This document shows, in pieces, positions 1 through 38,781 of a stretch of DNA of 38,781 bases. A model generated the notes under the pieces. It searched no databases. It was not told where the DNA came from and saw nothing but the letters and a program-made list of their open reading frames with translations. Each line of letters opens with the position of its first letter. Positions within the stretch are counted from its first letter, which is position 1. The translations under genes were made by a program, and so were the position numbers. Origin of the DNA: a virus (taxonomy: Duplodnaviria; Caudoviricetes); IMG/VR virus record IMGVR_UViG_3300031857_000518, positions 1-38,781 of that record; one strand, given 5' to 3'.

Positions 1-262
1 AAGGCTCTTATTTGTTATTGGTGTAAATCCGATAGCTGGCATAGATAACTCCTTATATGTTGATGTTCCCTTTAATCGGAACATTCGGTTGTTGTGAAAT
101 AATCTGCGTCTCTAATTGCGTTTGCTCGGTCTCTGCGGCTTTTTTAACTGCCGAAGCTTCTTTGTCTTTAGCAGAAGCTTGTAGGTAAGCAGCTTGAGGA
201 TCCGGTGGCCCTTCTTGCGCTGCTTTTGCGGCTTCCTCTTTCCGCGCCTTAAGCTTCTCAAT
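1..262. repeat. Terminal redundancy, left copy (circular/permuted genome)
   Basis: 1-127 is identical to 38520-38646; 128-262 aligns without gaps to 38647-38781 with about 25 substitutions. Confidence 0.95.
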
Positions 263-1957
263 CATCTTAGACTTACCAGCAACATTGGAGATTTCCAATA
301 GATCGGTAAGCTCGAAGGCGTTTTGAGCACCGTACTTCAATATCGCATCAAGCTGTTCTTGTGACGTATTCAGAGTGTCGTAAGATTCGTCTAGAATGAT
401 ATCCATATCCAACGTCGTCGGTTGGTTTTTGGTCATCACAACTTGCTTCAACATTTCTGGATTCGTTTGTTCCAATTGAATAAGCTGCGCGGAAGCTCCG
501 AGACGCATTTCGTACGGCTTAGAATCGTCGTCCATAATTTCTTGCAATTGATCTTGTAACGTAACCTGAACATTGAACCCAACCCAACGAAGTTTTTGCT
601 CATCATCAGTAACACGGATCCACTTTTCTTTGTCCCAAGATTGACGTATCCGGTTCCACATTTGACGATACACGCGAAGCTTGAAAGATCCAAAGTTTTC
701 AAACAACTTAATGATGTCAGTCATACCAGCTTGCTGCAATCTTTGCAATGCTATACCGCTGAGTTCTCCAAATTGCTTCGTATCTCCGTTCATCGGCGCG
801 GAGAAACTACCACTGTCCATTTCCATCTTGGCGTCTTGGTACAATTCAAGCTGACCTTGCGCCATATCGCCTGTTGGTAGAATACCAAAGTCCTTACCGA
901 ATTCTCCCTGACCAACTTCTAAATGTCCGTTTGGCTTCGCAAGTTCACGCTTAGATTTCGCAACGTCCTTCACCGCACCACGATTACCAAAAGTCTGGCG
1001 CTGCGATAATAGGAACAACGCTTTTGAGCGGCGATGATTGACTTCGTCTTGCGGGTCAAGGTATGCTTTCAATTCCCCGTAGCGATTATTCTCGCGGTCA
1101 ATGTAAGCGTGTTCAAATTCTAGAGGACATTCTGGAACGCCATACTCGTCAAGGTACGGAGATTCCATCGGTGGAAGTAGAAAGCCACCTTGCGTGTAAA
1201 TTGCTAGAAACCACTTTCCCTCGATCTTACGGTAATGTGTCAAAACTAAAAAGCGACGACGTTTGCCTTGACGATAATACCACTTCGGTCTGTCGTCAAA
1301 AGTTTCATCCGTATCTCCTGCGGTTACGGATAACGCATCTTCGTCCATAGTGTCTTTGAACGTGCGAATGACGTCAGCTTCTTCCATCCAAATACCAAAG
1401 CCTTTACCACCGGCATCGGAAAAATCATGCTTACGACTAAATGGATCGAAGAAAATACGATCCCAAGGAATATGATCTACGACAACGTCAGCTTCTCCGT
1501 TCGGAGCGGTCTCAATAACAATGTTCACTCCTGTGTACCCTTCACAGAAGAAATTGTCTGCACACTCTAAGAACGTTGGTTGTAATTTTGTTTTATCGGC
1601 CGCGAAGCGTAGCGCGTCGGTCACAGCTTCCGAGGCATCTCCGTCTTGGTCGACGTTACGCGGATACGCTTTCGGATCGCCCTTCCGAGCACTCACAAGT
1701 CCAAGCAATCCGTTCAACTTGTTCTTAATTTTATTGACCACGATGGGAGATTGCATCCGAGCTCTTAGAGCTCTGACTTGCTCAGCCGTCCACTGCTTTC
1801 CATCATAATAGTCGCGGCAACGCTCGGAGGTCATGCGAGCGTCTTGCGTGTTATCCAAAAATTCTATGACGGTCTCGCGCCAATCAGTATGATCCCCGTA
1901 GATGCTCGTTCCCTCAGCGGCGTCCTCGATTGGGTCGTCAGATTGGGATTGTTCCAT
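53..1957 (-). CDS. Portal protein, P22-like
   Basis: Follows terL; DYYDGKQW, PIVVNKI and DEVNHRRSK motifs, helical C-terminus. Start placed at MEQSQ (ATG 1957); the ORF is open to 2035. Confidence 0.88.
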   Translation of the reverse strand: MEQSQSDDPIEDAAEGTSIYGDHTDWRETVIEFLDNTQDARMTSERCRDYYDGKQWTAEQVRALRARMQSPIVVNKIKNKLNGLLGLVSARKGDPKAYPRNVDQDGDASEAVTDALRFAADKTKLQPTFLECADNFFCEGYTGVNIVIETAPNGEADVVVDHIPWDRIFFDPFSRKHDFSDAGGKGFGIWMEEADVIRTFKDTMDEDALSVTAGDTDETFDDRPKWYYRQGKRRRFLVLTHYRKIEGKWFLAIYTQGGFLLPPMESPYLDEYGVPECPLEFEHAYIDRENNRYGELKAYLDPQDEVNHRRSKALFLLSQRQTFGNRGAVKDVAKSKRELAKPNGHLEVGQGEFGKDFGILPTGDMAQGQLELYQDAKMEMDSGSFSAPMNGDTKQFGELSGIALQRLQQAGMTDIIKLFENFGSFKLRVYRQMWNRIRQSWDKEKWIRVTDDEQKLRWVGFNVQVTLQDQLQEIMDDDSKPYEMRLGASAQLIQLEQTNPEMLKQVVMTKNQPTTLDMDIILDESYDTLNTSQEQLDAILKYGAQNAFELTDLLEISNVAGKSKMIEKLKARKEEAAKAAQEGPPDPQAAYLQASAKDKEASAVKKAAETEQTQLETQIISQQPNVPIKGNINI

Positions 1958-3389
1958 TGTAATCTTCTTCATCGTCACCCGTTCCATAGCCATCGTTGGC
2001 TCTTGTTGGTTTTTCGTGGTAGGTCGAAGGTCCATACGCTTGATCTAGAAGCCTTCCAAATATCCCACACACGTCAACCTTGTCATCGCGTTTATCGTCT
2101 TTACCAGTAAATTTCAAAAGCTGAGTAATTAGATCGTCGCCCCAAGAACCGTAAGGAATATAAACTTTACCTTGAGAGCAAAGAGCTTGGAAGGCTTTGG
2201 CATTCGCCGCCTTACCTTTACTAGAATTAACCCACTCAAGTTTAAAGAACGCTCTTCTACGTTGCTGCTCTTTAAGGATAAATGGTTCCATAGCTCTTCG
2301 GATAATGCCGGATTCAGCAGCCCAGAACATTGGGTCGTGGTCTAAATAAAGCTGCATCATGGCGTCGATAGATTTATCTAAAGTGACTTGACCTTCCCAC
2401 CAATCTAAGATCCATAGATTTTCTTGAGTGTCAAATCCGCAAACACCTTGCTCAGTCCAGTCTCCGCTATCGGGCGTCACTGCGTAGTCACCGGCTGCAA
2501 ACTTTACGAGCTTCGTGGGTTCTTCGCCTAGTCTAAATCTTTTAAACCATTCTTTCTTAAAGAACGAACCCTCTTCGGGCGTAGGATCTTGCATATATTG
2601 AGCCATGAACGTTGCGCTATCTGCTAGTTTCATAGCCTTCAATTCCTCAAGGGTATGTTTGTATGGCCAGATAGACTTACCATCTTTGATCGCCGGAATG
2701 ATCACCTCGTGAAATTCTTCACCCATCCCTCCGTTTCTCACAAACCCTGACATGTCGTCTTCGTGAAGTCGCTGCATGACAATGATGATCGGAGTTGATC
2801 TAGAGTTCCGTCGCGATTTGATCGTCGTGTTAAGACGCTGATTTACCTTGGTACGTTCTTTTTCGTTCTCCGCATCGTCGACCTTTATCGGATCGTCAAT
2901 GACAATAGCACCGTAAAAAAGACCATCCTCCGGTTGTTCAAGTACACCTGCACCGAAGCCTGTGACTGGGCCACCCGCCGCCGTTGCATAAAGACCACCA
3001 CCCTGCTCTGTGTACCATTTCTTTTTACTGTCTGCATCGTCTTTGATCTTAACTGGCCAAAGTTCTTGGTACTCAGATGATCCTACAAGCTCACGACATT
3101 TCGCGGAGTTGTCGAGTGCAAGTTCGTCGGAGTAACTCAAGTGAATGAACTTCGCACGTGGGTTGTTCGCAATACACCGCGCCATCCAGTCAATAACAAC
3201 GAGCTGCGTTTTTCCGCTGCGTGGAAAGATATTGATCAGTAAGTTTTTGATCTCACCGCTTTCGACTTTACGAAGTGCATCTTCTAAGATTTGATGATGG
3301 TCGGCTGGTACAAAAACTTCGCCACGTTGCTTAAAGAAATGTTTAGTGAATTCAATCTGGGAGCTCTGTAATTTTTCCCTCAATAACAT
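1938..3389 (-). CDS. terL: Terminase large subunit
   Basis: Walker A PRSGKT, Walker B IVIDDP, motif VMQRLHEDD, nuclease DDKVD. Start uncertain (ORF open to 3476). Confidence 0.95.
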   Translation of the reverse strand: MLLREKLQSSQIEFTKHFFKQRGEVFVPADHHQILEDALRKVESGEIKNLLINIFPRSGKTQLVVIDWMARCIANNPRAKFIHLSYSDELALDNSAKCRELVGSSEYQELWPVKIKDDADSKKKWYTEQGGGLYATAAGGPVTGFGAGVLEQPEDGLFYGAIVIDDPIKVDDAENEKERTKVNQRLNTTIKSRRNSRSTPIIIVMQRLHEDDMSGFVRNGGMGEEFHEVIIPAIKDGKSIWPYKHTLEELKAMKLADSATFMAQYMQDPTPEEGSFFKKEWFKRFRLGEEPTKLVKFAAGDYAVTPDSGDWTEQGVCGFDTQENLWILDWWEGQVTLDKSIDAMMQLYLDHDPMFWAAESGIIRRAMEPFILKEQQRRRAFFKLEWVNSSKGKAANAKAFQALCSQGKVYIPYGSWGDDLITQLLKFTGKDDKRDDKVDVCGIFGRLLDQAYGPSTYHEKPTRANDGYGTGDDEEDYNGTIPI

Positions 3390-3777
3390 CTTGTCTACTA
3401 CGTGCGCCAATGGCTGCAAGTCCTGCGGCGAGGTCTCGCAGTTCTTCAGTAGAGAACTTACTGAGGAGCTTTTCAAGATTGACCTCCTGCGTCATATTGA
3501 TATTGAAATCTTTTGGCATGATACGAGCGGCAGCGCTGATGTAAGCGGCAACATCGTTTTCTCTACATCTTTTAAGAGCATCTGCACCATGTTCTTCCCA
3601 GTCAGCCATAAAGTCTTGAACAAACGCTTCTGCGAACTTGTTTCTTGAACCTTTAGGACGTCCAGGAGATTTAATCTCTCCGTTTATCATCCTTTGTTGC
3701 GAAGCTCTTTGCGCCGGTGAATAACCACGCTTATATTTAATTTTAGGTGTTGCGTTCTGCGTTTCTTGAGTTGTCAT
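3352..3777 (-). CDS. terS: Terminase small subunit
   Basis: GRPKGSRNK motif, 141 aa, directly upstream of and overlapping terL. Confidence 0.8.
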   Translation of the reverse strand: MTTQETQNATPKIKYKRGYSPAQRASQQRMINGEIKSPGRPKGSRNKFAEAFVQDFMADWEEHGADALKRCRENDVAAYISAAARIMPKDFNINMTQEVNLEKLLSKFSTEELRDLAAGLAAIGARSRQDVIEGKITELPD

Positions 3778-4109
3778 ACATCGTATCCGTCGGGGTTGTA
3801 CGTTATGTCTCTTGTCTCTACTTCAATAAACACTTTCTTTTTCTCGGAAGCAGTGATGGCTGTGATCGCAATGAGACAAAGACCAGCTTTAGAAAAAGAA
3901 ATAAGAGCCGAAGCAACTCCGGAAGTCAATGTCTGATTAGAAATTCCAGCCTCGCCGAATTTCACCTCCCATGTTACGGAGGTTATAGTACTGTTATCTG
4001 CTTGCCACGGTCTAAAGTCAATCTCGTACGTCGTGGCGTCGCCCTCTGCGGCTGTGTCCGAAAACTTAAGCGGATTTATTTTCGCCGCGACAACGAAGCT
4101 TGTACTCAT
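3774..4109 (-). CDS. Small beta-rich virion protein, fibre/adaptor-like
   Basis: YEIDFRPW...TITSVTW pattern, alternating hydrophobic beta strands; lies in the late operon. Confidence 0.45.
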   Translation of the reverse strand: MSTSFVVAAKINPLKFSDTAAEGDATTYEIDFRPWQADNSTITSVTWEVKFGEAGISNQTLTSGVASALISFSKAGLCLIAITAITASEKKKVFIEVETRDITYNPDGYDV

Positions 4110-4127
4110 ACCTGACCTTTTTGAAAC

Positions 4128-4151
4128 TTAAACGCTCCGCGCACCCCTTAT
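4128..4151 (-). promoter_or_regulatory. ops-like element downstream of the RfaH/NusG paralogue
   Basis: Minus strand reads ATAAGGGGTGCGCGGAGCGTTTAA; GCGG-AGCGT resembles the E. coli ops core GCGGTAGCGT. A related motif lies at 4689-4706. Confidence 0.35.
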
Positions 4152-4155
4152 GGAT

Positions 4156-4671
4156 CTACAAAGGTGCGATCGAATCGATAGGTAATACTACCTTAATTTT
4201 CCGATTTAATAAAGTTAAAAGTACAGTTACCCTTTTTTCTGAATGTTTACAATAGGTTGCGATAAGATCTTTATAATTTTCTCCGACTATTCGGAGCTTC
4301 ATTTCCGGTGTGAACTCAATAACTTGACTAATCGCGGCCTCTAAAGGTACATTTCCATGCTCGTCGAGCCTTGAAATTAGATCTTCGACGCAGCCCTCTG
4401 GAACGGGTGTGATACTATTTTCACTGAAAGTTACGATGTTCAAAACTCCTCGCGTCCTCGCGGCATACTTCCATCGATCATTTTCTTCGAGGTCAAATTC
4501 AATAAACAGGTAAGAAGGAAACAACGGAAGCTGTTGTTTTATGATCTTCGAACCTTTTTTGTGGGTTTGTAAGTAAACGGGAAGAAATATTTTGAAATTC
4601 TTAGCTCTTAATTCTGCGGCTGCGAGATACTCTTTATTTGGGTTGCTTTGAACTACGTACCATCTCTTCAT
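4156..4671 (-). CDS. RfaH/NusG-family transcription antiterminator
   Basis: NGN domain WYVVQS, PLFPSYLFIEF, TRGV; degenerate C-terminal KOW; first gene of the late arm. Confidence 0.9.
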   Translation of the reverse strand: MKRWYVVQSNPNKEYLAAAELRAKNFKIFLPVYLQTHKKGSKIIKQQLPLFPSYLFIEFDLEENDRWKYAARTRGVLNIVTFSENSITPVPEGCVEDLISRLDEHGNVPLEAAISQVIEFTPEMKLRIVGENYKDLIATYCKHSEKRVTVLLTLLNRKIKVVLPIDSIAPL

Positions 4672-4759
4672 TGCGTGATCCTTATAGGTTAAACACGCTC
4701 CCTTATCTCTAAACTACCTTACAAAACGCAGAAAATAAATAAAAAACGCAAAAACCACC

Positions 4760-5033
4760 AACCTAGGTCCAACCTAGATAATAAAATTAGTCGTTTATCT
4801 AGGTGGAGCGAACAGAGCTCGCAGCTGCCCTAGATAACCTAGGTAACCTAGGTACTTTTCCAACCTTCTATACAGGAATAAAAATATAATATATAATATG
4901 TAAATATAAAATATAATTCTATATAGTTTAATAGAATTTACCTAGGTTACCTAGGTTATCTAGGTTGGAGCCTTGAAATCGTTAGCTTTTTTAAAAACCG
5001 CTACCTAGGTTCGACCTAGGTTGGACCTAGGTT
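4760..5033. repeat. Nested inverted repeats built from ACCTAGGT units around an AT-rich core; candidate replication origin
   Basis: Perfect 26-bp IR at 4829-4854/4939-4964 and perfect 18-bp IR at 4760-4777/5016-5033; core 4867-4938 is almost all A/T. Confidence 0.8.
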
Positions 5034-5120
5034 TTGGAGCCCTAAAACAATAAAATCCTAAAACATCTGTTTTATGTGCGAAATATAATTAGTCAAAAAA
5101 GATGTAATATTTTCACAATT

Positions 5121-5201
5121 ATACAGTTTTAAGGCTTTACTTCTTTGTCAAAATCCACAATAATATAATTGTAAGTTTGATTAAATCTTACACCGTGTAA
5201 A
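5121..5201 (+). promoter_or_regulatory. Early promoter P1 with leader hairpin
   Basis: TTTACT(5136)-17 bp-AATAAT, then GTAAG/CTTAC stem and CGTGTAAA; near-duplicate at 11847-11928. Confidence 0.7.
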
Positions 5202-5217
5202 GAAAAGGAAAGCTAAA

Positions 5218-5454
5218 ATGAAAACCAAATTGACAGTGTACTTTGAAAAATTACCTTCCGAAGCCAAAATCTTAAAAGAACTTCAAACTGATTATGGTTT
5301 CAGAACCTCCGAATTACGTCAAGTCAAGATCTTAAATGTTAAGCGTGAAAATTTTAACACAACGGACGATAAGTACACCGCTTTTGAAGTTACGATCTCC
5401 GCGCCTGTTAAGATTTTAGAAGAAGTAATAAACAGAAACAACACGCCACACTAA
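5218..5454 (+). CDS. Hypothetical early protein, 78 aa
   Basis: ORF with AAGGA RBS directly after P1. Confidence 0.7.
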   Translation: MKTKLTVYFEKLPSEAKILKELQTDYGFRTSELRQVKILNVKRENFNTTDDKYTAFEVTISAPVKILEEVINRNNTPH

Positions 5455-5483
5455 TCAACACAAGTAACAGGGAGAACACAATT

Positions 5484-5633
5484 ATGGTCAGAACATACGA
5501 CGTTTACGCGATTAGAAATGACAAAGAGTACAAGCTAAATACAACACCAATGACACACAAACAGGCTTGCACTTTCAAAAGCAAATTTACCATTCGAAAA
5601 GAAACAACCTATATGTTGAAGGAAATCGCGTAA
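5484..5633 (+). CDS. Hypothetical protein, 49 aa (not in ORF track)
   Basis: GGAG RBS; MVRTYDVYAIRNDKEYKL...; fills the gap up to denV. Confidence 0.6.
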   Translation: MVRTYDVYAIRNDKEYKLNTTPMTHKQACTFKSKFTIRKETTYMLKEIA

Positions 5634-5635
5634 CC

Positions 5636-6049
5636 ATGACCCGCATTAATTGTGTCCCCGTACAGGAACTCACAGACAAACACCTATTAGCAGAGTACCG
5701 AGAACTGCCGCGCGTATTCAAGCTTGCCCGCCGATGCCCCGACGCGCCGAAGAATTACACGCTAGGCGCGGGGCATGTTAAATTCTTTTACGACAAGCTG
5801 CTTTATTGTCAAAAACGTCAAGTTCAGCTTTACGAAGAAATGAAGTTGCGCGGTTTTAAACCAAAGTACGACCCTGAAGAATTATGGCACTACCATCCTA
5901 AAGCTGGTGGTCGAACATTTGAATATCAATGGGAAGACTGGGCGCCAACGCCCGAAGCTTTAGAGATCAATCGCAACCGAATTGGCGAGCGTATTCTAGC
6001 CTCAAAACTTAAGAAACAACCGCAAGCCTTTGATAAGGTTAAAATTTAA
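5636..6049 (+). CDS. denV: Pyrimidine-dimer DNA glycosylase (T4 endonuclease V family)
   Basis: MTRIN...LTDKHLLAEYRELPRVF and LGAGHVKFFYDKL, with catalytic Thr2 and the YRE Glu. Confidence 0.95.
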   Translation: MTRINCVPVQELTDKHLLAEYRELPRVFKLARRCPDAPKNYTLGAGHVKFFYDKLLYCQKRQVQLYEEMKLRGFKPKYDPEELWHYHPKAGGRTFEYQWEDWAPTPEALEINRNRIGERILASKLKKQPQAFDKVKI

Positions 6050-6088
6050 AATAACTTTACTTTTACAAAGGTCTAGGGCAATTTTAAA

Positions 6089-6231
6089 ACGGTACTTGGG
6101 CGCGGTGTAGTTACACGGCTGCGCTCCTAACGGATAGGATAAAACTGATGCACGATGTGTGTACCCCACGCAGCTTTCCCAAGTTTTTATCCGACGCGCC
6201 TGAGTACCGTACTATCGTGTGTAGGAAAGCT
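6089..6231 (+). ncRNA. Structured 5' leader of the primase-helicase gene (candidate cis-regulatory RNA)
   Basis: 16-bp closing stem 6089-6104/6195-6210 with two G-U pairs; inner GGATAAAA/TTTTATCC stem; anti-SD AGCTTTCC (6172-6179) complementary to GGAAAGCT (6224-6231). Confidence 0.55.
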
Positions 6232-6233
6232 TA

Positions 6234-8324
6234 ATGAATATCAAGGCAGCATATAGCGAAAAGCTAAAGTCCTCCGACCTGAGTGTCGCAGAGGGTAAGC
6301 GTCTAGGATTTGAAATTATTGAACGGCCTGAGAAGTTACAAGACCATTTCTTTTCAGTGCCAGCATTTAAAATTCCTTACTACGATATGAGCGGTAAGGA
6401 TACGGGGTTTTATCGAATTCGATATTTAACGGGAACGAAGAAAGGCTTTGCGAAAGCGACGCGCGAAAAGGATAGACGCTACGACCAGCCAGCCGCAGAG
6501 ATGCCGCAACTTTACTTTCCCAAACTAATGGCGAAGAATACGACTTGGGAAATTTATTGTACGAAGTCGAAATTCCCGTTGATATTTACAGAGGGTGAGT
6601 TGAAGGCTGCGTGTGCGACGAAGCACGGCCTCCCGACAATTGCTCTTGGTGGTGTTTGGAACTTTAAGTCCAAGAAGAACGGATTGAAGCGTATTCCCGT
6701 TTTTGAGGAGATTGACTTTAAGGATCGCGACGTTTACATTGTTTTCGACAGTGACAGCGCCACAAACCCGCAAGTGTTACAGGCGCAATATAAATTCGCG
6801 GAGCAAGTGTTTAATCTTGGCGGCATACCGATAATCGTGAACATACCGAAAGTAGAGGGTAAGAAACATGGAATTGATGACTTCATCGTCGAGTTTGGCG
6901 TGGATGCGTTCAAAGAATTATTGCAGGATAAGGATCGGCATCTGGAATTCTCGTTCGTCCGCGAACTACTACGCCTTAACAGTGAGATCGCGGTCGTCCA
7001 CCGTCCCGTTGCAATTATTCACTATCCGACAGCGCAGCTTCTTAATCGTGGGGACGCCCAAGTTTTATATGCGAACGCCAAAATGATGGATCAAGTCCTC
7101 AAGGCTCCGACGAAAACTGAACTGAAGAGTGACCCAGATGCAAAGCCATCCGTAGAGTACAAGGAAGTTGCGACCTTTGATAAGTGGCTGCAATGGGAAA
7201 ACAGAGGCGAGGTCTGGGCGCCAGTGTACGAACCAGGAAAAGAGAAGTTCGTATGGGACGGAGAGCGGAGAAACTTTAACACGTGGAAGGGTTGGGGATG
7301 CGAACCACAAAAAGGGGACATAAGTTTATGGAAGTGGCTTTTGGATCAGATTTTCAAAAACGCAAAGCCGGAACACCGGAAATGGTTCGAACAATGGTGT
7401 GCTTATCCTATTCAGCATCCAGGAACAAAGATGTTTACATGCCCTATACTATTTGGACAATTAAAGGGGACGGGGAAATCGTTGCTCGGCCTATCCCTCA
7501 TGAGCATATATGGTGAGAATGGCGCTGAGATAACCGACACGCAATTAGAGGATGAGCGCAATGTCTTTGCAGCAGAGAAGCAATTCGTTCTGGCGAACGA
7601 GGTCACGGGTAGCGATAAGCGAACAATGGTTGGTCGGTTACGTAACCTTATCACCCAGCACACCGTTGTCATCAACAAGAAATACCAACCCGACTACGTT
7701 ATACGCGACACAATTAACTACTTTTTCACATCTAACCACGTGGACGCTGTATATATGGAAGATGACGAAAGACGCTTTTTTGTGCACGAAGTACTTGGGC
7801 CTCGGCTCGTGGACGTTGATAAGAAGAAAGTGGAAGCCTATGATGCTTGGTTTAAGAGCGGCGATTGTGCGAAAGCTTTATTTCATCATCTACTTAATAT
7901 TGACCTCAGTGGGTTTGATCCTACTGCACCTGCTCCTGATACCTTTGCTAAGGCAGCTATGGTAGCAGCCAGCAGAAGCGAAATTGAGAACTGGACGTTT
8001 AAACTACGCGAAGACCCTGACACTTGCTTACGTAGTGGCGCGGTGGTGTTGCCGTATGGCCTTTACACGTGCCGACAGCTTATAGATATCTACGCAGGTG
8101 ACGAAGGTAAGAAGCCATATGAAAAGACAATGACAAATGCGCTGCGTAAAGCTGGCTTTATGAAGGCTGCGCACGACCAAAGCTGTCCGACGCGAGATGG
8201 TAAGGTAAATCTCTGGGCGATACGGGATTTCTCGGACCACAAGAAGAGCGCAAAGGAAATAGGAGCTCTTTACGACAAAGAACGTGAACTAAAAGAAACA
8301 AAGAAGTATGCAAGAGGAAGTTAA
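6234..8324 (+). CDS. Primase-helicase (DUF3854-type TOPRIM plus SF3/NrS-1-like helicase)
   Basis: FTEGELKA, LGGVWNF, IVFDSD, GIDDF; Walker A GTGKS; FFTSNH...DERRF. Confidence 0.9.
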   Translation: MNIKAAYSEKLKSSDLSVAEGKRLGFEIIERPEKLQDHFFSVPAFKIPYYDMSGKDTGFYRIRYLTGTKKGFAKATREKDRRYDQPAAEMPQLYFPKLMAKNTTWEIYCTKSKFPLIFTEGELKAACATKHGLPTIALGGVWNFKSKKNGLKRIPVFEEIDFKDRDVYIVFDSDSATNPQVLQAQYKFAEQVFNLGGIPIIVNIPKVEGKKHGIDDFIVEFGVDAFKELLQDKDRHLEFSFVRELLRLNSEIAVVHRPVAIIHYPTAQLLNRGDAQVLYANAKMMDQVLKAPTKTELKSDPDAKPSVEYKEVATFDKWLQWENRGEVWAPVYEPGKEKFVWDGERRNFNTWKGWGCEPQKGDISLWKWLLDQIFKNAKPEHRKWFEQWCAYPIQHPGTKMFTCPILFGQLKGTGKSLLGLSLMSIYGENGAEITDTQLEDERNVFAAEKQFVLANEVTGSDKRTMVGRLRNLITQHTVVINKKYQPDYVIRDTINYFFTSNHVDAVYMEDDERRFFVHEVLGPRLVDVDKKKVEAYDAWFKSGDCAKALFHHLLNIDLSGFDPTAPAPDTFAKAAMVAASRSEIENWTFKLREDPDTCLRSGAVVLPYGLYTCRQLIDIYAGDEGKKPYEKTMTNALRKAGFMKAAHDQSCPTRDGKVNLWAIRDFSDHKKSAKEIGALYDKERELKETKKYARGS

Positions 8325-8325
8325 G

Positions 8326-8502
8326 ATGAAAGTCACTGATGTTATTGTTGGATCGTGTCTTATTTTTGCAATTTGCAGTTATATTGTAGATAAAAACACG
8401 ATTAAAGAACTAAAAATACAAGTTGAACAATGCGACTATCAAATTCAACAATCTATGTTGGATAGTGTAGAAAAAATTCAAGCAATGGAGAAAGTAGAAT
8501 GA
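8326..8502 (+). CDS. Small membrane-anchored hypothetical protein
   Basis: N-terminal hydrophobic segment, GAGG RBS. Confidence 0.55.
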   Translation: MKVTDVIVGSCLIFAICSYIVDKNTIKELKIQVEQCDYQIQQSMLDSVEKIQAMEKVE

Positions 8503-8606
8503 GCGTAACAATTACAGACGGATTTAATTTTGGTATAGGAATTGGTCTTGCTATGCTTTGCATATGGATACCAATCTTAATCATTGCCGCTATTTTGGGG
8601 AGGTAG
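8499..8606 (+). CDS. 35-aa hydrophobic peptide (not in ORF track)
   Basis: ATGA overlap with the previous stop; MSVTITDGFNFGIGIGLAMLCIWIPILIIAAILGR. Confidence 0.55.
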   Translation: MSVTITDGFNFGIGIGLAMLCIWIPILIIAAILGR

Positions 8607-8607
8607 C

Positions 8608-9297
8608 ATGCACCACTGCATGAACGCATCAATCCCGCAGCACATTTACGGCTACGTCGAAAATCAGTTTATGTTTGGTGGTGATGAAGCTGTAACTGGA
8701 TTGCATCCTTGCGTCATTTTTGGCGTGACTTCTATCCCTAGCCGCACACTGCATTTTTCGATTTTGTGCGAATCTGGCGCACAATGGGCGCGTGTGCCGC
8801 TGCATTTCTTGCGGCACGAAGAACCGAGTAATGACACAAAACACGCCTTGCAAGAATTGCAATGTTGGGATTGCCACGGGTGGGATTTTTCCGTGACGCA
8901 GTACGAATACCTGCGCGAAATGTCATGTACGTTCAAGAACAGAAGCGGTAAAATTATTCCAGCCACATACTGGTTCACGCTAGACCATACGGATAATGGC
9001 TACAGCAACTACCCACCTGAACACAAGTGTTACCATTTACTACGTCTCGACGACGGCTCAGGCCAGATTGCAGCCATGCCGAATAACAGGATTGTCTGGC
9101 AGGATTTTAGCTTTGTAAAAGAATTTCCGCTACCAAAATACAAAGTTGTGTCCGCCGAAACTTATCACGCTGAAGAATCTACAGTTAACGCGCAAGATAC
9201 TGCCAACACCCAAGAGGCCAAAAGTTTTGAAGAAACAAAACTATACGATAAACAATATTTCTACGACAAACAAGATAAGAAGTGGGTGAAAATATGA
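8608..9297 (+). CDS. Conserved phage hypothetical protein (His/Cys-rich)
   Basis: GGAGG RBS; WDC, EHKCYH and GQIAAMPNNRI motifs resemble a widespread phage family of unknown function. Confidence 0.7.
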   Translation: MHHCMNASIPQHIYGYVENQFMFGGDEAVTGLHPCVIFGVTSIPSRTLHFSILCESGAQWARVPLHFLRHEEPSNDTKHALQELQCWDCHGWDFSVTQYEYLREMSCTFKNRSGKIIPATYWFTLDHTDNGYSNYPPEHKCYHLLRLDDGSGQIAAMPNNRIVWQDFSFVKEFPLPKYKVVSAETYHAEESTVNAQDTANTQEAKSFEETKLYDKQYFYDKQDKKWVKI

Positions 9298-9815
9298 ACA
9301 GCGACGAAATGCCGTTAAAGCCTTGCCCGTTTTGCGGAAGTATGCCGGAATATACGCATGATCAACATGGTCGTTCATGGCTTAGATGTAAGCGTTGTTT
9401 TATTGGTATTGATCCTCAATGGTACGGCGGGGATTTAGGAGTTACAGAGGCATCATGGAATACTCGCGCCGACACAGTGCCGGAGGATAAGGACGTTGCT
9501 GATGCGGTAGAACGCTTCCGATCTTCTTTGTTTTATGCGGCATGTAAATCTGAATTTCCTTCTATGTTTAACGCTTGCGAAACGCTCATTCGTGCCGCAA
9601 CCGCCAAGCGCGATTGTGAGCAACGTTTGAGCAACACAGAAATATTGATGTTTGTTCGCGGCTGGCAAGGCGGAACTGTTGATCAAATTGCTGCTGAATT
9701 AGGCGTAACAACGCTTGATATTATCAATGCTGATTATGACCGCATGCAAGATTTAATGCGTTTGGCGCAAAGCAAGCGCAACGTCGCCGAATACCGCGCT
9801 GGTAAGGAAGAATGA
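9294..9815 (+). CDS. Lar-family (restriction alleviation) zinc-ribbon protein with C-terminal extension
   Basis: LKPCPFCG...CKRC...WNTRA signature. Confidence 0.75.
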   Translation: MNSDEMPLKPCPFCGSMPEYTHDQHGRSWLRCKRCFIGIDPQWYGGDLGVTEASWNTRADTVPEDKDVADAVERFRSSLFYAACKSEFPSMFNACETLIRAATAKRDCEQRLSNTEILMFVRGWQGGTVDQIAAELGVTTLDIINADYDRMQDLMRLAQSKRNVAEYRAGKEE

Positions 9816-9967
9816 TGATAGCAATATTTGTAATAGCCCTGTCAATTTACTATGTGATTGGTTGGTTTTTTGCCGTTGTAGAGCAAAATAAACCGCACAG
9901 TCATGGTTTGTGGACGATAGCCATATGGCCTTATGTTGCAATAAAAAGAATGAGATTTTTAAAATGA
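9812..9967 (+). CDS. 51-aa membrane protein (not in ORF track)
   Basis: ATGA overlaps at both ends; two hydrophobic segments. Confidence 0.55.
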   Translation: MMIAIFVIALSIYYVIGWFFAVVEQNKPHSHGLWTIAIWPYVAIKRMRFLK

Positions 9968-10272
9968 CCCCAGAAGAACATCGCAAGGCCGCATTGGATG
10001 AATTCAAATTGCTTTACAAGCACGGAGAAAAATTCGGTGCTGAAATAATGGTTAAATGTTTTATTTGGTGCGAAAAATACCAAAATGATATCGAAGCCGC
10101 GCTTTCCGCGCCAGCGGTGCAGCCAGATTTAGAAGCAGAGGCTTTTGTGAACCGCACCATTCATAACTTCACCCGATTTCCAAATGAAATAGAAAATTCC
10201 CCGCAACAGAAAAAAACTTTAGAACTTTGGCTGCGAATACAGGAAATTGTTAAAAAGCACAACGGAAGCTAA
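9964..10272 (+). CDS. Hypothetical protein
   Basis: Start MTPEEHRK overlaps the upstream stop. Confidence 0.6.
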   Translation: MTPEEHRKAALDEFKLLYKHGEKFGAEIMVKCFIWCEKYQNDIEAALSAPAVQPDLEAEAFVNRTIHNFTRFPNEIENSPQQKKTLELWLRIQEIVKKHNGS

Positions 10273-10276
10273 CATC

Positions 10277-10675
10277 ATGCAAAACCCTTGGGAAATTTTA
10301 GGCGTACATCGTAAGTCAACGGACGAAGAAATCCGAGAAGCTTTTCACAACCTTGCAAAAATCTACCATCCAGATACAATGGAAAAAAGTTACTCATTTA
10401 AATTCTACCAGATAAACGAAGCCTATCAGTTAATCAAGGATAAGAAACGACGTACTGAGTATCTAAAGCGTCTGACCGGAACTTCCTCTTGTAAGGAGTG
10501 TACCGGAACGGGCGTTCGAACTAAGTCTAAAGGGATAACAGCTAAGACATATCTGGCCTGTAAAGGTTGTAAAGGTTCGGGGTTAATTTTTAACAAGAAG
10601 GAAAATAAAAATGTCGTTATTGAGTTACGAGGAACTGCTGGCTCTGGCCGCAAGGGGAGTGATAAAGAACGTTGA
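10277..10675 (+). CDS. Mini DnaJ: J-domain plus DnaJ-type zinc finger
   Basis: NPWEILGV...YHPD...INEAYQLI; CKECTGTG and CKGCKGSG. Confidence 0.88.
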   Translation: MQNPWEILGVHRKSTDEEIREAFHNLAKIYHPDTMEKSYSFKFYQINEAYQLIKDKKRRTEYLKRLTGTSSCKECTGTGVRTKSKGITAKTYLACKGCKGSGLIFNKKENKNVVIELRGTAGSGRKGSDKER

Positions 10676-11150
10676 TACGGAATACATAAACGCTGCTTCC
10701 ATAGACATCACTTTAGGAAGTTTGGTTATGATAGAAGACAGAGACGCACAACCAGAAACAATATCTTTGGCGAAGCGCGAGCGTCCAAAAATGGTAACAT
10801 TCAACTGTGACACAGGATTTCTTTTACGTCCAGGAGATTTTATCCTTGCACAATCTGAACAAGAGTTTAATCTTCCTAACGATATCAGCGCAGAATATAA
10901 GTTAAAATCTTCTATGGCGCGGATAGGAATTAACCATGCACTTGCCGGCTGGTGTGATGCTGGCTGGAACGGTTCTGTACTAACCCTTGAACTTATGAAC
11001 GTAACAAGAAATCACACGATTGAACTACGTAAAGGCGACCGCATTGGTCAGATGATTTTCTTCCATCACCGCGAAGTTCCTAACGATAAAAGCTATGCGG
11101 CGCGTGGGAGGTACAACAATGATAAGAAAGTGGAAGGAGCTAAAGAATGA
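10611..11150 (+). CDS. dcd: dCTP deaminase (trimeric dUTPase superfamily)
   Basis: INAASIDITLG, KSSMARIG, AGWCDAGWNG, LTLEL, RIGQMIF, GRY. Confidence 0.88.
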   Translation: MSLLSYEELLALAARGVIKNVDTEYINAASIDITLGSLVMIEDRDAQPETISLAKRERPKMVTFNCDTGFLLRPGDFILAQSEQEFNLPNDISAEYKLKSSMARIGINHALAGWCDAGWNGSVLTLELMNVTRNHTIELRKGDRIGQMIFFHHREVPNDKSYAARGRYNNDKKVEGAKE

Positions 11151-11353
11151 TACATAAATTTGTACAGTACATGATCTTGAGACAATGGATGGATTGTTAT
11201 GTTATAAAGAAAGGCAATTCGTATTTCGACGAGACATTAAGTCCAACACAAAGAAAGTGTATAGATCAGAAATCAGCTTCTTGGTGGCGGGATAATCCAC
11301 AAGCTAAAGTTGTAAGAATTTCTTTGAAAGAAATAAACGAGAACCCTACATGA
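11147..11353 (+). CDS. Hypothetical protein
   Basis: ATGA overlaps with both neighbours. Confidence 0.6.
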   Translation: MIHKFVQYMILRQWMDCYVIKKGNSYFDETLSPTQRKCIDQKSASWWRDNPQAKVVRISLKEINENPT

Positions 11354-11799
11354 AAACAGCTAATCCTAAAATGTGGGGTATCGGCTTTACTTGTGGCTCT
11401 TACGATCTTCTTCACGCTGGACACGTACTTGCGTTAAAAGAAGCAAGCGAAGGTTGTGAATATTTAATCGTTGGTTTACAGTCCGACCCTACCATTGATC
11501 GACCTGAAAAGAACAAGCCTATTCAAACGCTCGAAGAACGCCAAATTCAATTAACAGGTTGTCGCTATGTGGACGACGTGATTATATATAACACAGAAAA
11601 AGAACTTTACGATTTCTTGGCGGAGAATTCTCGGGGTATCGATATTAGATTTCTAGGGGAGGATTGGAAAGGTAAGCCGTTCACCGGCCACGAACTACCC
11701 ATACCTTGCGTATTCACTTCCAGAACGCACGCATATTCATCCTCTAATCTGCGTAGAAGGGTTTATTGGGCTGAAAAGGCTAGAAAATACGAGGAATAG
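11350..11799 (+). CDS. Cytidylyltransferase, TagD (glycerol-3-phosphate cytidylyltransferase)-like
   Basis: FTCGSYDLLHAGH (HxGH), LIVGLQSD, GEDWKG, RTHAYSSS; single domain of 149 aa. Confidence 0.85.
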   Translation: MKTANPKMWGIGFTCGSYDLLHAGHVLALKEASEGCEYLIVGLQSDPTIDRPEKNKPIQTLEERQIQLTGCRYVDDVIIYNTEKELYDFLAENSRGIDIRFLGEDWKGKPFTGHELPIPCVFTSRTHAYSSSNLRRRVYWAEKARKYEE

Positions 11800-11846
11800 C
11801 TCGGCTAATAATATTACTCAAAGAAGAAATAATGTTAGTCAAAAAT

Positions 11847-11928
11847 ATACACTTTTAAGCTTTACTTCTTTGTTCGAATGCAGGATAATCTACTTGTAAG
11901 GTCAATTCTGTCCTTACTTCGTGTAAAT
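11847..11928 (+). promoter_or_regulatory. Early promoter P2 with leader hairpin (paralogue of P1)
   Basis: TTTACT(11861)-17 bp-GATAAT, then GTAAGG/CCTTAC stem and CGTGTAAA. Confidence 0.7.
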
Positions 11929-11941
11929 AGGGAGCAATAAA

Positions 11942-12103
11942 ATGTCTAATGTAGTTGATTTCTTTATCTATAAAGAGACTGGTCTTCAGGTCGATCCGGA
12001 AGAATACGCCTTCGCCTTTGAAGCTCTAATCCTAAATCATCCGAGTGGCTGGGTTGTTAAGATCCTAGAGACCGCTCGTTTCATTGCAAAGAATGGAGGT
12101 TGA
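11942..12103 (+). CDS. Hypothetical protein, 53 aa (not in ORF track)
   Basis: GGGAG RBS after P2; MSNVVDFFIYKETG... Confidence 0.6.
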   Translation: MSNVVDFFIYKETGLQVDPEEYAFAFEALILNHPSGWVVKILETARFIAKNGG

Positions 12104-12104
12104 T

Positions 12105-12491
12105 ATGTTGCCGGTTGTAGAAATAGCGCCAGATAATTTTGATCTTGTCGCTCAAATCGCAGATCGCGTAGAGCGCAAGCGTAACCAAGACGACCATGAA
12201 TTTGATCGGATGCGTTTGATGATAGACATTATCAGTGCTGTCGAAGCGGATCCGAAGATCAATCTTAAAACATTACTCAGCTTTCCAGATGGATCTTTCT
12301 TCCACGATGTCGCTGGCATTCAAAAGCACATAGACAGAGAAACTGGAAAGATGACAGATTGTTTCGTACCACGTTGCACGCGCGAGGTCGAAATGACTAC
12401 TTGTAAGACGTGCTCTGAAGAAATGCCGAAGGGTGGTCAGTATGGTACTTGCTGTTCCGCTTCCTGCTGGCGCCAAGCATACGTGTATTGA
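12105..12491 (+). CDS. DUF6874-like phage protein with C-terminal Cys cluster
   Basis: FFHDVAGIQKHIDRETGKMTDCFVPR motif; CKTC...CCSASC tail; GGAGG RBS. Confidence 0.6.
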   Translation: MLPVVEIAPDNFDLVAQIADRVERKRNQDDHEFDRMRLMIDIISAVEADPKINLKTLLSFPDGSFFHDVAGIQKHIDRETGKMTDCFVPRCTREVEMTTCKTCSEEMPKGGQYGTCCSASCWRQAYVY

Positions 12492-12504
12492 AAGGAAAGC
12501 TAAC

Positions 12505-13002
12505 ATGTCTAAAGTAAATCTTAAGCAAGCTGCGATAGATACTGCCGGAGATGCGGAGCCTGAAGTTACTATCAGCGAAGATCTTCTTTTAGAAATTTGC
12601 CCAGCCAGCGTTCTAAAGCAGTTCAAAGCTGCAAAGAGTATAGGAGCTAGAGCGGATTTCTTGTACAGTGTAGATAAAGGCGAGCTGAAAAAGCTGCGTG
12701 ACGCTTATAAGGCTATGGACAATTTTGTCACAAAACTTGAGCAGTGGTTTATCCAAGAGCTGAGCGACGACGAGCGTGGCGTTGCTGGTAAAGTTGGCCG
12801 CGTAGAAGTTAAGGTTAAAGAGTTGGCCACTGTAGAAGACTGGACAGCGTTCTATGCGCACATCGCCAAGAAGAAAGAGTTTGATCTTTTGAACAAAGCT
12901 CTGAACCAGAAATCTATACAGGCGCGTTGGGAAGACAACAAAGAAATCCCAGGAGTCGGTAAATTCTCTAAGAAGACAATCAGCTTAACAGGAGTGAAAT
13001 AA
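12505..13002 (+). CDS. Conserved replication-module protein
   Basis: VEDWTAFYAHI...FDLL...IPGV motif typical of genes next to phage PolA and SSB. Confidence 0.6.
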   Translation: MSKVNLKQAAIDTAGDAEPEVTISEDLLLEICPASVLKQFKAAKSIGARADFLYSVDKGELKKLRDAYKAMDNFVTKLEQWFIQELSDDERGVAGKVGRVEVKVKELATVEDWTAFYAHIAKKKEFDLLNKALNQKSIQARWEDNKEIPGVGKFSKKTISLTGVK

Positions 13003-13008
13003 GGTAGA

Positions 13009-13200
13009 ATGTCTTACTCGTATAAATTGACAATCATAGTGATGAATAAGAAGACGAAGGAAGTATTGGAGACAAAAGAAGAATCATTCTACTCTATCTA
13101 CAATGCAGAACGTCGGGCTATAGAAGCCAAAGACTACAACATCTTCTTTACACAGAGCCCAAACAAAGTAGTCACAAAAATTGAAATGATAGCCGCATGA
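13009..13200 (+). CDS. Hypothetical protein
   Basis: ORF in a tightly packed operon. Confidence 0.55.
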   Translation: MSYSYKLTIIVMNKKTKEVLETKEESFYSIYNAERRAIEAKDYNIFFTQSPNKVVTKIEMIAA

Positions 13201-13379
13201 CTTACCAACCATTTTCTTTCGAAGAACTGAAAGATCTTAAGAAAGAGCTTAATCGACTACAAGACTGTGAGGTTTTAAATAAACACTACACTATTGTTAT
13301 CGCACAGACCATACAAGTCGTACAGCAGAATATGACAGAACTAGCAACCCAACAACGTGGATTATTGTCCGCAGTATAA
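13197..13379 (+). CDS. Hypothetical protein
   Basis: ATGA overlap with the previous gene. Confidence 0.55.
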   Translation: MTYQPFSFEELKDLKKELNRLQDCEVLNKHYTIVIAQTIQVVQQNMTELATQQRGLLSAV

Positions 13380-13389
13380 GGAGACTAAA

Positions 13390-14142
13390 ATGGCTAAGAA
13401 AACAACAGGAACTGATCTTGTCAAATGGGAAGAAAAGTTTGCCAATATTGCTCGCGAGAATGCTAAGAACGTCAAAGTTTCGCAGGGTAAATTTTTGAGC
13501 TTTAAATCCGGACAGATGTCTTTTAATGGTGAAGAGATCGAGGATAACGAACTGCGCTGCGTTATTGTCGGCTGGGCGTACCACAACGCCTATTACGATC
13601 CAAGCGTTCGTTACGACCCTAAGAACCCACAATCACCTCTTTGCTATGCTACGGCAACGAGCGAGGAAGAGTTAGTCCCGCATGAAGAAGCTCCAGAAAA
13701 GCAAGCCTCAGCCTGTTTGGGTTGTCCTTTGAATGAGTTCGGAACAGCTGCTACTGGTCGGGGTAAGGCTTGCAAGAACGGTATCAGGCTTGCACTTATC
13801 GCAGAAGATGATATGAACGACCCTTCCAGTGCTGAAGTTGTTTATGCGGCGATACCAACAAAGTCTATTAAGAACTGGCTGATCTATGTCACTAGAGAGC
13901 TACGTGACAAAGTTGGTCGTCCAAGCTGGGCTGTTGTAACTTCCATGAAATGTACTCCGGATGCGGAAAGTCAGTTTAAGATAACCTTCCGAAACGAAGA
14001 GCTTATCGAGAACAGCAAATTGTTCGATCCTCTCGAAAAGCTTTGGGAAAGTACCATGGAAGGGATTGACTTCCCATATCAAAAACAAGAGAAGGTTGAG
14101 AAGCCTAAGAAGGGCAAGCCTCAAAAGTTTGCGCGGCGATAA
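13390..14142 (+). CDS. Putative ssDNA-binding/annealing protein with Zn ligands
   Basis: PLC...CLGCPLNEFGT...GRGKACKN..RLAL motif; strong AAGGAG RBS; upstream of polA. Confidence 0.55.
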   Translation: MAKKTTGTDLVKWEEKFANIARENAKNVKVSQGKFLSFKSGQMSFNGEEIEDNELRCVIVGWAYHNAYYDPSVRYDPKNPQSPLCYATATSEEELVPHEEAPEKQASACLGCPLNEFGTAATGRGKACKNGIRLALIAEDDMNDPSSAEVVYAAIPTKSIKNWLIYVTRELRDKVGRPSWAVVTSMKCTPDAESQFKITFRNEELIENSKLFDPLEKLWESTMEGIDFPYQKQEKVEKPKKGKPQKFARR

Positions 14143-14170
14143 CTCTCAGGGGAAATCGTGTGCGTGAAAG

Positions 14171-14218
14171 ACCAGCCAGTCTTGTTGGCTCCCTGTTATC
14201 AGGGCTGGCTGGTTCTTT
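14171..14218 (+). terminator. Intrinsic terminator or long hairpin
   Basis: ACCAGCCAGTCTTG/CAGGGCTGGCTGGT stem (G-U pairs on + strand) followed by TCTTT. Confidence 0.6.
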
Positions 14219-14235
14219 AAACTGCGGAGAGTAAG

Positions 14236-14430
14236 ATGAAAGAACTTAAAAATTGGATAGAGTTGAATATTGCGTTGCTAAACAGCAGCGAGGAGTTCTG
14301 TAAGCAACTCTTAGACTTTGAAGTTAAGAACAAAAAACGTGTGACCTTTGTGAGGCGAATATTCGGTCGTTGGGCCATGCTTAGAAATCGCAGTGAACTG
14401 GCAAAAGTTTTAAGAAAGATTTCAAAGTGA
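14236..14430 (+). CDS. Hypothetical protein
   Basis: GGAGA RBS; GTGA overlap with polA. Confidence 0.65.
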   Translation: MKELKNWIELNIALLNSSEEFCKQLLDFEVKNKKRVTFVRRIFGRWAMLRNRSELAKVLRKISK

Positions 14431-16295
14431 AGATCCCAAAAGTAGTAGCTATAGATTTCGAGACCAAAGGTATCGAAGAGCGACCTGACTATCCTCCTGT
14501 CCCAGTCGGAGTTTCTATTCAGTGGTACAATCAGAAAGTGCCAAAGTATTTTTCTTGGGGTCATAAAACAAATAACAATTGTACGAAGGAAGAAGCAGCT
14601 TTGGAGCTCAAAAAGATTTGGGCAACAGAATTCCCTGTTCTATTCCACCATGCTAAATTCGACATTGACGTTGCAGAGACGCATATGGGTATGGTACCAC
14701 TACCTTGGCATAGAATTCACGATACGCAATTCCTATTGTTCTTACAAGATCCACATGCAGAAAGTCTAGCGTTAAAGGCTTCAGCTGAACGTCTTTTAAA
14801 CATGAAGCCTGACGAGCGTGATGCCCTTATGGAATGGATACTGAACAACGTTCCAGAGGCGGCGAAGAAGAAATCTACATGGGGTGCGTACATCAGCGAG
14901 GCTCCTGGAACTTTAGCAGGTATCTATGCCAATGCCGACGTTACACGCACTAAGAAATTATTCGAACACCTTTACCCGATAATAGTTTCTGAGAATATGC
15001 TGGCTGCGTACGATCGCGAGCGCAAGCTACTTCCTATGTTCCTCGAAAGCGAGCGTAGAGGTATGCGCGTCGACGTTTCTGCGCTGCGTAAAGACATAGC
15101 GATGTATTACGGAGAACTTGAAAAAGCTGAAAATTGGCTTCTTAAGAAGCTGAAGCTGAAAGAGCTTAATTTTGACAGTGACGTTGAACTTTCTAAGGCT
15201 TTAGAAAATTCAAAAATCGTGACGGACTGGGAACTTACAAAAACCGGCAAGCGTTCTACTTCTAAGAAGACAATGACGATTGAAAAGTTTACAGATAAGA
15301 ATTTCTTTCTTGTCCTTGGCTACCGTAACAGACTCACCACTTGCCTTCGAATTTTCATGGAGCCTTGGCTTGCTAAGGCTGAAAAGAACAAGGGATATAT
15401 TAACCCGAACTGGAACCAAGTTCGCCAGCCAAAAGGTTCAGACGATACAAAAGGCACGCGCACCGGACGTCCAAGCTGCGACAATCCTAACTTTCTAAAC
15501 GTGGCTAAGTCATTCGAGGATCGTGGAGACGACTGGACACACCCCAAGTTTATAGACTTAGCACCTCTACCTTTGGTTCGTAACTATACGCTGCCAGATC
15601 CTAATTGCGTATGGCTACATCGAGATTATAATCAGCAGGAGCTTAGAATACTAGCACATTTTGAGAATGGAAAGCTGATGCAGGCGTATAAGGACGACGT
15701 AAGGCTAGACGTTCACACCTTTATTCAGAACGCTGTTAAAACTCTACTCGGTAAGTTTTTCGACCGCAGCACGATTAAAACAACGGTGTTCGGGAGGATA
15801 TACGGTCAAGGCTTGGGAAGTTTAGCGATGCGCCTCAAAGTTCCTGTGGAAGAAGTTAAACAAGTTCGAGACGCTCAGAACAAAGTTCTTCCTGGACTTC
15901 CAGACATTGACAAAAACATTAAAGATATGGCGCGGCGCGGAGAGCCTATTGTAACTTGGGGTGGTCGGATATATTATTGCGAAAAACCAAAGTACGTAGA
16001 AAAGTTTGATCGCGAAATGACCTTTGAGTATAAGCTTCTCAATTATCTCGTTCAAGGTTCTGCTGCCGACGCTACTAAGGAAGCTCTTATTCGTTGGTAC
16101 TATCATCCGGAGCGCAAGGCTCGATTTATTGTTACCGTGTACGACGAAATTAATATATGTGCGCCAAAGAGCATCGCAAAGCAGCAGATGAAATTACTTC
16201 GTGAATGTATGGAGAGTATCGAGCTTGACGTTCCGTTGATATCCGACGGAGCCGCAGGATCAAGCTGGGGTAATTTAGAGAAAGTCAAATGGTGA
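14427..16295 (+). CDS. polA: Family A DNA polymerase with 3'-5' exonuclease
   Basis: Exo I IDFET; TGRPS; motif A DYNQQELRILAH; motif B KTTVFGRIYG; QGSAAD; motif C VYDEI. Confidence 0.96.
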   Translation: MKIPKVVAIDFETKGIEERPDYPPVPVGVSIQWYNQKVPKYFSWGHKTNNNCTKEEAALELKKIWATEFPVLFHHAKFDIDVAETHMGMVPLPWHRIHDTQFLLFLQDPHAESLALKASAERLLNMKPDERDALMEWILNNVPEAAKKKSTWGAYISEAPGTLAGIYANADVTRTKKLFEHLYPIIVSENMLAAYDRERKLLPMFLESERRGMRVDVSALRKDIAMYYGELEKAENWLLKKLKLKELNFDSDVELSKALENSKIVTDWELTKTGKRSTSKKTMTIEKFTDKNFFLVLGYRNRLTTCLRIFMEPWLAKAEKNKGYINPNWNQVRQPKGSDDTKGTRTGRPSCDNPNFLNVAKSFEDRGDDWTHPKFIDLAPLPLVRNYTLPDPNCVWLHRDYNQQELRILAHFENGKLMQAYKDDVRLDVHTFIQNAVKTLLGKFFDRSTIKTTVFGRIYGQGLGSLAMRLKVPVEEVKQVRDAQNKVLPGLPDIDKNIKDMARRGEPIVTWGGRIYYCEKPKYVEKFDREMTFEYKLLNYLVQGSAADATKEALIRWYYHPERKARFIVTVYDEINICAPKSIAKQQMKLLRECMESIELDVPLISDGAAGSSWGNLEKVKW

Positions 16296-16957
16296 TTAAA
16301 ACTTTTAAGAAGATAACTTCTTGGAGCTATAGTCGGTATTCTCAGTACTCAAAATGCCCTGCGAGCGCCAAATACAAGTTTATCGACAAATTGCCAGAAC
16401 CACCTTCCCCAGCCATGGCGCGTGGCGACGACATTCATAAGCTCGCGGAAGCGTATGCAAAAGGAAAGCTTAAAACTTTACCAGAAGAGCTTAAACAGTT
16501 TGAAGATCAGTTCAAAATTTTAAAAGATTCTAATCCAGAGGTCGAAGTTACTTGGGCGTTTACCGCTGACTGGAACCAGACAAAATGGGACGACTGGAAT
16601 AATTGTAAAGTGCGAATAAAAGTTGACGCAGCTTGCCTAGATGGTACAACAGTCTATGTTATAGACCATAAAACAGGTAAGCTTCGGGACGGGTATGACG
16701 AACAGCTTAGCCTGTACGCTGGCGCGGCAACGCTTGTCTATCCACATGTGAAGACTGTTAATACGCAGCTTTGGTTCTTGGACAGCGGCGACGTTGTTGA
16801 GAAAGAATATAAAGCCTCCGAAGGTGCTGCGATTTTAAAAGAATGGGATAAAAAGATTGAGCCAATGTTGAATGACACGAGGTTTAATCCGAAGCCAGGA
16901 AATCATTGCAGATTTTGCGCGTTCTCAAAAACGAAAGGTGGGCCATGCAAGTTTTAA
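16289..16957 (+). CDS. Cas4/RecB-like PD-(D/E)XK exonuclease
   Basis: SYSR..CP, VDA...IDHKTG, QLSLY, C-terminal CRFC...C. Confidence 0.88.
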   Translation: MVIKTFKKITSWSYSRYSQYSKCPASAKYKFIDKLPEPPSPAMARGDDIHKLAEAYAKGKLKTLPEELKQFEDQFKILKDSNPEVEVTWAFTADWNQTKWDDWNNCKVRIKVDAACLDGTTVYVIDHKTGKLRDGYDEQLSLYAGAATLVYPHVKTVNTQLWFLDSGDVVEKEYKASEGAAILKEWDKKIEPMLNDTRFNPKPGNHCRFCAFSKTKGGPCKF

Positions 16958-17229
16958 AACAGTATCGTTTAGCTCAGTATTACAGAGATAGAAATTCTGA
17001 AATTTTAAGATTAAGGCGGTCAGGATACACATACGTTGAAATAGGAAAGAAATTTAACCTTACACCAGCAAGAGTCAGTCATGTATGTATTAAAGCTAGA
17101 AGATATGAGGCTTTAGACGAAAGAGCTATGATCCATGCTCAGGGAACTATAGAAGAGATAGCATGGCAATGTTTTAAACGTCTAAAAGAACTAGAGAAAT
17201 ACAACCCAAAAAGTAAAGGTGAACTATGA
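16945..17229 (+). CDS. Sigma region-4-like HTH protein
   Basis: RNSEILRLRRSGYTYVEIGKKFNLTPARVSH. Confidence 0.75.
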   Translation: MQVLKQYRLAQYYRDRNSEILRLRRSGYTYVEIGKKFNLTPARVSHVCIKARRYEALDERAMIHAQGTIEEIAWQCFKRLKELEKYNPKSKGEL

Positions 17230-17537
17230 AATCTTCAAAAGACGAACTCGACCGCTCACTTGAAAGACTTTTAGAACTGCCAAAAGAACAGCAACTTGGT
17301 GTGTTAAAACAATTCTTTCGCGGAGGTGTGACCAGTGTCAGCATTAGAAAAACGAGAAGAGGCCAAGCTAGTAAAGTGGCTTCAAAGCCACAAAATAAAG
17401 TGGAAGAAGAAAGCGACCGGAGAGCTCCTAGACAGATGGATCTTTTTGCCGATGGGCCATTTGTTCATAATAGAATTGAAGAGAAAGGACAAGGGTCAAT
17501 TATCTCGTCGGCAGGAAAACGAAATAAGAGATCTTAG
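17226..17537 (+). CDS. Hypothetical protein (3' two-thirds overlaps the VRR-NUC gene)
   Basis: ATGA overlap and AGGT RBS; only the first ~36 codons are non-overlapping. Confidence 0.35.
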   Translation: MKSSKDELDRSLERLLELPKEQQLGVLKQFFRGGVTSVSIRKTRRGQASKVASKPQNKVEEESDRRAPRQMDLFADGPFVHNRIEEKGQGSIISSAGKRNKRS

Positions 17538-17748
17538 AAAGTTAGGTTATGATGTCGAAGTCCACGATAACGCTCAACAAGCCATCGAAGCTGTCGAACT
17601 CCGCTTGGAAGCCGCATTCCTATCAGCGCAAGGCCGTGAAGTTTATGCTTCAAAACTCCTGCGCGGGTCTGTTACTCGATCCAGGATTAGGGAAGACAAG
17701 TATAAGCATCGCAGCACACAAAATTCTTCAAAAAGAAAAACTGATTAG
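17335..17748 (+). CDS. VRR-NUC-like nuclease
   Basis: DRWIFLP...IIELKR...LSRRQ...LGYDV; GTG start with GGAGG RBS. Confidence 0.75.
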   Translation: MSALEKREEAKLVKWLQSHKIKWKKKATGELLDRWIFLPMGHLFIIELKRKDKGQLSRRQENEIRDLRKLGYDVEVHDNAQQAIEAVELRLEAAFLSAQGREVYASKLLRGSVTRSRIREDKYKHRSTQNSSKRKTD

Positions 17749-18970
17749 ATGTGGTCTGATTATAGCTCCGCTTCGGGTATGCTATTCTGTCTGGCCCAAA
17801 GAGCTTGAGAAATGGAGTGATTTTAAAGGAATGACCATAGGCGTCCTACATGGTTCTAAGAAAGAGAAAGCCTTAGAAGCAGACAAAGATCTTTACGTGA
17901 TAAATCCTGAAGGACTTCCTTGGCTTTTGAAACATCCGCTGTTTAAAAAGAAATTTAAAGATCAAGCTCTTTACGTTGACGAAAGTAGCAAGTTCAAAAA
18001 TACAACAACTCAAAGATTTAAACTGTTGCGTCCGTTCTTACCTATGTTCGGTCGCCGCTACATTCTCACAGGCTCGTTCGCTCCGAACGGTCTGCTGGAT
18101 ATTTTTGGGCAGATGTACATTCTTGATCTTGGTAATGCGCTGGGTCAGTACATCACGCACTATAGAAATAAATATTTCTACCCCTCCGGCTTTGGCGGTT
18201 ACGAGTGGAAGTTACAAGAGGGTGCCGCTAAGCGGATACAGGATAGCATTAAACCTATGACGCTACGCCTTGACGCGGAAGATTATCTGAAGCTCCCAGA
18301 CCTTATTATCAACACAATCTATGTCGATCTTGACGAACGTAGTCGCGCAATGTACGACGAAATGGAAGACGATCTTATCGCGGCACTGGATAATAAGGAC
18401 GTGACAGCAGCCACCGCTGCCGTAGCGAGTAGTAAATGTTCCCAGATTGCTAATGGAGGAATATATGACGAAGACGGTAAGTATCACTTCATCCACGACC
18501 TTAAAACGGAAGCTGTATCTGAAATCGTCAACGAGCTTAATGGCTCTCCAGCCTTGGTGGCATACGAGTATGGTCATGATCTCGATAGGCTGCGAAAAAG
18601 CTTCGGGAGTTCTACACCTTACATTGGAGGCGGTGTTACACCGAAAAGATCTTCACAATTGGAAGTTGCTTGGAATAAGGGAGAACTACCTGTCCTACTT
18701 GGCCAGCCAGCATCTATCGCACATGGGCTGAACCTACAGAATGCCGGAAATCATGTCATCTGGCATTCGTTGACTTGGAATTTTGAGTACTATGATCAAT
18801 TTAATCGCCGTATCCGGAGGCAAGGTAGTAAACATAATCAAGTGTTCGTACACCATATAATAGCTCGGGACACCGTGGATGAGCTTAAGCTACACGCATT
18901 AAATAGGAAATTCCGTACTCAAAAAGACCTATTTGACGCGCTTAACACTTTTCTTAAGAGAAAGAAATAA
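17549..18970 (+). CDS. SNF2-like superfamily 2 helicase
   Basis: PHSYQ, GLGKT, DESS, LTGS, HGLNLQ, RIRRQG. Confidence 0.93.
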   Translation: MMSKSTITLNKPSKLSNSAWKPHSYQRKAVKFMLQNSCAGLLLDPGLGKTSISIAAHKILQKEKLIRCGLIIAPLRVCYSVWPKELEKWSDFKGMTIGVLHGSKKEKALEADKDLYVINPEGLPWLLKHPLFKKKFKDQALYVDESSKFKNTTTQRFKLLRPFLPMFGRRYILTGSFAPNGLLDIFGQMYILDLGNALGQYITHYRNKYFYPSGFGGYEWKLQEGAAKRIQDSIKPMTLRLDAEDYLKLPDLIINTIYVDLDERSRAMYDEMEDDLIAALDNKDVTAATAAVASSKCSQIANGGIYDEDGKYHFIHDLKTEAVSEIVNELNGSPALVAYEYGHDLDRLRKSFGSSTPYIGGGVTPKRSSQLEVAWNKGELPVLLGQPASIAHGLNLQNAGNHVIWHSLTWNFEYYDQFNRRIRRQGSKHNQVFVHHIIARDTVDELKLHALNRKFRTQKDLFDALNTFLKRKK

Positions 18971-18986
18971 AATTATAAACAAATGT

Positions 18987-19018
18987 CTTTACTTATGTCT
19001 AGAGAAGAGGGATACATT
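18987..19018 (+). promoter_or_regulatory. Promoter P3
   Basis: CTTTACTT-N18-TACATT, same spacing as P1 (TAATAT) and P2 (TAATCT); intergenic. Confidence 0.55.
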
Positions 19019-19055
19019 ACTTGGACTATCAACAAACACTTTAAAGGAGGAACTT

Positions 19056-19457
19056 ATGTCTAAATTTGCAAAAAAACCAAAAGAGGAAGTTGCTGAAACT
19101 TCTGAGAAAAAACCAAAGACTTGGACTAACAATCCACAACTACAAGACCAAGAAACTGGCGAGACAACTCCAGCTGGTAAGGCCGTTCAAGCTAAAGCTA
19201 AGGTTCGTACCGTAGCTAAGTCGGAAGAAGAACCTGCCAAAAAAGCTCCTAAGAAAGCTGAAAAGGTAGAAAAATCTTCTGACGATCGTAAGATCACGCT
19301 GCTGACTAAAGAGAATCCGAAGCGTGAAGGTTCTGCAGCATGGACACGCTTTGAACTGTATCGTAAAGCTAAAAACGTCGAGCAGTTCTACGCTGCTGGT
19401 GGTTCAAGTGCCGACCTGCGGTATGACGAAAAAGCTGGTCATATCCAACTTTCTTAA
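19056..19457 (+). CDS. Lys/Glu/Ala-rich protein with compact C-terminal domain, possibly DNA-binding
   Basis: Strong AAGGAGG RBS; low-complexity N-half; NPKREGS...RFELY...ADLRYD..GHI domain. Confidence 0.7.
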   Translation: MSKFAKKPKEEVAETSEKKPKTWTNNPQLQDQETGETTPAGKAVQAKAKVRTVAKSEEEPAKKAPKKAEKVEKSSDDRKITLLTKENPKREGSAAWTRFELYRKAKNVEQFYAAGGSSADLRYDEKAGHIQLS

Positions 19458-19464
19458 TTAATAA

Positions 19465-19498
19465 AGTGGCTGAGGCGTAAATCTCAGCCACTACTTTT
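19465..19498 (+). terminator. Intrinsic terminator
   Basis: AGTGGCTGAG/CTCAGCCACT perfect 10-bp stem then ACTTTT. Confidence 0.75.
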
Positions 19499-19514
19499 CG
19501 TGATGAGAAATAAA

Positions 19515-20294
19515 ATGCAAATATTTATACCGACCTATGGTCGTAGCGCTCAGCAACATACTTTCAGAAATCTTCCAAAATCTTTACAAAAGAAAACAAC
19601 GCTAGTTGTACAGAAACGCGAGGCGCATCTTTACGACAACTATCCAATATTAGTGCTACCGGCAAGCATCCAAACTATATCGCCTGCGCGCCAATATATT
19701 ATGAAAGTTGCCGAGACGTTCGGCCACAAGAAAGTTGTCATGCTCGACGACGATCTTAGATTTGACTGGCGTCGAATGGACGACGGAGGGAAGTTCCTCG
19801 TTGCTACGGATAAACAAGTAGAAGATCTTTTTAAAACTATCGAGAAGAAACTTGATAAGTATGCGCATGTCGGGGTACTATCTCGTGAAGGTGGAAATCG
19901 TATTCTTACCGAGACTGTAGAATGTACGCGAATGATGCGTGTTTTAGCCTATTGTGTTGAAACTTACCACAAAGAGAAAATAAAATTTGATAGACTACCC
20001 TTACAGGAGGATTTCGATGTCACACTGCAACTGCTCAAAAAAGGCTACCCAAACCTCGTGCTGTGCGGGTGGGTTAATGGTCAAGGTTCTTCCGGTGCGA
20101 AAGGCGGCTGCTCCCATTTCAGAACCATTGAGCTTCACAACGAGAATGCGAAGAAGCTTGCTGAATTTCATGCGCCGTTTGTTAAAGTCGTAGAGAAACA
20201 AACAAAAGGAGCTTGGGGTGGAAAGGCGCGTCTGGACGTCATGGTCCAGTGGAAGAAAGCTTACGAAAGCTCAAAGAAAAATGCGCGTAAATGA
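19515..20294 (+). CDS. GT-A glycosyltransferase, GREB1/TET-associated (TAGT)-like
   Basis: IFIPTYGRS, VMLDDDL (DxD), EDFDVTLQLLKKG, GGCS..RT. Confidence 0.85.
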   Translation: MQIFIPTYGRSAQQHTFRNLPKSLQKKTTLVVQKREAHLYDNYPILVLPASIQTISPARQYIMKVAETFGHKKVVMLDDDLRFDWRRMDDGGKFLVATDKQVEDLFKTIEKKLDKYAHVGVLSREGGNRILTETVECTRMMRVLAYCVETYHKEKIKFDRLPLQEDFDVTLQLLKKGYPNLVLCGWVNGQGSSGAKGGCSHFRTIELHNENAKKLAEFHAPFVKVVEKQTKGAWGGKARLDVMVQWKKAYESSKKNARK

Positions 20295-21120
20295 ATTATT
20301 CGATTTTATCCAAAAGCGTCACGACATATATATTATGCGCGAAAAAGGGTATCTTAAACCTTGGACCTCGGATCCTATTCTACAGCAATACAGGTTCTGT
20401 AACGTCTATAGAGAGCTGGATACTCAGACAATTTGGTTCGCTAACAACTGGCGCGTACCGAACGCTGAAGATCCAGACCTTTGGTTTGCTTCCCTCGTTT
20501 TTCGCTTTGTCAATTGGTCCGAGACCGCTGCGGAGCTAGGCTATCCCGTCCCATGGGATCCGCAACGCTTTAAAGCGGTGCTACAAGGTCGTAAAAGACG
20601 TAAATTGAAGGTTTACAGCGCCGCATATATGATATCGACCCACGGAGTTAAGGAAGAAAAATCAAGTTATCTTGCGAATTCTTTGTCTAAGATTTGGCAG
20701 TTCAAAGAGCAATTTAGATTTGAGAAAAACGACACGCTTTCTACAATGCATAGAAGACTGACTGGAGCTTTTGACGTTGGTTCGTTCCTTGCCGGTCAGG
20801 TTATCGCGGACGCTAAATATGCTGGTGATATACTGAAAGCTTCTGACTGGTGGACTTTTGCAGCTTCCGGACCAGGAAGTCGTCGAGGGTTGAACAGGGT
20901 GTGTAACGCACCTATAAACATACCTTGGAAAGAAGATGTTTGGTACGATACCCTGAGAACGCTAAAGAATCGCATAGATCCTATGTTCAAAAAAGCTAGA
21001 ATGCCTCAGCTTCATGCTCAAGATTTACAGAACTGCCTTTGCGAGTTTGATAAATACGAACGTGTAAGATTGGGTGAAGGTCGCCCGAAAGCAAAATATA
21101 ATGGAGTATCCTATGAATGA
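20281..21120 (+). CDS. 5-hmdU DNA kinase (aGPT-PPlase1 family)
   Basis: PWTSDPILQQYRFCNVYRELD, FLAGQVIAD, GPGSRRGL, QNCLCEFDKY. Confidence 0.9.
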   Translation: MRVNELFDFIQKRHDIYIMREKGYLKPWTSDPILQQYRFCNVYRELDTQTIWFANNWRVPNAEDPDLWFASLVFRFVNWSETAAELGYPVPWDPQRFKAVLQGRKRRKLKVYSAAYMISTHGVKEEKSSYLANSLSKIWQFKEQFRFEKNDTLSTMHRRLTGAFDVGSFLAGQVIADAKYAGDILKASDWWTFAASGPGSRRGLNRVCNAPINIPWKEDVWYDTLRTLKNRIDPMFKKARMPQLHAQDLQNCLCEFDKYERVRLGEGRPKAKYNGVSYE

Positions 21121-22147
21121 AATTAATGCCTGTAACGTAAACGACGCTGTCAACCTAGGCTTGAGCTACCTACTCGAACATGGTATCGAGGAAGATAGTC
21201 GCAACGGAAAAGTTCTCGTAGCTCCTGGACCTGTGATGACAATTTACAGCAACCCTAAAGAGCATGTTCTTTTCAGTCCGACCCGTGACGCTAATCCATT
21301 TTTCCACTTGATGGAAGCTCTTTGGATGCTCAACGGCGATAACGATCTAGCGTTCCCCATGATGTTCAACAAGCGATTTAAGGAGTACAGCGATGACGGT
21401 AGTCGTATATGGGGAGCTTACGGCTGGCGCTGGCGTAAGTTCTTTGGATCTGACCAAATTTCAAGGATCTGTGCCGAACTTTCTGACAATAAAAAGAGTC
21501 GCCGTTGTGTCCTCTCTATGTGGAACGGTATGCCGAATGACCATGACATGTGGGAAGGTCAAGACGATCTCTTTGTCGCCACAAATGGTGGACGGGACGT
21601 ACCGTGTAACACCCACGCATACTTCGACGTTCGTGGTGGCTTTCTCAACATGACCGTCTGCAACCGCTCCAACGACGCTATCTGGGGAGCTTACGGCGCG
21701 AACGCTGTTCATTTCTCAATCCTACAAGAATATATGGCCGAGAAAATTGGCGTTACAGTTGGCCTTTACAGACAGTTCAGCAATAACTTCCACGCTTATC
21801 TTGACGTGTATAGTCGCGAAAAGCTTGCCAAGATAGCTGCCGAGGGTCATAGATACGATCATTATTCCAAAGTTTTCGACACTGTACCGACGATACCGCT
21901 TGGTGCGAACAATATGTATTGGGATTCGGATCTTAGATCTTTTATCGCCGATCGTAAAGTTCAGTGGGAAAGTAAGAATTTCTTTTCTCAGGTCGCTGGG
22001 CCAATGTACGACGCTTGGCAGGAACATAAGGCTGGAGGTACTGAGAACGCTCTGATTCACATACGCTCAATGCCATTCTGCGACTGGCGCATCGCCTGTG
22101 AAGCTTGGTTACTTCGCCGTAGTAAAGGAGCTGACAATGCAGCGTAG
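21113..22147 (+). CDS. Thymidylate-synthase homologue, probable dUMP hydroxymethylase
   Basis: SRNG, RDANPFFHLMEALW, AYGWRWR, catalytic PCN, NRSND..WG...NAVHF (Asn is the dU-specific residue); adjacent to the hmdU kinase. Confidence 0.87.
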   Translation: MNEINACNVNDAVNLGLSYLLEHGIEEDSRNGKVLVAPGPVMTIYSNPKEHVLFSPTRDANPFFHLMEALWMLNGDNDLAFPMMFNKRFKEYSDDGSRIWGAYGWRWRKFFGSDQISRICAELSDNKKSRRCVLSMWNGMPNDHDMWEGQDDLFVATNGGRDVPCNTHAYFDVRGGFLNMTVCNRSNDAIWGAYGANAVHFSILQEYMAEKIGVTVGLYRQFSNNFHAYLDVYSREKLAKIAAEGHRYDHYSKVFDTVPTIPLGANNMYWDSDLRSFIADRKVQWESKNFFSQVAGPMYDAWQEHKAGGTENALIHIRSMPFCDWRIACEAWLLRRSKGADNAA

Positions 22148-22661
22148 TTTCATATTCGACGGTGGTTATAGTACACGGTTCCACACCGTGGACGTCCATA
22201 ATCGGCAGGACATAGCTTCGCATAGTTTTGGCGTGGCGTGGTACTGCGAAGGTCTCTCTGGTGGCGAGGCCTCTAAGGATTTGATTATGGCCGCACTCTC
22301 GCACGACCTTGCAGAACATATTGTGGGGGATGTACCCTCGCCAGCGAAGCGATCGTTGGGTCTAAGTAAACAATTTCAAACGCTCGAGGATAAATATTTG
22401 GCTGAGAACGGATTGATGAAATATTTTGATAATCTATCTGAGAACGATAATAGGATCCTTAAATACGCCGATATGCTAGAAGGTATGACTTTCTGTCTTC
22501 GGGAGCGACGCCTTGGAAATAAAAACGTGGAAGTTGTTTATCAACGCTTTAGTTCTTACATCCTAGAACTTATGAGAGATCCTCAGTGTACCATAACCAT
22601 GAGCAATCTTGTGATCATACTAGAAAATCTTAATGAACAATGGAAGCAAGCCACAGAATGA
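22137..22661 (+). CDS. HD-domain nucleotide phosphohydrolase (YfbR-like)
   Basis: RFHT...QDIASHS...HDLAEHIVGDVPSPAK...KYAD. Confidence 0.88.
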   Translation: MQRSFIFDGGYSTRFHTVDVHNRQDIASHSFGVAWYCEGLSGGEASKDLIMAALSHDLAEHIVGDVPSPAKRSLGLSKQFQTLEDKYLAENGLMKYFDNLSENDNRILKYADMLEGMTFCLRERRLGNKNVEVVYQRFSSYILELMRDPQCTITMSNLVIILENLNEQWKQATE

Positions 22662-23017
22662 ACGCAAACGAAAAGCAAGTTGCCGGCACACATTACAAAG
22701 GGGAATATCAACACTGGGATTTTGTTGTAGATACGGAGATGCCCTACCTTTTGGGTTGTGCCACCAAGTATCTGACCCGTTGGAAGAAAAAGAACGGCAT
22801 AGAAGACCTTAAGAAGTGCATTCACTACATAGAGAAGGCAAAGGAAACAGAAACTTACCTCCTCCTGACACCCGAAGTCTTTAGAGCCATAGATCGGTTT
22901 ACATCGACCACTTTCACGCCCGAACAGTGGGAGGTTAAAAGCTTCAACGATATCTGCACAGGAAGATATCAGAATGCGATTAACGATATAGTTCAGATCA
23001 TAGAGGAACGTCCTTAA
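22658..23017 (+). CDS. DUF3310 domain protein
   Basis: QVAGTHYK, KYLTRWKKKNGIEDLKKCIHYI. Confidence 0.85.
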   Translation: MNANEKQVAGTHYKGEYQHWDFVVDTEMPYLLGCATKYLTRWKKKNGIEDLKKCIHYIEKAKETETYLLLTPEVFRAIDRFTSTTFTPEQWEVKSFNDICTGRYQNAINDIVQIIEERP

Positions 23018-23021
23018 ACGC

Positions 23022-23055
23022 AAAAACGCCGCCGATACGGAACACGGCAGCGTTT
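23022..23055 (-). terminator. Terminator at the convergence of the two arms
   Basis: Minus strand AAACGCTGCCG/CGGCGGCGTTT stem (one G-U) followed by T-rich sequence; may be bidirectional. Confidence 0.7.
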
Positions 23056-23075
23056 AAGCTTCTCAGGAGGAAGGT

Positions 23076-23225
23076 CTATTTGCTAAGAGCGTCATTATTT
23101 GTCACGATCTGCTGCATCGTGCCTTTTGTGACTTTATCTTTCACTGATGGGTAGATCAGATTTCCGACATTTTTGCACGTCATCCCGCATCCACTTACAA
23201 TAAGCATCACGGAGAGCAACGTCAT
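23076..23225 (-). CDS. Rz1-like outer-membrane lipoprotein spanin
   Basis: MTLLSVMLIVSG-C lipobox; overlaps the 3' half of the Rz-like gene in another frame. Confidence 0.7.
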   Translation of the reverse strand: MTLLSVMLIVSGCGMTCKNVGNLIYPSVKDKVTKGTMQQIVTNNDALSK

Positions 23226-23394
23226 CCAGCGACATAACTTTCCGCTGTATCTTTTCACGTTTATCATTGGCCTGAACAATCTCCTTTTGTTGCCGTAAGT
23301 TACACTCGGCAAGACCAGCCTTTAAATAAAAAGCGTAGCAGCCTAGAGCTAAGAACCCTAGGACTGCTACGAGGCTCAGTTTACTGGGAAACAA
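23134..23394 (-). CDS. Rz-like inner-membrane spanin
   Basis: N-terminal TM helix plus helical periplasmic part; last genes of the lysis cassette. Confidence 0.65.
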   Translation of the reverse strand: MFPSKLSLVAVLGFLALGCYAFYLKAGLAECNLRQQKEIVQANDKREKIQRKVMSLDDVALRDAYCKWMRDDVQKCRKSDLPISER

Positions 23395-23548
23395 TTGGCT
23401 GTCCCTCTAGTAATTTAACGCAGGCAGCTTTAGCAGCGTCGTTGCTGAGGGCGATCTTTATGGCGTCCATAACCGGAACTCCGGCAAAGTATGCACCAAC
23501 AGCTACTCCTGCGGCAACAACAAGCGATACGATTTTAATTTTTGTCAT
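23381..23548 (-). CDS. 55-aa membrane protein in lysis cassette (not in ORF track)
   Basis: AAGGAG RBS; MTKIKIVSLVVAAGVAVGAYFAG... Confidence 0.65.
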   Translation of the reverse strand: MTKIKIVSLVVAAGVAVGAYFAGVPVMDAIKIALSNDAAKAACVKLLEGQPIVSQ

Positions 23549-23560
23549 TATGTGGTCTCC

Positions 23561-23701
23561 TTAACGATTTACTTTATAGATGGCTTGACCTTGTTTCAGC
23601 TTTTGAAAGTCTACAGGCTTAGTGTTATTTAATGGGGCTGCGCCTGAAGCGAACATAGTCAAGATTGCAATGATAGCAATAGCTCCTGGAAATGGTACCA
23701 T
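23561..23701 (-). CDS. 46-aa membrane or secreted peptide in lysis cassette (not in ORF track)
   Basis: AGGAGG RBS; MVPFPGAIAIIAILTMFASGAAP... Confidence 0.6.
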   Translation of the reverse strand: MVPFPGAIAIIAILTMFASGAAPLNNTKPVDFQKLKQGQAIYKVNR

Positions 23702-23713
23702 GATTAGTTCCTC

Positions 23714-24145
23714 CTATGAGATTTTGTCTTCAGATTTAGGGATACCACGAACTTGAAGACTTGCGTTCGATGGCATATGTAGTCTAAGCCAAGCAAGAGC
23801 ATCTTGAGAAGAACCCACCCCGTCTTTGCGGCGAAACAACCCAACAAGGATGCAGCCACGAGTATCTTTAATTGTATTTCCAGCATGAATAAGTATGGCA
23901 GTTCTATTTGGTACGTTACACACTTCCCACACATCTTTAAAATGAGTGCCGTCGTGTTCTTTTAGTTTGTAAGTCCCTGTTGGAATGCAGGATATTTCTC
24001 TCTGATTGTCTTTCCAAGGTTCTTCAAGAGTGAAAACACCAGTTGGAGTTTCATCGTCAAAAAGCAAAACACCGTGAGTCCCGAATAAATCTTCAAACTC
24101 ACGCTTCAGAATCATCTTTTGTTTCCTTTCTTTTTCTGTAGTCAT
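23714..24145 (-). CDS. DUF5675-family protein, putative endolysin
   Basis: TLEEPW.DN...SCIPTGTY, VPNRTAILIHAGN...DTRGCILVG; between holin and spanins. Start 24145 or 24115. Confidence 0.8.
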   Translation of the reverse strand: MTTEKERKQKMILKREFEDLFGTHGVLLFDDETPTGVFTLEEPWKDNQREISCIPTGTYKLKEHDGTHFKDVWEVCNVPNRTAILIHAGNTIKDTRGCILVGLFRRKDGVGSSQDALAWLRLHMPSNASLQVRGIPKSEDKIS

Positions 24146-24302
24146 ACTGCAAGCGCCAGCAAACCAAGATAAAGCCGCCAAGAGCCGTGAGAAATGTAAG
24201 AACATCTGTTCCAAACTTTAATAGCATGGGTAAGCTCATGCCAGTTGCGCCAATAGTATAAGTTAAAGCTCCTTCTAGTTTATCAATCTTGTTATTTATC
24301 AT
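24099..24302 (-). CDS. Putative holin
   Basis: 67 aa, hydrophobic segments, basic C-terminus, overlaps the endolysin start. Confidence 0.6.
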   Translation of the reverse strand: MINNKIDKLEGALTYTIGATGMSLPMLLKFGTDVLTFLTALGGFILVCWRLQYDYRKRKETKDDSEA

Positions 24303-24445
24303 TCTTCCTCCTCTGGTAGATCTCTCAGCTCTTCTTCAATTTCAATTCCGTTGGTATCGTTAAAGTAATCTTGTGCAGCTTGCTGAGTACGAAACTCTGC
24401 GTAGCCGTTATCTGTGATAACTCGGTAAACGGTAATTACTGGCAT
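24299..24445 (-). CDS. 48-aa acidic protein after tail fibre (possible chaperone; not in ORF track)
   Basis: MPVITVYRVITDNGYAEF...EEEE; ATGA overlap with the holin. Confidence 0.55.
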   Translation of the reverse strand: MPVITVYRVITDNGYAEFRTQQAAQDYFNDTNGIEIEEELRDLPEEEE

Positions 24446-24455
24446 TTTAATCTTC

Positions 24456-25982
24456 CTATCTTTGATATTGGTAGTATAAGTTATCTACTCGAAGTGATCT
24501 TGCAGTAGTCCCTACTGTTTTTTCAATTTGTAGTACACATCGAGGGTGTATTGTGAGTGAAGATGCAATGTTCGTAGTAATAGTACCAACTAAGACATCA
24601 TCTATAAAGAACGTGACTGCTGTTTTTGCACGGTTAATTTCAATTCTCAATCTTTGCTGAACACCAGCCACAGGTGGGACTGTTGTATTGACTACAGTTT
24701 CAGTTCCAGCATTGTCAGAGACGCAAACCCAGTTTCCACTATTAATATCATCTTTATACGCAAACCCCAAGAAGCCGTTATCAGTTCTTGTAGTGTAACC
24801 AGTGTTAAGATACATAGTTAACCAAAAACGATTTGTACCATCTGACAAGGTTGGGATGTCAATAGTCGCTTCATGCCTCCTAAATTTATTTGAAGTTGTT
24901 AGATCATAGCAAGGCTCTACACTAAAAGCATTGATATATGCCCAGCCCGTAGCTGTTGTCCCAGTCTGTAAATTTACGATTCCTCGGTGTGGATCTGCTG
25001 CAGCAGTAGAAAGTGCAAGACCAGCACCGCTACCGGTGACTCCAGCTGAAACTTCATTAGTGGTATCATAGCGTCTAAATTGGTTCCAATATTCAGTAAA
25101 GTTAGATCTGGATATTTCAGGACTAATTGGACGCCAAATTGTCCATTTTGTGCCATCGTAAGTTCGTTGCCAAACGTCACCAGAAGCAGTTTCAGTCCAT
25201 TCTTGAATACGCGTTGCTAATGCTGTTGCAGCATAAATCCTTAAAATGCCCACAGTAGCTGAGTCATAAAGGGGGGCATTTATATAAGTAGTACCAGCTG
25301 TGATATAAGACCCAGTCGTCGTTAAAGTGTTCCAATCATCTGTAGCCCCAATCGTGGACGTAGCTGTAAAGCTGCTTGAAGTTGCACCAAGAAGAATAAA
25401 GCTTGTACCGTTATAGAACATAAACACTGGTACGTTTGCGGTAAGGTCTCCAGCAGCAATATTCACAAAAGTACCGTTACTATTTTTTGTGATGTTTTTA
25501 GTCGCCAAGCCACTGATCGCCAAGGTCGAGGCACCAGTATTTGAGTTCTGCGGAACAAGCGTGACAAGTTGGCCAAGAGCATAGGCGGTTATTGCGGGGT
25601 CTGGGGCAATAACATAAGCGTTTACACTGCCAGTGTCTGCGGCAAAGTTGATCAGACGCTCTGCGTTGGATCCCGTGGACACTTGAATGTTATCGTAATT
25701 CCAAACGGCTCCGCTATTGGCATCCGCAGCGGCTTGGGTAGGGTACAGCGCCAACTTACACTTCTTTTCAACGTGTGGAATAATTACCGAACCACCAGAA
25801 GACACGTAACCAGCGGCATTTAGAACAAAGCTCGTGGCCGTTGTAGCTCCGGTAAAATCCGTTGCCATTGGGATAACAGTGTTTGTTTGAGCGTCATAAG
25901 CCTTAAGTACAGCTCCCGAATAAGGGAGACCGCTAGAGTTTACGTATTGCCGAGGCATATATTCTAATGGGAACCAAGTCAT
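24456..25982 (-). CDS. Tail fibre/spike (receptor-binding protein)
   Basis: P22-like attachment N-terminus (QYVNSSGLPYSG); DTGSVNAY module; knob motif DWNTLTTTGSY...QEWT...WQRT...WTIW; beta-rich C-terminus. Confidence 0.85.
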   Translation of the reverse strand: MTWFPLEYMPRQYVNSSGLPYSGAVLKAYDAQTNTVIPMATDFTGATTATSFVLNAAGYVSSGGSVIIPHVEKKCKLALYPTQAAADANSGAVWNYDNIQVSTGSNAERLINFAADTGSVNAYVIAPDPAITAYALGQLVTLVPQNSNTGASTLAISGLATKNITKNSNGTFVNIAAGDLTANVPVFMFYNGTSFILLGATSSSFTATSTIGATDDWNTLTTTGSYITAGTTYINAPLYDSATVGILRIYAATALATRIQEWTETASGDVWQRTYDGTKWTIWRPISPEISRSNFTEYWNQFRRYDTTNEVSAGVTGSGAGLALSTAAADPHRGIVNLQTGTTATGWAYINAFSVEPCYDLTTSNKFRRHEATIDIPTLSDGTNRFWLTMYLNTGYTTRTDNGFLGFAYKDDINSGNWVCVSDNAGTETVVNTTVPPVAGVQQRLRIEINRAKTAVTFFIDDVLVGTITTNIASSLTIHPRCVLQIEKTVGTTARSLRVDNLYYQYQR

Positions 25983-26419
25983 TTATTTTTCTCCTTGATA
26001 ATTTTTAGCTGTTCTTTACGCAAATTTACGAGAGAGTCGTCACCTTTACCCTCAACGACATTTCTATAGACAAGCCCATCGTACCCATTTTTCTCAAGGG
26101 CATCTCTCAATAACTCAAAGCCTGCACTATTACTCCGCATCCCTTTTACGATATTCTCATATTGTTCGTTCGTAATACCTTTGGCTCTTCGAGCTGCAGC
26201 AGCAAGTTCAATGGCACCTTCCAATCCCCCGTCATCTTCAATTCGTAGCGGATTTTTAATGTTATACTCGATCGTGTACAATTGACCTTTACCATCCTTA
26301 TATTTCGCACCCAAGCGTTCAGACGCTGACTTTTTAGTCCCGATATGTGTGAAAGACTTAAATTCACCTATATCTTTCGCCCCGCCATGGTAAGCAAGAA
26401 GCTGATCACCTATCGTGGC
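25979..26419 (-). CDS. ADP-ribosyltransferase-like (ART-PolyVal-type) domain, predicted -1 frameshift extension of the ejection protein
   Basis: Frame is open upstream of the track's TTG 26314: ATIGDQLLAYHGG..F..THIGT..SA..R...LY..E..IKNPL...GYDGLVYRN..EG..DS; no ATG/GTG/TTG before YHG; stop overlaps the tail-fibre ATG. Confidence 0.72.
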   Translation of the reverse strand, partial: ATIGDQLLAYHGGAKDIGEFKSFTHIGTKKSASERLGAKYKDGKGQLYTIEYNIKNPLRIEDDGGLEGAIELAAAARRAKGITNEQYENIVKGMRSNSAGFELLRDALEKNGYDGLVYRNVVEGKGDDSLVNLRKEQLKIIKEKNK

Positions 26420-28425
26420 TTTGGGCGAGGCTGTGTTTCGCGACCTCCGTAGTTCTTGATTTCTTTAGCCAAATCTCTTGCTTGTGCGTTGGTTAATCCG
26501 AAAGTTTTCGCACGCTCGATAAACTTATTCTGCGAAATTTCACCATCAACAAGTTTCTTGCGAAGATTGTTAAACTCTTGAGCCTTAATTCCAACAAGAG
26601 AATTTTCAAGCTTCATTACTTGGCTTGGCGGTGTCTTTGTAGCTGCGCCGCTTAAATCTGCGCCCTCTGCAGGTTGCTTGTTCATCAGACGTTGAGCGAT
26701 GTTGGTCTGTTGCTCTGTCATAGGTAGTGCAGACATTTTATCGGGAGCCGCTAATTTCAAAGGCGCTGTTTTGTCGATAACACCTTCAGACGGAAGCGTT
26801 CTCTGTAGGTTTAACTTGCGCTGAGCTTGCTTGATCTGCGTATCTGTCATTGGCGGCAGAGCTATTTTATCGGGAGCCGCAAGACGTAGCTGCTCTGGAT
26901 ATTCAGGCTTAGGAATATCGACATCCCGCAACTTTGACATCAAATCTTTACCCAAAGCCTCTTGAACTTTGACGCCACGCTTAGCTATAGCGGCGGCATT
27001 GGCACTACGCGCAGCCATACCAGCTACCTGAGCCCCAGCTGCCGCAGGTATGTTTCCAGTGGAACCAAGCACGATAGCCGTAAGTCTGCTAGTTAATGGG
27101 CCAAGCAATTCAGCGGTCATTCCTGGAGTAGCTGCTTTTTTCAAAAGTTCTTTGGCTTCAGATGGCCAACCTTTTAGATTTCCATTTTCAATGTCCATAT
27201 ACAGTTTTTTGTAGCCGTTCTGATACGCGGCTTCTGGATTTTTCGAAAGGCTTGCCCGCAAGGCGACCTCTTCCAATTCCTTGACGCGCATCTTTGCAGC
27301 CCAAATGTTACGACCATTAACCAATGCATCATTTCCGGCAGTATCAACTTCGTCAACAATCTGACGCAATTTTCTTTGAATTTTCTGTAATTCAAGACCG
27401 TTAGCTGTTACGCTTCCGGTTTCTGGATTTACAAAAGCTGGAGAGTTAATTTTAGCAGAAAGATTTCTGTCGATGTTTTCAATGTCTTCTAAAGTCATAT
27501 TCTTACCAGAGTTACCGCTGAACTCATCTAAAGCGTTTATAAGTTGATTTTGTTCTGCAGTGTATTTGCCGCTTGGCAAGGGCTTTGGTAGAGCTTGTTT
27601 AATCGAGCTGTCTAGTTTATCGCCAACTTGCTTAGCGTCAAACTTAGCACCAAGATACCCAGCTGTGTCGTAGTTTTGACCAGCCATCTTATCTAGTTCT
27701 TCAGTACCCAACAATTTTGGTTTTTGTGGTTTTGGAACCATGCTTTTTGTAAGCGCAGCATCTGAGGAAGCGTTCACTGTGTTTCTTAGGAGCTTTGTAC
27801 CCGCAGCCAAGCCTGTCGTTGTCCCCACAAGGTTAGCGGCTTGACCAGCTGCCTTTATATTTCTTGCGGCGCGTGGATATTGCTTGCTAAACAAGTCAAT
27901 GCTTTCTGGGATACCTTCACTTAAAGTTTTCCCAGTACCATCTGGAAGCTGACCAACAAAGTTAACAGCAGCTCCGATACCTTCTTTAACAAACTCAGGC
28001 GTGACTGTGCTAATTGCCTCAGCCACAGGATCCACAAATAGCTGTGAAGCCGTTGCCATAGTACCTTGGTATAAAGTTTCAGGCTTTGTCTGTTGTCCAG
28101 AAGCTCCCGCTTGACGAATGCCCTGAATTTCCTGTTCACGTCTAGCATAGTTTTCTTTTAAGCGGTCAGTAAAGCCTCCGGCCTCGACAAGTCTAGCACG
28201 GCTTCGCCAGTCCGAACCTTGCGTCGGTTGCTGCTGTACGGGTCTAGCTCTGGAACGCCAATCAGATGTTGACGCTGGTTGCGGCGCGGTTGTTGGCTTC
28301 GCAGGAGGTAGCGTTTGATATTGATTAACACCCTGACCTGAGGCTCTTTGTGCAAGAATAGCCTGTCGGCTTTCTTCCATTGGATCCATTGGGACAGGTC
28401 GAGATCTATTTCGCCAATCACTCAT
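26410..28425 (-). CDS. Large internal virion/ejection protein (P22 gp16 position)
   Basis: Third of three Ala/Gly/Gln-rich helical genes between tail hub and tail fibre; internal repeats. Confidence 0.75.
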   Translation of the reverse strand: MSDWRNRSRPVPMDPMEESRQAILAQRASGQGVNQYQTLPPAKPTTAPQPASTSDWRSRARPVQQQPTQGSDWRSRARLVEAGGFTDRLKENYARREQEIQGIRQAGASGQQTKPETLYQGTMATASQLFVDPVAEAISTVTPEFVKEGIGAAVNFVGQLPDGTGKTLSEGIPESIDLFSKQYPRAARNIKAAGQAANLVGTTTGLAAGTKLLRNTVNASSDAALTKSMVPKPQKPKLLGTEELDKMAGQNYDTAGYLGAKFDAKQVGDKLDSSIKQALPKPLPSGKYTAEQNQLINALDEFSGNSGKNMTLEDIENIDRNLSAKINSPAFVNPETGSVTANGLELQKIQRKLRQIVDEVDTAGNDALVNGRNIWAAKMRVKELEEVALRASLSKNPEAAYQNGYKKLYMDIENGNLKGWPSEAKELLKKAATPGMTAELLGPLTSRLTAIVLGSTGNIPAAAGAQVAGMAARSANAAAIAKRGVKVQEALGKDLMSKLRDVDIPKPEYPEQLRLAAPDKIALPPMTDTQIKQAQRKLNLQRTLPSEGVIDKTAPLKLAAPDKMSALPMTEQQTNIAQRLMNKQPAEGADLSGAATKTPPSQVMKLENSLVGIKAQEFNNLRKKLVDGEISQNKFIERAKTFGLTNAQARDLAKEIKNYGGRETQPRPKPR
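26419..26425 (-). other. -1 ribosomal frameshift slippery heptamer C CCA AAG
   Basis: X XXY YYZ correctly phased in the 671-aa ORF, two sense codons before its TAG; the -1 frame is the ART frame. Confidence 0.7.
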
Positions 28426-29588
28426 TGAGGTTGAAATCCTTCTGCAATTGCTGCTTGTAAGTCTGCGGGATCAATTTCCATGAAACTTCCAGTTTGAGGA
28501 TCAAAGCCGCGGATCATACCGCTACCGCCTACTGGAGGAGGGCTCATAGGAGGTACAGGTTTTCCAGCTCTTCGAGCTAAGCTTTGTATTTCGGAATACT
28601 TAGACTCAATGAAAGCTTTAAGAACAGCATCTTTTTCCTCAGGAGATGCTTCAGGATCTCCCAAAGTAACTCTGAGTCTGTTACCTTCTTCAACAGTAAA
28701 GGCTGCACCAAACGTCTGACGCAGCAAAGGCAACACTTCATTGTCCACCGTGGAAATGTATTCTTTTCTAGCCACGGCTCCTTCAGGAACTTTGGCGCCA
28801 AGCTGTCTTGCAACAGAATCTACTGCTTGACCGCCTTTTGTATAAGTTGCTGTCTTACCCAAAGTGCTCAATTTGTTTACAACATTAATGAGGGAAGGTA
28901 ACTGAGCTTCCATGGCTTGTAGTTTTGCATTACTAACGCCAAGCTCTGTACCTTCAACTTGAGCCGCGGCCTGATTACGTTTAAAATCTGGCATGTCTTC
29001 AGGCTTAGGAGTTACTGGAAAAGATGTAAGTGGAGGAGCTGCTGGGTTTGTAGGGTTTGGGAAAACTTTAGTACCACCAAGATCTACAACTGGATTTGCT
29101 CGCTTCATAGTTAAATACTCAGTTCTTTGTTCAGGAGAAAGACTATTATAATACTGCCATTCTTGAACGTTTGATGGCGATTCAGAAGAATTAAGAATAC
29201 CGTAAACTTGACCAGCAGCAATAAGACCATTAACATTATTTCTCAACTCGTCAATACGACCACTGCGCAACATATCTGAAGCTGCGTCAGTTTCTTGTGT
29301 ATCAACATTCTCACCAACACCCATACGTCCTAGTAAAGACTGCTTACGACGCATTAAAAGATTATTAGCGCCATCAAGATCATTATTATCTAGAAATGAT
29401 TTAAGTTGAACAGCACCAGCAATTGTGCTTGACAATCTTGATTTTTCTCTGGCGTCTAGATTATCGTAATGCTGTCGTAAAATCTGCTGCGTGGACATTT
29501 CGTTTCGGAAGCTTTGATCAGTAGCTTGATTAATTGGAGTTGCTGTGTCAAGACCTTGAACAGAAAGTGAGATGTTTGGATTGGTCAT
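28422..29588 (-). CDS. Ejection protein (P22 gp20 position)
   Basis: Synteny; helical; PSNVQEWQYY and FGAAFTVEEG motifs. Confidence 0.7.
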   Translation of the reverse strand: MTNPNISLSVQGLDTATPINQATDQSFRNEMSTQQILRQHYDNLDAREKSRLSSTIAGAVQLKSFLDNNDLDGANNLLMRRKQSLLGRMGVGENVDTQETDAASDMLRSGRIDELRNNVNGLIAAGQVYGILNSSESPSNVQEWQYYNSLSPEQRTEYLTMKRANPVVDLGGTKVFPNPTNPAAPPLTSFPVTPKPEDMPDFKRNQAAAQVEGTELGVSNAKLQAMEAQLPSLINVVNKLSTLGKTATYTKGGQAVDSVARQLGAKVPEGAVARKEYISTVDNEVLPLLRQTFGAAFTVEEGNRLRVTLGDPEASPEEKDAVLKAFIESKYSEIQSLARRAGKPVPPMSPPPVGGSGMIRGFDPQTGSFMEIDPADLQAAIAEGFQPQ

Positions 29589-29599
29589 GTTTATTTCCT

Positions 29600-30547
29600 T
29601 TAACGATAAATGACAGAACTGTTGCCGTATTGCCCACGCATATTATTCAGCGCAAGTAAAGTGTTGAGTTGGTTTTGGTAGCCGCTTGTATAAGCGTTCT
29701 GAGCACCTACTTGACCAGCTGCTCTGACCGCACCTTGCTGACCGTACATTCCGGCAACGCCACTTGCCGCTCCGGCACCAGTATCAACCTGACCCTGTAA
29801 CCTTCTCACATCACTGTTAATAAGACCTGTACCAAGGTTTAAAAGTTCCTGCTGAAGAGCCTGAGCCGTACCACCTGAACCAACCTTACCAACAGCGGCG
29901 CGGTTAGCGAGTAGTCTGCGCTCAGCATCTGCTGCCAATGATGTGTAGAGCGGATTATTTCTGATGTATTCCGCAGGGTTGCTTTCAATGCTTCTGATAC
30001 GGTCAGCGGCCTCAGAACCAAGTTGCGTATATGGGCGATTTTCAGCAATACCGCGATCAATAGCCGCAGCCTGAGTGTTTGCTGATTTTTCAGCTGTCCT
30101 TGCTTGCGATTGAGTCATGGCTTGATTACCCAAAGCAAGTAGCCAACGCGAAGGATCGTTGTTGTTATCTGAGCTTCCTGGAATACTAGCTCCAGGAACA
30201 CTAGTGCTTTGAGTAAGTCCTGAAATAGTGTTTCTAATGGCGTTCATACCGCCGCCACTAGCAACTCCTCTGATGCCTGAACCGGCCAACGAAACTCCCG
30301 GAGGAGCCCAGTTAATAGTTTGACCAGGAGTATTCCAAAGAATACCACCAGCAGCTGGCGTACCCATAATATTACCTGCAGCACCTGCCCCCATGTATCC
30401 TGTAAGTGCTCCAAGAGCCGCACCTTTAATACCGCCACCACCTATAGCACCGCCTGCTGCACCACCAATCGCAGCTCCTACTGGCCCAAAAAATGAACCG
30501 GCAATAGGAAGCGCAACTTGTGCGATAGTTTTTACAGCATTACTCAT
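29600..30547 (-). CDS. Ejection/pilot protein (P22 gp7 position)
   Basis: Gly/Ala-rich N-terminus, PYTQLG, SGGTAQAL motifs. Confidence 0.75.
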   Translation of the reverse strand: MSNAVKTIAQVALPIAGSFFGPVGAAIGGAAGGAIGGGGIKGAALGALTGYMGAGAAGNIMGTPAAGGILWNTPGQTINWAPPGVSLAGSGIRGVASGGGMNAIRNTISGLTQSTSVPGASIPGSSDNNNDPSRWLLALGNQAMTQSQARTAEKSANTQAAAIDRGIAENRPYTQLGSEAADRIRSIESNPAEYIRNNPLYTSLAADAERRLLANRAAVGKVGSGGTAQALQQELLNLGTGLINSDVRRLQGQVDTGAGAASGVAGMYGQQGAVRAAGQVGAQNAYTSGYQNQLNTLLALNNMRGQYGNSSVIYR

Positions 30548-30960
30548 TGAGTGCTCCTTTTATATTGATACATGTGAATTTCACCTACGATCGGCATGTT
30601 TTCTAGATAACCAACTTTCCTAAGAACGCCTTTCTTAGCAAAGTGTTCAAAGAATTTAATTTGATCTTTTTGAACGGTTAAAAGTATTTCTCTGGATTGA
30701 GCTAAGAAGTTCATAGCCCATTTAAAGTTGACAACCCTATTGGCTGGCGTTGTCCAAGGAAACCAAGTTACGTGCGGCTCCGCAACGTGTTCTGTTCCGG
30801 CAAGATCTAAAACACAAGCTGGTCCAAAACCATATTTCGTGTTCCCGTAACCAACAAACCTTTCGCTTACAACCACTGGAGTAAAGTCAATGCCGGAAAG
30901 AGCCGCAGCGTAAAGTATAGTTGAATGTTTTTCAAAGCTGTAAAGTTCTAAACTATGCAC
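30544..30960 (-). CDS. P22 gp14-like (GNAT-like) virion assembly protein
   Basis: Position before the ejection genes; EPHV.WFPW, GVLRKVG. Start uncertain. Confidence 0.5.
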   Translation of the reverse strand: MHSLELYSFEKHSTILYAAALSGIDFTPVVVSERFVGYGNTKYGFGPACVLDLAGTEHVAEPHVTWFPWTTPANRVVNFKWAMNFLAQSREILLTVQKDQIKFFEHFAKKGVLRKVGYLENMPIVGEIHMYQYKRSTQ

Positions 30961-31435
30961 CAACGATGTACGAGCTAATCGCACCCTCCCAAGTCACGTC
31001 GTTATTGACTGCCCCTTCAACGGTAACCACTGCATCCGACCCCAAAGTCGAAAAGCCAACGTTCCAAGATCCTTGATCTTCGCCGCCGTATAAGTTTGGA
31101 GTGGCAATTCCTGTAAGTACGCCAGCGACGTTCTTATAGGCTCCTGTAAGGACGTAAAACGCGCTATCTCCAGCCGCTCCAGCACTTCCCCCAGTTCTAC
31201 GAGCTACAATCATAGCTTGGATCATAACCGTTTTACCATCGGGAACTGGAACCCGCACCAAACCCGTTGTGGCTGCGTCCGTTGTTGTTATCTTTGCTGT
31301 GGTCTTAATGCTATAGACGTTTGTCCAAAGCTGATAGATTGTAGTCACTAAGGACGAAAAGAAAGCGTTCTTAAGCTTATCCGTCGCAAACTCAGCAGGG
31401 ATTTGGAGTGGAGGTGGTCTAAGACTGATTGTCAT
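30953..31435 (-). CDS. Virion protein at the tail-needle position
   Basis: Short helical N-terminus and beta-rich C-terminus; follows the gp10-like gene with ATGA overlap. Confidence 0.5.
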   Translation of the reverse strand: MTISLRPPPLQIPAEFATDKLKNAFFSSLVTTIYQLWTNVYSIKTTAKITTTDAATTGLVRVPVPDGKTVMIQAMIVARRTGGSAGAAGDSAFYVLTGAYKNVAGVLTGIATPNLYGGEDQGSWNVGFSTLGSDAVVTVEGAVNNDVTWEGAISSYIVGA

Positions 31436-32847
31436 ATGCAAATATCCATGTCAATGCTAGCGCTGAAAATTGCCCAATATATTGGATCACTTACACGCAG
31501 ACGGATAACTAAATTTTTATAGCGACCAAGGCCAGTTGTCATCACGGTTACGCGTTCACCAAGTTTACCACAACGCAAGAACCTTTCCGTCCCAAAAGTT
31601 TTGCCGTTGTCTTTTGAGAACGAAATAGCTATTAGTGGGTCAGAGCCTTGACCAGAAACAAGACCAACGCCCGTCTCAAGGTTTAATTCCATACTCACAA
31701 GCTCGAACTCTTTATTTGGCACTCCAAATATTTCACTGTGGATAACTGCACTATCTCTTGTCCGGATAATAGCATTACCGTTGTCGGTATAAGTTTCTGA
31801 AGCAAGTTCATATATGTTTGCAGAGGCGTAGTCTGCCACCAAAACTTTACCAAAAACTGTTACAGAGCTGTTGGCTATTGCGCGACCTTGCGTTCCAGCA
31901 CCCCATTGGAACCACTCACCACCGACAGGATAGACCCATGTAATATTTTCAGTAGGGAACGTGAGCTTGTAAAACCACTGACCCTGAAGTTGAAACGTAA
32001 AGCCAATAGCGTCTGACTTATTTGTGTATTTAGCAATTATCGCTGTAAGTTCTGGAGTAGAAATTGGCACACTTACAGCGGATGTTCCGCCCGTGATACT
32101 ATGAACTTGATTATCCGAACCTAGTATAAACACATAGTCAGGTGTTTCAGCAACTGAGTGAATAGCTCCGACGCCTATGTTAAGCACACCGCCTTGAATT
32201 TTATCGAATGGAGGATTGCCGGTGCCGGAGTTCCACCACAGTTCTATTGTTTCACGTCCCATCAGATACAAAGTATCTCGGTAAGTGTACACTCTCAGCA
32301 GATCGTCAGAGTTGCTTTCTGCAGAGGCGTTGTTCAATCCGTTAATCGTTCCTGGAAGACCTACGTCAGAAACGTCAAATCCTTGACCAGTTCCGGCATC
32401 GTAAATAGCTTGGCTGTTTAACACTGCTACACTATTTGGTGTGCCAAGATTGGGGCTGGTGTTTTGAACTAGAGTTGTTCCATTCCATATATAGACTAAA
32501 CCAGCGCCATTTGTTATTACTACCTGAGAACCAACAGCAGCAAAAATGCAACGACCTGATCCTGGAATTGTACCACGATCGGTGTGCGTTCCATCAGAGG
32601 CCACAGTGAAGAGCGAAGTGCCACTGACTTTATACAGAATTCCTTGATTGACAAACATCCCACGGTCAGCTCCTCCTGAGCGAGTAACAAAAGGCTTAAG
32701 TCCGTAGAACGGAACAAGCACATAAGGACTACGCGCTTTTTGATTTGGCTGCTGAATTTGCGGCCAAAAGTTGCGCGTCACCTGCTTCGAGAGATCCCTC
32801 GATTTATGCTGGTAGTCGCCACCTGTTAAATTTAAACTGACCCGCAT
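31432..32847 (-). CDS. Tail hub/packaged-DNA stabilization protein (P22 gp10-like)
   Basis: 471 aa beta-rich; SAESNSDD, TIELW, SKDNGKTFG, RLRVSDP. Confidence 0.88.
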   Translation of the reverse strand: MRVSLNLTGGDYQHKSRDLSKQVTRNFWPQIQQPNQKARSPYVLVPFYGLKPFVTRSGGADRGMFVNQGILYKVSGTSLFTVASDGTHTDRGTIPGSGRCIFAAVGSQVVITNGAGLVYIWNGTTLVQNTSPNLGTPNSVAVLNSQAIYDAGTGQGFDVSDVGLPGTINGLNNASAESNSDDLLRVYTYRDTLYLMGRETIELWWNSGTGNPPFDKIQGGVLNIGVGAIHSVAETPDYVFILGSDNQVHSITGGTSAVSVPISTPELTAIIAKYTNKSDAIGFTFQLQGQWFYKLTFPTENITWVYPVGGEWFQWGAGTQGRAIANSSVTVFGKVLVADYASANIYELASETYTDNGNAIIRTRDSAVIHSEIFGVPNKEFELVSMELNLETGVGLVSGQGSDPLIAISFSKDNGKTFGTERFLRCGKLGERVTVMTTGLGRYKNLVIRLRVSDPIYWAIFSASIDMDICI

Positions 32848-33206
32848 TAAAACCCAGCGTCACTGTCTCTTGAGGTGTATTCTGGAACAGCAAGTTCGGC
32901 AAGGTTAGCCATCGCTACACTTCCGTTTGGACCTGCGTCTTCTTTAATTCTAAGATACCGGCTTTCGGGTACGCTATAACTTACCAGAAGTTTCTCGCAC
33001 ATCATTTGTACAAAGTAAGGGACTAGCTTATTTGGAACATCTGCAGTGACGACCCAAGTAGCTAGTCCCTTTTCTTTCAGGCGTTCATATGTCTCGTCGA
33101 AAGTCGCGTCAATGCGAGCTTGGTCTTGAGCTTCTGGCGCTTGACCAATCGGTATGATGTAAAGTTCTTCAGCTACGCGTTGACGGATTTCGGCTTTAGT
33201 GGACAT
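32847..33206 (-). CDS. Head-tail adaptor (P22 gp4 position)
   Basis: 119-aa helical protein directly before the gp10-like gene. Confidence 0.65.
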   Translation of the reverse strand: MSTKAEIRQRVAEELYIIPIGQAPEAQDQARIDATFDETYERLKEKGLATWVVTADVPNKLVPYFVQMMCEKLLVSYSVPESRYLRIKEDAGPNGSVAMANLAELAVPEYTSRDSDAGF

Positions 33207-33209
33207 AGA

Positions 33210-33593
33210 TTACTCTCCTAGATGCTTCTTTGTGTATTTTGCATTGAGGATCTGATCTTCAGCGCGGCGACGTTCAAAAGCTGCCTTACCTTCTTGATCA
33301 ATTTTATGGAGAACTTCTTGATCGACTTTACCTTCAAAGAACGTAGCCATTCCTGGAAGCTTCATCAGAAGTTCTGTGTCTGTGACAAGTGTCAATTCGC
33401 CGCGAACAAATTTTTGCTTACCCATTAAAGTGATAACATATGGAGAATCAGCACCAGCGCCAATGTACGTAAAGTATCTACCTTTTGGTTGTGGAACTTG
33501 AATTTCTTCGATGTCTTCTACCGAATCTTCAACTTCCAGGATTTCGATTTCTTCATCATCTTGTTCTACGTGGTTACGATTTTTTCTGCTCAT
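33210..33593 (-). CDS. Hypothetical late protein, acidic N-terminus
   Basis: ORF with AGGA RBS in the head-tail module. Confidence 0.65.
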   Translation of the reverse strand: MSRKNRNHVEQDDEEIEILEVEDSVEDIEEIQVPQPKGRYFTYIGAGADSPYVITLMGKQKFVRGELTLVTDTELLMKLPGMATFFEGKVDQEVLHKIDQEGKAAFERRRAEDQILNAKYTKKHLGE

Positions 33594-33622
33594 AGCTTGT
33601 TTTTCCTGAGAATGTTAGGGTT

Positions 33623-33662
33623 AAAAGAAATAGCCAGCCCAGATAGGGAACTGAGCTGGCTA
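33623..33662 (-). terminator. Intrinsic terminator after the head genes
   Basis: Minus strand TAGCCAGCTCAG/CTGGGCTGGCTA stem then TTTCTTTT. Confidence 0.8.
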
Positions 33663-33672
33663 CGTAGTAATC

Positions 33673-34149
33673 TTAGTCAACGGTAACGGCAAACTCAACC
33701 AAAAGATCTGAGGATGAGTTCAGTGTAGCACCGCCAGTTGTGCCGTACACGTCAATTTGACCACCTGGATCGGACGACAGACCAGCGATCTCCCACAACA
33801 TACGACCAGCGTTTGCTGCTCCTGGAATGCTTACACGACCAGCTGTAGCAATCGAAGTTGCTGCCAACAATGCGGCTGGTACTGGAGCTCCAAAGTTATT
33901 ATTTACTGAAGCTAGTCCAAGGGCAAGAGTTGTAGAAGCAGCATTAGCACTATTTTGCAAAGCTGAAATGCCGTGTAAACGAGTGTTAGAGTCAAATCGG
34001 CCAAAGAAGATAGTCGAAGCTACAACCAACGCTCCTGGGTTACGATAAGAACTAATCACTTTTAGATTTGGACCATCTCCTTTGTTCGGTACAGCGTCGA
34101 ATGCTGCACGTCTACGAGTGGCCAATTGAGTATAATTTACGTCAACCAT
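33673..34149 (-). CDS. Probable capsid decoration protein
   Basis: 158 aa Ala/Gly/Thr-rich beta protein directly after the capsid gene; strong RBS. Confidence 0.55.
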   Translation of the reverse strand: MVDVNYTQLATRRRAAFDAVPNKGDGPNLKVISSYRNPGALVVASTIFFGRFDSNTRLHGISALQNSANAASTTLALGLASVNNNFGAPVPAALLAATSIATAGRVSIPGAANAGRMLWEIAGLSSDPGGQIDVYGTTGGATLNSSSDLLVEFAVTVD

Positions 34150-34171
34150 TTAAGTACTCCTTATATTTGTT

Positions 34172-34206
34172 AAGAGAAGAGAGCCTGAGTTGTTACACCC
34201 AGGCTC
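34172..34206 (-). terminator. Hairpin or weak terminator after the capsid gene
   Basis: GAGCCTGGG/CTCAGGCTC stem followed by TCTTCTCTT. Confidence 0.55.
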
Positions 34207-34212
34207 AATTCA

Positions 34213-35382
34213 TTAGGCGTCAACAGCCGCAGAATGGAACGAAGTAACCATGCCGTGCTGTTTGTTGTTGAAGAAGATCTTCTTGATGTCATGCTTAGCT
34301 GTGATACCAACACCGTTCAGATGTTCGTAGTCATCTTCGTTACGTAGTTTGAACGAAGCATCCTTACCACGACCAAAGCAAACAGCTTGAGCTCCGCACA
34401 AGAAGCCGATACCAACGCGAGAGCCAGAAGCGCCAGCAGTTCTCAAGTTGTCAGCTGCCGCGTTCGCACCCCAGACTCCATCCCAAAGACCGCCGCCAGA
34501 AGCGTTGTCAATGAACTTGTCAAGATCAGGAACTTCTTTGATGATAACGCTATCCCACAAAAGATCACCACCACCGAAGAGAGGGTTATCTTTGAAGTCT
34601 TTTTCACGTGGGCGAGCATCTTTGTTAGCTGCTACGATAGTAGCATCAGCTCTCAGGTCGCGGAAAGCAAAGCTACCTAAGAACAGAACATACCAAGGTT
34701 CATCTTCGTTAACCATGACAGGGCGAATAAGAGGATTTGCTTGCATAGCCATACGCTTCAGCTGAGACACCATCAAAGCACTCATCTTATCGTTAGTTGT
34801 ATCGATCGTTGCGAGTGAGGTTGTATGGTCACCAGACGTGGTGTTTGAACGTGCAATACCGTACAAGATACGATCGACGTTCGCGGCTTGCCAAGTGTCA
34901 AAGTTAGCAGCGGAAGCAGCTGCAGAACCTTTGGCACCCGAAGCTTCTGTTCCACCATAGTTACGGTAGGTTCCATCAGCTTGAATTGCACCCATTGCCT
35001 GAATAATCTGGTCACGCTTCAATTCCATGATCCAGTTTTGCAGAGCAGGGCGAGCTTCTTGGTACAGATCAAACTCGGACTTTTCCTTTTCTTCGTTGTC
35101 GATCAAGACACCGTTACGAAGATGAGTAGGTTCAAAGGTAAAGTCAAAGTTGCTCAACGACTCTTCGTTACCAACGAGGGAAGTTGAACCACGAACACCA
35201 GCACTTGACAGTTTACCGATCAAAGGGATCGATTTGCGGCGAATGTTTTTGTTCGTTTGGATGATGGCGTTTTCAGTAGCACCGATATACGGGCCAAAGC
35301 GACCATCGCGAACGTAAACGCGATTTACCTTTGCCTGAAAATCAGTGACTCTATTGCCAGCTGAGATAGATGAGAGTGACAT
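34213..35382 (-). CDS. Major capsid protein (DUF4043/N4-gp56-like)
   Basis: 389 aa after the scaffold; LVGNEESL, NPLFGGGDLLWD.VIIKE, CGAQAV, EDDY motifs. Confidence 0.88.
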   Translation of the reverse strand: MSLSSISAGNRVTDFQAKVNRVYVRDGRFGPYIGATENAIIQTNKNIRRKSIPLIGKLSSAGVRGSTSLVGNEESLSNFDFTFEPTHLRNGVLIDNEEKEKSEFDLYQEARPALQNWIMELKRDQIIQAMGAIQADGTYRNYGGTEASGAKGSAAASAANFDTWQAANVDRILYGIARSNTTSGDHTTSLATIDTTNDKMSALMVSQLKRMAMQANPLIRPVMVNEDEPWYVLFLGSFAFRDLRADATIVAANKDARPREKDFKDNPLFGGGDLLWDSVIIKEVPDLDKFIDNASGGGLWDGVWGANAAADNLRTAGASGSRVGIGFLCGAQAVCFGRGKDASFKLRNEDDYEHLNGVGITAKHDIKKIFFNNKQHGMVTSFHSAAVDA

Positions 35383-35402
35383 TTTCTATTTCCTTTTTAC
35401 TG

Positions 35403-36158
35403 TTAAAGAGCACCTTTAAACAGATCATCTTCAGTATCCGTATCATTGGACTTCCGAACATTCCTGTTTGGAGATGCATTTGTTGTACGATTTAGGTTTG
35501 GTACCCTTAACGTAACATTTTCTTGGGGCTTCTTTACAAGTTGCGTTGCTGTCGTTGTCTGCGCAGGCTGAGCTGTCTTTGATTTCTTCCATTCTTGGAA
35601 TTGCTTCCAGTCATCGGAATTTTTCATCTCAGAAAGTTCCCTGATTTCTTTATCCTTCTTTGCCAAATCGTAAGCCATCTTTGCTGGGAGTTTGTGATTT
35701 CCAACAATAGTATTGAGTTCAGGATTGGACTTAGCCATTTCTTGAAAGTGCTCAATCATATCATCGTAGTCCGCAAAAGCCTCGCTCATAATAGCTTTAG
35801 AAGTTTCAATCCGGATATGTCTATCGTATCCATCAGGATCAGTAGCTCGATCCGGAACAGGTACGGCAGAAAGTTCAGCAAGTTTCCGTTCAGCAGCTTC
35901 CCATTTTGAAGTTACATCTTTAAGGGCCGCTTTAAAACGAGTTTCCGGTATCATTTTTTCTTGTACCGTAGTGTCTCCATCGGCGGCTGGCGACTCCGCA
36001 TCTTGTTCGCCCTGTTGTTCTGAACCTTTGGTTCCCTCGGTCTCGGCTTTGAGTTCCGTACTTTGGTCATCGGCCGCCTCTTCTGTTGTTATTTCAGCTT
36101 CTGAGGTTGTGGTAGGTTCATCATTGAAGACATCATCGTTTTGTTTTGTATCAGACAT
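35403..36158 (-). CDS. Scaffolding protein
   Basis: Acidic disordered N-terminus, IPETRF then coiled coil; directly before the capsid gene. Confidence 0.8.
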   Translation of the reverse strand: MSDTKQNDDVFNDEPTTTSEAEITTEEAADDQSTELKAETEGTKGSEQQGEQDAESPAADGDTTVQEKMIPETRFKAALKDVTSKWEAAERKLAELSAVPVPDRATDPDGYDRHIRIETSKAIMSEAFADYDDMIEHFQEMAKSNPELNTIVGNHKLPAKMAYDLAKKDKEIRELSEMKNSDDWKQFQEWKKSKTAQPAQTTTATQLVKKPQENVTLRVPNLNRTTNASPNRNVRKSNDTDTEDDLFKGAL

Positions 36159-36164
36159 GCTAGT

Positions 36165-36282
36165 TTCTCCTCGCCCGATATAAGCGGCGTCCTTATTTCG
36201 CCCGATCCTCGGCGGCAGGTTGCACGATATGTGCCGTAGTGCCTGTCTAGCGGCGACCTAAACTATTACGCCCGAATAGTGT
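36165..36282 (-). promoter_or_regulatory. Repeat-containing structured leader of the scaffold gene
   Basis: Three TCGGGCG (36172, 36199, 36269) and three CGCCG (36185, 36210, 36251) motifs on the mRNA strand; the last hairpin abuts the AGGAG RBS. Confidence 0.55.
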
Positions 36283-36296
36283 AAAGTTTAAAATAC

Positions 36297-36443
36297 TTAA
36301 ACGTTCAGAGCGTCAATCTGCGCTTGTTTTTCGGCTATTTGGCGCGTGACTCTTAAAACCAACAAAGCGTTTCTAGCTTCAAGATTTGTCTTTGCCGTCG
36401 TCAATTGCAAAAGTTCTGCTTGTAGAATTTCTAAATCGTTCAT
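36297..36443 (-). CDS. 48-aa coiled-coil protein (not in ORF track)
   Basis: AAGGAG RBS; MNDLEILQAELLQLTTAKTNLEARN... Confidence 0.65.
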   Translation of the reverse strand: MNDLEILQAELLQLTTAKTNLEARNALLVLRVTRQIAEKQAQIDALNV

Positions 36444-36455
36444 GGTTATTCTCCT

Positions 36456-37598
36456 TTAAATGAATGACAGGCGAACCCAATTCGCTCCGTCTGATTGGAC
36501 TGTGATTGTGCTGTATTGTGAAGCAAGTGAACGTGTTGTAGTTCCGTCAATAGTTTGGCTAGAGGTTGTAGCCACGGTAACGGCATTAGCCGATGAGTCT
36601 GTTTTTTTAATCACGTAAATTCTACCGGTTGCGCCTATCGCTGTCGGTAGCGTTATTGTTCTGGCTGCGCCCGAAGCATTGACCAAAATTGTATGATCTC
36701 CCACGCCTGCTGTGATGCTCGTGCTTGTAGATAAAACTCTCGTGCCAAATGAGCCCGCTGTGTGAAGTGTAGCACCAGAGCTATTTGTGGAACCTCCAGC
36801 AATAATACGGCCCGCTGCGTCAATACGCGCAACTACTGACGATACGACTAGGAATTGTGCAAGATCCGCTGTTTGACCGGATGCACCAATCACTACAAGC
36901 GGGTTTGCATTAATGTCCTGTGTGGATCCCAATACTTGTGGGGCCCGTATGGACATATCAAACAACCATTCTCCGTCACCGCAAGTGATTGTTTGCAGAA
37001 AAGTGGTTGAAGGTGAGAATAGAGAAATTGAATCCCCACCCGGTCCTATCCTGAAAATATCTGAATCAAGGATATAATCGTAAACCTGAAAAAGTGGCTG
37101 TCCTCTTGTGATACCAGAATTAATTTCTCCGTAAAACAACGGCACGTCTGCGGTATTTGCTCTAGATTCTATAATGCCAAGGCCGCCACTTGCAGGAGTT
37201 GCTTCACCAAGGCTTAAATTGACATAGCCGGACGCTGTGTGAAAATCTTGAAAAGTAAAATATTGATTTGTATCTAACCCGGAAGAAACAGTGTCAACGT
37301 AAACAACGCCATTATTATTTAACGGGTTAATCCCACCAGTGCCACCTTTTGCTATCGGTAACACACCAGTTATAGCTGCAACCGAATGAGTATGTCCGGG
37401 GTTTGAAGACGCGGGGTTTTTTAAAAGATAATCCAAAGAGGTCGTGACCGCGCTGCTGTTAATACCGACCTTCGCCTGCAATGCTTCAATAGCGTCGTTT
37501 GCGTTCGCGTGCTGCGCGGAATGGCTGACAACGGATACGTCATCCGTTGGTGCCGGATTTGTAAGTGCGTCTAAACTTGTTGGAAAGTTTGTCGGCAT
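36456..37598 (-). CDS. Second fibre-like virion protein
   Basis: N-terminal FPTSLD...HANANDAIEALQAKVG; LPIAKGGTG; C-terminal TITLPTA...YVIKKTDSSANAVTV...TIDG...SDGANW. Confidence 0.75.
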   Translation of the reverse strand: MPTNFPTSLDALTNPAPTDDVSVVSHSAQHANANDAIEALQAKVGINSSAVTTSLDYLLKNPASSNPGHTHSVAAITGVLPIAKGGTGGINPLNNNGVVYVDTVSSGLDTNQYFTFQDFHTASGYVNLSLGEATPASGGLGIIESRANTADVPLFYGEINSGITRGQPLFQVYDYILDSDIFRIGPGGDSISLFSPSTTFLQTITCGDGEWLFDMSIRAPQVLGSTQDINANPLVVIGASGQTADLAQFLVVSSVVARIDAAGRIIAGGSTNSSGATLHTAGSFGTRVLSTSTSITAGVGDHTILVNASGAARTITLPTAIGATGRIYVIKKTDSSANAVTVATTSSQTIDGTTTRSLASQYSTITVQSDGANWVRLSFI

Positions 37599-37711
37599 TA
37601 ACGGCGACGCCTCCTAAAAGTAGTGATAAACTCATAGACCGCGTTGCCAAGATCGTACAGCAGCCCAGCTCTGTCATATTTAATTCCTGGCTGGTCGTAC
37701 TTCCAAGACAT
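37598..37711 (-). CDS. 37-aa peptide with YD repeats and penta-Arg C-terminus (not in ORF track)
   Basis: MSWKYDQPGIKYDRAGLLYDLGNAVYEFITTFRRRRR; TAATG overlaps at both ends. Confidence 0.65.
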   Translation of the reverse strand: MSWKYDQPGIKYDRAGLLYDLGNAVYEFITTFRRRRR

Positions 37712-38196
37712 TACGCAAACTTCGCTTTAAGTTGGGCAATTTCTTGCTCGATTTTTAGCTTTTCAGCAATTAGAGCGTCGGTCTCTGATTTTAAATCCAC
37801 CAACTCTTTGAGTCCAGCAGCAACTCTAGCTTTGACATGCTTAAGTTCAGTTTCGTTACTTTCCGCAATAGCGGCTTCTCTATTCTTAGCGTTGTCGATC
37901 AAAGCTTTTGCCTGAGCCTTAGCTTCAGATACGATTTCATCCGCTAATTTTTTGCTTGTCTCAACCATTTCGGCTGCTGCGTCTGCTTCGCGTTCAACGG
38001 ATCTAAGCTTTTTGGTCTGTTCCTGTATTTCGGCCACCAAATGTGCAATATTTGACTCGTGCGAAAGACGTTCGTTAAACATCTTCTCGACGGCTGAAAT
38101 CATGTCAACGGTATTAGACAAGAACTTCTTGACTTGAAGTTCTTTTTCAATATATTGCTTGAGTGTTTCAAGTTCTTCTTTTGTAATTTTCTTCAT
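37711..38196 (-). CDS. Coiled-coil protein
   Basis: 161 aa, heptad-rich; ATGA overlap upstream. Confidence 0.7.
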   Translation of the reverse strand: MKKITKEELETLKQYIEKELQVKKFLSNTVDMISAVEKMFNERLSHESNIAHLVAEIQEQTKKLRSVEREADAAAEMVETSKKLADEIVSEAKAQAKALIDNAKNREAAIAESNETELKHVKARVAAGLKELVDLKSETDALIAEKLKIEQEIAQLKAKFA

Positions 38197-38561
38197 TGTA
38201 AGTTACCTCTTCCGACAATAGCAATATAAATATCAGTGTTGGAGTCTCCACCCGTAAGCTCAGGCATCAAGGCCAAAACGTTTGCATGGATTGTCCGTGG
38301 TCTTCCGTTTGCGATCTGAGTGATCAACGTATCAAAGGCATCAGTGATCGTTTCAAACGAAGCAAGTGCTGGATCATTAGATCCTTTGAGCGAAACGCTT
38401 GCACTACCGCCCCAAACTCCAAAGATATGGAACGACTTATCAGAAAACCGAGCCGCGAGCAACGGAACTGCGGTATCGCCTTGTCTTAAACGCCAAAAGC
38501 CTGCAAGATCTCCGGCTCTAAGGCTCTTATTTGTTATTGGTGTAAATCCGATAGCTGGCAT
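38193..38561 (-). CDS. Hypothetical beta-rich late protein directly after the portal gene
   Basis: TAAGGAG RBS overlapping the portal stop; start MPAIGF. Confidence 0.7.
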   Translation of the reverse strand: MPAIGFTPITNKSLRAGDLAGFWRLRQGDTAVPLLAARFSDKSFHIFGVWGGSASVSLKGSNDPALASFETITDAFDTLITQIANGRPRTIHANVLALMPELTGGDSNTDIYIAIVGRGNLQ

Positions 38562-38781
38562 AGATAACTCCTTATATGTTGATGTTCCCTTTAATCGGAA
38601 CATTCGGTTGTTGTGAAATAATCTGCGTCTCTAATTGCGTTTGCTCAGTCTCCGCCATCTTTTTAACTGCTGCCGCTTCCTTATCTTTGGCCGAGGCTTG
38701 CAGATAAACCATTTGAGGATCCGGTGGCGACTCTTGCGCTGCTTTTGCAGCTTCTTCTTTCCGCGCCTTAAGCTTCTCAAT
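38520..38781. repeat. Terminal redundancy, right copy, encoding a variant portal C-terminus (38572-38781, minus strand)
   Basis: Translates ...AQESPPDPQMVYLQASAKDKEAAAVKKMAETEQ... versus ...AQEGPPDPQAAYLQASAKDKEASAVKKAAETEQ... in the left copy. Confidence 0.92.

What the first reader, a model, noticed from the sequence alone, without database searches (positions are those of the whole stretch)
19515..23017. Thymidine-hypermodification operon with hmdU kinase and glycosyltransferase but no amino-acid:DNA transferase
Seen: five overlapping genes in order: GREB1/TAGT-like glycosyltransferase, 5-hmdU DNA kinase, thymidylate-synthase homologue with the dU-specific Asn, HD phosphohydrolase, DUF3310. 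A dCTP deaminase lies at 10611. Known: in ViI, M6, phiW-14 and SP10-type pathways hmdU replaces T, the kinase phosphorylates it, and a second enzyme (aGPT-PPlase2) installs an amine or amino acid; TAGT relatives include the trypanosome base J glucosyltransferase. I see no aGPT-PPlase2, PLP enzyme, radical SAM or TET/JBP gene in this apparently complete genome. Inference: the DNA carries either a base-J-like glycosyl-hmU alongside phospho-hmU, or a sugar/polyol linked through the phosphate. Similar neighbourhoods may have been noted computationally, but I do not know the product.
Basis: partly seen in the sequence, partly recalled or inferred. Interest (0 to 1): 0.83.

Follow-up and report, generated by a model that had tools for sequence, protein, structure and literature searches.

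The report
Kinase-free phage sugar-thymine DNA cassette
An uncultured phage carries five linked genes that likely replace thymine in its DNA with hydroxymethyluracil and likely attach a sugar straight onto it, much like base J of trypanosomes; the gene first read as a DNA kinase is instead an enzyme of unknown activity, and the same gene set recurs in many other phages.

Summary
The five overlapping genes are real, but gene 2 is not the 5-hmdU kinase. It is the clade-1 aGPT-PPlase (M6 gp55 type): all-helical, with a helix-hairpin-helix glycosylase fold. Pfam's name 'HMUDK_hel' misleads; the proven kinase is a separate P-loop protein. This probably closed 38.5-kb genome has no detectable kinase, amino-acid transferase, PLP, radical SAM or TET gene, so phospho-hmU and a phosphate-linked sugar lose their basis.

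The thymidylate-synthase homologue carries the hydroxymethylase Asp and the uracil-specific Asn. In relatives, the slot beside the PPlase1 + hydroxymethylase core holds a TAGT glycosyltransferase (17 of 36) or the kinase (10 of 36), never both. Best reading (about 60%): hmU replaces T and is O-glycosylated directly, giving a base-J-like base with an unknown sugar.

PPlase1 keeps the catalytic Cys of the transferases and is a candidate (about 25%) for the unknown enzyme that turns hmU back into T in DNA.

The neighbourhood is widespread. It was noted in pelagiphages in print, and this scan found it before on other genomes. My paper searches found no measured product.

The parts
19515..20294 (+). 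TAGT/GREB1-like GT-A glycosyltransferase, 259 aa; R59, D78-D80 and E165-D166-F167 motifs; predicted hmU-DNA glycosyltransferase
   Evidence: PF20691 E 4e-27; PHROG 842 beta-glucosyl-HMC-alpha-glucosyltransferase E 2e-51; conserved columns; AF2 pLDDT 93; GT-A fold matches
20281..21120 (+). aGPT-PPlase clade 1 (M6 gp55 type), 279 aa; HhH-glycosylase fold; Gln250-Asn251-x-x-Cys254; not a kinase; activity unknown
   Evidence: PF18723 E 1e-42; M6 gp55 33%; all-helical model pLDDT 94; VIA Z 9.4 to PaMx11 gp46 transferase and Z 8-11 to DNA glycosylases and queuine salvage enzyme; Cys in 56 of 56 GT-linked homologues
21113..22147 (+). Predicted dUMP hydroxymethylase (thymidylate-synthase family), 344 aa; Asp162, Cys165, Asn197
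   Evidence: PF00303; M6 gp58 42%; motif columns and tree; Asp three residues before Cys as hydroxymethylase mark, PMC6400193 passages
22137..22661 (+). HD-domain deoxynucleotide phosphohydrolase (YfbR/DatZ-like), 174 aa, H29, H56-D57, D112; inferred to deplete competing dT/dU nucleotides
   Evidence: PF12917 E 8e-13; PHROG dATP triphosphohydrolase E 2e-15; M6 gp59 35%; residue positions
22658..23017 (+). DUF3310 (SaV-like) protein, 119 aa; nucleotide-pool role guessed from context
   Evidence: PF11753 E 8e-9; M6 gp61 41%; Atlas clusters DUF3310
10611..11150 (+). dCTP deaminase; inferred source of dU nucleotides for the hydroxymethylase
   Evidence: TIGR02274 103.7 bits, cut-off 92.8; PF22769
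11350..11799 (+). HIGH-family cytidylyl/adenylyltransferase (TagD/RfaE-II-like); could make a donor, but is not a core part of the cassette
   Evidence: PF01467; TIGR00125; present in 1 of 13 records at least 90% complete
14427..16295 (+). Family A DNA polymerase; inferred to incorporate hm-dUTP
   Evidence: PF00476 E 6e-45; linked to the cassette in relatives
19465..19492 (+). 11-bp stem-loop followed by a T-rich tail, just upstream of the glycosyltransferase; terminator- or attenuator-like
   Evidence: consensus scan only; the scan's total count was at chance level

Best explanation
The cassette likely makes hydroxymethyl-dUMP, which is likely built into phage DNA in place of thymine, and the glycosyltransferase then likely transfers a sugar directly onto the hydroxymethyl oxygen, giving a predicted base-J-like glycosyl-hydroxymethyluracil without any kinase step. 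Shown by calls: gene identities, active-site residues, no detectable kinase or clade-2 transferase, and the exchange of glycosyltransferase and kinase modules in relatives. Inferred: dCTP deaminase feeds dUMP; the HD and DUF3310 proteins lower competing dT/dU nucleotides; host kinases make the triphosphate; the family A polymerase incorporates it; the sugar donor is a host NDP-sugar of unknown kind; the purpose is protection from restriction enzymes. The chemistry fits: a kinase is needed to turn the hydroxymethyl carbon into an electrophile for amines, whereas a glycosyltransferase uses the free hydroxyl as nucleophile, which phosphorylation would block. The clade-1 aGPT-PPlase is an accessory enzyme acting on hmU-DNA. 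My preferred guess (about 25%) is that it converts unglycosylated hmU to thymine through a Cys-C6 adduct and an exocyclic methylene.
For: (1) The TS homologue has Asp162 three residues before Cys165 (Asp in hydroxymethylases, Leu in true TS; PMC6400193) and Asn197 rather than Asp. The same holds in 54 of 54 GT-linked homologues by the printed columns. It groups with M6 gp58 (SH-aLRT 97, quick tree), apart from true TS and dCMP hydroxymethylases. (2) The GT belongs to the family that holds DNA glycosyltransferases and has the R...DDD...EDF motifs described for phage DNA GT-As and JGT. (3) Of 35 GT clusters with at least 4 kb on both sides (of 77 clusters from 165 loci), 34 have the TS homologue, 31 PPlase1, 1 a kinase. 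(4) M6 gp54 finds a kinase in 8 of 8 control records, 1 of 37 TAGT records, and 0 of the 20 non-control IMG/VR records at least 90% complete. (5) Among 36 polymerase-defined clusters with PPlase1 + TS: GT only 17, kinase only 10, both 0, neither 9 (Fisher p 4e-4, relatedness ignored). The kinase label needs 4 changes on the polymerase tree. (6) GT + TS occur without PPlase1 (4 of 35 clusters lack it within 4 kb; complete record MW202897). (7) Weak: G/C-only 6-mer palindromes are avoided more (15 vs 41.8 expected) than T-containing ones (476 vs 572).
Against: No biochemical data; my searches found no phage with a measured glycosyl-hmU. The closest named GT family (beta-glucosyl-HMC-alpha-glucosyltransferase) adds a second sugar to a sugar (established knowledge), and the fold also matches teichoic-acid GTs TarP and RmlT. 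One locus (L035) has GT and kinase + AADT together. A very divergent kinase could be missed: PF18748 missed the L035 kinase. The palindrome signal is modest across relatives (p 0.012 for 6-mers, none for 4-mers, loci not independent). CheckV gives 78% completeness, and a 40,963-nt contig with the identical GT exists whose other 25 kb I could not read.
Confidence: 0.6

Rival explanations
1. PPlase1 is itself a group transferase. It activates hmU through its Cys and installs a first group (polyol, sugar or amine), and the glycosyltransferase then decorates that group rather than hmU.
For: The Cys motif aligns with the catalytic E-T-x-x-C of clade-2 transferases, and the fold matches PaMx11 gp46 (Z 9.4). 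The SP10-like phage Goe26 has a kinase-PPlase1 fusion and no PF18724 gene, leaving PPlase1 as its only candidate transferase. Kinase + PPlase1 without AADT also occurs in relatives. T-even members of this GT family extend an existing sugar.
Against: No leaving-group enzyme in this genome. GT + TS without PPlase1 occur. M6 gp55 is not needed for the transfer reconstituted in lysates.
Confidence: 0.15
2. The DNA carries mostly plain hmU (or T plus hmU), and the glycosyltransferase acts on something else, such as a host surface polymer or a protein.
For: Structural matches are to teichoic-acid and other cell-envelope GT-As. The genome is covered evenly in ordinary metagenome assemblies, so any modification does not block sequencing.
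Against: The GT lies next to the hydroxymethylase in 34 of 35 clusters and replaces the kinase module in the same slot. Family relatives act on DNA (PMC preprint 10.1101/2023.12.21.572611 passages).
Confidence: 0.12
3. One reading: hmU is phosphorylated in DNA, and a sugar or polyol is attached through the phosphate or sits beside phospho-hmU, with the cytidylyltransferase supplying the donor.
For: A cytidylyltransferase-like gene exists at 11350 and recurs in 11 of 41 records. A phage cytidylyltransferase is needed for a heptose modification in one published cytosine pathway. Phosphate-containing T modifications exist in Carin-5 and SP-15 (PMC12686479).
Against: No kinase is detectable and gene 2 has no P-loop or beta-sheet. 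The cytidylyltransferase is in only 1 of 13 near-complete GT records and lies about 8 kb from the cassette.
Confidence: 0.06
4. The TS homologue is an ordinary thymidylate synthase (or a dCMP hydroxymethylase) and T is not replaced.
For: NCBIfam and Pfam only call it thymidylate synthase, below equivalog cut-offs. The best PDB sequence match is a CMP hydroxymethylase. The RSND motif also occurs in a T5-like true TS, so it is not diagnostic.
Against: Asp at -3 and Asn at the specificity site; 42% identity to and grouping with M6 gp58; no dihydrofolate reductase among the 55 ORFs scanned.
Confidence: 0.07

Closest known systems
Thymidine hypermodification clusters of M6, PaMx11, ViI, PhiW-14, SP10 and SH-Ab 15599 (PMC5889632, PMC8989533, PMC13458397)
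   Same: dUMP hydroxymethylase, clade-1 aGPT-PPlase, HD protein and DUF3310 are homologues of M6 gp58, gp55, gp59 and gp61, in the same order near a family A polymerase.
   Different: No P-loop 5-hmdU kinase, no clade-2 amino acid:DNA transferase, no PLP or radical SAM gene; a TAGT glycosyltransferase sits in their place.
Base J (beta-D-glucosyl-hmU) of kinetoplastids: JBP1/2 + JGT
   Same: Predicted end product type: sugar on the hydroxymethyl of hmU in DNA, added by a GT-A of the TAGT/JGT group (family link via PF20691 and the passages; no direct comparison with JGT was run).
   Different: hmU would come from the nucleotide pool rather than from oxidation of T in DNA (no TET/JBP). Sugar and anomer are unknown.
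T-even glucosyl-hmC (dCMP hydroxymethylase + DNA glucosyltransferases) and TET-associated phage GT-As (Pyle et al., bioRxiv 10.1101/2023.12.21.572611)
   Same: Pre-replicative hydroxymethylation then post-replicative glycosylation; the GT is in the same PHROG as beta-glucosyl-HMC-alpha-glucosyltransferase (22-25% identity).
   Different: The base is predicted to be uracil-type (Asn, not Asp), and PPlase1 is present.
Uncharacterised GT + PPlase1 + TS clusters of phiJL001, Ralstonia phage RSL1, Brevibacterium phage LuckyBarnes and HTVC023P-type pelagiphages (PMC9599517)
   Same: The same gene families clustered, with no M6-type kinase in the three cultured genomes.
   Different: Gene order and accessories differ (RSL1: three GTs, a sulfotransferase and an APS kinase; LuckyBarnes: two GTs). 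I found no measured DNA product for any of them.

Membership tests
5-hmdU DNA kinase (5-HMUDK), for gene 20281-21120 | P-loop kinase domain homologous to M6 gp54 / ViI gp67 (PF18748) | tested here: not met
   No match to gp54, PF18748 or the five-seed HMM; all-helical model
aGPT-PPlase clade 1 (PF18723) | Full-length match to the family profile and to M6 gp55 | tested here: met
   146.5 bits, profile 4-277 of 281; 33% over 311 columns
aGPT-PPlase clade 1 (PF18723) | HhH DNA-glycosylase-like fold with a conserved Cys in the last helix | tested here: met
   VIA Z 10.5 (rmsd 4.2, 187 aligned) to an 8-oxoG glycosylase and Z 9.4 (rmsd 4.3, 216 aligned) to 8z2m; Cys in 56 of 56
Amino acid:DNA transferase (aGPT-PPlase2, PF18724) | Match to PF18724 and the E-T-x-x-C-K motif | tested here: not met
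   0 hits in the genome; gene 2 has Q-N-x-x-C-E; profile-profile P 0.027 only
M6/ViI-type thymidine hypermodification system | dUMP hydroxymethylase gene | tested here: met
   Asp162/Cys165/Asn197, 42% to M6 gp58, tree; activity itself untested
M6/ViI-type thymidine hypermodification system | Kinase plus clade-2 transferase (5-PmdU intermediate) | tested here: not met
TAGT / JGT-like DNA glycosyltransferases | PF20691 match, GT-A fold, R...DDD...ED(Y/F) motifs | tested here: met
   96 bits, full profile; R59, D78-80, E165-D166-F167; fold
TAGT / JGT-like DNA glycosyltransferases | Sugar transfer to a hydroxymethylpyrimidine in DNA | not testable with these tools
   Needs an enzyme assay
Base J pathway | Thymidine hydroxylase (JBP/TET) acting on DNA | tested here: not met
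   PF12851 0 hits
Base J pathway | Product is beta-D-glucosyl-hmU | not testable with these tools
   Donor and anomer cannot be read from sequence
dCMP hydroxymethylase (T4 gp42) | Asp at the position of T4 Asp179 | tested here: not met
   Asn197
Classical thymidylate synthase | Leu three residues before the catalytic Cys | tested here: not met
   Asp162 here; Leu in both true-TS references (criterion from PMC6400193)

The most novel reading that the evidence does not exclude
This minimal cassette makes true base J or a sugar analogue in phage DNA by a nucleotide-pool route. The clade-1 aGPT-PPlase is the long-missing enzyme that reduces the remaining hydroxymethyluracil in DNA back to thymine without a kinase. 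That would also explain why SP10, PhiW-14, M6 and ViI DNAs hold ordinary T beside their modified base while SPO1-like phages, which lack the gene, keep hmU.
Probability: 0.17. Interest if true: 0.82.

Novelty: new variant of a known kind. Interest (0 to 1): 0.5.

Why it matters
If right, a large group of aquatic and soil phages armours its DNA with a glycosylated thymine substitute, for which my searches found no measured phage example. It would give base J a viral counterpart made by a different route, and supply a small DNA glycosyltransferase for labelling hmU. The correction matters on its own: Pfam's name 'HMUDK_hel' will make many annotators call these proteins kinases. The cassette also isolates PPlase1 from kinase and transferase, so it is a clean system for a stated open question, how hmU becomes T in phage DNA (PMC5889632). 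Interest is limited because the neighbourhood is common, was noted in print, and nothing about the product is shown.

Tried and rejected
Kinase identity of gene 2: rejected. A Walker A pattern scan found none in a real gene, but the pattern also missed the P-loops of the primase-helicase and terminase, so I give it no weight.

PF18748 alone is too insensitive, since it missed the L035 kinase; I repeated the test with M6 gp54 as query.

Cytidylyltransferase as a core donor-making gene: not supported (11 of 41 records, 1 of 13 near-complete). The RSND motif as a hydroxymethylase mark: rejected, as it is also in a T5-like TS.

PDB sequence searches with the PPlase1 and GT profiles gave nothing significant; Foldseek on the PPlase1 model gave no match at E 0.001 or better. 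No kinase fold is listed, which alone does not exclude one. Profile-profile alignment of PPlase1 with AADT was weak (P 0.37, then 0.027).

Four-letter palindromes showed no cassette effect. The promoter scan was at chance level (38 vs 34.4). No RNA holder was listed. The left half of the window was not checked against sequencing runs. The careful TS tree did not finish; the quick tree is quoted. The ~310-aa slot family of L188/L234/L249 could not be identified.

Iyer et al. 2013 and Lohr et al. 2005 are not held, so what they say about this neighbourhood and about phiJL001 DNA is unseen. No supplements were read; those of PMC8989533 and of the Pyle preprint may show this cassette. No complex prediction was run, as no binding is claimed.
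Full report
Setting. The window is a podovirus-like phage genome (P22-like portal, terminase, family A polymerase, SNF2 helicase). IMG/VR lists it as linear and 78% complete. However, its two ends overlap by 262 nt in the 3' end of the portal gene, with the first 127 nt identical and 25 differences after that. Contigs from runs X1 and X12 that reach the right end carry the left-end allele at 24 of the 24 listed sites. I read this as a closed circle of 38,519 bp with two alleles at the join.

The observation. The five genes exist in the stated order with overlaps of 14, 8, 11 and 4 nt, and the dCTP deaminase is at 10611. I scanned 55 likely genes out of 171 listed ORFs against Pfam and PHROGs, and the whole genome in six frames for the key families. 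There is no aGPT-PPlase2, no TET/JBP, and no match to the M6 PLP or radical SAM proteins.

The correction. Gene 2 (20281-21120) matches PF18723, which Pfam names '5-hmdU DNA kinase, helical domain'. Its counterpart in phage M6 is gp55 (33%, E 1e-48), not gp54. Lee et al. list gp54 and its homologues as P-loop kinases and show that gp54 plus gp51 suffice without gp55 (PMC8989533, section 16 read). They also report that SP10 gp186 with its C-terminal part deleted is still an active kinase (passage). In the SP10-like phage Goe26 that C-terminal part is the PF18723 domain, which probably explains the name (inference). The AlphaFold model of gene 2 is all-helical (pLDDT 94). It aligns with HhH DNA glycosylases, the queuine salvage enzyme (Z 10.9, rmsd 4.9, 222 aligned) and the PaMx11 glycine transferase 8z2m (Z 9.4, rmsd 4.3, 216 aligned). 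Three searches for a real kinase in the genome were empty: tblastn with gp54 (best E 2.1), PF18748, and an HMM from five kinases (best E 0.63). The genome therefore lacks both steps of the phosphate route, not only the second.

The hydroxymethylase. The TS homologue is 42% identical to M6 gp58 and 45% to phiJL001 gp24. It has Asp162 three residues before Cys165. That Asp marks hydroxymethylases, where true TS has Leu (PMC6400193, passages), and both true-TS references in my alignment have Leu. Asn197 stands where T4 gp42 has the cytosine-selecting Asp. All 54 GT-linked homologues show the same two residues in the printed columns. A quick IQ-TREE run (the careful one did not finish) puts them with M6 gp58 in one branch (SH-aLRT 97), apart from true TS and dCMP hydroxymethylases. 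That gp58 is M6's dUMP hydroxymethylase is itself inferred from M6's known bases.

The glycosyltransferase. It matches PF20691 over the whole profile and PHROG 842, folds as a GT-A, and keeps R59, D78-D80 and E165-D166-F167. These are the motifs that Pyle et al. describe for phage DNA GT-As and trypanosome JGT (preprint passages). It is the only glycosyltransferase found in the genome, so it would have to add the first sugar. The donor cannot be read from sequence; related enzymes use hexoses, HexNAc and others.

Comparative context. The GT has 748 homologues at E 1e-20 or better among 1003 candidates. From the best 80 viral and 80 metagenome loci plus 8 earlier ones I kept 165 loci, forming 77 clusters at 80% identity; 35 had at least 4 kb on both sides (42 dropped). 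Of these 35, TS was present in 34, PPlase1 in 31, DUF3310 in 29, HD in 17, kinase in 1, AADT in 1. On whole records, M6 gp54 found a kinase in 8 of 8 controls, 1 of 37 TAGT records (L035, a 13-kb fragment) and 0 of 5 records with other slot genes; of 21 IMG/VR records at least 90% complete only the control L226 had one. An independent sample chosen by the polymerase (80 loci, 63 clusters) had 38 clusters with TS, 36 of them with PPlase1: GT only 17, kinase only 10, both 0, neither 9 (Fisher p 4e-4, which ignores kinship). On the polymerase tree the kinase label (8 of the 10 rows; 2 short loci dropped) needs 4 changes, at least 3 forced by strong branches. Of 8 'neither' loci examined, 4 carry one GT-B-like family (Pfam hits below cut-off in 3), 1 a divergent TAGT (below cut-off) and 3 an unidentified family. 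So PPlase1 + hydroxymethylase is the fixed core in this lineage, and sugar transfer and phosphorylation are alternative modules. In a PPlase1-centred sample, 34 of 45 clusters had TS within 5 kb and 11 did not, so PPlase1 also occurs in other settings.

A genomic hint of T protection. In the window, G/C-only 6-mer palindromes are at 15 against 41.8 expected, T-containing ones at 476 against 572 (p 4e-4), and non-palindromic G/C-only words at 1.05 of expectation. Across relatives the gap is larger in 17 GT loci than in 12 loci without the cassette (p 0.012), but T-containing words alone differ at p 0.09 and 4-mers not at all. This is weak support and does not separate hmU from glycosyl-hmU.

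What PPlase1 may do. Its Cys254 is present in 56 of 56 GT-linked homologues, in (Q/E)-x-x-x-C-E. It aligns, weakly by profile (P 0.027), with the E-T-x-x-C of clade-2 transferases, whose Cys attacks C6 of the base (PMC11472151 and PMC13458397, passages). The same Q-N type occurs with and without a kinase, and GT + TS occur without PPlase1, so it seems neither to need phosphate nor to be needed for glycosylation. Lee et al. state that hmU in PhiW-14 and SP10 DNA is converted in place to T by an unknown route (PMC5889632, passage), and M6 gp54 phosphorylates only about 23% of hmU in vitro. PF18723 is absent from an SPO1-like genome and present in CBA120 and Goe26; that SPO1 DNA is fully hmU-substituted is recalled. 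I put hmU-to-T conversion at about 25%, group transfer at about 20% (Goe26 has no clade-2 gene), and repair or editing or something else for the rest. A search for a published solution listed only three papers I had already read in part.

The cytidylyltransferase at 11350 could make a donor, as in one published heptose pathway, but it is in 11 of 41 records and 1 of 13 near-complete ones. I treat it as a possible accessory.

Prior knowledge. Wittmers et al. (PMC9599517, passages) report TS, aG/PT-PPlase1, a 5'-deoxynucleotidase and this GT together in pelagiphages and call for functional work. Pyle et al. count many GT-A + ThyS contigs. That Iyer et al. 2013 predicted such systems is partly recalled; the paper is not held. 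Cultured phiJL001, RSL1 and LuckyBarnes carry the genes. The glycosylated T of Carin-5 and SP-15 has a linker and a phosphate and is a different chemistry (PMC12686479, parts 1-3 of 6 read). Section 19 of PMC7824862 (read whole) and passages of PMC13229309 and PMC10201439 add nothing on this cassette. Searches listed no measured glycosyl-hmU in a phage; the library lacks most subscription papers, and no supplements were read. This scan reported similar cassettes on other genomes.

Verdict. A real, widespread and chemically uncharacterised variant of thymidine hypermodification. Direct glycosylation of hmU is the best reading (0.6). Interest 0.5; it would rise to about 0.8 if PPlase1 proves to be the hmU-to-T enzyme.

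Noticed in passing
window 4758-5024: Nested inverted repeats (26-nt arms 100% complementary, 23-nt arms 91%) rich in CCTAGG, in the gap between the divergent early and late gene blocks; origin-like.
   Followed up: no
window 5128-5182, 11853-11907 and 23959-23994: A 36-55 nt repeat upstream of gene blocks; the first two copies contain the same sigma-70-like TTTACT-17-xATAAT arrangement, probably early promoters.
   Followed up: partly
window 4156-4671 (-): NusG-family antiterminator heading the late (terminase-portal) block.
   Followed up: no
window 5567-6049 (+): T4 endonuclease V-like pyrimidine dimer glycosylase (PF03013); also in the polymerase relative L186.
   Followed up: no
window 25979-26314 (-): Small ORF with a weak ART-PolyVal match (E 2e-4, below cut-off) just after a 671-aa probable ejected protein; one contig in run X1 skips 25984-26609, suggesting a variant without it.
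   Followed up: no
window 10247-10675 (+): DnaJ-domain protein with a partial zinc-finger, overlapping the dCTP deaminase start.
   Followed up: no
window 18933-19457 (+): Lys/Ala-rich protein with a conserved C-terminal domain, found just upstream of the GT in many relatives and as gp18 in phiJL001; no family match.
   Followed up: partly
L035:4019-11725: The one locus with dCTP deaminase, AADT, kinase, two PPlase1 genes and the TAGT GT together; it may carry two modifications.
   Followed up: partly
L171:5675-14069 (Ralstonia phage RSL1): APS kinase, three TAGT GTs, nucleotidyltransferases and a sulfotransferase beside PPlase1 and the hydroxymethylase; suggests a sulfated oligosaccharide on hmU.
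   Followed up: no
L188:6040-7014, L234:15283-16269, L249:9079-10050: An unannotated ~310-aa family fills the slot where relatives have a GT or kinase; no Pfam match.
   Followed up: partly
L057, L073, L081: AT-rich relatives almost lack G/C-only 4-mer palindromes (0.04-0.28 of expectation) while T-containing ones are near expectation; no matched AT-rich controls were tested.
   Followed up: partly
L173:1353-2823 and 4944-5750 (Microbacterium phage Golden): P-loop kinase-like gene plus PPlase1 with a very divergent TS homologue and no AADT seen in the 10.7-kb stretch fetched.
   Followed up: no

What the first reader, a model, noticed from the sequence alone, without database searches (positions are those of the whole stretch)
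25979..26470. Predicted -1 frameshift that adds an ADP-ribosyltransferase-like domain to an ejection protein
Seen: the 671-aa ejection ORF ends CGC CCA AAG CCA CGA TAG, placing a phased X XXY YYZ heptamer (C CCA AAG, 26425-26419) just before the stop. The -1 frame opens only about 15 codons earlier, has no ATG/GTG/TTG until 26314, and continues 146 codons (ATIGDQLLAYHGG...THIGT...IKNPL...GYDGLVYRN..EG..DS). Its stop overlaps the tail-fibre ATG. An imperfect hairpin (GGTG.AGC/GCT.TACC) starts 8 nt downstream and a GGAGG lies 18 nt upstream, farther than the usual stimulatory spacing. Known: A AAG heptamers are shift-prone in bacteria; YHG...NPL...GYDG is the pattern of ART domains in phage polyvalent proteins; T4 Alt is an injected ART. 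Inference: the virion carries both a 671-aa form and a minority ~815-aa form, which would ration an injected host-takeover or anti-defence enzyme. Phage frameshifts are mostly known for tail chaperones and capsid/tail extensions; I do not know of one dosing an enzymatic effector on an ejection protein. The catalytic Glu is not obvious by eye.
Basis: partly seen in the sequence, partly recalled or inferred. Interest (0 to 1): 0.87.

Follow-up and report, generated by a model that had tools for sequence, protein, structure and literature searches.

The report
Frameshift-armed phage ejection protein
In this phage, a stretch encoding an ADP-ribosyltransferase-family domain lies one base out of frame behind a likely DNA-ejection gene, at a sequence known to make E. 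coli ribosomes slip, so a small share of the ejection proteins would likely carry the enzyme into the host, whereas the relatives found carry such a tip in frame or lack it.

Summary
The 671-aa gene ends CCA AAG CCA CGA TAG; a -1 shift at C_CCA_AAG (26425-26419) would add 146 residues (815 aa). The added frame is an ART-PolyVal domain (Pfam cut-off just met, AlphaFold pLDDT 91, ART fold, 16 of 18 conserved columns kept). It is no assembly error: contigs from five runs bridge the site unchanged. The family swaps its C-terminal tip: relatives carry an ART in frame, other tips, or none, and a sister strain in the same samples lacks the cassette. For a frameshift: the site is the best E. coli heptamer plus the best 3' dinucleotide, unique among 46,852 codons and expected in about 1-2% of accidental breaks; the frame has no usable start. 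Against: no significant downstream structure, the SD-like motif is too far away, and no independent relative shares the layout. Best reading (0.6): low-level -1 frameshifting doses an injected ART, perhaps to only a minority of virions. Main rival (0.25): a silent out-of-frame cassette. The parts are known (frameshift-added Ig domains, virion ARTs); their combination was not found in print in five searches. New variant of a known kind.

The parts
26410..28425 (-). 671-aa likely ejection (internal virion) protein gene, last of three after the head-closure gene and before the tail fibre
   Evidence: ORF; neighbours: P22-like portal, head closure Hc3, phrog_598 DNA ejection; 3 of 14 family members carry an SLT lytic transglycosylase; Atlas rank 6 is a P22 gp16-domain cluster, score 0.94, family on 40% of members. 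No direct Pfam, PHROG or Foldseek hit.
26419..26425 (-). Slippery heptamer C_CCA_AAG, in phase (codons 668-669)
   Evidence: most efficient heptamer tested in E. coli (PMC4066793)
26417..26418 (-). CC dinucleotide directly 3' of the heptamer
   Evidence: the most shift-prone 3' dinucleotide in an E. coli A_AAA_AAG test according to PMC5009743
26410..26412 (-). 0-frame stop TAG, two codons after the heptamer
25979..26464 (-). -1 frame, stop to stop (161 aa); 146 codons lie after the shift site; encodes an ART-PolyVal domain (His at 26389, His 26347, Glu 26053, Asp-Ser 26038-26033)
   Evidence: PF18760 E 3.8e-7, 31.4 bits against cut-off 31.2; 610 relatives at E<=0.001; conservation; model and fold searches; positions
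25985..26608 (-). Exchanged block: last 66 codons of the ejection gene plus the ART frame; replaced by 172 other bases in a sister strain
   Evidence: joint 25984-26609 in X7 and X8; sister proteins P0166 and P0168 diverge at this point and end without a tip
26443..26448 (-). SD-like GGAGGT, 17-18 nt before the heptamer; role doubtful
   Evidence: -10 kcal/mol pairing to an anti-SD motif; 2 such hexamers in 14,889 nt of the late strand; outside the 9-14 nt range for -1 stimulation
26389..26410 (-).
26411..26416 (-). Near-cognate codons ACG (26416-26414) and ATA (26413-26411) in the -1 frame, overlapping the end of the 0 frame; candidates for the rival re-initiation model
   Evidence: no SD in front of either
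24456..25982 (-). 508-aa tail-fibre-like gene whose ATG overlaps the ART stop (ATGA)
   Evidence: strong SD, -8.5 kcal/mol; conserved N-terminus in 21 viral loci and 2 genome loci

Best explanation
The stretch encodes an ADP-ribosyltransferase-family domain that lies in the -1 frame behind a likely ejection-protein gene, and ribosomes likely slip back one base at C_CCA_AAG often enough to make a minority 815-aa fusion, which would be packaged and injected with the normal 671-aa form. Shown: the sequence layout, the ART family and predicted fold, the absence of an assembly error, and that the family exchanges its C-terminal tip (ART in frame, other domains, or none). Inferred: the cassette arrived by recombination as a block, sat out of frame, and is kept because tRNA-Pro and tRNA-Lys re-pair from CCA-AAG to CCC-AAA; 669 residues of the 0 frame then continue into 146 residues of the -1 frame and stop at the same ATGA overlap with the fibre gene at which the tip-less sister allele stops. 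With no clear stimulator the rate is probably low (0.3-4% by E. coli figures), so with 12-30 copies per virion, a P22 figure, only about 4-68% of virions would carry one enzyme. An enzyme can act at such doses. Its likely job is to ADP-ribosylate a host protein at entry (takeover or anti-defence); target and host are unknown.
For: (1) Site quality: C_CCA_AAG gave the highest shifting of 64 heptamers in E. coli, 54% with the IS3 pseudoknot, and CC is the most shift-prone 3' dinucleotide. (2) Rarity: simulated single-base losses in 108 genes of the window and 20 related loci left a V_VVA_AAG in the overlap in 1.4-2.8% of cases (0.5-1.6% for overlaps of at most 20 codons, as here), with CC in at most 0.2%; weighting to A-runs did not remove this (window alone). 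(3) The shift falls in the linker, after the conserved helical domain and just before ART homology starts, so both products keep whole domains. (4) Fusion is the natural state: P0003/P0173 carry PF18760 in frame and L019 carries a homologous tip in frame; 69 of 80 viral loci with this ART subfamily have it inside long ORFs. (5) No usable start: ACG, ATA and TTG 26314 lack an SD, while 18 of 20 annotated starts tested pair at -2 kcal/mol or better; the TTG product would lack both conserved His. (6) The domain looks intact: 16 of 18 columns conserved in at least 85% of 90 relatives are kept, pLDDT 90.9. (7) The allele is unchanged in runs dated 2017, 2019 and 2024, and the truncated 111-aa call stands on 9 plus 18 contigs. 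(8) Precedent: Ig-like domains reach phage structural proteins in frame or by frameshift (PMC5009743).
Against: No independent conservation: 0 of 21 other loci with this fibre N-terminus and 0 of 78 other ART loci show the layout; only near-identical copies do. The test is weak, since only four same-family loci with DNA at the gene end were found (L013, L014, L019, L024). No significant 3' structure: 1 of 5 windows reached z -2.3, 1 of 28 reached z -2.1, and the 80-nt folds rank at the 19th-51st percentile of the late region; possible pseudoknots are G-U rich. The SD-like motif is 17-18 nt away, outside 9-14 nt. Without stimulators the heptamer gives about 0.3%. The cassette shows no variation, so selection on it cannot be measured. 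Two nearly invariant positions differ (Phe to Ile beside the second His, Leu to Tyr), and activity is untested. The host is unknown; the figures are from E. coli.
Confidence: 0.6

Rival explanations
1. Silent cassette: the ART tip was once in frame (or was inserted out of frame) and a fixed one-base offset switched it off recently; only the 671-aa protein matters, and any slip at the heptamer is incidental.
For: Tips are gained, swapped and lost often in this family; a sister strain thrives without it (depth 25-28 against about 67 in X7 and X8); in-frame fusion is the norm; no stimulator and no conservation; loss of one A from an A4 run would itself create the heptamer; an intact frame is expected if the break is young.
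Against: Accidental breaks leave a V_VVA_AAG in the overlap only 0.5-2.8% of the time, even when restricted to A-runs, and with CC at most 0.2%; the allele is stable over 2017-2024 and is the deeper of the two in X7.
Confidence: 0.25
3. Transcriptional slippage or a rare in-frame DNA subpopulation (phase variation) supplies the fusion.
For: Short C and A runs at the site; contigs drop rare variants, so these cannot be excluded.
Against: The runs are only three bases long, shorter than usual slippage tracts (recalled knowledge); no indel variant in 8 runs and no long member among 8 members of the 90% cluster.
Confidence: 0.04
4. Assembly or sequencing error splitting one 815-aa gene.
For: In-frame fusions exist in relatives.
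Against: Identical sequence over 25900-26700 in four other database contigs and in bridging contigs of five runs; 27 contigs give the truncated ORF.
Confidence: 0.01

Closest known systems
Frameshift-added C-terminal domains on phage structural proteins (T3/T7 gp10B, Lactobacillus A2 head and tail, Listeria A118/A500/PSA; PMC5009743, passages read)
   Same: A mobile C-terminal domain sits in frame in some phages and behind a shift site in others; both forms are made from one gene.
   Different: Those extensions are mostly Ig-like surface domains on capsid or tail; here the domain is a predicted enzyme on an internal, injected protein, and the shift is not demonstrated.
Polyvalent proteins and their ART domain, Pfam PF18760 (Iyer et al. 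2017, PMC5512222; section 9 and passages read)
   Same: Same domain family, late-gene virion context, proposed injection and host-protein modification.
   Different: Described members are in-frame multidomain proteins with an H-Y-D site; the word frameshift does not occur in that paper's main text. Here one ART, out of frame, with His in place of Tyr.
T4 Alt (as described in PMC5512222)
   Same: An ART packaged in the head and injected with the DNA.
   Different: Alt is an R-S-E clade enzyme from its own gene; this is an H-type domain on an ejection protein.
MuF-VIP2 ART fusions of Microbacterium phages (PMC7302621) and PRFect's remark on them (PMC10885494)
   Same: ART tip present in one phage and absent in its relative on a virion protein; PRFect lists VIP2 and MuF-like genes among predicted frameshift pairs and raises the same idea.
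   Different: MuF minor head protein of siphoviruses, VIP2 clade, a one-sentence prediction without a site or test; here a podovirus ejection protein with a defined heptamer.
AcrIF11 (PDB 6KYF; 10.1101/2024.08.26.609590, abstract and outline seen)
   Same: Second Foldseek hit (E 4.1e-4); a phage ART that disables a defence system sub-stoichiometrically, a model for how few copies could act.
   Different: 15% identity, stand-alone gene, not virion-borne; a shared fold does not show a shared target.

Membership tests
ART-PolyVal (PF18760) | Profile score above Pfam's gathering cut-off | tested here: met
   31.4 bits against 31.2, E 3.8e-7, profile positions 4-137 of 140; marginal, but 8 of 9 top relatives scanned pass the cut-off clearly
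ART-PolyVal (PF18760) | ART fold | tested here: met
   Model pLDDT 90.9; leading Foldseek and VIA rows are ART-fold proteins: 9K3A_B Z 8.4, ParT 7.2, PARPs, AcrIF11; the Z values are middling
ART-PolyVal (PF18760) | His in strand 1 | tested here: met
   His at 26389, 98% of 90 relatives
ART-PolyVal (PF18760) | Tyr in strand 2 and Asp in strand 5 (H-Y-D of Iyer et al.) | tested here: inconclusive
   Strand 2 reads His-Ile-Gly (His in 96% of 90 relatives); strand 5 starts Asp-Ser (Asp 51%, Ser 98%); an invariant Glu lies in the preceding loop. A His-His subclade; residue equivalence was not checked in three dimensions
ART-PolyVal (PF18760) | NAD+-dependent transfer activity | not testable with these tools
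   needs an assay
Programmed -1 ribosomal frameshift | In-phase X_XXY_YYZ site inside the overlap of two frames offset by -1 | tested here: met
   the only such heptamer in the 17-codon overlap
Programmed -1 ribosomal frameshift | 3' stimulatory stem-loop or pseudoknot (usual, not obligatory) | tested here: inconclusive
   No fold clearly beyond shuffles or genome background; long-range or protein-aided stimulators not tested
Programmed -1 ribosomal frameshift | SD-like motif 9-14 nt upstream (usual in bacteria, not obligatory) | tested here: not met
   GGAGGT at 17-18 nt
Programmed -1 ribosomal frameshift | Site and offset conserved in diverged relatives | tested here: inconclusive
   No independent example in 21 + 78 loci, but no relative carries this same cassette at intermediate distance
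Programmed -1 ribosomal frameshift | Transframe product detected | not testable with these tools
   needs reporter, proteomics or profiling
Podovirus ejection proteins (P22 gp7/gp20/gp16 type) | Position among three genes between head closure and tail fibre | tested here: met
Podovirus ejection proteins (P22 gp7/gp20/gp16 type) | Sequence or structural homology to a characterised ejection protein | tested here: inconclusive
   Atlas lead to PF26808; no Pfam/PHROG hit, low-confidence model, no Foldseek hit
Polyvalent proteins (Iyer et al. 2017) | Several disparate conflict domains in one polypeptide, delivered with the DNA | tested here: inconclusive
   Predicted fusion has one effector domain; relatives add SLT or other tips; delivery not testable

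The most novel reading that the evidence does not exclude
Podophage ejection proteins act as polymorphic effector carriers with an exchangeable enzymatic tip, and this lineage has put its tip behind a -1 frameshift so that only a fraction of otherwise identical virions inject an ADP-ribosyltransferase: recoding used as bet-hedging for an anti-host weapon, possibly by capture of a once separately translated gene.
Probability: 0.3. Interest if true: 0.85.

Novelty: new variant of a known kind. Interest (0 to 1): 0.6.

Why it matters
If true, it extends phage frameshifting from tail chaperones and surface decorations to dosing an injected enzyme, and predicts virion-to-virion differences in armament from one genome. 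It also shows that gene callers hide such effectors: databases hold only a 111-aa fragment lacking both conserved His. Independently of the frameshift, the family's swappable tips (ARTs of at least two origins, a second ART-like type, an unnamed 300-aa domain) are a set of candidate entry-stage anti-host factors.

Tried and rejected
No RNA holder listed; nothing follows on expression. A suspected fork in X1 at 26387-26415 is only a 29-base overlap of two contigs and was dropped. Searches for the ART frame among proteins of similar length found only this phage's fragment. INPHARED holds no relative of the 671-aa protein and two distant ART hits. A viral scan with P0003 found nothing; L015 was a false hit. 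The AlphaFold model of the 671-aa protein was poor (pLDDT 59.9) and matched nothing. No sequence hit for the ART profile in the PDB. No tRNA gene in the window and no minus-strand promoter-like site near the ART. The argument that ACG marks a lost start was weakened; start positions for ACG and ATA were one base off and were redone with the same result. The ART tree did not resolve this domain's neighbours. Look-ups in earlier findings by sequence, place and words gave nothing, except one word hit. Literature searches for the combination returned no report of a frameshift adding an enzyme to an ejection protein; the library lacks most subscription papers. Supplements were not read; Supplementary tables of PMC4066793 and the SI of PMC12002296 may bear on the rates and on the A4 domain. 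No complex prediction was run, since no binding is claimed.
Full report
Setting. The window is a virus record of 38,781 bases, 78% complete by CheckV: a podophage-like genome with a P22-like portal, terminase, major capsid, head closure Hc3 and three genes (315, 388, 671 aa) before a fibre gene. The 315-aa gene matches phrog_598 'DNA ejection'. The 671-aa protein has no Pfam or PHROG hit; its assignment as an ejection protein rests on position, on SLT domains in 3 of 14 family members and on an Atlas lead to P22 gp16. Runs holding it are labelled freshwater, lake water and fungus metagenomes, 2017-2024. The host is unknown.

The observation. Codons 668-672 read CCA AAG CCA CGA TAG; the -1 frame opens at 26464 and runs 146 codons past the shift to a TGA overlapping the fibre ATG, giving a predicted 815-aa product.

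Not an error. Of 8 runs laid, none lists an indel; contigs of X7, X13, X14, X1 and X2 bridge the heptamer with no difference (X1 and X2 may be the source); X12 covers it on a short side; X8 and X15 do not cover it. Four other database contigs (two IMG/VR, two metagenome records, which may share samples) are identical over 25900-26700. The truncated 111-aa ORF is on 9 plus 18 contigs, and none of 8 members of the 90% cluster is long.

The added domain. It scores just above the cut-off of PF18760 ART-PolyVal and has 610 relatives, many in proteins of thousands of residues. In an alignment of 90 full-domain relatives out of 149 hits, it keeps 16 of 18 columns conserved at 85% or more, including both His, Asp, the GYDG-Y-N-E motif and Ser; it differs at Phe/Ile and Leu/Tyr. 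These relatives were picked by likeness to the query. The model is confident (pLDDT 90.9) and its best matches are ART folds: a chain of the cyanophage A4 pre-ejectosome (E 3.2e-5; Z 8.4, rmsd 4.2, 124 aligned), AcrIF11, ParT, MbcT, PARPs. The canonical site of the family is H-Y-D; this subclade has His for Tyr and an invariant loop Glu. Activity is inferred, not shown.

A swappable tip. Thirteen relatives of the 671-aa protein share the core at 34-53% identity. Four end right after the last helical domain; P0003 continues in frame into PF18760; P0008, P0009, P0010 and P0012 have other tips. L019 carries an in-frame tip homologous to P0003's ART (31%, pairwise E 1e-11), though Pfam does not call it. 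L019, P0010 and P0174 share cores at 78-93% yet have three different tips; P0010's is ART-like by an Atlas lead only. On a tree of 18 cores, ART-like tips need 4 changes, at least 3 forced by well-supported branches. The window's ART is only 28% identical to P0003's, so it was acquired separately. In X7 and X8 a sister strain replaces 25985-26608 by 172 bases; this keeps the frame and ends at the same ATGA overlap, matching proteins P0166 and P0168. So the window's allele is core plus a block that is offset by -1.

Programmed or broken? For programmed: C_CCA_AAG was the best of 64 heptamers in E. coli, 54% with a pseudoknot, about 0.3% alone and up to 3.7% with the best 3' context (PMC4066793, passages); the next two bases are CC, the most shift-prone dinucleotide (PMC5009743, passages). 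Such a site is unique among 46,852 codons. Because losing a base from a run could itself create a heptamer, I simulated 121,837 single-base losses: V_VVA_AAG appeared in the overlap in 1.4-2.8% (0.5-1.6% for short overlaps), any heptamer in 14-18% (6-9%), V_VVA_AAG plus CC in at most 0.2%. The frame has no start with an SD. Against: no convincing 3' structure, an SD-like motif beyond the working range, and no second example. Among 21 other loci found through the fibre N-terminus (L020 and L023 left out as repeats of L021 and L024) none has an out-of-frame tip; only 4 of them match the core profile. Among the best 80 of 225 viral ART loci, 69 are in long ORFs, 9 have their own start, and the 2 without a start are this phage. 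The cassette has no variants, so selection cannot be read. Weighing a likelihood ratio of some tens against a prior that favours broken cassettes (my judgement), I put functional frameshifting at 0.6, a silent cassette at 0.25 and re-initiation at 0.1.

Mechanism. Inferred: tandem re-pairing of tRNA-Pro and tRNA-Lys from CCA-AAG to CCC-AAA yields a minority fusion; the shared N-terminal part directs it into the head; ejection delivers the ART. P22 injects about 12, 12 and 30 copies of its three ejection proteins (PMC8402733, start of abstract in the listing). With those numbers, 0.3% shifting arms 4-9% of virions, 3.7% arms 36-68%, 10% arms 72-96%. Whether the C-terminus of this protein reaches the cytoplasm, where NAD+ is, is unknown.

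Against what is known. Frameshift-added C-terminal domains on phage structural proteins are established, and the review states the same in-frame/out-of-frame logic for Ig-like domains. Virion ARTs are established (Alt, polyvalent proteins, MuF-VIP2), and PRFect mentions VIP2 and MuF-like genes as possible frameshift pairs. Five searches found no report of a frameshift adding an enzyme to an ejection protein. It works like T3 gp10B or A2 extensions in decoding and like Alt or polyvalent ARTs in presumed function. It is a member of PF18760 by score and fold; membership among programmed frameshifts is unproven.

Verdict. Real feature, ART confirmed, frameshift likely but resting on one lineage. 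New variant of a known kind; interest 0.6.

Noticed in passing
PDB 9K3A chain B (fold-search hit): An ejection-protein chain of cyanophage A4 is the best structural match to this ART, yet the paper's main text never mentions ADP-ribosylation (PMC12002296; SI not seen). By residue range the chain is probably gp27. It may hold an unreported ART-like domain inside a solved pre-ejectosome.
   Followed up: partly
P0009 residues ~620-891 and P0174 residues ~720-1014: Two relatives carry a similar-looking C-terminal domain of about 300 aa with no Pfam hit; several in-frame tips start with a short K-D-E-S/G-G-S linker motif.
   Followed up: no
window 19500-22147 (+): DNA-modification cluster: TET-associated glycosyltransferase, 5-hmdU DNA kinase helical domain, thymidylate-synthase-like gene, suggesting hypermodified bases.
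   Followed up: no
window 53-2035 (codon 273) and 3352-3777 (codon 134 of 141): Other in-phase shift-prone heptamers: G_GGA_AAG in the portal gene (-1 frame open 23 codons) and G_GGA_AAA near the end of the 141-aa gene (open 31 codons).
   Followed up: no
L028 about 2710 against L029: Near-identical loci in which the last ejection gene is whole (638 aa) in one and split by an in-frame stop in the other.
   Followed up: no
L030 3303-3935: A separate 211-codon frame without Pfam hit is inserted between the last ejection gene and the fibre gene, the same slot as the ART cassette.
   Followed up: no
window 26692-26914, 27034-27073, 25597-25926: Patches of variant sequence in X1, X2, X7, X12, X14 show co-occurring strains and recombination around, but not inside, the cassette.
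   Followed up: partly
L041: A distant locus with the same fibre N-terminus lies on a 35.9-kb contig binned as Pseudobdellovibrionaceae; too distant to name a host.
   Followed up: no
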